In this document: piece after piece, positions 1-64,000 of the stretch
Layout of the letters: each line of letters begins with the position of its first letter
How positions within the stretch are numbered: the first letter of the stretch is position 1
DNA from: Octopus sinensis
Lineage: Eukaryota
Direction: 5' to 3'
Assembly (NCBI RefSeq): GCF_006345805.1
Contig: NW_021833252.1
Location: forward strand, 1 to 64,000
DNA: 64,000 bases
Program-made: the position numbers and the translations under genes
Notes under the pieces: model-generated
What the model was told of the DNA's origin: nothing
What the model saw: the letters and a program-made list of their open reading frames with translations, nothing else
The model's database searches: none

Positions 1-32
1 TAGATAAAATAAAAAAAATATATATATATTTG

Positions 33-177
33 TGATAGCCTTCTTTCAGTTTCTGTCTACCAAATCCACTCACAAGGCTTTGGTCAGCCCGAGGCTATAG
101 TAGAAGGTGCCGTGCAGTGGAACTGAACCCAGAACCGTGTGGTTGGGATACAAATTTCTTGCAACACGGCTACACCT
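33..177 (-). mobile_element. tRNA-derived SINE family A, 5' part
   Basis: Matches the CTTCTTTCAGTTTCCGTCTACCAAATCCACTCACAAGG...GGGACTGAACCC motif that recurs >10 times in the window. The reverse complement has Pol III A/B-box-like motifs. Confidence 0.8.
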
Positions 178-854
178 GTTATTACAATCTGTTGTCTATG
201 TTCACCGCTATTTTATCGGGAAACAAAATGACGGCGATGAAGTAATTTGACTAAGCTGGTTTTAGAAATATTTCCACTTAACCGCAATAATTTTCAGTGC
301 ATTTGTAAGCCTCGGAACCCGCAAAACATAAACACATTGTTTCTGAACATTTATATAAGACGGACTTCATTCAATTTATCGTCTACCATAACCGCTCACA
401 AGGCTTTGGTCGGGCCGAGCCTATTGCAGAAGACACTTACCCAAGGTGCCACGCAGTGGGGACGGCTTTGCATTAACCCAGAAACGAAACTTAACTTAAC
501 ATTGACAGACGACAGAGAATCGAAAATAATACACGTGCCCAGAGATATACGTACGAAGCCAGACATATACAGAAGTAGACGGACTTGAACTAAGCTTATT
601 GGAATAGGATCCACATCTTAAATAAATGCAGAAATTCGTAATGGCGTACGCTGTTAGAAATTTAATGCGTTTACAAATAAGACGTATTTTGTGACTAAAT
701 ACGATTTTAGCCAACGGTTGAAGGAAAGTAGATCTGTGTGGAATGAATGCTTCGCTCTTGTTAGAAAAGCAGTTTCTTCATTCTAATTGCATGTAATTTC
801 AAGATTTCTGAATCAAGGTTGTTTAGACATTTCAGTTACCAAAACATACAAGCA

Positions 855-1096
855 TCTCTCTCTTTCTCTCTCTCTTTTTCTCTCCCCCACTCCCTCTGTC
901 CATCTATCTGTATGTGTATGTTGATATATATATATATATGTACACACACAGACACACACACACACACAAATAGTATGTATAATATACATGTGTGTGTGAG
1001 TATATGTGTGTAAGTATATGCATATATATAGGGCATACATCGTAACTATATAGATGTATATATGTCTGTGTGTGTGTATTATATGTGTGTGTCTAT

Positions 1097-1130
<34 letters not shown>

Positions 1131-1255
1131 TATATATATATATGTATGTATATATATATATATGTATGTATATATATAGTGTATACATATCTATAGAATG
1201 CATATATACATTTATATATAGATTTATATCGATACTATTATACATATATATACAA

Positions 1256-1343
<88 letters not shown>

Positions 1344-1450
1344 CTCTCTTTCTCTCTCTCTCTCCTCTCTCTCTATCTATAATCTATCTATCTATCATCT
1401 ATCTATCTATTCATCCATCCATCCATCCACACACACACGTATATATATGT
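855..1450. repeat. Compound microsatellite (CT)n/(TA)n/(CA)n/(TATC)n
   Basis: Read directly. Confidence 0.95.
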
Positions 1451-1557
1451 ATCTATATCGTTAGATGGATTGGCAAAGAGAGAGAGATAGAGATAGAGCT
1501 GTCTGTCTGTTTATATCTAGGTCGTTAAATAGATAGGGAGAAAAAAAAAGAAATAAC

Positions 1558-1598
<41 letters not shown>

Positions 1599-1848
1599 TA
1601 ATAAAATCAAGCATCTATTAGCAAAACTACATGGTATAACATAATCTTATAAACACACACACACACACACACATGCTCGCTCACAAGCGCGTGTGCGCGC
1701 GCGCGCGTGTGTGTGAGCAGGATATTACAATATGGCACCACCCCGGTAGTGGGTCGGCGGCGGCCGAGGAGGTGAACACATGGCCCTCACAGACCAACTG
1801 GAATAGATTAAATCAATTAAATCCAAACAGTGCCCATGATTAAGTTTC

Positions 1849-1881
<33 letters not shown>

Positions 1882-1910
1882 TATTATTATTATTATCATT
1901 ATTATTATTA

Positions 1911-1942
<32 letters not shown>

Positions 1943-1956
1943 TATTATTATTATTA

Positions 1957-1987
<31 letters not shown>

Positions 1988-2219
1988 CATTATTATTATT
2001 ATCATTATTATTTATTATTATTATTATTATAATTATTATCATTATTATTATATCATTATTATTTATTATTTATTTTATATTATTATCATTATTATTATTA
2101 TTATCATATTATTATTATTATCATCATTATTATTATTTATTATTATTATTATTATTTATTATTATTATTATCATTATTATTATTATTTATTATTATTATT
2201 ATCATTATTATTATTATTA

Positions 2220-2250
<31 letters not shown>

Positions 2251-2300
2251 CATTATTATTATTATTATTATTATTATTGTTGTTGTTGTTGTTCTTGTTT
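1849..2300. repeat. (ATT)n trinucleotide microsatellite
   Basis: About 450 bp of imperfect ATT repeats. It explains the poly-Y/L/I ORF at 1830-2324. Confidence 0.95.
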
Positions 2301-2367
2301 ATAATCATTCTTTATTTACGTTGAATGGTTCGGATGGTCGTAGCTTCTGTTTCCAACTGTACTTCGA

Positions 2368-3010
<643 letters not shown>

Positions 3011-3147
3011 CACATTTATAAACCGGCGGCACACTTGTATAGAATTCCATCAACTTATATTTAGAAGGAAACCAAGGAAGATTTATTACAGTAAAATCCA
3101 AACAAAAACTCACACACACACACACACATATATATATATACATATAT

Positions 3148-3273
3148 ACGACGGGCTTCTTTCAGTTTCCGTCTACCAAATCCACTCACAAGGCTTTGGT
3201 CGGCCCGAGGCTATAGTAGAAGACACTTGCCCAAGGTGCCACGCAGTGGGACTGAACCCGGAACCATGTGGTT
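3148..3273 (-). mobile_element. SINE family A fragment
   Basis: Family A motif, ending just before the Helitron at 3287. Confidence 0.8.
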
Positions 3274-3286
3274 CATATATAAGGAA

Positions 3287-3669
3287 TCTCTCTCTATATA
3301 AACGGCAGTTTGTCTGTGCGTTTTCTGTGTGTCTGTTTTCTCGTACCCTCACTCTGACCACGGCTTTCAACCGATTCTGATGAAACTTGACACACACATA
3401 GCCCAATGTCATAATTCAAAACTAACGCAGCGAAAATTTTGAAAAGTTCCCCCAGTTCTGAAAAATCGATAAATTCGACATGGGGTCGAGAATCAGAAAC
3501 ACAAACCACAGACCGTCTAGGGGACGCAACTCCACCTTTTTAACTCTCAAAAAAAATTTACCATCATTTTTTTTCCATTTTTTTTGCTATTTTTTGGCTA
3601 TAACTCTCTAAAAATGCTTTATAGTTATTTTCCCTTACAAACCTGAGCAACGCCGGGCGATACTGCTAG
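3287..3669 (+). mobile_element. Non-autonomous Helitron
   Basis: A|TC 5' end, CCTGAGCAACGCCGGG hairpin-type motif about 10 nt before a CTAG|T 3' end, no TSD. A near-identical copy is at 28447-28830. Confidence 0.8.
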
Positions 3670-3993
3670 TTTATAATAAAGGGGAATAGACATATATATC
3701 CAGTTTTATTCAGCAGTTAATTCTTTCCATTTCTGCATCTACACATGTTTCTATACCTACCTACACACACACACACAAGACTAGGGATCTCTCATCCCTA
3801 ATACATACGTACATACATATTATGTCGGTAGGGTTAAAGTTCAAGATGCGTCCATTTGAAGAGTTTCTAATAGGAGATATCTTACATGTTTATACTACTT
3901 GCAGATTTATATAATTTCTGTTAGTAAAAGAAACGTGTAATGAGGAATAAATATTAGGTTTTTCCAAACCCCTTTTGATCTATGCGAGGAATA

Positions 3994-4285
3994 TTCGTGG
4001 TATGTTCAATAAATATCCGGACTGTTGCCTTATTAACTAAGCTAAAGCATGCAGAGTGAAGCCGCTTGGCACACATTGACCTCAAACTCTGCTGTGCATG
4101 TGCACTAAGTTTTAACGTTCTAGCTCACTTCCGCTGTTTACAGCAATGCTTGGAAGGAAGGTGTGTAGCGTGTGATCATCGCATTGACCATGGCAGAGAA
4201 AGCTGAGCAGAGAATTTGCATCAAATTTTGCCAAAAGCTTGGTGATACCTGCTCAGAGACCTGTACAAAGTTTTCAAAAAGCTTT
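3994..4285 (+). mobile_element. Mariner-like transposon 5' fragment (TIR plus transposase N-terminus)
   Basis: TA then TTCGTGGTATGTTCAATAAATATCCGGACT (mariner-type TIR). ATG at 4190 opens MAEKAEQRICIKFCQKLGDTCSET, typical of a mariner N-terminal HTH. Confidence 0.7.
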
Positions 4286-4394
4286 CATCATTCTCGATAC
4301 AATCAAGGGGATCTTATGCAACTGAAACCCGATTGTATTCTTGGTCAGCTGAAAGCAATTTTTGGTACAAACTTGGCAGACACACGTCTCATAC

Positions 4395-4526
4395 GTGTCG
4401 AGCAAATCGACCCCAGGACTTATTCTTCGTAAGCCTAGTACTTATTCTATCGGACTCTTTTGCCGAACCGCTAAGTTACGGGGGCGTAAACACACAAGCA
4501 TCGGTTGTCAAGCAATGTTGGGGGAA

Positions 4527-4557
<31 letters not shown>

Positions 4558-4649
4558 CACACACACACACACACATACATATATACGACTTGCTTCTTTC
4601 AGTTTCCGTCTACCAAATCCACTCACAAGGCTTTGGTCGGCCCGAGGCT
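4395..4649 (-). mobile_element. SINE family A, partial, with internal (CA)n
   Basis: Matches the full-length copies at 8447-8850 and 24645-25037. Confidence 0.8.
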
Positions 4650-4925
4650 TCCGTGATGATGGACTGAACTGAACCGTAACTAATCTGCTCATCCTCTGAT
4701 AACTCTCACGGATGGTGATTCGACGATTTCCCCTTACAGCTGCACGCACATTTGCGATGTTTTCTCAGTTCTGCTGGTTGTGGGTCTCCCAGACCTTTCG
4801 TCAATATCGACATTTTTCGGCCAGTTTTAAACGTCTGAACCATTCGCACACTTGCGTACGGCTTACAGACTTCTCTCTTCATACACATTCTGCATCTTTG
4901 CGGAGGCCTCTGAGCAGGTATCTTA
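4650..4925 (-). pseudogene. Mariner transposase N-terminal remnant
   Basis: The minus strand translates, with frameshifts, to DTCSEASAKMQNVYEERS..RTQVCEWFRR..DERSGRPTTSRT..NRRITIRELSEDEQISYGSVQSIITE, the mariner bipartite HTH region. Confidence 0.7.
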
Positions 4926-5212
4926 AAGTATATCTTAAAGTATATGATGTAATGCAGTGTTTCTCAATCCTTGTTTCACCTATGGACCCACTGGATCCCT
5001 ATTTTGCTCTGCAGAAACCCCATAACCGTTGAAAGTATAATAATAATAAAAAAAAACCCTGCTGTATTTTTAGAATTAATTTCGAAACCGCACAAAGCAA
5101 TAAAGTTGTAACAAAGCCCGTTTGATAAAGGTTTCAGGCGTGGCATGCAGACCTTCAGATAACTTGTTTGACATTGGGTTCTTTTTCTTCTCTTCCGTTT
5201 TACGCATCCTGT

Positions 5213-7116
5213 GGAGGCGCAATGGCCCAGTGGTTAGGGCAGCGGACTCGCGGTCGTAGGATCGCGGTTTCGATTCCCAGACCGGGCGTTGTGAGTGTTT
5301 ATTGAGCGAAAACACCTAAATCTCCACGAGGCTCCGGCAGGGGATGGTGGTGATCCCTGCTGTACTCTTTCACCACAACTTTCTCCCACTCTTATTTCCT
5401 GTTTCTGTTGTACCTGTATTTCAAAGGGCCGGCCTTGTCACTCTCTGTGTCACGCTGAATATCCCCGAGAACTACGGTAAGGGTACACGTGTCTGTGGAG
5501 TGCTCAGCCACTTACACGTTAATTTCACCGGCAGGGGGTGGTGATCCCTGCTGTACTCTTTCACCACAACTTTCTCCCACTCTATTTCCCTGTTTCTGTT
5601 GTACCTGTATTTCAAAGGGCCGGCCTTGTCACTCTCTGTGTCACGCTGAATATCCCCGAGAACTACGGTAAGGGTACACGTGTCTGTGGAGTGCTCAGCC
5701 ACTTACACGTTAATTTCACCGGCAGGGGGTGGTGATCCCTGCTGTACTCTTTCACCACAACTTTCTCCCACTCTTATTTCCTGTTTCTGTTGTACCTGTA
5801 TTTCAAAGGGCCGGCCTTGTCACTCTCTGTGTCACGCTGAATATCCCCGAGAACTACGGTAAGGGTACACGTGTCTGTGGAGTGCTCAGCCACTTACACG
5901 TTAATTTCACCGGCAGGGGGTGGTGATCCCTGCTGTACTCTTTCACCACAACTTTCTCCCACTCTTATTTTGTTTCTGTTGTACCTGTATTTCAAAAGGC
6001 CGGCCTTGTCACTCTCTGTGTCACGCTGAATATCCCCGAGAACTACGGTAAGGGTACACGTGTCTGTGGAGTGCTCAGCCACTTACACGTTAATTTCACC
6101 GGCAGGGGGTGGTGATCCCTGCGTACTCTTTCACTACAACTTTCTCCCACTCTTATTTCCTGTTTCTGTTGTACCTGTATTTCAAAAGGCCGGCCTTGTC
6201 ACTCTCTGTGTCACGCTGAATATCCCCGAGAACTACGGTAAGGGTACACGTGTCTGTGGAGTGCTCAGCCACTTACACGTTAATTTCACCGGCAGGGGGT
6301 GGTGATCCCTGCTGTACTCTTTCACCACAACTTTCTCCCACTCTTATTTCCTGTTTCTGTTGTACCTGTATTTCAAAGGGCCGGCCTTGTCACTCTCTGT
6401 GTCACGCTGAATATCCCCGAGAACTACGGTAAGGGTACACGTGTCTGTGGAGTGCTCAGCCACTTACACATTAATTTCACCGGCAGGGGGTGGTGATCCC
6501 TGCTGTACTCTTTCACCACAACTTTCTCCCACTCTTATTTCCTGTTTCTGTTGTACCTGTATTTCAAAAGGCCGGCCTTGTCACCTCTGTGTCATGCTGA
6601 ATATCCCCGAGAACTACGGTAAGGGTACACGTGTCTGTGGAGTGCTCAGCCACTTACACATTTTTCACCGGCAGGGGGTGGTGATCCTGCTGTACTCTTT
6701 CACCACAACTTTCTCCCACTCTTATTTCCTGTTTCTGTTGTACCTGTATTTCAAAAGGCCGGCCTTGTCACTCTCTGTTCACGCTGAATATCCCCGAGAA
6801 CTAGGGTAAGGGTACACGTGTCTGTGGAGTGCTCAGCCACTTACACGTTAATTTCACCGGCGGGGGGTGGTGATCCCGCTGTACTCTTTCACCACAACTT
6901 TCTCCCACTCTTATTTCCTGTTTCTGTTGTACCTGTATTTCAAAGGGCCGGCCTTGTCACTCTCTGTGTCACGCTGAATATCCCCGAGAACTACGGTAAG
7001 GGTACACGTGTCTGTGGAGTGCTCAGCCACTTACACGTTAATTTCACGAGCAGGCTGTTCCGTTGATCGGATCAACCGGAACCCTCGTCGTCGTAACCGA
7101 CGGAGTGCTTCCTCCC
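5213..7116 (+). mobile_element. tRNA-derived SINE family C containing nine tandem copies of an internal 191-bp segment
   Basis: Head GGAGGCGCAATGGCCCAGTGG (A box) ... GGTTTCGATTCCC (B box). 14-bp TSD with one mismatch: TTTACGCATCCTGT (5199-5212) and TTTACGCATCCAGT (7117-7130). Confidence 0.9.
5333..7047 (+). repeat. Tandem repeat, 190-191-bp unit x9
   Basis: Period seen in recurring ORF starts (5489, 5680, 6060, 6250, 6441, 6818, 7008) and in the TTAATTTCAC junctions. Confidence 0.95.
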
Positions 7117-7424
7117 TTTACGCATCCAGTGTACAAATCCGCATTGCGTATTCAAATTTGTTTTTCCGGTTCGCACTCAAAACTGCTTACAGATCACAAC
7201 CATCTCACGAATCTGCGTTTGCCGAGGCGGGCGTCGCGCTGCGATAGTTGTGACAGAAATTAAAATGTTTCAGGTATTGTAGAAATATAAACAATTTATT
7301 GCAGATAAATTTAAACACCAAAATTTAATATATCCCCCCGCCACACACACACACGAGGGCCATATGGAGCTTGACTGAGAACCTCAGATATAGCGAGGAG
7401 AGTGATGCTGATGACGATGGTAAG

Positions 7425-7650
7425 CAGAATCGTTAGCACGCCGGGCGAAATGCTTAGCGGTATTTCGTCTGCCGTTACGTTGTGAGTTCAAATTCCGCCG
7501 AGGTCGACTTTGCCTTTCATCCTTTCGGGGTCGATAAATTGAGTACCAGTTAAGCACTGGGGTCGATGTAATCGACTTAATACCTATGTCTGTCCATGTT
7601 TGTCCCCTCTATGTTCAGCCCCTTGTGGGTAATAAAGAAATAGGTATTTG
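7425..7650 (+). mobile_element. tRNA-derived SINE family B
   Basis: CGTTAGCACGCCGGGCGAAATGC...GAGTTCAAATTCC (B box)...AATAAAGAAA. Same family as 23284 and 27620. Confidence 0.85.
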
Positions 7651-7789
7651 TGATGGTAGTGATGGTAGCGGCAGTTAATGGGGGTGGTGAGAAGAATGGT
7701 CATAATTTTGGTGTTGGTGGGGGTGGTGGTGGTAGTTAACAGCTGTGGTGGCGGTGGGGATGATTACTTAGTAATAGTAATGGTGTGTC

Positions 7790-7930
7790 AAGGCAGCGAG
7801 GCTGGCAGAAACGTTAGCAGGCCGGGCGAAATGCTTAGCGGCATTTCGCCTGCCGCTACGTTCTGAGTTCAAATTCCGCCTAGGTCGACTTTGCCTTTCA
7901 TCCTTTCGGGGTCGATTAAATAAGTACTAA
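7790..7930 (+). mobile_element. SINE family B, 3'-truncated, followed by a family A fragment to about 8060
   Basis: Identity to the family B head and body. Confidence 0.75.
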
Positions 7931-8195
7931 TTACGCTTCCCAACCACATGGTTTCGGATTCAGTCCCACTGGTACCTTGGGCGAGTATCTTCTGCTATAG
8001 CCTCGGGCCTTGCGAGTGGATTTTCTGGACAGAAACTGAAAGAAGCCCTTCGTATATATATATATATATATATATAATAATAATATTTCTATGGTGTAAT
8101 TTAATTTTTCATTTTGAATTGATAAAAGGTGTTTTTTTCTAATATATATATATATATATATATAATATGTATGTATGTATGTATGTATGTATATA

Positions 8196-8228
<33 letters not shown>

Positions 8229-8239
8229 CTGTGTGTGTG

Positions 8240-8425
8240 TTTGTCCGCTACAGTCGCTTGACAACCGATGCTGGTGTGTCACGACCCTGTAACTTAACGG
8301 TTTGGCAAAAGAGATCCCATAGAATAAGTACTAGGCTTACAAAGAATAAGTGCTGGGGTTGATTTGCTCGACTAAAGACGCTGCTCCAGCATGGTCGCAG
8401 TCAAATGACTAAAACGAAAGAAATA
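8240..8425 (+). mobile_element. SINE family A, 3' half
   Basis: Matches the 3' half of 8447-8850. Confidence 0.75.
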
Positions 8426-8446
8426 GACGAAATTTATATATATGTA

Positions 8447-8850
8447 GGCGCAGGAGTGGCTGTGTGGTAAGTAGCTTGTTTACCAACCACATGGTTCCGG
8501 GTTCAGTCCCATTGCATGGCACCTTGGGCAAGTATCTTCTACTATAGCCTCGGGCCGACCAATGCCTTGTGAGTGGATTTGGTAAACGGAAACTGAAAGA
8601 AGCCCGTCGTATATAAGTATATATTATTATGTGTGTGGCGTGATGTTTTGTGTGTCTGTGTTTGTCCCCCTAGCATTGCTTGACAACCGATGCTGGTGTG
8701 TTTACGTCCCCGTAACTTAGCGGTTCGGCAAAGGAGACTGATAGAATAAGTACTGGGCTTACAAAGAATAAGTCCCGGGGTCGATTTGCTCGATTAAAGG
8801 CGGTGCTCCAGCATGGCCGCAGTCAAAATGACTGAAACAAGTAAATAGAG
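8447..8850 (+). mobile_element. SINE family A, full length
   Basis: GGAGTGGCTGTGTGG (A-box-like), GGTTCAGTCCC (B-box-like), then CCTTGGGCAAGT (CORE-like start), an internal TA/TG microsatellite and an A-rich tail. It may correspond to a described octopus CORE-type SINE (not verified). Confidence 0.9.
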
Positions 8851-8889
8851 AAGAAGAGAAAGAGAGAATATGTGTGTGTGTGTGTGGTG

Positions 8890-8927
<38 letters not shown>

Positions 8928-8976
8928 CACACACAACATTATACACTAATACACACACACACTCACACACACACAC

Positions 8977-9014
<38 letters not shown>

Positions 9015-9389
9015 TTTTCGTTCGCTTCTCAACGATGACCTTCATACATTAACCCTGGCCTCTTTGATGGCTGAGCAGTCCAATTCAGAACTTACCAGAT
9101 CTGTTCGCTGCGTGAACACGTGACCGCGGAGGCACAATGGCCTCAGCGACGGTGATAATGGCAGCCATTATGTTTTGCACAACCCCTTCGTCTTCGTTCT
9201 CCCGTTTTCCCGTCGTTCCCCTCCACTGCACTCCATGCCCCACCCCCGGTCCAGCCTTCCGTGACCTCTCGGTCCTTCGATTTGATCTTGTTTTTCCTCT
9301 AAGTCTTCGGCTTCTGGTCGTGTTCCTTACACACATGTGTGCACACTTACATAAAACACTATATGAGTGTGTGTGTGTAAAAGGAATTG

Positions 9390-9436
9390 TGCATGCATAT
9401 ATACATATATATGTAAATATATGTATATTTGAATGC

Positions 9437-9484
<48 letters not shown>

Positions 9485-9822
9485 GTATATGTGCATATAC
9501 ATATATATTTATATACATATGTATATATATATATTATATATATATATATATTATATGTATGTATGTATACATATATTTATATGTATGTATGTATGTATAC
9601 ATATATTTATATGTATGTATGTATACATATATTTATATGTATGTATGTATGTATACATATATTTATATATATACATATGTATGTATGTATGTATACATAT
9701 ATTTATATATATATACATATGTATATATGTATACATATATTTATATAATAAAACTCAATATATACATATGTATATAGATATGTACATCTATATGTAAATA
9801 GATACATATATCTATCTATCTA

Positions 9823-9861
<39 letters not shown>

Positions 9862-10050
9862 TATGTGATATATGTATACATGTATATATATATATGTATA
9901 GATATGTATATGTGTGTGTATATATATATATATATGTATAGATATGTATATGTGTATATATATACATATATATATATGTATAGATATATATGTATATATA
10001 TATATATATATATATAATCTGTACAGACATATACGTATGTATATACGTAT
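9390..10050. repeat. (TA)n/(TATG)n microsatellite
   Basis: Read directly. Confidence 0.95.
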
Positions 10051-10218
10051 ATATGTATATGTTTGTATCATATGCGCGCACGCGCCCCCGTAGACACACA
10101 CACACACACAAATATACGTTAATTAATGAGCGAAAGAGGAAATATGTGTCTGATGTGTGTGTCTGTGTGTGTGTATGAGAGAGAGAGAAAGTGAGGGAGT
10201 GAGTGAAAGGCAGAGGAG

Positions 10219-10378
10219 GCAAGAGGAAAAACGATTTAGCTGTAAATGAGAGAGAGAAGGGATTAGGATCTTTTTGCTTTTCCATGCAACGTGATTCGAG
10301 TTTCAAGACTTCCAATTGGCCATCGTCTGTTTTTGTGAAAACGCATTCACGTGGTAGGTTGATAGATATACGTATGCC

Positions 10379-10435
<57 letters not shown>

Positions 10436-10458
10436 GAGACAGACAAACAGGGAAAGAT
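10219..10458. repeat. Unclassified low-copy unit embedded in (GA)n/(GATA)n, copy a
   Basis: Repeated directly at 10851-10996 and inverted at 21295-21515. Confidence 0.85.
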
Positions 10459-10459
10459 A

Positions 10460-10484
10460 TAGGTTTATAGGTAGACAGACAGAT

Positions 10485-10521
<37 letters not shown>

Positions 10522-10527
10522 CAGACA

Positions 10528-10582
<55 letters not shown>

Positions 10583-10605
10583 GACTGGTAAATAGAAAGG
10601 TAGAT

Positions 10606-10644
<39 letters not shown>

Positions 10645-10749
10645 TAGATAGATAGATAGACAAATAGACTGGTAGATAAATAGATAGATAGACAGATAGA
10701 TAGATCGATAGATAGATAGATAGATCGATCGATAGATATAGATAGATAG

Positions 10750-10780
<31 letters not shown>

Positions 10781-10845
10781 TAGAGAGACAGACAGATAGA
10801 CACATAGATAGATAGATAGATAGATAGAGAAAGAGAGATAGAGGT
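10460..10845. repeat. (GATA)n microsatellite
   Basis: Read directly. Confidence 0.95.
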
Positions 10846-10850
10846 GGAGG

Positions 10851-10996
10851 GCAAGAGGAAAAACGATTTAGCTGTAAATGAGAGATGAAGGGATTAGGAT
10901 CTTTTTGCTTTTCCATGCAACGTGATTCGAGTTTCAAGACTTCCAATTGGCCATCGTGTGTTTTTGTGAAAACGCATTCACGTGGTAGGTTGATAG
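10851..10996. repeat. Unclassified low-copy unit, copy b
   Basis: Near-identical to 10219-10370. Confidence 0.85.
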
Positions 10997-11050
10997 GTAA
11001 ATAGACTGATGGAAAGAAAGACAGACAGATAGATAGATCGATAGATAGAT

Positions 11051-14018
11051 ATGTTTCTTTATTAGCCACACAGGGCTGCACACAGATAGAACAAATTACA
11101 AGGTAGAGCTTTTCTTTTGAAGGTTTAAAAAAAAAAAAAAAGGAAGGGGGAGTTTCGATCAAAAGGGATCGTAAAAGGAGAGAAAGAGGACAAAAAAGGG
11201 GGGTTAAAAAAAAAGGGGGAGAGGAAAAAAAAAAAATGATCAATAGGGATCGTTATCACAGAAATGTCAATATGAAGTGTAAAGGGGAGGACAGGTGGGG
11301 TTTACCCGTGGAAAGAAAAGCCTACGGAAAAGACCACGGTAACCTCGGTCAATGAAGTCACATTTTATATTTCTTTTTTTTTTTTTTTTTGCAAATAAGC
11401 AACTCTCTGTTTTCAATTTCTGGGTTCATAGGATTATGCTCAAGGTGGCTTCGTCATTCATACGTGCCATTCTTGCTACATTCATCCATCTTTTTTTAAA
11501 ACATTCGCTAGACAAACCTTGCCTCTCTACTCTCACTTTCCTTTTCAAGTGGTACTTGAAGAAGTTGATGAGAGATTGACCAGAGAGGAAAGTGTTTGTC
11601 TCCAATCCTTTCAGACGCGTCCACCAGATACATTCTTTCGCCATAGCCACAAGGATGATGAAAATAGCTCTTCCTTCCCGTTTGAAGGAAGGAGGCGCGA
11701 CAATATTGACGATAGACTCAGCTGATAAACCGACTCGTCCCACACGTGACAGCAGTTGTTCGACATAAGCCCACAGGTCGGAAATTGTTGGACACTGAAC
11801 GAGTGCGTGCAGAACGGTTTCGTCGCTCTGACCGCATCTCGGGCAGGTCGGCCCCGTGTTTCTCGAGCCGTGTCTGTAGAGCTTATCTCGAACGGGTAGC
11901 GCTTCTCGGTAGCACTGCCAGGCCAGGGATCTCTGGAAGTTGTCCATGGGCCCTGGCCCGAAAGTCGTCCTGAACAGGCGGGTCAGTTACTCCTCGTCGA
12001 CGTCCAGGTTCGCCCCGAGCTCGTCGTCGTACCTCCCCTCCACTAAACCCCTATAGAATGCTTTGGTTGTGTTGAAGTCACTTAAGGTCGACCCAGGACG
12101 GCAGAGTTGCTTGAGAGCAACGCGACACTCGCGGTGCCATTCGCCCTTCCTCGGCCTCTTTTTGATCCACGACTGCAGTTCGGTCATGGAGACGAGCTGC
12201 GGGAAAGCGTGCCTCACAAACGGCGACCACACCTGTTCACCGTCGTCTACATAGAGCCAGAGATGTCGCAGTCTCAGCGCGTGTCTGCGCATCATCAACC
12301 ACGGCATGCCCAGCCCTCCTTTTAACGGGTGTTGACAGCAAATGGATCGCCTGACCATCGGGACGCATCCTTTCCACAAGAAGCGAAAGAGGATGCGTTG
12401 TAGTTTGGTGATGGTAGGGTCGGGACAAGGTACGACGGTCAGGCGGTAGTAGATGACGGACGCGATGTACGTGTTCGCCACCTCCGCTCGACCTTTTAGG
12501 GACAGTTTCCTCTCGGCCCATTGCTGGGCGAGAGTGACCACCCTACTCGTTATCTCGTTCCATTTCTTCTCCACTTGGAGGTCCGGACCAAACCAGACCC
12601 CGAGCAACTCAACCGGGCCGTCGGTCCAGCGTCCCACGACGGAGGCGCTGGTGGACGGCATGGGCTTGCTTCTCCGGGTGCCTAGTCGCAAGCCCACTGA
12701 CTTTTCCCGGTTGATTTTCGCTCCTGTCACCGCTTCGTAGTTTTTCAGTGTCTCGCCGACCAGCTCGATGTGCTCGTGGCTAGACACTATGACGGTGACG
12801 TCGTCCGCGTATGCAGACACGCTCGTCCCGCATCCCAATTCTCGCGGGATGCCCCTTAGAGTCGCCAGCTTCCGCAGTAGTGGCTCAAGAGTCAATACGT
12901 ATAGAAGCGCCGAGAGGGGGCATCCCTGACGGATCGAACGTGCAATGTCAAAATGTCTCGATAGATGTCCATTTACGCGAATTACCGAACGGATGCCTCT
13001 GTACAAGGCAGCTATCCAGCCGCGGAAGACGGGACCGAAACCAGCCGCTCTCAGGACCGCCTCCAAGTATCGATGGTCTACCCTATCAAAGGCTTTCGAT
13101 TGATCCAAGTTGATCAGGGCCCCACCCATGCCAGGTTCGTTAACTACCCTGTCTATGATGTAGCGCATCAGATGGAGGTTGTCATGGATGGTTCGGCCTG
13201 GCACGGCGCATGTTTGCGCCTTGTCGACCAGTTTCTCGATGACAAGCGCCAACCTCTTGGCTAGCACCTTGGCCAAAATTTTCAAGTCTGCATTAAGCAG
13301 AGTGATGGGCCTAAAATTATCTATTACATTTCCCTTGTTTAGATCTTTCTTCAGCAGTGTTACGGCTCCTCGGCTCACAAAACCAGGAATGCTCCCGTTT
13401 TGCTGCCAGTTGCAGTACACCGCCGCCAAGAGATCTCCAAACAAGTCTGGCATACAATTGTAAAGCTCGTAGGGTAGACCATCCAAACCCGGTGATTTGT
13501 CCCTCGAGCATTCTGCCATCGCTTCCCGCACTTCCGCCGCCGTGATGGCACCTTCGCAGCACCCTGCCTTTCTTGTCGAGAGTCGTGGTAGGCTATGTAG
13601 GTAGGCACTGAAGTTCACCCTACGTTCTTGCCCTCCACTCGTTCCGAACAGTCGGGCAAAATGCTGCTGAAAGGCCTCACACATTTTACTTGGCTCGAGC
13701 AATTCGCGCCCCTGTTCATCTACCAGTGACCGAATGGTGGCTTTGTTGCCCTGTTGCGCCTCTGCCACCCGGGCCTCTCTCGCGGCTCCAACACCTTCGT
13801 TCCTTAGAGCACGCATCCTAGCTCTGACAGCACATCCTTCGTGTTTGGCGTTGAAGTGTTGGTCGAGGGCCAACCTCGCCGCCAAAACGTCGGATGCGAT
13901 GCCGCTTCTAATTGCCTCTTCTAGCTTCTTAACTAGCTCACCCTCTACTCTATTTCTATCTATGGCTAGTGCTTTGCTGTACCTAATCGCTTCTGCTTTT
14001 ACTGCTCTCTTGAGGGCA
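11051..14018 (-). mobile_element. L1/Tx1-type non-LTR retrotransposon, copy 1, 5'-truncated
   Basis: RT motifs, CCHC finger and about 375 nt of 3' UTR ending AATAAAGAAACAT. Both ends abut (GATA)n. Confidence 0.95.
11426..14018 (-). pseudogene. LINE ORF2 (RT plus zf-RVT), 5'-truncated, one in-frame nonsense codon at 11987-11989
   Basis: KSPGLDGLP, NFRPITLLNADLKILAK, LDQSKAFDRV, RQGCPLSALLY, AYADD and CPRCGQSDETVLHALVQC. GAG-TAA-CTG here versus Tyr (TAC) in the other copies. Confidence 0.93.
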
Positions 14019-14182
14019 GATAGATTGATAGGTAGATAGATAGATAGATCGATAGATAGATAGATAGCCAGAGAGATAGACAGATAGAGATAGACAGATA
14101 GATAGATAGATAGATGGATAGATAGAGATAGATAGATAGATGGATAGATAGAGATAGATAGATAGATAGATAGATAAAGATA
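14019..14182. repeat. (GATA)n between LINE copies 1 and 2
   Basis: Read directly. Confidence 0.95.
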
Positions 14183-15632
14183 AGTTTCTTTATTGGCCAC
14201 ACAGGGATGCACACAGATGGGACAAATTACAAGGTAGAGCTTTTCTTTTGGGGGATGAAAAAAAAAGTGGTAGGTTTTCGATCAAAAGGGATCGTAAAAG
14301 GGAAAAAGGAAAAAAAGGAAAAGTAACAAAAGAAAAGAAAAAAGAAAAAGAAGAAAAAAGAGGAAAAAAGGGGAAGAGAAAAAAAACGATCAATAGGGAT
14401 CGTGTATCACAGTGTCATGATGTACGGTGTAAAAGGGGAAGCAGATAAGGTTTATCCGTGGGAAGAAAAGCCTACGAAAAAGACCACGGTAACTTCGGTC
14501 AATATTGTTATATGTTCCCACATTTGTTTGCAAGTGGGTAACCCTCTGTTTCCAATTTCTGGGTTCATAGGATTATGCTCAAGGTGGCTTCGTCATTCAT
14601 ACGTGCCATCCTTGCTACATTCACCCATCTTTTTTTAAAACATTCGCTAGACAAAACTTGCCTCTCTACTCTCACTTTCCTTTTCAAGTGGTACTTGAAG
14701 AAGTTGATGAGAGGTTGACCAGAGAGGAAAATGTTTGTCTCCAATCCTTTCAGACGCGTCCACCAGATACATTCTTTCGCCATAGCCACAAGGATGATGA
14801 AAATAGCGGAGAAGAACTGGAACGAGATAACGAGTAGGGTGGTCACTCTCACCCGGCAATGAGCTGAGAGGAAACTGTTCCAAAAGGTCGGGTGGAGGTG
14901 GCGAACACGTACATCACGTCCGTCATCTACTACCGCCTGACCGTCGTGCCTTGTCCCGACCCTACCATCATCAAACTAGAACGCATTATCTTTCGTTTCT
15001 TGTGGAAAGGATGCGTCCCGATGGTCAGGCGATCCGTTTGCTGTCAACACCCGTTAAAAGGAGGACTGGGCATGCCGTGGTTGATGATGCGCAGACACGC
15101 GCTGAGACTGCGACATCTCAAGCTCTTCGTAGACGACGGTGAACAGGTGTGGTCGCCGTTTGTGAGGCGCGCATTCCCGCAACTCGTCTCCATGCCCGAA
15201 CTGCAGTCGTGGATCAAAAAGAGGCCGAGGAAGGGCGATGGCACCGCGAGTGTCGCGTTGCTCTCAAGCAACTCTGCCGTCCCGGGTCGACCTTGAGTGA
15301 CTCCATTATAACCCAAGCATTCTATAGGGGATTAGTGGAGGGGAGGTACGACGACGAGCTCGGGGCGAACCTGGACGTCGACGAGGAATACCTGACCCGC
15401 CTGTTCGGGACGACTTTCGGGCCAGGGCCCATGGACAACTTCCAGAGATCCCTGGCCTGGCAGTGCTACCGAGAAGTGCTACCCGTTCGGGATAAGCTCT
15501 ACAGACACGGCTCGAGAAACACGGGGCCGACCTGCCTGAGATGCAGTCAGAGCGACGAAACCGTTCTGCACGCACTCGTGCAGTGTCCAACAATTTCCGA
15601 CCTGTGGGCTTATGTCGAACAACTGCTGTCAC
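14183..15632 (-). mobile_element. Tx1-type LINE copy 2 with 5' inversion (14183-14807 in element sense, 14808-15632 inverted)
   Basis: Minus-strand AIFIILVAMAKECIWW...ATLSIIL* plus 3' UTR is joined at 14807/14808 to plus-strand EKNWNEITSRVV...YVEQLLS. Flanked by (GATA)n. Confidence 0.9.
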
Positions 15633-15670
15633 AGATAGATAGATAGATAGATAGATAGATCGATAGATAT

Positions 15671-16081
15671 ATGTTTCTTTATTAGCCACACAGGGCTGCA
15701 CACAGACAGGACAAATTATAAGGTAGAGCTTTTCTTTTGGGGGTAAAAAAAAGGGGGTTTGGTTTTCGATCAAAAGGGATCGTAAAAGGAAAGAAAGAGG
15801 ACAAAAAGGGGAGGGGATAAATAAAAAAAAGGGGGGGAAGGAAAAGAAAAAAAATTGATCAATAGGGATCGTTATCACAGAAATGTCAATATGAAGTGTA
15901 AAGGGGAGGACAGGTGAGGTTTACACGTGGAAAGAAAAGCCTACGGAAAAGACCACGGTAACCTCGGTCAATGAAGTCACATGTTATATTTCTTTTTTTT
16001 TTTTTTTTTGCAAATAGGCAACTCTCTGTATTAATTTTTACGGTTCATAGAATCATAGTCAAAGTGGCTTCATCATTCATA
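15671..16081 (-). mobile_element. Tx1-type LINE copy 3, 411 bp (end of ORF2 plus 3' UTR)
   Basis: 3' UTR homologous to copy 1, GATA repeats on both sides. Confidence 0.9.
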
Positions 16082-16114
16082 GGTAGATAGATAGATATAT
16101 AGAAAGACGAATAG

Positions 16115-16275
16115 CCGTTACCACTACCACAACAATCAGCATAACGGCCACCACTACAACCACCAGAATCACCACCGCAACAACAACAACCACCACAACC
16201 ATCACAAGCATCACCACCACCACTACCACCACCACCACCACCATAACACCGTCGCCACCATTATAACCACCAACA
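16115..16275. repeat. (ACC/AAC)n low-complexity tract
   Basis: Read directly. Confidence 0.85.
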
Positions 16276-16633
16276 CCTGTACCCTGTACGGTAGGGAGTG
16301 ATGCCCGACTCCTTCCACCCAATGAGTCTCATTTGGAACAATGGCTGGGGGTGAGTGACTCTCAAACGAACTAGGGTTTCCTGTTACGGGTCTGATTCAT
16401 TGATCACAGATGGATTGATTGGTTCATGGATAGATAGAAAGATGAATATCTAGACATAGATATCTAAGAAAAAAATAGTGATTGATGGATGGATCGATGG
16501 CTGGATCGATGGTTACATACATACATACATACTGAGATGCATCAATGGGGAGCTAGATGTGAAATAATACATAACTAGTCAGATAGATGCACAAATATCT
16601 AGCTAGATATATTGACATAGGAAAATAGTTACA

Positions 16634-16636
<3 letters not shown>

Positions 16637-16727
<91 letters not shown>
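16637..16727. repeat. Pure (CTAT)n microsatellite at the 5' junction of LINE copy 4
   Basis: Read directly. Confidence 0.95.
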
Positions 16728-16768
16728 ATACATCCAATCAAAAACAAACATAACAGAAGATGACATAA

Positions 16769-16996
16769 AAACAAACAATCACCCATACACAACACCACCA
16801 GACCACATCAAATATTACACATCTCCAAAAGTCTGCACCACACATCAAAGGCATTTCCCCCAGTGCGGTTGGTAAATGCCAAAAATATCTCACAAGAAAC
16901 TGTACTGGGATCTTCTCGAGGACAAACCAACGGAGGGAAAGCAAAAACTTTCGAGCAGTAAGTAACCCTCTGTATTCTAATTCATTAGAACTATGA
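16769..16996 (+). pseudogene. Possible C-terminal end of LINE ORF1
   Basis: An open frame of 75 codons whose TGA (16994-16996) overlaps the ORF2 ATG (ATGA). No recognisable domain. Confidence 0.4.
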
Positions 16997-19900
16997 TCAA
17001 GATTGGTTGTGTAAATGCGCGTGGCTTGGGTCCCCTTGGAAACAAGGGTACCTCTTAAATGACATTAAGTCACATAAGTTAGAAATCATAGCCATAAGCG
17101 AGACCAGACTCCACAATCTGCGGGCCCTAAAGACCATGTTTGGCGGACAGTTCAACATTTATTTTTCCCCCTGTCTGCCGAGAATGGGCGGTAGGGGCAC
17201 CGCGGTACTTTTTCACAAGAGTCTGGATCTCAATGTAAGGACAATATTCGTAGACCCGGAGGGTAGTAGATGGTCGTCCTGGATGTCGACGGCAGCAATG
17301 GGTGCGCTTTTCGACTCGTATCAGTTTACGCACCGCCCTTAACAGGTCGGGCGGATTTCTTTCAACGTCTAGAAGTTTTCTTGGGAACGTCTCGTCCTTT
17401 ACTCTTAGTGGGGGATTGGAATGCTACCTTGGACACGCATGTAGACTACGTGGGTAAAGATAGGAATAGACGGGGATGCAAATGCCTCAGAGACCTGCTC
17501 AGACGCTTTCAACTGTCTGACAGGTTCCGACTAGACCACCCGAATGCGCCAACGTGGACATGGAGCAACCGCATCGGGTCGTCGAGATCGTATCGAGATA
17601 GGATACTGTGTAGGACAGTAGATAGAGATAGCATAGGATGTCCACAATTCCACATAGTCAGCTACACGGATCACAAACTTGTGACATGTACGCTAGACTT
17701 AGGTAAGACACTTAGGCAGGGTCCCGGATACTGGAACTAAACGCGTCTTTCCCATCGAGACAAGTTTTCAGAGACCGGATTAGCACACTAGTAAAGAGGG
17801 CTTTGACGGGAGCCATCATCAACAACAAATGGTGGTTGCCCTCAAGAGAGCAGAAGCAGAAGCAGAAGCGATTAGGTACAGCAAGCACTAGCCATATATA
17901 GAAATAGAGTAGAGGGTGAGCTAGTTAAGAAGCTAGAAGAGGCAATTAGAAGCGGCATCGCATCCGACGTTTTGGCGGCGAGGTTGGCCCTCGACCAACA
18001 CTTCAACGCCAAACACGAAGGATGTGCTGTCAGAGCTAGGATGCGTGCTCTAAGGAACGAAGGTGTTGGAGCCGCGAGAGAGGCCCGGGTGGCAGAGGCG
18101 CAACAGGGCAACAAGCCACCATTCGGTCACTGGTAGATGAACAGGGGCGCGAATTGCTCGAGCCAAGTAAAATGTGTGAGGCCTTTCAGCAGCATTTTGC
18201 CCGACTGTTCGGAACGAGTGGAGGGCAAGAACGTAGGGTGGACTTCAGTGCCTACCTACATAGCCTACCACGACTCTCGACAAGAAAGGCAGGGTGCTGC
18301 GAAGGTGCCATCACGGCGGCGGAAGTGCGGGAAGCGATGGCAGAATGCTCGAGGGACAAATCACCGGGTTTGGATGGTCTACCCTACGAGCTTTACAATT
18401 GTATGCCAGACTTGTGTAGAGATCTCTTGGCGGCGGTGTACTGCAACTGGCAGCAAAACGGGAGCATTCCTGGTTTTGTGAGCCGAGGAGCCGTAAGATC
18501 TAAACAAGGGAAATGTAATAGATAACTTTAGGCCCATCACTCTGCCTAATGCAGACTTGAAAATTTTGGCCAAGGTGCTAGCCAAGAGGTTGGCGCTTGT
18601 CATCGAGAAACTGGTCGACAAGCGCAAACATGCGCCGTGCCAGGCCGGACCATCCATGACAACCTCCATCTGATGCGCTACATCATAGACAGGGTAGTTA
18701 ACGAACCTGGCATGGGTGGGGCCCTGATCAACTTGGATCAATCGAAAGCCTTTGATAGGGTGGACCATCGATACTTGGAGGCGGTCCTGAGAGCGGCTGG
18801 TTTCGGGCCCGTCTTCCGCGGCTGGATAGCTGCCTTGTACAGAGGCATCCGTTCGGTAATTCGCGTAAATGGACATCTATCGAGACCTTTCGACATTGCA
18901 CGTTCGGTCCGTCAGGGATGCCCCCTCTCGGCGCTTCTATACGTATTGACTCTTGAGCCACTACTGCGGAAGCTGGCGACTCTAAGGGGCATCCCGCGAG
19001 AATTGGGATGCGGGACGAGCGTGTCTGCATACGCGGACGACGTCACCGTCATAGTGTCTAGCCACGAGCACATCGAGCTGGTCGGCGAGACACTGAAAAA
19101 CTACGAAGCGGTGACAGGAGCGAAAATCAACCGGGAAAAGTCAGTGGGCTTGCGACTAGGCACCCGGAGAAGCAAGCCCATGCCGTCCACCAGCGCCTCC
19201 GTCGTGGGACGCTGGACCGACGGCCCGGTTGAGTTGCTCGGGGTCTGGTTTGATCCGGACCTCCAAGTGGAGAAGAACTGGAACGAGATAACGAGTAGGG
19301 TGGTCACTCTCGCCCGGCAATGGGCCGAGAGGAAACTGTCCCTAAAAGGTCGAGCGGAGGTGGCGAACACGTACATCGCGTCCGTCATCTACTACCGCCT
19401 GACCGTCGTACCTTGTCCCGACCCTACCATCACCAAACTACAACGCATCTTCTTCGCTTCTTGTGGAAAGGATGCGTCCCGATGGTCAGGCGATCCATTT
19501 GCTGTCAACACCCGTTAAAAGGAGGGCTGGGCATGCCGTGGTTGATGATGCGCAGACACGCGCTGAGACTGCGACATCTCTGGCTCTATGTAGACGACGG
19601 TGAACAGGTGTGGTCGCCGTTGTGAGGCACGCTTTCCCGCAGCTCGTCTCCATGACCGAACTGCAGTCGTGGATCAAAAAGAGGCCGAGGAAGGGCGAAT
19701 GGCACCGCGAGTGTCGCGTTGCTCTCAAGCAACTCTGCCGTCCTGGGTCGACCTTAAGTGACTTCAAAACAACCAAAGCATTCTATAGGGGTTTAGTGGA
19801 GGGGAGGTACGACGACGAGCTCGGGGCGAACCTGAACGTCGACGAGAGTACCTGACCCGCCTGTTCGGGACGACTTTCGGGCCAGGGCCCATGGACAACT

Positions 19901-20410
19901 TCCAGACATCCCTGGCCTGGCAGTGCTACCGAGAAGCGCTACCCGTTCGGGATAAGCTCTACAGACACGGCTCGAGAAACACGGGGCCGACCTGCCCGTG
20001 ATGCGGTCAGAGCGACGAAACCGTTCTGCACGCACTCGTTCAGTGGTCCACAATTCCGACCTGTGGGCTTATGTCGAACAACTGCTGTCACGTGTGGGAC
20101 GAGTCGGTTTATCAGCTGTGTCTATCGTCAATATTGTCACGCCTCCTTCCTTCAAACGGGAAGGAAGAGCTATTTTCATCATCCTTGTGGCTATGGCGAA
20201 AGAATGTATCTGGTGGACGCGTCTGAAAGGATTGGAGACAAACACTTTCCTCTCTGGTCAATCTCTCATCAACTTCTTCAAGTACCACTTGAAAAGGAAA
20301 GTGAGAGTAGAGAGGCAAGGTTGTCTAGCGAATGTTTTAAAAAAAGATGGGTGAATGTAGCAAGAATGGCACGTATGAATGACGAAGCCACCTTGAGCAT
20401 AGTCCTATGA
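16993..20410 (+). pseudogene. LINE ORF2: APE endonuclease, reverse transcriptase, zf-RVT; many frameshifts
   Basis: ATG at 16993 gives MIKIGCVNARGLG. APE motifs ISETR, GDWN (17411), DRIL and TDHK, then RT motifs (AYADD) and stop TGA at 20408-20410. About a dozen short indels break the frame. Confidence 0.92.
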
Positions 20411-20798
20411 ACCCAGAAATCGAAAACAGAGAGTTGCTTATTTGCAAAAAAAAAAAAGAAAAAAAAAAGAAATATAAAATGTGACTTCATTGACGAGGTT
20501 TACCGTGGTCTTTTCCGTAGGCTTTTCTTTCCACGGGTAACCTCACCTGTCCTCCCCTTACACTTCATATTGACATTTCTGTGATAACGATCCCTATTGA
20601 TCAATTTTTTTTTCCTCCCCCCTTTTTTTTTTTTTTTTTTAACCCCCCTTTTGTCCTCTTTCTCTCCTTTTACGATCCCTTTTGATCGAAACTCCCCCTT
20701 CCTTTTTTTTTTTTTTCTTTTTAAACCTTCAAAAGAAAAGCTCTACCTTGTAATTTGTTCTATCTGTGTGCAGCCCTGTGTGGCTAATAAAGAAACAT

Positions 20799-20823
20799 AT
20801 CTATCTATCTATCTATCTACTTA

Positions 20824-20889
<66 letters not shown>

Positions 20890-20914
20890 ATCTATCTATC
20901 TATCTATCTACTTA

Positions 20915-20975
<61 letters not shown>

Positions 20976-21118
20976 ATCTATCTATCTATTTGTCTGTCTG
21001 TCTGTCTGTCTCTCTCTATCTGTCTGTCTGTCTGTCTGTCTGCCTGCCTACCTGTCTCTATCTATCTATCTACTTATCTCTCTCTCTCTCTATCTCTCTC
21101 TCTCTCTATCTATCTATG

Positions 21119-21213
<95 letters not shown>

Positions 21214-21295
21214 GTCTACCTATCTATCTGCCTACTTGTCTGTCTGTCTGCCAGTCTATCTCTCTCTTTCTCTCTCTCTCTCTTTATCTATCTAT
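20799..21295. repeat. (TATC)n/(TC)n/(TGTC)n microsatellite
   Basis: Read directly. Confidence 0.95.
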
Positions 21296-21318
21296 ATCTT
21301 TCCCTGTTTGTCTGTCTC

Positions 21319-21376
<58 letters not shown>

Positions 21377-21515
21377 CATACGTATATCTATCAACCTACC
21401 ACGTGAATGCGTTTTCACAAAAACACGCGATGGCCAATTGCAAGTCTTGAAACACGAATCACGTTGCACGGAAAAGCAAAAAGATCCTAATCCCTTCTCT
21501 CTCTCATTTACAGCT
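21295..21515. repeat. Unclassified low-copy unit, copy c (inverted relative to a and b)
   Basis: Reverse complement of 10229-10458 with a few substitutions. Confidence 0.85.
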
Positions 21516-21867
21516 TAGTAGCTTTCTTATTGCCCCCCCCCTCTATCTCTCTCTCTCTCTCTCTCAAGCTCTTCCCGTTGAGCCCTCTTCCTCTTCATCT
21601 CCCTCCCCCTTTATTCCTCTGATGCGGCCATTAGTTAAAACACATTTGTGGTGTGTGTGTGTGTGTGTGAGAGTATGTAAGAAGATCTCGAAACAACGGG
21701 TCAGCAGAATGCATCTTTTATCTCTTAGTTGCCCTCGCTTGAGCGGGTTTGACAACTCAGCACCGTCCATTGGACGGGGGTCGTTTTGCTCCTAAGTGTA
21801 TATTTTGGGTTCTCTCATCCCGTTTTATTCTTTTAAGACAGATATTTGTCATGAAGCCAATTTTTAA

Positions 21868-22089
21868 TTACTCTTACTCTTACTCTTACTTGTTTCAGTC
21901 ATTTGACTGCGGCCATGCTGGAGCACCGCCTTTAGTCGAGCAAATCGACACCCGGACTTATTCTTTGTAAGCCCAGTACTTATTCTATCGGTCTCTTTTG
22001 CCGAACCGCTAAGTGACGGGGACGTAAACACACCAGCATCGGTTGTCAAGCAATGCTAGGGGGACAAACAGACACACACATACATATAC

Positions 22090-22120
<31 letters not shown>

Positions 22121-22195
22121 AATATATACATATATACGACAGGCTTCTTTCAGTTTCCGTCTACCAAATCCACTCACAAGGCATTGGTTGGCCTG
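21868..22195 (-). mobile_element. SINE family A, partial
   Basis: Family A body and (TTACTC)n tail. Confidence 0.85.
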
Positions 22196-22297
22196 TAATT
22201 AATAGAGCATAGTTAGGGGTAATTATCTCTTTAAGACGAATTAAAACATACCCTGTTAACTAAATGTGTATGATTATTGTTATATACAAAATATACT

Positions 22298-22957
22298 CTT
22301 TTACTTGTTTCAGTCAGTTGACTGCGGCCATGCTGGAGCACTGCCTTTTAGTCGAGCAAATCGACCCCGGGACTTATTCTTTTGTAAGCCCAGTACTCAT
22401 TCTATCGGTCTCTTTTTGCCGAACCGCTAAGTGACGGGGACGTAAACACACAAGCATCGGTTGTCAAGCAATGCTAGAGGGACAAACACAGACACACAAA
22501 CATATACACACACATACATATATATATATACATACGGCGGTGGTGCCCCAGCATGGCCGCGGCCTTCGGGCAAAAACATTTTTAAGGATTTAAGGATACA
22601 TATATATACGACAGGCTACTTTCAGTTTCCGTCTACCAAATCCACTCACAAGGCTTTGGTCGACCCAAGGCTATTGTAGAAGACGCCTGGTCAAGGTGCC
22701 ACACAGTGGGACTGAACCCGGAACCATGAGGTTGGTAAGCAAGCTATTTACCACACAGCCACTCCTACGCCTATATGTATGTGTCATATACATATATACG
22801 ACGGGCTTCTTTCAGTTTCCGTCTACCAAATCCACTCACAAGGCATTGGTCGGCCCGAGGCTATAGTAGAAGACAGTTGCCCAAGGTGCCACGCAGTGGG
22901 ACTGAACCCGGAACCATGTGGTTGGTAAGCAAGCTACTTACCACACAGCCACTCCTA
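22298..22957 (-). mobile_element. Cluster of SINE family A copies (22298-22775 and 22795-22957)
   Basis: Family A motifs repeated twice. Confidence 0.85.
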
Positions 22958-23009
22958 TGTATTTATTTTTGTTATGTACGCCAAATGAGTAGTGCCCGGC
23001 AAAAATGAG

Positions 23010-23180
23010 TGGTACCTGTATTTCAAAGGTCCAGCCTTGTCGCATTGTGTCACACTGAATCGTTAAGGGTACACGTGTCTGTGGAGTGCTCAGCCACTTG
23101 CACGTTAGCTTCATGATTAGGCCGTTCCGTTGATTTGATCAACTGGAGCGCTCGTCGTCGCAACCGACGGAGTGCCAGCT
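23010..23180 (+). mobile_element. Isolated 3' body of SINE family C (type seen at 5213)
   Basis: Homologous to the repeated segment and 3' end of 5213-7116. Confidence 0.75.
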
Positions 23181-23283
23181 ATGTACACACGACGTAAATC
23201 AATTCATTCGACTGACAAGTTTAGATGAGCAGATACAATAGGTCTTCAAGAAACTATTAGACTATTGCCAAGAGGTGTACGCT

Positions 23284-24248
23284 GGCGGCGAGCTGGCAGA
23301 AACGTTAGCACGCCGGGCGAAATGCTTAGCGGTATTTCGTCTGCGTTACGTTGTGAGTTCAAATTCCGCCGAGGTCGACTTTGCCTTTCATCCTTTCGGG
23401 GTCGATTAAATAAGTACCAGTTACGCACTGGGGTCGATGTAATCGACTTAACCCCTCTGTCTGTCCTTGTTTGTCCCCTCTATGTTTAGCCCCTTGTGGG
23501 TAATAAAGAAATATGTATTTCGTCTGTCTTTGCGTTCTGAGTTCAAATTCCGCCAAGGTCGACTTTGCCTTTCATCCTTTCGGGGTCGATTAAATAAGTA
23601 CCAGTTACGCACTGGGGTCGATGTAATCGACTTAACCCCTCTGTCTGTCCTTGTTTGTCCCCTCTATGTTTAGCCCCTTGTGGGTAATAAAGAAATAGGT
23701 ATTTCGTCTGTCTTTACGTTCTGAGTTCGAATTCCGCCGAGGTCGACTTTACCTTTCATCCTTTCAGAGTCGATTAAATAAGTACCAGTTACGCACTGGG
23801 GTCAATGTAGTCGACCTAATCCCTTTGTCTGTCCTTGTTTGTCCCCTCTATGTTTAGCCCCTTGTGGGTAGTAAAGAAACAGGTATTTCGTCTGCTGTTA
23901 CGTTCTGAGTTCGAATTCTGCAGAGCTCGACTTTGCCTTTCATCCTTTCGGGGTCGATTAAATAAGTACCAGTTACGCACTGGGGTCGATGTAATCGACT
24001 TAATCCCTTTGTCTGTCCTTGTTTGTCCCCTCTATGTTTAGCCCCTTGTGGGTAGTAAAGAAACAGGTATTTCGTCTGCTGTTACGATCTGAGTTCGAAT
24101 TCTGCAGAGCTCGACTTTGCCTTTCATCCTTTCGGGGTCGATTAAATAAGTACCATTTACGCACTGGGGTCGATGTAATCGACTTAATCCCTTTGTCTGT
24201 TCTTGTTTGTCCCCTCTATGTTTATCCCCTAGTGGGCAATAAAGAAAT
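23284..24248 (+). mobile_element. SINE family B with five tandem 184-bp units
   Basis: One head, five body-plus-tail units. Perfect 14-bp TSD AAGAGGTGTACGCT at 23270-23283 and 24249-24262. Confidence 0.9.
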
Positions 24249-24299
24249 AAGAGGTGTACGCTTCCTTTTTAGATTTCGATATGAGCATATAATGGCGTA

Positions 24300-24520
24300 C
24301 AGCGGGTTATGCTGTCATGGGTTTTTAATGAGTTCGGGATTGTCGTGAAGTCCCTATACAAATGCCCAGATGTTTGTGTTCAGATAAATGGTGATCAGTC
24401 GAAACCTTTCAAAACGTGGGTGTTGGACTTTGGCAGAGATGTGGTATTGTCACCTTTCCTTTCCGTAATTATTATAAACTGGATTGACATGTGTAACCGT
24501 TTGCGATGTTCCTCTACCCT
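24300..24520 (+). pseudogene. Degraded RTE-clade reverse transcriptase fragment
   Basis: VKSLYKCPDVCVQINGDQSKPF...VLSPFL resembles the SLY...VRI.G..S..F....GLRQGC.LSP.LF region of RTE-clade RTs. Confidence 0.55.
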
Positions 24521-24644
24521 TATTTTGAGGGGTGCGGCATGTTTCGCCTTTGTATAACCTACCACAGCTGCATGGGATGGAGTACCCGCAGTCCTTGGTC
24601 ATATTCTCTTCTATTGGTGGTTTCACTCGAAGGAGATATTTTAC

Positions 24645-25037
24645 TTTCTTTTACTTGTTTCAGTCATTTGACTGCGGCCATGCTGGAGCACCGCCTTTTT
24701 TAATCGAGCAACTCGACCCCGGGACTTATTCTTTGTAAGCCCAGTACTTATTCTATCGGGCTCTTTTGCCGAACCGCTAAGTAACGGGGACATAAATACA
24801 CCAGCATCGGTTGTCAAGCAATGCTAGGGGGACAAACACAGACACACAAACACACACACACATACATATATATGACAGGTTTCTTTCAGTTTCCGTCTAC
24901 CAAATTCACTCACAAGGCATTAGTCGGCCCGGTGCTTTAGTAGAAGACACTTGCCCAAGATGCCACGCAGTGGGACTGAACCCGGAACCATGTAGTTGGT
25001 TAGCAAGCTACTTACCACACAGCCACTCCTGCGCCTA
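24645..25037 (-). mobile_element. SINE family A, full length, inside the RTE remnant
   Basis: Complete head to tail. Confidence 0.9.
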
Positions 25038-25164
25038 AGGTATTTTTTCACATAGGGTAGACAGACTTTGCTCCTTTGAAGAAAGTCTTTCTGGAGCCCT
25101 CTGCTTGTAAGTGGAAAACCATTGAGACGAATAGGGAAATGTAAGTACCTGTGGGTGGGGTGGG

Positions 25165-25735
25165 GTGGGGCATATTGTCGAGTGATGGGAAGGAGGAGGC
25201 TGAACTGCATGCTAGAATTGCAGTTGATGCCACAGTAATGAGCCAGGTCAAGCGTTCGATCTTCAGAAGAGGAGAGGCTAGTAAAAATGTCAAACTCTTA
25301 AATTTGGTTTCCGTGTCAATCCTTACTTATGGTTATGAATATTGAACAGTAACCGATAAAGTGCAATTGTGAATGCCAGCAGCCGAAATGAGGTCCTTCC
25401 TAGGAGCCTCTGTAATGTCCATTGCTCGACAGCGTGTGCAGCTCAGAGGCCAGGAGTCTCTTCAGGCCGAGCCGCTACTTCTCCTAAATGAGAGGTCACA
25501 TCTCTGGTCAGAATTTTACTGGAAAGAATCGTAAGACAGATTCTTGAAGCCAAGCCAACTGGTAGGAGACCTAGGGGTAAACCAAGGACGAGAGGATTTG
25601 GTAGTATCCTTTGTCTCAGTTGGTCGTTCTTAGGCATCTAGCCAGGAAGCATAATAAGCAGTTGCTTCTGACAGGACCCTATGAAGGAGGTGCTTGAGGA
25701 CTCACCCCCAACAACACACAGAACTTGGAATAGAC
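25165..25735 (+). pseudogene. RTE-clade (Expander/Rex3-like) LINE 3' remnant
   Basis: ILTYGYE..AAEM..EPLLL..ERS..RQILEAKPTGRRPRGKPRTR is the typical RTE C-terminus. Confidence 0.75.
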
Positions 25736-25747
25736 CAAGTATGAAGT

Positions 25748-26347
25748 TCCTTCCCGAGCCATCCCTGACTCATAAGGGCCGGTTTCCCGGTTTCCTTGGC
25801 GTATAGGATTCCCCACCTGGACGGAACGTCGGTCCATCGCAGGTGAGCTGCAAGATGCAGGAGGAAAGAGTGAGAGAAAGTCGTGGTGAAAGAGTCAGCA
25901 GAAGTTCACCATTACCTTCTGCCGGAGCCGCATGGAGCTTGTGTGTTTCGCTCGTAAACACACACATCGTCTGGTCTGAGATTCGAACCCGCGATCCCTC
26001 GACCGCGCGTCCGCTGCTCTAACCACTAGGCCATGTGCCTCCACAAAAATGTTCCTTCTCGAGCCATGCCTGGCTCATAAGGCCGGTTTCCCGGTTTCTT
26101 TGGCGTATAGGTTCCCCACCTGGACGGGACGCCGGTCCGTCACAGGTGAGCTGCAAGATGCAGGAGGAAAGAGTGAGAGAAAGTTCTGGCGAAAGAATCA
26201 GCAGAAGTTTCGCAATTACCTTCTGCCGGAGCCGCATAGAGCTTAGGTGTTTCGCTCATAAACACACACATCGCCCGGTCTGAGATAGGAACCCGCGATC
26301 CCACGACCGCGAGTCCGCTGCTCTAACCACTAGGCCATGTGCCTCCA
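25748..26347 (-). mobile_element. Head-to-tail dimer of SINE family C (V-like body variant)
   Basis: Two copies of about 295 bp bounded by one 12-bp TSD, CAAGTATGAAGT (25736-25747 and 26348-26359). Confidence 0.85.
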
Positions 26348-26559
26348 CAAGTATGAAGTAGTTAGATGATATCCATAGCCCGTGTTGGTCATGCTTGGGA
26401 ATCCAGTGAGAAAGTGTAATGGCAGTTACTTCTGGAAGGACCCTGTGGAGGAGGTGCTTTAGGACTCTATCCCTACAACAGCCATGAGACCTTGGGGTAG
26501 ACTAAAAAGTTCCTAGCTTTGAGTAAAAGAAAATAGAGGAAGATCAGTTGATTATGATT

Positions 26560-26700
26560 TTATTCAACGTATTCCCCTCTCAGACTCACACACTTATTGC
26601 AGCGGTCCTTCAGTTTTTCTATGCCCTATAAAAAAACTTGGAAGGTTGAGCCTCCAAGCAGGCCCTTCGCGATACCCTTAAGACCAGGAGCTTTTCAGCA
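26560..26700 (-). pseudogene. Mariner transposase C-terminal remnant
   Basis: The minus strand reads LEAQPSKFF-GIEKLKDRCNKCVSLRGEYVE*, the canonical mariner C-terminus. Confidence 0.65.
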
Positions 26701-26911
26701 CCGCCCTCCTGTATGTCCACCTCAACGTACGTTGGTAATTGTTCCGAACTCGTGCGACCTAACTCGAAAACCGACGTAACACGAAACCCATCTTAAAATA
26801 GATATTAGCTTATATCTGTCTTAATAAATGGTTTTATCTTTTTTATTTTTTACTTGTTTCAGTTATTTAGTTGCGGCCATAGTGGAGCACCGCCTTTTTA
26901 AAAGCCTGGTA

Positions 26912-27433
26912 CAGTAAATCCTCGAGTATAGTCCGCCCTTGAGTATAATGCGCAGGGGATTTTTAGGGGGCTATATCTCTGAAAAACCTAAACCTTGCGT
27001 ATAATACGCAACTCTTCTCTAACTTGAGTCGTGCGTAATTAAGCCATCAGCACCCAGTCGAACAAACACTTCCGCGCATGCATGATACAATAATGGTGAT
27101 GTTCTTAACTGTTATATGGGAATGTAAATATGTTTGCAAATTGTTTTTGTTACATGCTATTCTGTGTTCTGAATACTTTTATTTTAATAAATGTTGCTTA
27201 TTGCAAGTTATGGATGATTCTTTTATGACTTCATTGCTTTCAGGCTTAGCTTAAGGTATTTTTGTGCTGGACATCACAAAATGCGTCTGAATAAACATTG
27301 CCGGACAGCAAATAGAGACTCAGACATTGCTTAGAAAATAATTTTCCTTTTTAACCTCGTATATAATACGCACTAGGGGTTTTGATCTTTAAATTTTGGG
27401 AAAAAAATGCGGATTATACTCGAGGATTTACGG
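26912..27433. mobile_element. Tc1/mariner(pogo)-type MITE inserted in a SINE A copy
   Basis: TIRs CAGTAAATCCTCGAGTATAGTCCGC and GCGGATTATACTCGAGGATTTACGG with TA on both sides. Removing it restores AAGCCTGGTACTTATTCTATCGG of SINE A. Confidence 0.9.
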
Positions 27434-27619
27434 TACTTATTCTATCGGGAGCTTGTAGTCGAACCGTTAAGTTACCCAATATTTCTGATGTTGTAACCGC
27501 GTTTCTGCATTCGAAAATAGATTATCTTCTTCTTAGTATTTCACAATACACATTTCGACGCTTATAAAAAAAACAACAACAAAAAACAAATGTTTGTTTA
27601 TATTTATATACACGTAGTT

Positions 27620-27850
27620 AAGGCGGCGAGCTGGCAGAAACGTTAGCACGCCGGGCGAAATGCGTAGCCGTATTTCCTCTGCCGTTACGTTTTGAGTTCA
27701 AATTCCGTCGAGGTCGACTTTGCCTTTCATTCTTTCGGACGCGATAAATTAAGTACCAGTTTCGCACTGGGGTCGATGTAATCGACTTAATCCGTTTGTC
27801 TGTCCTTGTTTGTCCCCTCTATGTTTAGCCCCTTTTGGGTAGTAAAGAAA
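27620..27850 (+). mobile_element. SINE family B, full length
   Basis: 15-bp TSD TATATACACGTAGTT at 27605-27619 and 27851-27865. Confidence 0.92.
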
Positions 27851-27913
27851 TATATACACGTAGTTGTGCATTTAGCTTCAGGGCGTCTAAAATCGCGGAT
27901 TAATTTGTCAGCG

Positions 27914-27983
27914 CACAGTTTGACTTAATGGTAAAGCACTTGGCTGGAGTCTTAGAGATGTGGGTTCAAGTCCCATGACTGTT
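27914..27983 (+). pseudogene. Degenerate tRNA-like sequence (tRNA pseudogene or SINE head)
   Basis: Folds by eye into a cloverleaf (T arm GTGGG-TTCAAGT-CCCAT, acceptor ACAGTT/GACTGT) with mismatches in three stems and no long variable arm. Confidence 0.45.
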
Positions 27984-28092
27984 TGTTGACAAATTTTTCC
28001 GCTTTGTAAGGGTAATTTACCCAATATTCCTGCGGTTTTTCTTCGTTCGAAAATAAATTATCATCTTATTTGTATAGTACAGTACAAATTTC

Positions 28093-28405
28093 GGGAGACG
28101 CAATGGCCTTGTGGTTAGGGCAGCGGACTCGCGGTCGGAGGATCGCGGTTTCGATTTCCAGACCGGGCGCTGTGTGTGTTTATTGAGCGAAAACACCTAA
28201 AAGCTCTACGAGTCTCCTGCAGGGGGTGGTGGCGACCCCTGTTGTACTCTTTCGCCCCAAGTTCTCTCACTCTTTGTTCCTGTTTCTTGAGTAACGCTGC
28301 GATGGACTGGCGTCCCGTCCAGCCGGGGGAAACACTTACCCTACAGAAACCGGGAAATCGGGCCCATGAGCCTGGCTAGGCTTGAAAAAGGCGCATAAAA
28401 AAAAA
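28093..28405 (+). mobile_element. SINE family C, V-like body variant
   Basis: Family C head, then GCGATGGACTGGCGTCCCGTCCAG and GAAACCGGGAAA as at 25748-26347. Confidence 0.85.
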
Positions 28406-28446
28406 ATGTATATATAAATATTTATAAACAAGCAAATGTTTGATTA

Positions 28447-28830
28447 TCTCTCTCTATATAAACGGCAGTTTGTCTGTGCGTGTTTCTGTGTGTCTGTTTG
28501 CTTGTACCCTCACCCTGACCACGGCTTTCAACCGATTCTGATGAAACTTGACACACACATAGCCCAATGTCATAATTCAAAACTAACGCAGCGAAAATTT
28601 TGAAAAGTTCCCCCAGTTCTGAAAAAAATCGATAAATTCGACATGGGGTCGAGAATCAGAAACACGAACCACAAACTGTCTAGGGGACGCAACTCCACCT
28701 TTTTTAAATCTCAAAAAAAATTTACCATCATTTTTTTCCATTTTTTTGCTATTTTTTGGCTATAACTCTCTAAAAATGCTTTATAGTTATTTCCCTTACA
28801 AACCTGAGCAACGCCGGGCGATACTGCTAG
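28447..28830 (+). mobile_element. Non-autonomous Helitron (same family as 3287-3669)
   Basis: A|TC ... hairpin ... CTAG|T. Confidence 0.8.
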
Positions 28831-28932
28831 TATTATATATATGGCGGGCTTCTGTTAGTTTCCGTCTACCAAATCCACTCACAATCCGTGTGGTTAGGAA
28901 ACAAACCACACAGCCAGACCTGCTCTTTTGTG

Positions 28933-29253
28933 TTAGTTAGTTAGTTAGTTAGTTAATTTTGGGGCTCAAAAAGCAAAAAGCAAGGCCATGTAGGGGGACA
29001 TAGAGTTATGTACAGGGAGGGTGTTCATGCAAAGAGTTCAGGCCATTTCTGGTCAAGAGAGACTTTGAACCGAGCAGTCGTCGGCATCTTCACTATCCCG
29101 TCCGGCAGCTTATTCCACGTATCCGCAACCCGGACGGAGAAAGCCCCTCTCCTTCGATTGAGATGAAATCGTCGCAGATAGAGCTTTTCGGAGTGACCCC
29201 GCAGCTGACACTCTGGAGCAGGAGTGAAGAACAGCTCTTTCGAGAGGTTACAC
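28933..29253 (-). mobile_element. CR1-clade LINE 3' fragment with (CTAA)n tail
   Basis: The minus strand reads LRGHSEKLYLRRFHLNRRRGAFSVRVADTWNKLPDGIVKMPTTARFKVSLDQKW, the CR1 C-terminal signature. Confidence 0.8.
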
Positions 29254-29288
29254 TTTCTGCTTATGATGTATGTAATGTGTGTATGTAT

Positions 29289-29494
29289 GTTAAGTTAAGT
29301 TAATTTTTTGGCTCAAAAAGCAAAAAGTAAGGCCATGTAGGGGGACATAGTGTTATGTACAGGGAGGGTGTTCATGCAAAGAGTTCAGGCCATTTCTGGT
29401 CAAGAGAGACTTTGAACCGAGCGGTCGTCGGCATCTTCACTATCTCGTCCGGCAGCTTATTCCACGGATCCGCAACCCGGACGAAGAAAGCCCC
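29289..29494 (-). mobile_element. Second, shorter CR1 3' fragment
   Basis: Near-identical to 28950-29150. Confidence 0.8.
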
Positions 29495-29831
29495 GAATCT
29501 TGGGATCTATTCGTTCTCATTCGTAAAATAAACACCCCCCCCTTAATTTTGCTCAGATTGTTTTCAATTTTGATGTATCGATGCAACTCTGAATTTTGAT
29601 TATGATCAACCAATTACTTTATCTCGTAAATTAAAGAATCTGATGTTATTTGGAATTAAATTTGAGAAATTTGGGTAACTTTAGCCAATCAACAGACAGC
29701 ATGGCATTAGCGGTTTGTTACCATGACAACCACACGCTGTATTGTGGTTCACTGTTGTTTGTGTTGCTGTTGTCTATGTTGATTTTTCACTCTTAATTCT
29801 TCACACCACGAAGAATTAAGAATTAATTTTT

Positions 29832-29987
29832 GTGTGGCTGTGTGATAAGTAGCTTGCTTACCAACCGCATGGTTCTGGGTTCAGTCCCACTGCGTGGCAC
29901 CTTGGGCAGGTCTCTTCTACTATAGCCTCGAGCCGACCAAAGCCTTGTGAGTGGATTTGGTAGACGGAAACCGAAAGAAACCCGTCG

Positions 29988-30022
<35 letters not shown>

Positions 30023-30258
30023 GTGTGTGTGTATGTGTTTGTGTGTCTGTGTTTGTCCCCCCAACATCGCTTAACAACCGATGCTGGTGTGTTTACGTCC
30101 CCGTAACTTAGCGGTTCGGCAAAAGAGGCCGATAGAATTAAGTACTAGGCTTACAAAGAATAAGTCCCGGGGTCGATTTGCTCGACTAAAAAAGGCGGTG
30201 CTCCAGCGTGGCCGCAGTCAAATGACTGAAACAAGTAAAAGTGTAAAAAGAGTAAAGA
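29832..30258 (+). mobile_element. SINE family A, near full length
   Basis: Matches 8447-8850. Confidence 0.88.
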
Positions 30259-30685
30259 GTTTGTATATTACATATTTTTCTGTGCCTTTTTTTCTGTGTG
30301 TTAGTATTTTTACATATTTTTTATTTCATATATTTTTGGGACTCATTGACTCAGATAGCTGGATTTATGATTTCACTAGGTTAATTCTGTTTATAAAAAT
30401 TTAAATTAGGAGTATTACTTAAACCTTTAACCTCATATTTCAACAGCTTAACTGAAATTTAACCCACGTAACGGCAACTGAGAGGGATATCGGTGGAACA
30501 GAAACTGTGAGTACTACAGCTAATTTGACATTATTTTTGAATTCTGCATGCAAAAACATATACAATACAGGTATTCTTTTCTTTGGGACAAATTCTTTGT
30601 TGACCAGTGTTATTATTATCGTAGCAATTTTGGAGACAGACCCTAACCCTAACCCTAACCCTTCACACATACACGAATGCATAAA

Positions 30686-31111
30686 TCTTTATATATAAAA
30701 TTGAAGTTGAGTGTGTGAGACTCTGTCTCCTCCGATTTAGATTCCTAACTACTCCCACATTTTGCGGTGCAGTCTAACCAAAAGCGGGTATCTTATAGTC
30801 GTAATTCATATCCAACCCTTCTGGGTATTAGCGCGCGTCTACGATGAGTTTACGATTAAAAAAATATTTACCATCATTTTTCCGCATTTTTAATGATATT
30901 TGCTCGGGTTATATAAGGGAAGTAACTCTCTGAAAATGCTTATATATAAACTTATATATGAATACATCCATCCACATGCACTTATGTATTAATGATGTAC
31001 ACAAATACATGACAGGTATACATAATACTGAAATACGCATGACGTAAACACATGCAGACAAATATATTAATACTAGCATTATGACCCGTCTTTGCCGGGT
31101 CATAGTGCTAG
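30686..31111 (+). mobile_element. Non-autonomous Helitron, second family
   Basis: A|TCTTTATATATAAAA 5' end, hairpin ATGACCCG-TCTTTGC-CGGGTCAT, CTAG|T 3' end. Confidence 0.7.
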
Positions 31112-31499
31112 TGCATGTATATATGTGTATATATATGTGTACATATTACATGTACATCTATATATGTATACATCTACACATAAAATATAAAACATAAAGT
31201 TATATCTTGATATCGCTTGTGATAACAGTACTGAAAATATATAACATACTGGAATTGTAGGACTATTCCATTTCTGCACGCTAATTTTATTTTTAATTTA
31301 TTCCCATTCATGTGAAACCACTTATTCAAGTTCAAGTCATTGATGCAATTTTATACCAATTGCTATTTTTACTTTTTTTATGCTACGATTACATTATACT
31401 TTAGTTTGATTTTAATTATTACTTACTACATATAATTCAATTGTTATTATTATTTTTATTGTTAAAGTGAAAGTATCTGACATAAAATAGAGAAATGTT

Positions 31500-31879
31500 T
31501 TTGTTTCACTTTTAACATGTAATACTGAAATAGTGGAGAAGATATGATATTGCTATGGGCTCGCGCTAGGAAAGAAGTTGAACATTTATTTTGCCTATGA
31601 AACTACATGGACCCTAAGTAAGGCAGGTGTAAAATTTGAATGAAATTGGTTGTGTAGTTCTCAAGTTTTAGGGAATCGTAGTGGAGAAGATATGATATTG
31701 CTGTGGGCTCGCCCTAGGCAAAAAGTTGAAAAATATTTTGCCGATGATACTCCCCGGACCCTAAGTAAGGCATGTGTAAAATTTGAATGAATTTGATTGT
31801 GTAATTCTCACGTTTTAGGGAAACACACAGACAGAAAGACAGACAGACAGACACATTCTCAGTTTTATATATATAGAGA
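31500..31879 (-). mobile_element. Helitron-like element, 5' part, with two internal repeats of about 150 bp
   Basis: The minus strand begins A|TCTCTATATATATAAAACTG as in the other Helitrons. The 3' end was not located. Confidence 0.5.
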
Positions 31880-32524
31880 TAACAATTTGAAAAAAGTAAT
31901 AGAAACATAGAATCAATGAAGAGACAAAAGAAACGGTAAGATGATACGTGTTGATTTTATTGGGTATGTTCTTTTAGAAACCTACAATGAACAGGTTAAA
32001 CGATAAACTCTAAATATCACAGGACACAACCTTAAAGTTGACACTGCTCCTCTAAACGCAGAAAATTTCTGTCTCGCTATTAACTAAAAATATACAGTTT
32101 TTTAAAAATATTTTTAAACTTCTGTAACTTTTTTCTCCAACTTTTTTTCTCCACAACATCATACCTTCAACGTAATGAGACTGGAAGACCACATTATCAT
32201 AGCCGATTTTCAGATTTTTTACTGTCTTCTAAAAAAAAAAATGCATATTTTGTGAATGAGAGAATCTAGATCCGAATCTTGTTCTTATATATTTTTCACA
32301 TATATTTTAATTCACTTCTAGCTTCAGTATTCGTTTTTTAAAAAAGATTTTCATGCTTTTAAATGCGTTCGCTGAAACCCAAGTAAAGTCGGATAAAGTG
32401 GACTGAAGTTGATGTTTATTATTGCCATTAATTTCTTTAAGAATAAAAAAAAAGAAAAGAAAAAGCCACGTGAAGGCGGAAAGACGTAACTCGAAAAGAC
32501 GTAAGCTGAGGTATGCCTATAGAA

Positions 32525-32539
<15 letters not shown>

Positions 32540-32580
<41 letters not shown>

Positions 32581-32594
32581 TATGCCTATAGAAA

Positions 32595-32636
<42 letters not shown>

Positions 32637-32668
32637 CAAATTGAGATAGGGGTTGTTTTGTATATGAA

Positions 32669-32713
<45 letters not shown>

Positions 32714-32773
32714 CATCCCCATATGTATATGTGTGCATGTATGTATATATATACATATGTATATGTGTGCATG

Positions 32774-32822
<49 letters not shown>

Positions 32823-32960
32823 TATATATATATACATGTATCTGTTTATATATGAATCTGTGTATGTATATGTGTATATTTATGCATATGTATATACACA
32901 TATATGTATATAGTGTATGTATGTATGTATGTATGTATGCATGCACACATATATATATGT
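32540..32960. repeat. (TA)n/(TG)n microsatellite
   Basis: Read directly. Confidence 0.95.
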
Positions 32961-33539
32961 GTGTATTTGCGTGGCGATATAGAACTAATTGCTTTTAAGT
33001 TCTTAGAAACAACGAACAGAGGAAGTTCTTACTCCCTGAGTGAATTCTAACACACACACACACCACACACACACACACACACACACTGTCACATACATAT
33101 ATATATATATATGTTATACGAAAGCTAGATGTGACGCCTTTTATATGAAACGTGAAAGTGAATTGCCGCTAAGTCCGGCAACAGATTATCTTGGTCACGT
33201 TAAAAATCACGACCGAAGGTGGAACGTTTGCCAGCCAGCTCAAGTGGCTGCGCTGTCACATGTTTCAAACAGTCTGAGCGTCGTGTTATTTGCAAGAATT
33301 ACCTTGTACGAGATTAAATCTCTTTCGCCTTGTTCTGTTTCCAATGGCAAATCCGTTCGAAAGCAGGCGTCACTTGCTTTCACGCTTGAAGCTGATGTCA
33401 ACGGACAGATTATATCGTTCTGGTCAGTCAAATTGTTTGGTTATAAACTGTCGTTCATTTATGTGAAAATCTCAATTGCCGTGATGACGTACAGCGGTCA
33501 AAGGAAATGGTTTGAGTTCCTACGATGTATAGTTTGGGT

Positions 33540-36500
33540 TTTCAGACTTTGATTTCAAAACCCAATAGGGGCTTCACTTTATGCAAGTCATCATTTTATT
33601 GTAAAACTAGTAGCTCGGGTTTGTTTTCTTTTCGACCCTTTAGAATTTCAGACTTTGAGTTCAAAACCCAATAGGGGCTTCACTTTATGCAAGTCATCAT
33701 TTTATTGTAAAACTAGTAGCTCGGGTTTGTTTTCTTTTCGACCCTTTAGAATTTCAGACTTTGATTTCAAAACCCAATAGGGGCTTAACTTTATGCAGTC
33801 ATCATTTTATTGTAAAACTAGTAGTATAGCCCGGCGTTGCTCGGGTTTGTTTTCTTTTCGACCCTTTAGAATTTCAGACTTTGAGTTCAAAACCCAATAG
33901 GGGCTTCACTTTATGCAAGTCATCATTTTATTGTAAAACTAGTAGCTCGGGTTTGTTTTCTTTTCGACCCTTTAGAATTTCAGACTTTGATTTCAAAACC
34001 CAATAGGGGCTTAAATTTATGCAGTCATCATTTTATTGTAAAACTAGTAGTATAGCCCGGCGTTGCTCGGGTTTGTTTTCTTTTCGACCCTTTAGAATTT
34101 CAGACTTTGAGTTCAAAACCCAATAGGGGCTTCACTTTATGCAAGTCATCATTTTATTGTAAAACTAGTAGCTCGGGTTTGTTTTCTTTTCGACCCTTTA
34201 GAATTTCAGACTTTGATTTCAAAACCCAATAGGGGCTTAACTTTATGCAGTCATCATTTTATTGTAAAACTAGTAGTATAGCCCGGCGTTGCTCGGGTTT
34301 GTTTTCTTTTCGACCCTTTAGAATTTCAGACTTTGAGTTCAAAACCCAATAGGGGATTCACTTTATGCAAGTCATCATTTTATTGTAAAACTAGTAGCTC
34401 GGGTTTGTTTTCTTTTCGACCCTTTAGAATTTCAGACTTTGATTTCAAAACCCAATAGGGGCTTAACTTTATGCAGTCATCATTTTATTGTAAAACTAGT
34501 AGTATAGCCCGGCGTTGCTCGGGTTTGTTTTCTTTTCGACCCTTTAGAATTTCAGACTTTGAGTTCAAAACCCAATAGGGGCTTCACTTTATGCAAGTCA
34601 TCATTTTATTGTAAAACTAGTAGCTCGGGTTTGTTTTCTTTTCGACCCTTTAGAATTTCAGACTTTGATTTCAAAACCCAATAGGGGCTTAACTTTATGC
34701 AGTCATCATTTTATTGTAAAACTAGTAGTATAGCCCGGCGTTGCTCGGGTTTGTTTTCTTTTCGACTCTTTAGAATTTCAGACTTTGAGTTCAAAACCCA
34801 ATAGGGGATTCACTTTATGCAAGTCATCATTTTATTGTAAAACTAGTAGCTCAGGTTTGTTTTCTTTTCGACCCTTTAGAATTTCAGACTTTGATTTCAA
34901 AACCCAATAGGGGCTTAACTTTATGCAGTCATCATTTTATTGTAAAACTAGTAGTATAGCCCGCGTTGCTCGGGTTTGTTTTCTTTTCGACCCTTTAGAA
35001 TTTCAGACTTTGAGTTCAAAACCCAATAGGGGCTTCACTTTATGCAAGTCATCATTTTATTGTAAAACTAGTAGTATAGCCCGGCGTTGCTCGGGTTGTT
35101 TTCTTTTCGACCCTTTAGAATTTCAGACTTTGATTTCAAAACCCAATAGGGGCTTAACTTTATGCAGTCATCATTTTATTGTAAAACTAGTAGTATAGCC
35201 CGGCGTTGCTCGGGTTTGTTTTCTTTTCGACCCTTTAGAATATCAGACTTTGAGTTCAAAACCCAATAGGGGATTCACTTAATGCAGTCATCATTTTATT
35301 GTAAAACTAGTAGTATAGCCCGGCGTTGCTCGGGTTTGTTTTCTTTTCGACCCTTTAGAATTTCAGACTTTGAGTTCAAAACCCAATAGGGGCTTAACTT
35401 TATGCAAGTCATCATTTTATTGTAAAACTAGTAGTATAGCCCGGCGTTGCTCGGGTTTGTTTTCTTTTCGACCCTTTAGAATTTCAGACTTGGAGTTCAA
35501 AACCCAATAGGGGCTTCACTTTATGCAAGTCATCATTTTATTGTAAAACTAGTAGTATAGCCCGGCGTTGCTCGGGTTTGTTTTCTTTTCGACCCTTTAG
35601 AATTTCAGACTTTGAGTCCAAAACCCAATAGGGGCTTCACTTTATGCAAGTCATCATTTTATTGTAAAACTAGTAGTATAGCCCGCGTTGCTCGGGTTTG
35701 TTTTCTTTTCGACCCTTTAGAATTTCAGACTTTGAGTTCAAAACCCAATAGGGGCTTCACTTTATGCAAGTCATCATTTTATTGTAAAACTAGTAGCTCG
35801 GGTTTGTTTTCTTTTCGACCCTTTAGAATTTCAGACTTTGATTTCAAAACCCAATAGGGGCTTAACTTTATGCAGTCATCATTTTATTGTAAAACTAGTA
35901 GTATAGCCCGGCGTTGCTCGGGTTTGTTTTCTTTTCGACCCTTTAGAATATCAGACTTTGAGTTCAAAACCCAATAGGGGATTCACTTAATGCAGTCATC
36001 ATTTTATTGTAAAACTAGTAGTATAGCCCGGCGTTGCTCGGGTTTGTTTTCTTTTCGACCCTTTAGAATTTCAGACTTTGAGTTCAAAACCCAATAGGGG
36101 CTTAACTTTATGCAAGTCATCATTTTATTGTAAAACTAGTAGTATAGCCCGGCGTTGCTCGGTTTGTTTTCTTTTCGACCCTTTAGAATTTCAGACTTGG
36201 AGTTCAAAACCCATAGGGGCTTCACTTTATGCAAGTCATCATTTTATTGTAAAACTAGTAGTATAGCCCGGCGTTGCTCGGGTTTGTTTTCTTTTCGACC
36301 CTTTAGAATTTCAGACTTTGAGTCCAAAACCCAATAGGGGCTTCACTTTATGCAAGTCATCATTTTATTGTAAAACTAGTAGTATAGCCCGGCGTTGCTC
36401 GGGTTTGTTTTCTTTTCGACCCTTTAGAATTTCAGACTTTGAGTTCAAAACCCAATAGGGGCTTCACTTTATGCAGTCATCATTTTATTGTAAAACTAGT

Positions 36501-39500
36501 AGTATAGCCCGGCGTTGCTCGGGTTTGTTTTTTTTCGACCCTTTAGAATTTCAGACTTTGAGTTCAAAACCCAATAGGGGCTTAACTTTATGCAAGGCAT
36601 CATTTTATTGTAAAACTAGTAGTATAGCCCGGCGTTGCTCGGGTTTGTTTTCTTTTCGACCCTTTAGAATTTCAGACTTTGAGTTCAAAACCCAATAGGG
36701 GCTTAACTTTATGCAAGTCATCATTTTATTGTAAAACTAGTAGTATAGCCCGGCGTTGCTCGGGTTTGTTTTCTTTTCGACCTTTAGAATTTCAGACTTT
36801 GAGTTCAAAACCCAATAGGGGCTTAACTTTATGCAGTCATCATTTTATTGTAAAACTAGTAGTATAGCCCGGCGTTGCTCGGTTTGTTTTCTTTTCGACC
36901 CTTTAGAATTTCAGACTTTGAGTTCAAAACCCAATAGGGGCTTAACTTTATGCAAGTCATCATTTTATTGTAAAACTAGTAGTATAGCCCGGCGTTGCTC
37001 GGGTTTGTTTTCTTTTCGACCCTTTAGAATTTCAGACTTTGAGTTCAAAACCCAATAGGGACTTAACTTTATGCAGTCATCAGTTTATTGTAAAACTAGT
37101 AGTATAGCCCGGCGTTGCTCGGGTTTGTTTTCTTTTCGACCCTTTAGAATTTCAGACTTTGAGTTCAAAACCCAATAGGGGCTTCACTTTATGCAAGTCA
37201 TCATTTTATTGTGAAACTAGTAGTATAGCCCGGCGTTGCTCGGGTTTGTTTTCTTTTCGACCCTTAAGAATTTCAGACTTTGAGTTCAAAACCCAATAGG
37301 GGCTTAACTTTATGCAGTCATCATTTTATTGTAAAACTAGTAGTATAGCCCGGCGTTGCTCGGGTTTGTTTTCTTTTCGACCCTTTAGAATTTCAGACTT
37401 TGAGTTCAAAACCCAATAGGGGCTTACCTTTATGCAAGTCATCATTTTATTGTAAAACTAGTAGTATAGCCCGGCGTTGCTCGGGTTTGTTTTCTTTTCG
37501 ACCCTTTAGAATTTCAGACTTTGAGTTCAAAACCCAATAGGGGCTTAACTTTATGCAAGTCATCATTTTATTGTAAAACTAGTAGTATAGCCCGGCGTTG
37601 CTCGGGTTTGTTTTCTTTTCGACCCTTTAGAATTTCAGACTTTGAGTTCAAAACCCAATAGGGGCTTAACTTTATGCAGTCATCATTTTATTGTAAAACT
37701 AGCAGTATAGCCCGGCGTTGCTCGGGTTTGTTTTCTTTTCGACCCTTTAGAATTTCAGACTTTGAGTTCAAAACCCAATAGGGGCTTAACTTTATGCAGT
37801 CATCATTTTATTGTAAAACTAGTTGTATAGCCCGGCGTTGCTCGGGTTTGTCTTCTTTTCGACCCTTTAGAATTTCAGACTTTGAGTTCAAAACCCAATA
37901 GGGGCTTAACTTTATGCAGTCATCATTTTATTGTAAAACTAGTAGTATAGCCCGGCGTTGCTCGGGTTTGTTTTCTTTTCGACCCTTTAGAATTTCAGAC
38001 TTTGAGTTCAAAACCCAATAGGGGCTTAACTTTATGCAGTCATCATTTTATTGTAAAACTAGTAGTATAGCCCGGCGTTGCTCGGGTTTGTTTTCTTTTC
38101 GACCCTTTAGAATTTCAGACATTGAGTTCAAAACCCAATAGGGGCTTCACTTTATGCAAGTCATCATTTTATTGTAAAACTAGTAGTATAGCCCGGCGTT
38201 GCTCGGGTTTGTTTTCTTTTCGACCCTTTAGAATTTCAGACTTTGAGTTCAAAACCCAATAGGGGATTCACTTTATGCAAGTCATCATTTTATTGTAAAA
38301 CTAGTAGTATAGCCCGGCGTTGCTCGGGTTTGTTTTCTTTTCGACCCTTTAGAATTTCAGACTTTGAGTTCAAAACCCAATAGGGGCTTCACTTTATGCA
38401 AGTCATCATTTTATTGTAAAACTAGTAGTATAGCCCGGCGTTACTCGGGTTTGTTTTCTTTTCGACCCTTTAGAATTTCAGACTTTGAGTTCAAAACCCA
38501 ATAGGGGCTTCACTTTATGCAGTCATCATTTTATTGTAAAACTAGTAGTATAGCCCGGCGTTGCTCGGGTTTGTTTTCTTCTCGACCCTTTAGAATTTCA
38601 GACTTTGAGTTCAAAACCCAATAGGGGCTTAACTTTATGCAAGTCATCATTTTATTGTAAAACTAGTAGCTGGGGTTTGTTTTCTTTTCGACCCTTTAGA
38701 ATTTCAGACTTTGATTTCAAAACCCAATAGGGGCTTCACTTTATGCAAGTCATCATTTTATTGTAAAACTAGTAGTATAGCCCGGCGTTGCTCGGGTTTG
38801 TTTTCTTTTCGACCCTTTAGAATTTCAGACTTGGAGTTCAAAACCCAATAGGGGCTTCACTTTATGCAGGCATCATTTTATTGTAAAACTAGTAGTATAG
38901 CCCGGCGTTGCTCGGGTTTGTTTTCTTTTCGACCCTTTAGAATTTCAGACATTGAGTTCAAAACCCAATAGGGGCTTCACTTTATGCAAGTCATCATTTT
39001 ATTGTAAAACTAGTAGTATAGCCCGGCGTTGCTCGGGTTGTTTTCTTTTCGACCCTTTAGAATTTCAGACTTTGAGTTCAAAACCAATAGGGGCTTCACT
39101 TTATGCAAGTCATCATTTTATTGTAAAACTAGTAGTATAGCCCGGCGTTGCTCGGGTTTGTTTTCTTTTCGACCCTTTAGAATTTCAGACTTTGAGTTCA
39201 AAACCAATAGGGGCTTCACTTTATGCAGTCATCATTTTATTGTAAAACTAGTAGTATAGCCGGCGTTGCTCGGGTTTGTTTTCTTTTCGACCCTTTAGAA
39301 TTTCAGACTTTGAGTTCAAAAACCAATAGGGGCTTAACTTTATGCAAGTCATCATTTTATTGTAAAACTAGTAGCTGGGGTTTGTTTTCTTTTCGACCCT
39401 TTAGAATTTCAGACTTTGAGTTCAAAACCCAATAGGGGCTTCACTTTATGCAAGTCATCATTTTATTGTAAAACTAGTAGTATAGCCCGGCGTTGCTCGG

Positions 39501-40370
39501 GTTTGTTTTCTTTTCGACCCTTTAGAATTTCAAACTTGGAGTTCAAAACCCAATAGGGGCTTCACTTTATGCAGGCATCATTTTATTGTAAAACTAGTAG
39601 TATAGCCCGGCGTTGCTCGGGTTTGTTTTCTTTTCGACCCTTTAGAATTTCAGACTTTGAGTTCAAAACCCAATAGGGGCTTCACTTTATGCAAGTCATC
39701 ATTTTATTGTAAAACTAGTAGTATAGCCCGGCGTTGCTCGGGTTTGTTTTCTTTTCGACCCTTTAGAATTTCAGACTTTGATTTCAAAACCCAATAGGGG
39801 CTTAACTTTATGCAGGCATCATTTTATTGTAAAACTAGTAGTATAGCCCGGCGTTGCTCGGGTTTGTTTTCTTTTCGACCCTTTAGAATTTCAGACTTTG
39901 ATTTCAAAACCCAATAGGGGCTTAACTTTATGCAGTCATCATTTTATTGTAAAACTAGTAGTATAGCCCGGCGTTGCTCGGGTTTGTTTTCTTTTCGACC
40001 CTTTAGAAATCTCAGACTTGGAGTTCAAAACCCAATAGGGGCTTCACTTTATGCAGGCATCATTTTATTGTAAAACTAGTAGTATAGCCCGGCGTTGCTC
40101 GGGTATGTTTTCTTTTCGACCCTTTAGAATTTCAGACTTGGAGTTCAAAACCCAATAGGGGCTTAACTTTATGCAGGCATCATTTTATTGTAAAAGTAGT
40201 AGTATAGCCCGGCGTTGCTCGGGTTTGTTTTCTTTTCGACCCTTTAGAATTTCAGACATTGAGTTCAAAACCCAATAGGGGCTTCACTTTATGCAGTCAT
40301 CATTTTATTGTAAAACTAGTAGTATAGCCCGGCGTTGCTCGGGTTTGTTTTCTTTTCGACCCTTTAGAAT
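33540..40370. repeat. Satellite 1: 120-121-bp monomer with a 106-bp deletion variant, about 58 units
   Basis: Exact 120-bp period at 37621-38100. The short variant lacks TATAGCCCGGCGTTG. Confidence 0.97.
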
Positions 40371-40705
40371 GGAAATTTTTGAAAAGTAAAAATTTTGCAT
40401 TATGTAGCTTGTTATTCTCTTTAAGTGAACATTTTTCTGGTTGAAATACACGGAAGAATGGCGGTACAGCAGTACAAAAAATCGTAAAAAATATTTATAG
40501 AAAAAAAGCACCTTTTTGATGTAAATAATTTTTGGTGTTAACACGGTCCGATTTGAATTTTATCTTCTACGGAATGAAGAGCAAACCTTCTTCTATCATA
40601 CTCTCAATTTTGGTCAACTTGTGCCGCAGTGTCTCAGAGGAGATAGTGTTAGTTGAAGGCTAACCAAACCTGCCACACGCAGACAACTTCAGTTTTATAT
40701 ATATG
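40316..40705 (-). mobile_element. Non-autonomous Helitron continuous with the last satellite 1 monomer
   Basis: Minus-strand 3' end CCCGAGCAACGCCGGGCTATACTA-CTAG|T. The 5' end TATATATAAAACTGAAGTTGTCTG resembles the other Helitrons in the window. Confidence 0.8.
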
Positions 40706-40912
40706 CCAGCAGTATAGCCCGGCATTGCTCAGGTTTGTTTCGACCCTTTAGAATTGGAATTTTTGAAAAGTAAAAATTTTGCATTATGCAACTTGTTATT
40801 CTCTTTAAGTGAACATTTTTCTGGTTGAAATACACCGAAAAATGGCGATGCAGCAGTAAAAAAATCGTAAAAAATAGGAATTTTCATAGAAAAAAAAGCA
40901 CCTTTTTTATGT
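40706..40912 (-). mobile_element. Second, truncated copy of the same Helitron in tandem
   Basis: Repeats 40316-40525 with substitutions. Confidence 0.75.
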
Positions 40913-40977
40913 AAGCGCATTGTGACCAGCGATGTGTAGCAACATCTGATAACCTGGTCGGTCACGGTGATCACGGT

Positions 40978-41400
<423 letters not shown>

Positions 41401-41684
41401 ACAAACGCGTGCGAGTTGACGTGCATATTCTTATGATGTTCCCGCAGATTCTCAGGTGAATAAGCTAACCGCTATTTGTGTTCGTAACATCTCCTTTACG
41501 ACGACTATGTGTTCATAACACACACAATTCATTATAGCACAAGGGATCCTGAGACGGCCGGTGTTTCGACATCGTTTTATCCCGTCAGCATAGGCACTCC
41601 CGGACTAATGAATGTAAGGGTCGAAACTCTTTTTTCTAAATTAAGCTGTTTGCTGTTTCTGCTGGCAGTTGCCAACCGATAACT

Positions 41685-42092
41685 GGATCTTTTCGGTTTG
41701 ACCGGCAGTTTTTCTAGCAGTCTCATATGAAATTGTCACCCATAATTATGACCCTTGCATTTCAATCTGTTTTAGGGTTAGAGTTAGGGTTAGGGGGAAG
41801 GGTATCGTTTTTTCTTCAGAAATTTAAATAAACCCAATCTGTTTCTTAAACAAGGGACATATTCATACGGCACAGAATGTTTTTTTTTTACCTCAATAGT
41901 CGTCACTGATTGGTTAAAATTGCAGAAATTGAAGAAAAACAACAACAAACATCTTACAAACCATAGAATTTTCTCAATAAAGCTACGAGAAAAATATGTT
42001 TTATAAACACATTCTACCAGTATACGAAGTTTAAAAGTGTTTAGTTACGTGGAAATTATTTTGAAAAACTGCCGGTTAAACCGAAAAGATCC
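41685..42092. mobile_element. MITE with TIRs of about 28 bp and an 8-bp TSD
   Basis: GGATCTTTTCGGTTTGACCGGCAGTTTT ... AAAACTGCCGGTTAAACCGAAAAGATCC. Flanks CGATAACT (41677-41684) and CGATAATT (42093-42100). Confidence 0.88.
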
Positions 42093-42605
42093 CGATAATT
42101 AATCATCGTATACACAGTGATGCGCGTGTTTCTGTGATATTTATATATATATCTGGGAGGCGGCGTAATTTAAAACTTTTAATTTCTTTTTTCGATCTCA
42201 ACAACCTTCGTCTTGACTCTAATGATTAATGTTTGTCGTAAGAGATTTTAACTTTTCATTTTTAAAAAGAAAAATTTGGCGTCTGCGAGAGTAGTGGTCG
42301 GAGGAGGGTCTTAATGGTGGTAGCAGCCTTCTAGTCATGTGACTATTGAAGAGATATTCTTTAAACTTTGAGAGAAGTGCGATAGCGATAGGGGACTGGG
42401 GAAGGGAGACAAGATGAGAATGAAGGGGAGCTGGAAGTAAAGAGAGAGGGAGAGAACAACAAAAGGAGACCTGAACTCGGCTGGAACTGTTCGCAGGTAA
42501 ATGGACTGGAACAGCACAAAATGTGGTCTGGTGCTCAAGGACACAGCAACAACACGATCCATTAGCCTGCACACCTCTACACGTTATCAGTAAAGTATTA
42601 GTATA

Positions 42606-42853
42606 GGATCTTTTCGGTTTGACCGCCAGTTTTTTAAAAAAATTTCCACGTAACTAAATACTTTTAAAATTCGAATACTGGTAGAATATGTTTATAAAAC
42701 ATCTTTATTCTCTTGGCTTTATTGAGAAAATTCTATAGTTTGTAAGATATTTGTTGTTTTTTTTCTTCAATTTCTGCAATTTCAATCAATCAATGACCGA
42801 CTATTGAGGTGAAAACATTCTGTGCCGTATGAATATGTCCCTCGTTTAAGAAT
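42606..42853. mobile_element. Truncated copy of the same MITE, opposite orientation
   Basis: Reverse complement of about 41845-42092. Confidence 0.85.
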
Positions 42854-42856
42854 CAG

Positions 42857-45800
42857 GGATCTTTTCGGTTTGAACGGCAGTTTTTTAAAATAATTTCCAT
42901 GTAACTAAACACTTTTAAACTTCGTATACCGGTAGAATGTGTTTATAAAACATCTTTTTCTCTTGGCTTTATTGAGAAAATTCTAGAGTGGATCTTTTCC
43001 TTTTGAACGGCATACAATTTCTAGTTAACTAAACACTTTAAAACTTCGTATACTAGTAGAATGTGTTTATAAAACATCTTTTTCTCTTGGCTTTATTGAG
43101 AAAATTCTATAGTGGATTTTTCCTTTTGAACGGTACACAATATCTAGTTAACTAAACGCTTTTAAACTTCGTATACTGGTAGAATGTGTTTATAAAACAT
43201 CTTTTTCTCTTGGCTTTAATGAGAAAATTCTATAGTGGATCTTTTCCTTTTGAACGGCACACAATTTCTAGTTAACTAAACACTTTTAAACTTCGTATAC
43301 TGGTAGAATGTGTTTATAAAACATCTTTTTCTCTTGCCCTTATTGAGAAAATTCTAAGGTGGATCTTTTCCTTTTGAACGGTACACAATTTCTAGTTAAC
43401 GGAACACTTTTAAACTACGTATACTGGTAGAATGTGTTTATAAAACATCTTTTTCTCTTGGCTTTATTGAGAAAATTCTATAGTGGATCTTTTCCTTTTG
43501 AACGGCATACAATTTCTAGTTAACTAAACACTTTTAAACTTCGTATACTGGTAGAATGTTATAAAACATCTTTTTCTCTTGGCTTTATTGAGAAAATTCT
43601 ACAGTGGATCTTTTCCTTTTGAAAGGTACACGATATCTAGTTAACTAAACACTTTTAAACTTCGTATACTGGTAGAATGTGTTTATAAAACATCTTTTTC
43701 TCTTGGCTTTATTGAGAAAATTCTATAGTGGATCTTTTCCTTTTGAACGGTACACGATATCTAGTTAACTAAACGCTTTTAAACATCGTATACTGGTAGA
43801 ATGTGTTTATAAAACATCTTTTTCTCTTGGCTTTATTGAGAAAATTCTATAGTGGATCTTTTCCTTTTGAACGGCACACAAATTCTAGTTAACTAAACGC
43901 TTGAAACTTCGTATACTGGTAGAATGTGTTTATAAAACATCTTTTTCTCTTGGCTTTATTGAGAAAATTCTATAGTGGATCTTTTCCTTTTGAACGGTAC
44001 ACGATATCTAGTTAACTAAACGCTTTTAAACTTCGTATACTGGTAGAATGTGTTTATAACACATCTTTTTCTCTTGGCTTTATTGAGAAAATTCTATAGT
44101 GGATCTTTTCCTTTTGAACGGCACACAAATTCTAGTTAACTAAACACTTGAAACTTCGTATACTGGTAGAATGTGTTTATAAAACATCTTTTTCTCTTGG
44201 CTTTATTGAGAAAATTCTATAGTGGATCTTTTCCTTTTGAACGGTACACGATATCTAGTTAACTAAACGCTTTTAAACTTCGTATACTGGTAGAATGTGT
44301 TTATAAAACATCTTTTTCTCTTGGCTTTATTGAGAAAATTCTATAGTGGATCTTTTCCTTTTGAACGGCACACAAATTCTAGTTAACTAAACACTTTAAA
44401 CTTCGTATACTGGTAGAATGTGTTTATAAAACATCTTTTTCTCTTGGCTTTTTTGAGAGATTTCTATAGTGGATCTTTTCCTTTTGAACGGTACACAATT
44501 TCTAGTTAACTAAACACGTTAAACTTCGTATACTGGTAGATTGTTTTTATAAAGCATCGTTTTCTCTTGGCTTTATTGACAAAATTCTATAGTGGATCTT
44601 TTCCTTTTGAACGGCAGACAATTTCTAGTTAACTAAACACGTTAAACTTCGTATACTGGTAGATTGTTTTTATAAAACATCTTTTTCTCTTGGCTTTATT
44701 GAGAAAATTCTATAGTGGATCTTTCCCTTTTGAAAGGTACACAATTTCTAGTTAACTAAACACTGTTAAACTTCTTATACTGGTAGATTGTTTTTATAAA
44801 ACATCGTTTTCACTTGGCTTTATTGAGAAAATTCTATAGTGGATCTTTTCCTTTTGAACGGCACACAATTTCTAGTTAACTAAACACGTTAAACTTCGTA
44901 TACTGGTAGATTGTTTTTATAAAACATCTTTTTCTCTTGGCTTTATTGAGAAAATTCTATATTGGATCTTTTCCTTTTGAAAGGCACACAATTTCTACTT
45001 AACTAAACGCTTCTAAACTTCGTTTACTTGTAGAATGTGTTTATAAAACATCTTTTTCTCTTGGCTTTATTGAGAAAATTCTATAGTGGATTTTTTCCTT
45101 TTGAACGGTACACAATTTGTAATTAACAAAGCACTTTTAAACTTCGTATACTGGTAGAATGTGTTTATAAAACATCTTTTTCTCTTGGCTTTATTGAGAA
45201 AATTCTATAGTGGATCTTTTCCTTTTGAACGGCACACAATTTCTAGTTAACTAAACGCTTTTAAACTTCGTATACTGGTAGAATATGTTTATAAAACATC
45301 TTTTTCTCTTGGCTTTATTGTGAAGATTCTATGGTGGATCTTTACCTTTTGAACGGCACACAATTTCTATTTAAGTAAACACTTTGAAACTTCGTATACT
45401 GGTAGATTGTTTGTATATAAAATGTTTTTCTCTTGGCCTTATTGAGAAAATTGTATAGTGGATCTTTTCCTTTTGAACGGCTCACAATTTCTAGTTAACT
45501 AAACACGTTAAACTTCGTATACTGGTAGATTGTTTTTATAAAACATCGTTTTCTCTTGGCTTTATTGAGAAAATTCTATAGTGGATCTTTTCCTTTTGAA
45601 CGGCAGACAATTTCTAGTTAACTAAACACGTGAAACTTCGTATACTGGTAGATTGTTTTTATAAAACATCTTTTTCTCTTGGCTTTATTGAGAAAATTCT
45701 ATAGTGTATCTTTCCCTTTTGAAAGGTACACAATTTCTAGTTAACTAAACACTGTTAAACTTCGTCTACTGGTAGATTGTTTTTATAAAACATCGTTTAC

Positions 45801-48800
45801 ACTTGGCTTTATTGAAAAAATTCTATAGTGGATCTTTTCCTTTTGAACGGCACACAATTTCTAGTTAACTAAACACGTTAAACTTCGTATACTGGTAGAT
45901 TGTTTTTATAAAACATCTTTTTCTCTTGGCTTTATTGAGAAAATTCTATAGTGGATCTTTTCCTTTTGAAAGGTACACAATTTCTAGTTAACTAAACACT
46001 GTTAAACTTCGTCTACTGGTAGATTGTTTTTATAAAACATCGTTTACACTTGGCTTTATTGAGAAAATTCTATAGTGGATCTTTTCCTTTTGAACGGCAC
46101 ACAATTTCTAGTTAACTAAACACGTTAAACTTCGTATACTGGTAGATTGTTTTTATAAAACATCTTTTTCTCTTGGCTTTATTGAGAAAATTCTATAGTG
46201 GATCTTTTCCTTTTGAACGGTACACAATTTCTAGTTAACTAAACACTGTTAAACTTCGTATACTGGTAGATTGTTTTTATAAAACATCTTTTTCTCTTGG
46301 CTTTATTGAGAAAATTCTATAGTGGATCTTTTCCTTTTGAACGGCACACAATTTCTAGTTAACTAAACGCTGTTAAACTTCGTTTAATTGTAGAATGTGT
46401 TTATAAAACATCTTTTTCTCTTGGCTTTATTGAGAAAATTCTATAGTGGATCTTTTCTTTTTTAACGGTACACAAATTCTAGTAAACAAAACACTTTTAA
46501 ACTTCGAATACCGGTAGATTGTGTTTATAAAACATCTTTTTCTCATGGCTCTATTCAGAAAATTCTATAGTGGATCTTTTCCTTTTGAACGTTACACAAT
46601 TTTTAGTTAACTAAACGCTTTTAAACTTCGTATACTGGTAGAATGTGTTTATACAACATCTGTTTGTTTTGTCTTTATTGAGAAAATATAATAGTGCATC
46701 TTTTCCTTTTGAACGGTACACAATATCTAGTTAACTAAATGCTTTTAAACTTCGTATGCTGGTAGATTGTTTGTATAAAACATCTTTTTCTCTTGGCTTT
46801 ATTGAGAAAATTCTACAGTGGATCTTTTCCTTTTGAACGGCACACAATTTCTAGTTAACTAAACACTTTTAAACTTCGTATACTGGTAGAATGTCTTTAT
46901 AAAACATCTTTTTCTCTTGGCTTTATTGAGAAAATTCTATAGTGGATTTTTTCCTTTTGAACGGTACACAATTTGTAATTAACAAAGCACTTTTAAACTT
47001 CGTATACTGGTAGAATGTGTTTATAAAACATCTTTTTCTCTTGGCTTTATTGAGAAAATTCTATAGTGGATTTTTTCCTTTTGAACGGTACACAATTTGT
47101 AATTAACAAAGCACTTTTAAACTTCGTATACTTGTAGAATGTGTTTATAAAACATCTTTTTCTCTTGGCTTTTTTGAGAGATTTCTATAGTGGATCTTTT
47201 CCTTTTGAACGGTACACAATTTCTAGTTAACTAAACACGTTAAACTTCGTATACTGGTAGATTGTTTTTATAAAGCATCGTTTTCTCTTGGCTTTATTGA
47301 CAAAATTCTATAGTGGATCTTTTCCTTTTGAACGGCAGACAATTTCTAGTTAACTAAACACGTTAAACTTCGTATACTGGTAGATTGTTTTTATAAAACA
47401 TCTTTTTTCTCTGGCTTTATTGAGAAAATTCTATAGTGGATCTTTCCCTTTTGAAAGGTACACAATTTCTAGTTAACTAAACACTGTTAAACTTCTTATA
47501 CTGGTAGATTGTTTTTATAAAACATCGTTTTCACTTGGCTTTATTGAGAAAATTCTATAGTGGATCTTTTCCTTTTGAACGGCACACAATTTCTAGTTAA
47601 CTAAACACGTTAAACTTCGTATACTGGTAGATTGTTTTTATAAAACATCTTTTTCTCTTGGCTTTATTGAGAAAATTCTATAGTGGATCTTTTCCTTTTG
47701 AAAGGCACACAATTTCTACTTAACTAAACGCTTCTAAACTTCGTTTACTTGTAGAATGTGTTTATAAAACATCTTTTTCTCTTGGCTTTATTGAGAAAAT
47801 TCTATAGTGGATTTTTTCCTTTTGAACGGTACACAATTTGTAATTAACAAAGCACTTTTAAACTTCGTATACTGGTAGAATGTGTTTATAAAACATCTTT
47901 TTCTCTTGGCTTTATTGAGAAAATTCTATAGTGGATCTTTTCCTTTTGAACGGCACACAATTTCTAGTTAACTAAACGCTTTTAAACTTCGTATACTGGT
48001 AGAATATGTTTATAAAACATCTTTTTCTCTTGGCTTTATTGTGAAAATTCTATAGTGGATCTTTCCCTTTTGAAAGGTACACAATTTCTAGTTAACTAAA
48101 CACTTTTAAACTTCGTATACTGGTAGATTGTTTGTATATAAAATGTTTTTCTCTTGGCCTTATTGAGAAAATTGTATAGTGGATCTTTTCCTTTTGAACG
48201 GCTCACAATTTCTAGTTAACTAAACACGTTAAACTTCGTATACTGGTAGATTGTTTTTATAAAACATCGTTTTCTCTTGGCTTTATTGAGAAAATTCTAT
48301 AGTGGATCTTTTCCTTTTGAACGGCAGACAATTTCTAGTTAACTAAACACGTGAAACTTCGTATACTGGTAGATTGTTTTTATAAAACATCTTTTTCTTG
48401 GCTTTATTGAGAAAATTCTATAGTGTATCTTCCCTTTTGAAAGGTACACAATTTCTAGTTAACTAAACACTGTTAAACTTCGTCTACTGGTAGATTGTTT
48501 TTATAAAACATCGTTTACACTTGGCTTTATTGAAAAAATTCTATAGTGGATCTTTTCCTTTTGAACGGCACACAATTTCTAGTTAACTAAACACGTTAAA
48601 CTTCGTATACTGGTAGATTGTTTTTATAAAACATCTTTTTCTCTTGGCTTTATTGAGAAAATTCTATAGTGGATCTTTTCCTTTTGAAAGGTACACAATT
48701 TCTAGTTAACTAAACACTGTTAAACTTCGTCTACTGGTAGATTGTTTTTATAAAACATCGTTTACACTTGGCTTTATTGAGAAAATTCTATAGTGGATCT

Positions 48801-51800
48801 TTTCCTTTTGAACGGCACACAATTTCTAGTTAACTAAACACTTTTAAACTTCGTATACTGGTAGATTGTTTTTATAAAACATCTTTTTCTCTTGGCTTTA
48901 TTGAGAAAATTCTATAGTGGATCTTTTCCTTTTGAACGGTACACAATTTCTAGTTAACTAAACACTGTTAAACTTCGTATACTGGTAGATTGTTTTTATA
49001 AAACATCTTTTTCTCTTGGCTTTATTGAGAAAATTCTATAGTGGATCTTTTCCTTTTGAACGGCACACAATTTCTAGTTAACTAAACGCTGTTAAACTTC
49101 GTTTAATTGTAGAATGTGTTTATAAAACATCTTTTTCTCTTGGCTTTATTGAGAAAATTCTATAGTGGATCTTTTCTTTTTTAACGGTACACAATTTCTA
49201 GTTAACTAAACACTTTTAAACTTCGAATACCGGTAGATTGTGTTTATAAAACATCTTTTTCTCATGGCTCTATTCAGAAAATTCTATAGTGGATCTTTTC
49301 CTTTTGAACGTTACACAATTTTTAGTTAACTAAACGCTTTTAAACTTCGTATACTGGTAGAATGTGTTTATACAACATCTGTTTGTTTTGTCTTTATTGA
49401 GAAAATATATAGTGCATCTTTTCCTTTTGAACGGTACACAATATCTAGTTAACTAAATGCTTTTAAACTTCGTATGCTGGTAGATTGTTTGTATAAAACA
49501 TCTTTTTCTCTTGGCTTTATTGAGAAAATTCTATAGTGGATCTTTTCCTTTTGAACGGCACACAATTTCTAGTTAACTAAACGCTTTTAATCTTCGTATA
49601 CTGGTAGAATGTGTTTATAAAACATCTTTTTCTCTTGGCTTTATTGAGAAAATTCTATAGTGGATTTTTTCCTTTTGAACGGTACACAATTTGTAATTAA
49701 CAAAGCACTTTTAAACTTCGTATACTGGTAGAATGTGTTTATAAAACATCTTTTTCTCTTGGCTTTATTGAGAAAATTCTATAGTGGATTTTTTCCTTTT
49801 GAACGGTACACAATTTGTAATTAACAAAGCACTTTTAAACTTCGTATACTTGTAGAATGTGTTTATAAAACATCTTTTTCTCTTGGCTTTATTGAGAAAA
49901 TTCTATAGTGGATTTTTTCCTTTTGAACGGTACCCAATTTGTAATTAACAAAACACTTTTAAACTTCGTATACTGGTAGAATGTGATTATACATCTTTTT
50001 CTCTTGGCTTTATTGTGAAAATTCTATAGTGGATTTTTTCCTTTTGAACGGTACACAATTTGTAATTAACAAAGCACTTTTAAACTTCGTATACTGGTAG
50101 AATGTGTTTATAAAACATCTTTTTGTCTTGGCTTTATTGAGAAAATTCTATAGTGGATTTTTTCCTTTTGAACGGTACACAATTTGTAATTAACAAAGCA
50201 CTTTTAAACTTCGTATACTGGTAGAATGTGTTTATAACACATCTTTTTCTCTTGGCTTTATTGAGAAAATTCTATAGTGGATCTTTTCCTTTTGAACGGC
50301 ACACAATTACTAGTTAACTAAACGCTTTTAAACTTCGTATATGGTAGAATGTGTCTATAAAACATATTTTTCTCTTGGCTTTATTGTGAAGATTCTATGG
50401 TGGATCTTTTCCTTTTGAACGGCACACAATTTCTATTTAAGTAAACACTTTTAAACTTCGTATACTGGTAGAATGTGTTTATAAAACATCTTTTTCTCTT
50501 GGCTTCATTGAGAAAATTCTATAGTGGATCTTTTCCTTTTGAACGGCTCACAATTTCTAGTTAACTAAACACTTTTTAACTTCGTATGCTGGTAGAATGT
50601 GTTTATAAAACATGTTTTTCTCTTGGCTTTATTGAGAAAATTCTATAGTGGATCTTTTCCTTTTGAACGGCACACAATTTCTAGTTAACTAAACACTTTT
50701 AAACTTCGTATACTGGTAGAATATGTTTATAAAACATCTTTTTCTCTTGGCTTTATTGAGAAAATTCTATAGTGGATTTTTTCCTTTTGAACGGTACAGA
50801 ATTTGTAATTAACAAAGCACTTTTAAACTTCGTATACTGGTAGAATGTGTTTATGAAACATCTTTTTCTCTTGGCTTTATTGAGAAAATTCTATAGTGGA
50901 TCTTTTCCTTTTGAACGCCACATAATTTCTAATTAACAAAACACTTTTAAACTTCGTATACTGGTAGAATGTGTTTATAAAACATCTTTTTCTCTTGGCT
51001 TTATTGAGAAAATTCTATAGTGGATCTTTTCCTTTTGAAGGCAACATAATTTCTAATTAACAAAACACTTTTACACTTCGTATACTGGTAGAATGTGTTT
51101 ATAAAACATCTTTTTCTCTTGGCTTTATTGAGAAAATTCTATAGTGGATCTTTTCCTTTTGAACGGTACACGATATCTAGTTAACTAAACGCTTGTAAAC
51201 TTCGTATACTGGTAGAATGTGTTTATAAAACATCTTTTTCTCTTGGCTTTATTGAGAAAATTCTATAGTGGATCTTTTCCTTTTGAACGGCACACAATTT
51301 CTAGTTAACTAAACACTTTTAAACTTCGTATACTGGTAGAATATGTTTATAAAACATCTTTTTCTCTTGGCTTTATTGAGAAAATTCTATAGTGGATTTT
51401 TTCCTTTTGAACGGTACAGAATTTGTAATTAACAAAGCACTTTTAAACTTCGTATACTGGTAGAATGTGTTTATGAAACATCTTTTTCTCTTGGCTTTAT
51501 TGAGAAAATTCTATAGTGGATCTTTTCCTTTTGAACGCCACATAATTTCTAATTAACAAAACACTTTTAAACTTCGTATACTGGTAGAATGTGTTTATAA
51601 AACATCTTTTTCTCTTGGCTTTATTGAGAAAATTCTATAGTGGATCTTTTCCTTTTGAAGGCAACATAATTTCTAATTAACAAAACACTTTTAAACTTCG
51701 TATACTGGTAGAATGTGTTTATAAAACATCTTTTTCTCTTGGCTTTATTGAGAAAATTCTATAGTGGATCTTTTCCTTTTGAACGGTACACGATATCTAG

Positions 51801-54800
51801 TTAACTAAACGCTTGTAAACTTCGTATACTGGTAGAATGTGTTTATAAAACATCTTTTTCTCTTGGCTTTATTGAGAAAATTCTATAGTGGATCTTTTCC
51901 TTTTGAACGGCACACAAATTCTAGTTAACTAAACACTTTAAACTTCGTATACTGGTAGAATGTGTTTATAAAACATCTTTTTCTCTTGGCTTTTTTGAGA
52001 GATTTCTATAGTGGATCTTTTTCTTTTGAACGGTACACAATTTCTAGTTAACTAAACACGTTAAACTTCGTATACTGGTAGAATGTGTTTATAAAACATC
52101 TTTTTCTCTTGGCTTCATTGAGAAAATTCTATAGTGGATCTTTTCCTTTTGAACGGTACACGATATCTAGTTAACTAAACGCTTTTAAACATCGTATACT
52201 GGTAGAATGTGTTTATAAAACATCTTTTTCTCTTGGCTTTATTGAGAAAATTCTATAGTGGATCTTTTCCTTTTGAACGGCACACAAATTCTAGTTAACT
52301 AAACTCGTTAAACTTCGTATACTGGTAGATTGTTTTTATAAAACATCGTTTTCTCTTGGCTTTATTGAGAAAATTCTATAGTGGATCTTTTCCTTTTGAA
52401 CGGCAGACAATTTCTAGTTAACTAAACTCGTTAAACTTCGTATACTGGTAGATTGTTTTTATAAAACATCTTTTTCTCTTGGCATTATTGAGAAAATTCT
52501 ATAGTGGATCTTTCCCTTTTGAAAGGTACACAATTTCTAGTTAACTAAACACTGTTAAACTTCGTATACTGGTAGATTGTTTTTATAAAACATCGTTTTC
52601 ACTTGGCTTTATTGAGAAAATTCTATAGTGGATCTTTTCCTTTTGAACGGCACACAATTTCTAGTTAACTAAACACGTTAAACTTCGTATACTGGTAGAT
52701 TGTTTTTATAAAACATCTTTTTCTCTTGGCTTTATTGAGAAAATTCTATAGTGGATCTTTTCCTTTTGAACGGTACACAATTTCTAGTTAACTAAACACT
52801 GTTAAACTTCGTTTACTTGTAGAATGTGTTTATAAAACATCTTTTACTCTTGGCTTTATTGAGAAAATTCTATAGTGGATCTTTTCCTTTGTAACGGTAC
52901 ACAATTTCTAGTTAACAAAACACTTTTAAACTTCGAATACCGGTAGAATGTGTTTATAAAACATCTTTTTCTCATGGCTCTATTGAGAAAATTCTATTGT
53001 GGATTTTTTCCTTTTGAACGGTACACAATTTCTAGTTAACTAAACGCTTTTAAACTTCGTATACTGGTAGAATGTGTTTATACAACATCTGTTTGTTTTG
53101 TCTTTATTGAGAAAATATAATAGTGGATCTTTTCCTTTTGAACGGTACACGATATCTAGTTAACTAAACGCTTGTAAACTTCGTATACTGGTAGAATGTG
53201 TTTATACATCTTTTTCTCTTGGCTTTATTGATAAAATTCTATAGTGGATCTTTTCCTTTTGAACGGTACACAATTTCTTGTTAACGAAACGCTTTTAAAC
53301 TTCGTATACTGGTAGAATGTGTTTATAAAACATCTTTTTCTCTTGGCTTTATTGAGAAAATTGTATAGTGGATCTTTCCCTTTTGAACGCCACATATTTT
53401 CTAATTAACAAAACACTTTTAAACTTCGTATACTGGTAGAATGTGTTTATAAAACATCTTTTTCTCTTGGCTTTATTGAGAAAATTCTATAGTAGATCTT
53501 TTCCTTTTGAACGAAATACAATTTCTAGTTAACTAAACACTTTTATACTTCGTATACTGGTAGATTGTTTTTATAAAACATCTTTTTCTCTTGGCTTTAT
53601 TGAGAAAATTCTATAGTGGATCTTTTCCTTTTGAACGGTACACAATTTCTAGTTAACAAAACGCTTTGAAACTTCGTATACTGGTAGAATGTGTTTATAA
53701 AACATCTTTTTCTCTTGGCTTTATTGAGAAAATTCTATAGTGGATCTTTTCCTTTTGAACGCCACATAATTTCTAATTAACAAAACACTTTTAAACTTCG
53801 TATACTGGTAGAATGTGTTTATAAAACATCTTTTTCTCTTGGCTTTATTGAGAAAATTCTATAGTGGATCTTTTCCTTTTGAACGAAATACAATTTCTAG
53901 TTAACTAAACACTTTTAAACTTCGTATACTGGTAGATTGTTTTTATAAAACATCTTTTTCTCTTGGCTTTATTGAGAAAATTCTATAGTGGATCTTTTCC
54001 TTTTGAACGGTACAAAATTTCTAGTTAACAAAACGCTTTGAATCTTCGTATACTGGTAGAATATGTTTATAACACATCTTTTTCTCTTGGTTTTATTGAG
54101 AAAATTCTATAGTGGATCTTTTCCTTTTGAACGGCACACAATTTCTAGTTAACTAAACAGTTTGAAACTTCGTATGCTGGTAGAATGTGTTTATAAAACA
54201 TCTTTTTCTCTTGGCTTTCTTGAGAAAATTCTATAGTGGATTTTTTCCTTTTGAACGGTACACAATTTGTAATTAACAAAGCACTTTTAAACTTCGTATA
54301 CTGGTAGAATGTGTTTATAAAACATCTTTTTCTCTTGGCTTTATTGAGAAAATTCTATAGTGGATCTTTTCCTTTTGAACGGTACACAATTTGTAATTAA
54401 CAAAGCACTTTTAAACTTCGGATACTGGTAGAATGTGTTTATAAAACATCTTTTTCTTTTGGCTTTATTGAGAAAATTCTATAGTGGATCTTTTCCTTTT
54501 GAACGGTACACAATTTGTAATTAACAAAGCACTTTTAAACTTGGGATACTGGTAGAATGTGTTTATAAAACATCTTTTTCTCTTGGCTTTATTGAGAAAA
54601 TTCTATAGTGGATTTTTTCCTTTTGAACGGTACACAATTTGTAATTAACAAAGCACTTTTAAACTTCGTATACTGGTAGAATGTGTTTATAAAACATCTT
54701 TTTCTCTTGGCTTTATTTAGAAAATTCTATAGTGGATTTTTTCCTTTTGAACGGTACACAATTTGTAATTAACAAAACACTTTTAAACTTCGTATACTGG

Positions 54801-57800
54801 TAGAATGTGTTTATACATCTTTTTCTCTTGGCTTTATTGAGAAAATTCTATAGTGGATTTTTTCCTTTTGAACGGTACACAATTTGTAATTAACAAAGCA
54901 CTTTTAAACTTCGTATACTGGTAGAATGTGTTTATAAAATATCTTTTTCTCTTGGCTTTATTGAGAAAATTCTATAGTGGATTTTTTCCTTTTGAACGGT
55001 ACACAATTTGTAATTAACAAAGCACTTTTAAACTTCGTATACTGGTAGAATGTGTTTATAAAACATCTTTTTCTCTTGGCTTTATTGAGAAAATTCTATA
55101 GTGGATTTTTCCTTTTGAACGGTACACAATTGTAATTAACAAAGCACTTTTAAACTTCGTATACTGGTAGAATGTATTTATAAAACATATTTTTTCTCTT
55201 GGCTTTGTTTAGAAAATTCGATAGTGGATTTTTTCCTTTTGAACGGTACACAATTTGTAGTTAACTAAACACTTTTAAACTTCGTACACTGGTAGAATGT
55301 GTTTATAAAACATCTATTTCTCTTGGCTTTTTTTGAGAAAGTTCAATAGTGGATCTTTTCCTTTTGAACGGCACACAATTTCTAGGTAACTAAACACTTT
55401 TAAACTTCGTAAACTGGTAGATTGTTTGTATAAAACATCTTTTTCTCTTGGCTTTATTGACAAAATTCTATAGTGGATCTTTTCCTTTTGAACGGCTCAC
55501 ATTTTCTAGTTAACTAAACGCTTTTAAACTTCGTATACTGGTAGAATGTGTTTATAAATCATCTTTTTCACTTGGCTTTATTGTGAAGATTCTATGGTGG
55601 ATCTTTTCCTTTTGAACGGCACACAATTTCTATTTAAGTAAACATTTTGAAACTTCGTATACTGGTAGATTGTTTGTTTATAACATGTTTTTCTCTTGGC
55701 TTTATTGAGAAAATTCTATAGTGGATTTTTTCCTTTTGAACGGTACACAATTTGTAATTAACAAAGCACTTTTAAACTTCGTATACTGGTAGAATGTGTT
55801 TATAAAACATCTTTTTCTCTTGGCTTTATTGAGAAAATTCTATAGTGGATTTTTTCCTTTTGAACGGTACACAATTTGTAATTAACAAAGCACTTTTAAA
55901 CTTCGTATACTGGTAGAATGTGTTTATAAAACATCTTTTTTCGTGGCTTTATTGAGAAAATTCTATAGTGGATCTTTTCCATTTGAACGGTACACAATTT
56001 CTAGTTAACAAAACGCTTTGAAACTTCGTATACTGGTAGAATGTGTTTATAAAACATCTTTTTCTCTTGGCTTTATTGAGAAAATTCTATAGTGGATCTT
56101 TTCCTTTTGAACGAAATACAATTTCTAGTTAACTAAACACTTTTAAACTTCGTATACTGGTAGATTGTTTTTATAAAACATCTTTTTCTCTTGGCTTTAT
56201 TGAGAAAATTCTATAGTGGATTTTTTCCTTTTGAACGGTACACAATTTGTAATTAACAAAACACTTTTAAACTTCGTATACTGGTAGAATGTGTTTATAA
56301 AACATCTTTTTCTCTTGGCTTTATTGAGAAAACTCTATAGTGGATCTTTTCCTTTTGAACGGTACACAATTTGTAATTAACAAAACACTTTTAAACTTCG
56401 TATACTTGTAGAATGTGTTTATAAAACATCTTTTTCTCTTGGCTTTATTGAGAAAATTCTATAGTGGATTTTTTCCATTTGAACGGTACACAATTTGTAA
56501 TTAACAAAGCACTTTTAAACTTCGTATACTGGTAGAATGTGTTTATAAAATATCTTTTTCTCTTGGCTTTATTGAGAAAATTCTATAGTGGATTTTTCCC
56601 TTTTGAACGGTACACAATTTGTAATTAACAAAGCACTTTTAAACTTCGTATACTGGTAGAATGTGTTTATAAAACATCTTTTTCTCTTGGCTTTATTGAC
56701 AAAATTCTATAGTGGATTTTTTCCTTTTGAACGGTACACAATTTGTAATTAACAAAGCACTTTTAAACTTCGTATACTGGTAGAATGTATTTATAAAACA
56801 TATTTTTTCTCTTGGCTTTGTTTAGAAAATTCTATAGTGGATTTTTACCTTTTGAACGGTACACAATTTGTAGTTAACTAAACACTTTTAAACTTCGTAC
56901 ACTGGTAGAATGTTTTATAAAACATCTATTTCTCTTGGCTTTTTGAGAAAGTTCTATAGTGGATCTTTTCCTTTTGAACGGCACACAATTTCTAGGTAAC
57001 TAAACACTTTTAAACTTCGTATACTGGTAGATGTTTGTATAAAACATCTTTTTCTCTTGGCTTTATTGACAAAATTCTATAGTGGATCTTTTCCTTTTGA
57101 ACGGCTCACAATTTCTAGTTAACTAAACACATTTTAAACTTCGTATACTGGTAGAATGTGTTTATAAAACATTTTTCTCTTGGCTTTATTGAGAAAATTC
57201 TATAGTGGATCTTTTCCTTTTGAACGGCACACAATTTCTAGTTAACTAAAAACTTTTAAACTTCGTATACTGGTAGAATGTGTTTATAAAACATCTTTTT
57301 CTCTTGGCTTTATTGAGAAAATTCTATAGTGGATTTTTTCCTTTTGAACGGTACACAATTTGTAATTAACAAAGCACTTTTAAACTTCGTATACTGGTAG
57401 TAGAATGTGTTTATAAAACATCTTTTCTCTTGGCTTTATTGAGAAAATTCTATAGTGGATTTTTTCCTTTTGAACGGTACACAATTTGTAATTAACAAAG
57501 CACTTTTAACCTTCGTATACTGGTAGAATGTGTTTATAAAACATCTTTTCTCTTGGCTTTATTGAGAAAATTCTGTAGTGGATTTTTTCCTTTTGAACGG
57601 TACACAATTTGTAATTAACAAAGCACTTTTAAACTTCGTATACTGGTAGAATGTGTTTATAAAACATCTTTTTCTCGTGGCTTTATTGAGAAAATTCTAT
57701 AGTGGATTTTTTCCATTTGAACGGTACACAATTTCTAGTTAACAAAACGCTTTGAAACTTCGTATACTGGTAGAATGTGTTTGTAAAACATCTTTTTCTC

Positions 57801-60800
57801 TTGGCTTTATTGAGAAAATTCTATCGTGGATCTTTTCCTTTTGAACGAAATACAATTTCTAGTTAACTAAACACTTTTAAACTTCGTATACTGGTAGATT
57901 GTTTTTATAAAACATCTTTTTCTCTTGGCTTTATTGAGAAAATTCTATAGTGGATTTTTTCCTTTTGCACGGTACACAATTTGTAATTTACAAAACACTT
58001 TTAAACTTCGTATACTGGTAGAATGTGTTTATAAAACATCTTTTTCTCTTGGCTATATTGAGAAAACTCTATAGTGGATCTTTTCCTTTTGAACGGTACA
58101 CAATTTGTAATTAACAAAACACTTTTAAACTTCGTATACTGGAAGAATGTGTTTATAAGACATCTTTTTCTCTTGGCTTTATTGAGAAAATTCTATAGTG
58201 GATTTTTTCCTTTTGAACGGTACACAATTTATAATTAACAAAGCACTTTTAAACTTCGTATACTGGTAGAATGTGTTTATAAAACATCTTTTTCTCTTGG
58301 CTTTATTGAGAAAATTCTATAGTGGATTTTTTCCTTTTGAACGGTACACAATTTGTAATTAACAAAGCACTTTTAAACTTCGTATACTGGTAGAATGTAT
58401 TTATAAAACATATTTTTTCTCTTGGCTTTGTTTAGAAAATTGTATAGTGGATTTTTTCCTTTTGAACGGTACACAATTTGTAGTTAACTAAACACTTTTA
58501 AACTTCGTACAGTGGTAGAATGTGTTTATAAAACATCTATTTCTCTTGGCTTTTTTTGAGAAAGTTCAATAGTGGATCTTTTCCTTTTGAACGGCACACA
58601 ATTTCTAGGTAACTAAACACTTTTAAACTTCGTAAACTGGTAGATTGTTTGTATAAAACATCTTTTTCTCTTGGCTTTATTGACAAAATTCTATAGTGGA
58701 TCTTTTCCTTTTGAACGGCTCACATTTTCTAGTTAACTAAACGCTTTTAAACTTCGTATACTGGTAGAATGTGTTTTATAAATCATCTTTTCACTGGCTT
58801 TATTGTGAAGATTCATTATGGTGGATCTTTTCCTTTTGAACGGCACACAATTTCTATTTAAGTAAACATTTTGAAACTTCGTATACTGGTAGATTGTTTG
58901 TTTATAACATGTTTTTCTCTTGGCTTTATTGAGAAAATTCTATAGTGGATTTTTTCTTTGAACGGTACACAATTGTAATTAACAAAGCACTTTTAACTTC
59001 GTATACTGGTAGAATGTGTTTATAAAACATCTTTTTCTCTTGGCTTTATTGAGAAAATTCTATAGTGGATTTTTTCCTTTTGAACGGTACACAATTTGTA
59101 ATTAACAAAGCACTTTAAACTTCGTATACTGGTAGAATGTGTTTTATAAAACATCTTTTCGTGGCTTTATTGAGAAAATTCTATAGTGGATTTTTCCATT
59201 TGAACGGTACACAATTTCTAGTTAACAAAACGCTTTGAAACTTCGTATACTGGTAGAATGTGTTTAAAAACATCTTTTTCTCTTGGCTTATTGAGAAAAT
59301 TCTATAGTGGATCTTTTCCTTTTGAACGAAATACAATTGTAGTTAACTAAACACTTTTAAACTTCGTATACTGGAGATTGTTTTTATAAAACATCTTTTT
59401 CTCTTGGCTTTATTGAGAAAATTCTATAGTGGATTTTTTCCTTTTGAACGGTACACAATTTGTAATTAACAAAACACTTTTAAACTTCGTATACTGGTAG
59501 AATTGTTTATAAAACATCTTTTCTCTTGGCTTTATTGAGAAAACTCTATAGTGGATCTTTTCCTTTTGAACGGTACACAATTTGTAATTAACAAAACACT
59601 TTTAAACTTCGTATACTTGTAGAATGTGTTTATAAAACATCTTTTTCTCTTGGCTTTATTGAGAAAATTCTATAGTGGATTTTTTCCATTTGAACGGTAC
59701 ACAATTTGTAATTAACAAAGCACTTTTAAACTTCGTATACTGGTAGAATGTGTTTATAAAACATCTTTTTCTCTTGGCTTTATTGAGAAAATTCTATAGT
59801 GGATTTTTTCCTTTTGAATGGTACACAATTTGTAATTAACAAAGCACTTTTAAACTTCGTATACTGGTAGAATGTATTTATAAAACATATTTTTTCTCTT
59901 GGCTTTATTTAGAAAATTCTATAGTGGATTTTTTCCTTTTTAAACGGTACACAATTGTAGTTAACTAAACACTTTTAAACTTAGTATACTTAGAATATGT
60001 GTAATATGTTTATAAAACATTATTTCTCTTGGCTTTATTGAGAAAATTCTATAGTGGACCTTTTCCTTTTGAACGGCACACAATTTCTAGGTAACTAAAC
60101 ACTTTTAAACTTCGTAAACTGGTAGATTGTGTTATAAAACATCTTTTTCTCTTGCTTTATTGAGAAAATTCTATAGTGGATCTTTTCCTTTTGAACGGTA
60201 CACAATCTAGTTAACTAAAACGCTTTTAATCTTCGTATACTGGTAGAATGTGTTTATAAAACATCTTTTTCTCTTGGCTTTATTGAGAAAATTCTATAGT
60301 GGATTTTTTCCTTTTGAACGGTACACAATTGTAATTAACAAAGCACTTTTAACTTCGTATACTGGTAGAATGTGTTTATAAAATATCTTTTTCTTTCTTG
60401 GCTTTATTGAGAAAATTCTATAGTGGATTTTTCCTTTTGAACGGTACACAATTTGTAATTAACAAGCACTTTTAAACTTCGTATACTGGTAGAATGTGTT
60501 TATAAAACATCTTTTTCTCTTGGCTTTATTGACAAAATTCTATAGTGGATTTTTTCCTTTTGAACGGTACACAATTTGTAATTAACAAAGCACTTTTAAA
60601 CTTCGTATACTGGTAGAATGTATTTATAAAACATATTTTTTCTCTTGGCTTTGTTTAGAAAATTCTATAGTGGATTTTTACCTTTTGAACGGTACACAAT
60701 TTGTCGTTAACTAAACACTTTTAAACTTCGTACACTGGTAGAATGTGTTTATAAAACATCTATTTCTCTTGGCTTTTTTGAGAAAGTTCTATAGTGGATC

Positions 60801-63800
60801 TTTTCCTTTTGAACGGCACACAATTTCTAGGTAACTAAACACTTTTAAACTTCGTAAACTGGTAGATTGTTTGTATAAAACATCTTTTTCTCTTGGCTTT
60901 ATTGACAAAATTCTATAGTGGATCTTTTCCTTTTGAACGGCTCACAATTTCTAGTTAACTAAACACATTTTAACTTCGTATACTGGTAGAATGTGTTTAT
61001 AAAACATGTTTTTCTCTTGGCTTTATTGAGAAAATTCTATAGTGGATCTTTTCCTTTTGAACGGCACACAATTTCTAGTTAACTAAACACTTTTAAACTT
61101 CGTATACTGGTAGAATGTGTTTATAAAACATCTTTTTCTCTTGGCTTTATTGAGAAAATTCTATAGTGGATTTTTTCCTTTTGAACGGTACACAATTTGT
61201 AATTAACAAAGCACTTTTAAACTTCGTATACTGGTAGAATGTGTTTATAAAACATCTTTTTCTCTTGGCTTTATTGAGAAAATTCTATAGTGGATTTTTT
61301 CCTTTTGAACGGTACACAATTTGTAATTAACAAAGCACTTTTAAACTTCGTATACTGGTAGAATGTGTTTATAAAACATCTTTTTCTCTTGGCTTTATTG
61401 AGAAAATTCTGTAGTGGATTTTTTCCTTTTGAACGGTACACAATTTGTAATTAACAAAGCACTTTTAAACTTCGTATACTGGTAGAATGTGTTTATAAAA
61501 CATCTTTTTCTCGTGGCTTTATTGAGAAAATTCTATAGTGGATTTTTTCCATTTGAACGGTACACAATTTCTAGTTAACAAAACGCTTTGAAACTTCGTA
61601 TACTGGTAGAATGTGTTTGTAAAACATCTTTTTCTCTTGGCTTTATTGAGAAAATTCTATCGTGGATCTTTTCCTTTTGAACGAAATACAATTTCTTGTT
61701 AACTAAACACTTTTAAACTTCGTATACTGGTAGATTGTTTTTATAAAACATCTTTTTCTCTTGGCTTTATTGAGAAAATTCTATAGTGGATTTTTTCCTT
61801 TTGCACGGTACACAATTTGTAATTACAAAAAACACTTTTAAACTTCGTATACTGGTAGAATGTGTTTATAAAACATCTTTTTCTCTTGGCTTTATTGAGA
61901 AAACTCTATAGTGGGATCTTTCTCCTTTTGAACGGTACACAATTTGTATTAACTAAACACTTTTAAACTTCGTATACTGGAGAATGTGTTAAAACATCTT
62001 TTCTCTTGGCTTTATTGAGAAAATTCTATAGTGGTTTTTTCCTTTTGAACGGTACACAATTAGTAATTAACAAAGCACTTTTAAACTTCGTATACTGGTA
62101 GAATGTGTTTATAAAACATCTTTTTCTCTTGGCTTTATTGAGAAAATTCTATAGTGGATTTTTCCTTTTGAACGGTACACAATTTGTAATTAACAAAGCA
62201 CTTTTAAACTTCGTATACTGGTAGAATGTGTGTTTATAAAACATCTTTTTCTCTTGGCTTTATTGAGAAAATTCTATAGTTGATTTTTTCCTTTTGACTG
62301 GTACACAATTTGTAATTAACAAAGTACTTTTAAACTTCGTATACTGGTAGAATGTATTTATAAAACATATTTTTTCTCTGGCTTTATTAGAAAATTCTAT
62401 AGTGGATTTTTTCCTTTTGAAAGGTACACAATTTGTAATTAACAAAAAGCACTTTTAAACTTCGTATACTGGTAGAATGTGTTTATAAAACATCTTTTCT
62501 CTTGGCTTTATTGAGAAAATTCTATAGTGGATTTTTCCTTTTGAACGGTACACATTTGTAATTAACAAAACACTTTTAAACTTCGTATACTGGTAGAATG
62601 TGTTTATAAAACATCTTTTTCTCTTGGCTTTATTGACAAAATTCTATAGTGGATTTTTTCCTTTTGAACGGTACACAATTGTAATTAACAAAGCACTTTT
62701 AAACTTCGTATACTGGTAGAATGTGTTTATAAAACATCTTTTTTCTCTGGCTTTGATTTAGAAAATTCTATAGTGGATTTTACCTTTTGAACGGTACACA
62801 ATTTGTCGTTAACTAAACACTTTTAAACTTCGTATACTGGTAGAATGTGTTTATAAAACATCTTTTCTCTTGGCTTTTTTGAGAAAGTTCTATAGTGGAT
62901 CTTTTCCTTTTGAACGGCACACAATTTCTAAGGTAACTAAACACTTTTAACTTCGTATACTGGTAGATGTTGTTGTATAAAACATCTTTTCTCTGGCTTT
63001 ATTGAGAAAATTCTATAGTGGATCTTTTCCTTTTGAACGGCTCACAATTTTTAGTTAACTAAACACATTTTAACTTCGTATACTGGTAGAATGTGTTTAT
63101 AAAACATGTTTTCTCTTGGCTTTATTGAGAAAATTCTATAGTGGATCTTTTCCTTTTGAACGGCACACATTTCTAGTTAACTAAACACTTTTAAACTTCG
63201 TATACTGGTAGAATGTGTTTATAAAACATCTTTTTCTCTTGGCTTTATTGAGAAAATTCTATAGTGGATTTTTTCCTTTTGAACGGTACACAATTTGTAA
63301 TTAACAAAGCACTTTTAAACTTCGTATACTAGTAGTGGTAGAATGTGTTTATAAAACATCTTTTTCTCTTGGCTTTATTGAGAAAATTCTATAGTGGATT
63401 TTTCCTTTTGAACGGTACACAATTTGTAATTAACAAAGCACTTTTAAACTTCGTATACTGGTAGAATGTGTTATAAAACATCTTTTTCTTTGGCTTTATT
63501 GAGAAAATTCTATAGTGGATCTTTTCCTTTTGAACGGTACACAATTTGTAATTAACAAAGCACTTTTAAACTTGGGATACTGGTAGAATGTGTTTATAAA
63601 ACATCTTTTTCTCTTGGCTTTATTGAGAAAATTCTATAGTGGATTTTTTCCTTTTGAACGGTACACAATTTGTAATTAACAAAGCACTTTTATACTTCGT
63701 ATACTGGTAGAATGTGTTTATAAAACATCTTTTTCTCTTGGCTTTATTGAGAAAATTCTATAGTGGATTTTTTCCTTTTGAACGGTACACAATTTGTAAT

Positions 63801-64000
63801 TAACAAAGTACTTTTAAACTTCGTATACTGGTAGAATGTATTTATAAAACATATTTTTTCTCTTGGCTTTATTGAGAAAGTTCTATAGTGGACCTTTTCC
63901 TTTTGAACGGCACACAATTTCTAGTTAACTAAACACTTTTAAACTTCGTAAACTGGTAGATTGTTTGTATAAAACATCTTTTTCTCTTGGCTTTATTGAG
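42857..64000. repeat. Satellite 2: 124-bp AT-rich monomer, about 170 units, continues past the window end
   Basis: 124-bp period (43621 to 43745, 61141 to 61265). The monomer matches the terminal segment of the MITE. Confidence 0.97.

What the first reader, a model, noticed from the sequence alone, without database searches (positions are those of the whole stretch)
42606..64000. Satellite 2 is an amplified MITE end, with ancestral and transitional forms at the array edge
Seen: the monomer matches the reverse complement of 41961-42092 (TIR plus subterminal region of the intact MITE). The edge shows a series: intact MITE (41685-42092), truncated inverted copy (42606-42853), a first 133-bp monomer with the ancestral TIR GGATCTTTTCGGTTTGAACGGCAGTTTT (42857-42989), then 124-bp monomers with a derived TIR GGATCTTTTCCTTTTGAACGG. 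Inference: this is the birth site or a founding edge of a transposon-derived satellite, giving about 170 tandem degenerate TIRs that might still bind a transposase-derived protein.
Basis: partly seen in the sequence, partly recalled or inferred. Interest (0 to 1): 0.75.

Follow-up and report, generated by a model that had tools for sequence, protein, structure and literature searches.

The report
Satellite DNA born from a transposon end
A tandem array of at least 21 kb in what looks like an octopus-type genome is an amplified 124-bp end piece of a small DNA transposon, with the intermediate steps preserved at the array edge; it is a clean example of a known way in which satellite DNA arises.

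Summary
At 41685-42092 lies a 408-bp MITE with 30-bp terminal inverted repeats (one mismatch) and an 8-bp target-site duplication. At 42606-42856 lies an inverted partial copy, covering MITE positions 1-254. It abuts a 133-bp first unit (42857-42989), followed by 169 further full units and one partial unit of about 124 bp that run off the window end.

All later units share five changes that the first unit, the partial copy and both MITE ends lack: GG>CT at TIR positions 11-12, a 9-bp deletion of the inner TIR, and two substitutions. The direction is therefore MITE to satellite.

Both edge junctions start exactly at base 1 of the TIR. I infer that transposase made them, by insertion of one copy into another. 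Unequal exchange then expanded the array, as a 22-unit block duplication at 99.0% identity shows.

TIR shape and TSD fit the Merlin superfamily, which is reported as abundant in Octopus. The host is a cephalopod, judged from a LINE reverse transcriptase.

The "birth site" claim cannot be tested from one window. Continued protein binding at the TIR remnant gains no support, because the remnant is no better conserved than the rest of the unit.

This is a new member of a known kind, of moderate to low interest.

The parts
41677..41684 (.). Left target-site duplication CGATAACT of the intact MITE
   Evidence: matches the right flank CGATAATT at 7 of 8 positions
41685..42092 (+). Intact 408-bp MITE. 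TIR-L is 41685-41714 and TIR-R is 42063-42092 (29/30 match, both start 5'-GG). No ORF longer than 52 aa. It carries a telomere-like stretch, TTAGGGTTAGAGTTAGGGTTAGGG, at about 41772-41798
42093..42100 (.). Right target-site duplication CGATAATT
42101..42605 (.). Spacer between the two MITE termini that face each other. It lies outside both elements. The stretch 42093-42605 has no other copy in the window
   Evidence: only the self-match
42606..42856 (+). Partial MITE copy in inverted orientation (MITE reverse-complement positions 1-254, 89.5% identity). It starts with a full TIR and stops at an internal position, where the next TIR begins. Under my model it is a copy interrupted by an insertion rather than a truncated one
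42857..42989 (+). Unit 1, 133 bp. It keeps the ancestral TIR (GG at positions 11-12 and the 9 bp AGTTTTTTA). It shares the 3' breakpoint (...ATTCTAGAGT|GGATC) and the C>A change (GAACGG) with the satellite
42990..64000 (+). 169 full units and one partial unit of about 124 bp with the derived TIR remnant GGATCTTTTCCTTTTGAACGG. The array runs off the window end. Mean identity to the consensus is 94.9%; mean pairwise identity is about 92%
44471..49909 (+). Tandem duplication of a 22-unit block (44471-47191 and 47192-49909), 99.0% identical against a background of about 92%. It marks recent unequal exchange
54238..62155 (+). Zone of multi-unit block repeats at offsets of 13, 26 and 31 units, 96.6-97.9% identical

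Best explanation
The array is a satellite DNA derived from one end of a non-autonomous cut-and-paste DNA transposon. The element is a MITE whose 30-bp TIR starts 5'-GG and which makes an 8-bp target-site duplication, features that fit the Merlin superfamily.

Shown: the repeated unit equals the first 133 bp of the element, that is, the TIR plus subterminal DNA. The first unit at the edge keeps the ancestral sequence. One variant that lost 9 bp of the inner TIR and changed GG to CT makes up all later units.

Inferred (about 0.5 within this explanation): the first tandem pair arose when one MITE copy inserted into another copy of the family in the same orientation. This would have happened once at position 133/134 and once at 254/255. 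Each event places a complete terminus directly after an internal position of the host copy, which gives two adjacent direct repeats of the end piece.

Shown in part: unequal exchange between these direct repeats, and later between multi-unit blocks, expanded the array to at least 21 kb.

The array encodes nothing. I expect it to behave as an ordinary, probably heterochromatic, tandem repeat that persists through amplification dynamics rather than through a cellular function.
For: Identity of the unit with the MITE end:
- Unit 1 matches the MITE at 93.8% and later units at about 90-93%.

Polarity:
- Both TIRs of the intact MITE, the partial copy and unit 1 agree on GG at positions 11-12 and on the 9 bp.
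- None of the 169 later units has either state.
- The later units are monophyletic in 194 of 200 bootstraps, and unit 1 groups with them in 140 of 200.
- The consensus is closer to unit 1 (91.9%) than to the MITE or the partial copy (88.7% each).

The MITE is a real mobile element:
- TIR match of 29/30 and TSD match of 7/8. The TIR occurs 4 times in the window against 0 in shuffles.

Transposase-made junctions:
- Both edge junctions (42856|42857 and 42989|42990) place base 1 of the TIR directly after an internal MITE position, with no flanking DNA and no microhomology.
- In a tandem array the phase is arbitrary. The point where homology with the MITE wraps around is nevertheless exactly the element's terminus, and this happens twice independently.

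Expansion by unequal exchange:
- A 22-unit block is duplicated at 99.0% identity, and blocks at 13-, 26- and 31-unit offsets are 96.6-97.9% identical.

Precedent:
- TE dimers made by double or nested insertion that expand by unequal exchange are documented in PMC5932611. MITE-derived and TIR-derived satellites are reviewed in PMC12628747.

Merlin fit:
- Merlin TIRs are 24-462 bp, start 5'-GG and carry 8-9-bp TSDs. That survey found 191 Merlin sequences in Octopus bimaculoides (PMC8101967).
- The window's LINE reverse transcriptase has cephalopod best hits: Argonauta hians at 66% and Acanthosepion pharaonis at 51%.
Against: - Only one complete MITE copy is visible, so family status, a consensus and copy number are untested.
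- The (unit 1 + satellite) grouping rests on one substitution plus the shared breakpoint, with 70% bootstrap.
- The nested-insertion step needs two same-orientation self-insertions within 400 bp. The far side of the array, where the matching target-site duplications and the displaced remainders of the host copies should lie, is outside the window.
- The four candidate target sites (CGATAACT, TTAGTATA, AGAATCAG, TCTAGAGT) share no obvious motif.
- No transposase gene is present in the window, so the superfamily assignment rests on end features alone.
Confidence: 0.8

Rival explanations
1. The origin is the same (the MITE end) but no transposase was involved. The first tandem copies arose by replication slippage, template switching during double-strand-gap repair after an excision, or end joining, and were then expanded by unequal exchange.
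For: Abortive gap repair is the accepted source of internally deleted derivatives of DNA transposons (established knowledge). PMC5932611 notes Bari1 arrays whose junctions lack TIR sequence and which have a partial element at the 5' edge, so not all TE arrays carry clean insertion signatures. The far-side target-site duplications that would prove insertion cannot be seen.
Against: Both independent junctions fall exactly on base 1 of the TIR. Random breakpoints would do this roughly once in 130-400 per junction. No microhomology is visible at either junction.
Confidence: 0.25
2. This locus is not the birth site. The 124-bp satellite arose elsewhere or is carried inside a mobile composite element. 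This array, with its edge, reached this place by transposition or segmental duplication, or is one of many arrays with similar edges.
For: Tandem-repeat-carrying MITEs and Helentron-borne arrays that disperse satellite-like repeats are well documented in molluscs and Xenopus (PMC12628747; PMC7492417 listed). Units 2-18 are already fully derived and as homogenised as the interior, so the 124-bp variant need not have formed next to unit 1. A second satellite in the window (33540-40370) also looks TE-end-derived, which suggests a general process in this genome.
Against: The edge shows a continuous, in-register series from the MITE copy through unit 1 to the array. One ancestral base is enriched in the first 48 units. 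Neither observation excludes a copy of an older edge.
Confidence: 0.4
3. The direction is reversed: the satellite is older and the MITE family formed by capturing one monomer and acquiring an inverted copy of its start.
For: Scalvenzi and Pollet proposed capture of pre-existing tandem repeats by MITEs for Xenopus miDNA4, as summarised in PMC12628747.
Against: - Homology with the MITE covers exactly one unit and starts at the element terminus, which capture of an arbitrary array fragment does not predict.
- The left TIR of the MITE is not adjacent to any monomer-like DNA, yet it carries the GG and the 9 bp that all 169 bulk units lack.
- The partial copy continues colinearly with the MITE for 121 bp past the unit boundary.
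Confidence: 0.04
4. The array is functional chromatin, for example centromeric, and its TIR remnants are kept as binding sites for a transposase-derived protein in the manner of CENP-B.
For: Units 119-130 bp long form an uninterrupted AT-rich array (about 29% GC) of at least 21 kb with higher-order blocks. Positions 6-20 of the unit, inside the remnant, vary little, with a minor-allele frequency of about 0.02.
Against: - The TIR remnant as a whole is not better conserved than the rest of the unit (rank 92 of 124).
- Other blocks (positions 51-70 and 96-124) are equally invariant.
- The inner third of the TIR is deleted and two further bases are changed.
- No chromatin or cytological data are available.
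Confidence: 0.05

Closest known systems
TE tandems formed by double or nested insertion and expanded by unequal exchange (hobo, P element, R1 and Bari1 arrays in Drosophila melanogaster; McGurk and Barbash 2018, PMC5932611)
   Same: The junctions lie at intact transposon termini. A small tandem made by insertion serves as the seed. Later growth is by unequal exchange, with higher-order blocks. A partial element sits at the array edge, as in the Bari1 arrays.
   Different: Here the unit is only the terminal 133/124 bp (a terminus-to-internal junction) rather than a whole element, and the element is a MITE. The target-site duplication that proves insertion cannot be seen within the window.
MITE-derived satellites: Xstir and miDNA4 in Xenopus, SGM in Drosophila guanche, pearl/Cg170 and tandem-repeat-containing MITEs in bivalves (reviewed in PMC12628747)
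   Same: A satellite monomer is homologous to part of a MITE. MITE, composite and array forms occur together. The host phylum (Mollusca) is known for such repeats.
   Different: In most of those cases the repeat is an internal core flanked by both MITE arms. Here the repeated unit includes the terminal inverted repeat itself and starts at the element's first base. No cephalopod case turned up in my literature searches.
Tetris foldback element and the TIR-220 satellite of Drosophila virilis
   Same: Tandem repeats derived from the terminal-repeat region of a DNA transposon expand into satellite arrays.
   Different: Foldback elements carry the repeats inside long inverted termini at both ends. 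Here the array has a single orientation as far as can be seen, and the neighbouring MITE's terminus faces the array instead of pointing outward.
Merlin superfamily of DNA transposons (Feschotte 2004; PMC8101967)
   Same: 8-bp TSD, a TIR that starts 5'-GG, and a TIR length of 30 bp within the reported 24-462 bp. Merlin is reported as abundant in Octopus bimaculoides.
   Different: No transposase could be linked to this MITE. The assignment rests on end features only.

Membership tests
MITE (non-autonomous TIR DNA transposon) | Terminal inverted repeats at both ends | tested here: met
   30-bp TIRs matching at 29/30 positions, at 41685-41714 and 42063-42092
MITE (non-autonomous TIR DNA transposon) | Target-site duplication flanking the element | tested here: met
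   CGATAACT and CGATAATT match at 7 of 8 positions. The chance of this for one fixed 8-mer pair is about 4e-4
MITE (non-autonomous TIR DNA transposon) | Small size and no coding capacity | tested here: met
   408 bp; the longest ORF inside it is 52 aa
MITE (non-autonomous TIR DNA transposon) | Many dispersed copies in the genome | not testable with these tools
   The window holds one full copy, one partial copy and the array. No eukaryotic genome collection is available. Pattern scans of the metagenome, prokaryote and viral collections gave only chance 21-29-bp seeds
Merlin superfamily | 8- or 9-bp TSD | tested here: met
   8 bp; criterion from PMC8101967
Merlin superfamily | TIR of 24-462 bp with a conserved terminal 5'-GG | tested here: met
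   GGATCTTTTCGG..., 30 bp; criterion from PMC8101967
Merlin superfamily | Autonomous partner encoding a DDE_Tnp_IS1595 transposase with the same TIRs | not testable with these tools
   The window has no transposase ORF, only LINE reverse transcriptase and endonuclease ORFs
hAT superfamily | 8-bp TSD together with short TIRs that start 5'-YARNG (criterion recalled from memory) | tested here: not met
   The TSD length fits, but the TIR starts GGATC
Satellite DNA | Long head-to-tail array of a monomer of about 100-400 bp | tested here: met
   171 units, modal length 124 bp, at least 21.1 kb, uninterrupted
Satellite DNA | High genomic abundance and heterochromatic or centromeric location | not testable with these tools
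   Needs the whole genome, FISH or ChIP
TE array by double or nested insertion (PMC5932611) | Tandem junction at an intact transposon terminus | tested here: met
   Base 1 of the TIR follows internal positions 254 and 133 directly
TE array by double or nested insertion (PMC5932611) | Target-site duplication associated with the inserted copy | not testable with these tools
   The second copy of each predicted 8-mer would lie beyond the far end of the array, outside the window
TE array by double or nested insertion (PMC5932611) | Expansion by unequal exchange | tested here: met
   A 22-unit block is tandemly duplicated at 99.0% identity, and other multi-unit blocks are 96.6-97.9% identical
Tandem-repeat-containing MITE (bivalve or Xstir type) | Repeats form an internal core flanked by non-repeated left and right arms with TIRs | tested here: inconclusive
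   At the visible edge the repeat unit itself starts with the TIR, and the only arm is the partial copy at 42606-42856. The other side cannot be seen

The most novel reading that the evidence does not exclude
This edge is the actual founding site of a genome-wide, possibly centromere-associated, cephalopod satellite. In that case each step would be preserved in one place: host MITE copy, nested insertion, 133-bp unit, 124-bp deletion variant, then block amplification. The conserved core of the TIR remnant (unit positions 6-20) would be retained as a binding site for a Merlin-derived protein.
Probability: 0.04. Interest if true: 0.75.

Novelty: new member of a known kind. Interest (0 to 1): 0.3.

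Why it matters
Satellites that originate from transposable elements are well documented, but loci that keep the intermediate steps are uncommon. Here the order of events can be read from one sequence: a terminus-to-internal junction, then a 133-bp unit, then a 124-bp deletion variant, then multi-unit block duplication.

The locus also gives a precise, cheaply checked prediction for the far edge of the array. That prediction would discriminate a transposase-made seed from a repair-made seed.

My literature searches found no satellite study in cephalopods, so the locus is a useful entry for repeat annotation of octopod genomes. The window's second satellite looks TE-end-derived as well. None of this changes current understanding of satellite origins.

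Tried and rejected
1. Exact-pattern scans for the TIR (GGATCTTTTCNNTTTGANCGG) in the metagenome, prokaryote-genome and viral collections gave 58, 35 and 1 loci. Each locus had a single match. BLAST showed that none extends beyond 21-29 bp, so these are chance hits and no relative was found.
2. A protein search with a 61-aa ORF read from the satellite, meant to reach other contigs through gene calls, found nothing.
3. An exact look-up of the window's reverse transcriptase ORF found no record. One call failed on a frame error.
4. BLAST of the MITE against the rest of the window found no further copy, only a 22-bp match at 30641-30662.
5. A global higher-order period was sought and rejected. Mean identity by lag is flat at 91-93%, and only local block duplications exist.
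6. An edge-to-interior gradient in identity to the consensus or to the MITE was sought and not found. Units 2-18 are 96.3% identical to the consensus, at least as high as any interior block.
7. Microhomology at the two junctions was considered and rejected.
8. A foldback-element reading was rejected because the MITE terminus and the array terminus face each other across the spacer instead of pointing outward.
9. A megablast self-comparison of the array with a 700-bp, 97% filter returned no rows. The block duplications were confirmed by global alignment instead.
10. One Biopython neighbour-joining run timed out and was replaced by a numpy implementation.
11. Rfam and tRNA scans found nothing in the finding's range.

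Full report
**What is there**

The window is animal DNA rich in microsatellites, LINE fragments and several tandem arrays. A 571-aa stretch of a LINE reverse transcriptase ORF (11990-13702, minus strand) has named best hits in the cephalopods Argonauta hians (66%) and Acanthosepion pharaonis (51%). An unnamed NCBI contig of assembly GCA_024449705.1 scores 71%. The host is therefore a cephalopod, probably an octopod. This is an inference from a transposable-element protein, not an identification.

**The array**

TRF finds one array from 42902 to the window end, with period 124, 170.6 copies and 92% matches. I cut the array in phase at the motif GGATC...

- This gives 170 complete units and a 111-bp partial unit at position 64000.
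- 103 units are exactly 124 bp. The first is 133 bp and the others are 119-130 bp.
- All units lie on one strand and nothing is inserted among them.
- GC content is about 29%.
- Mean identity to the consensus is 94.9%. Mean pairwise identity is about 92% at all lags, so there is no global higher-order period.

**The MITE**

The segment 41685-42092 is 408 bp long.

- Its first and last 30 bases are inverted repeats with one mismatch.
- It is flanked by CGATAACT on the left and CGATAATT on the right, an 8-bp target-site duplication matching at 7 of 8 positions.
- The 29-bp TIR, allowing up to three mismatches, occurs four times in the window and never in 100 shuffles. The sites are the two MITE ends, 42606 and 42857.
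- The element has no ORF above 52 aa.

**The series at the edge**

BLAST and MAFFT show three steps.

- 42606-42856 is the reverse complement of MITE positions 155-408. It therefore covers positions 1-254 counted from the MITE's right end, at 89.5% identity.
- 42857-42989 is positions 1-133 again, at 93.8% identity.
- Every later unit is the same 133 bp minus nine bases.

The only difference is that I end the partial copy at 42856, not 42853.

**Polarity**

Five positions or indels separate the bulk of the array from everything else:

- G>C and G>T at TIR positions 11 and 12;
- loss of AGTTTTTTA, the inner part of the TIR;
- two substitutions just inside that deletion.

None of the 169 later units has the other state at any of these. 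Unit 1, the partial copy and both TIRs of the intact MITE all have it. The left TIR is an independent witness because it lies in inverted orientation next to DNA unrelated to the monomer. The bulk state is therefore derived.

Further support comes from trees and distances.

- Unit 1 shares the array's 3' breakpoint (...ATTCTAGAGT followed by GGATC). It also shares one substitution (GACCGG to GAACGG) with the array.
- In neighbour-joining trees with gaps ignored, the later units form one group in 194 of 200 bootstraps. Unit 1 joins them against the MITE and the partial copy in 140 of 200.
- The consensus is 91.9% identical to unit 1 and 88.7% identical to each of the other two.

The reverse direction, in which a MITE is built from a captured monomer, would require two things. 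The captured piece would have to be exactly one unit long and begin at what became the terminus. The left TIR would also have to have gained the nine bases independently. I reject it.

**How the first tandem arose (inference)**

In a tandem array the phase is arbitrary. The informative point is where homology with the MITE wraps around. It wraps exactly at base 1 of the element, where the target-site duplication begins in the intact copy.

The same holds at the junction between the partial copy and unit 1 (...AAGAATCAG|GGATC). There the MITE continues ...AAGAAACAG|ATTGGG. Neither junction shows flanking DNA or microhomology.

Two independent breakpoints on the exact terminus point to cleavage and joining by a transposase. 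The simplest route is insertion of one family member into another in the same orientation.

- Such an insertion puts a complete end directly after an internal position of the host copy. This creates two adjacent direct repeats of the end piece.
- On this reading the partial copy is interrupted rather than truncated.
- Insertion-made TE tandems that expand into arrays, including terminus-to-internal junctions, are documented in Drosophila (PMC5932611).

I give this step about 0.5. The proof would be the second copies of the 8-bp target sites and the displaced remainders of the host copies. Those lie beyond the far end of the array, outside the window. A repair-based or slippage-based origin is the main rival for this step.

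**Expansion (shown in part)**

- Units 14-35 (44471-47191) and 36-57 (47192-49909) are 99.0% identical over 2.7 kb, against a background of about 92%.
- Further blocks at offsets of 13, 26 and 31 units between 54238 and 62155 are 96.6-97.9% identical.
- The first roughly 55 units alternate C and T at unit position 22. Later units show a 13-unit pattern.

These are the marks of unequal exchange acting on multi-unit blocks.

**Is there a gradient?**

Apart from unit 1, hardly.

- Units 2-18 are 96.3% identical to the consensus, at least as high as any interior block.
- Only the ancestral C at position 22 is enriched in the first 48 units (25/48 against 32/121, Fisher p = 0.002).
- Other apparently ancestral states occur in blocks that follow the local duplications and look like recurrent changes.

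**Superfamily**

An 8-bp TSD fits hAT, P or Merlin. The TIR starts 5'-GG and is 30 bp long, which matches the published description of Merlin: TIRs of 24-462 bp, a terminal 5'-GG and TSDs of 8-9 bp (PMC8101967). That survey reports 191 Merlin sequences in Octopus bimaculoides. The usual hAT terminus (YARNG, recalled from memory) is not present. Without a transposase this remains a fit, not a proof of membership.

The TIR remnant (unit positions 1-22) has a mean minor-allele frequency of 0.063, against 0.054 for the rest of the unit. It ranks 92 of 124 circular 22-bp windows. A low-variation core at positions 6-20 exists, but positions 51-70 and 96-124 are equally invariant. Nothing therefore singles out the remnant as a preserved binding site. 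The idea is not excluded, but it gains no support.

**Birth site?**

The in-register series excludes a chance neighbourhood. A single window cannot tell a founding edge from a copied edge, or from one of many similar edges.

- Searches for other copies failed. The sequence collections at hand are prokaryotic, viral or metagenomic, and they returned only chance seeds.
- A search through ORFs read from the satellite found nothing.

**Comparison with what is known**

TE-derived satellites, including ones derived from MITEs and from TIR regions, are reviewed in PMC12628747. Bivalve and Xenopus MITEs usually carry the repeats as an internal core. Here the unit includes the terminus itself.

My literature searches for cephalopod satellite work found nothing relevant.

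I file this as a new member of a known kind. It is a tidy example with a testable prediction, but it is not surprising to a specialist.

Noticed in passing
window 33540-40370, 40371-40560, 40708-40914, 3637-3680, 28798-28835: Satellite 1 (period 120/241 bp) starts near 33540, not at the TRF row start of 34849. Its right edge runs into a non-repeated sequence (40371-40560) that recurs at 40738-40914 (89.9%). There it is preceded by only a partial monomer (40708-40740). Fragments of that monomer piece also lie at 3637-3680 and 28798-28835 on the minus strand. This satellite too looks like an amplified end piece of a dispersed element.
   Followed up: partly
window 41772-41798: The intact MITE carries a telomere-like stretch, TTAGGGTTAGAGTTAGGGTTAGGGGG, in its internal region.
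   Followed up: no
window 11426-14212 (-), 14892-15646 (+), 17007-20410 (+): LINE copies with endonuclease, reverse transcriptase and zf-RVT-like ORFs lie in opposite orientations and are partly broken into several ORFs. They are bordered by (TATC)n and (TCTC)n microsatellites. The best named relatives are cephalopod proteins.
   Followed up: partly
window 22602-22957 and 23331-24249: Two short tandem arrays, 190 bp x 1.9 copies and 184 bp x 5 copies. The 184-bp unit contains a tRNA B-box-like GTTCGAATTCC, and I recall such sequences as octopus SINE-like. They may be SINE-derived tandems. The recollection was not checked.
   Followed up: no
window 5346-7054: A 191-bp tandem repeat with 9 copies at 97% identity and 46-49% GC, unrelated to the other satellites.
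   Followed up: no
window 27913-27985: tRNA-Ser (anticodon GGA) predicted by ARAGORN and matched by Rfam tRNA at 40.3 bits. It could be a gene or a SINE head.
   Followed up: no
window 25746-26350 and 31531-31822: Two-copy tandem duplications with periods of 304 bp and 147 bp, at 88-91% identity.
   Followed up: no
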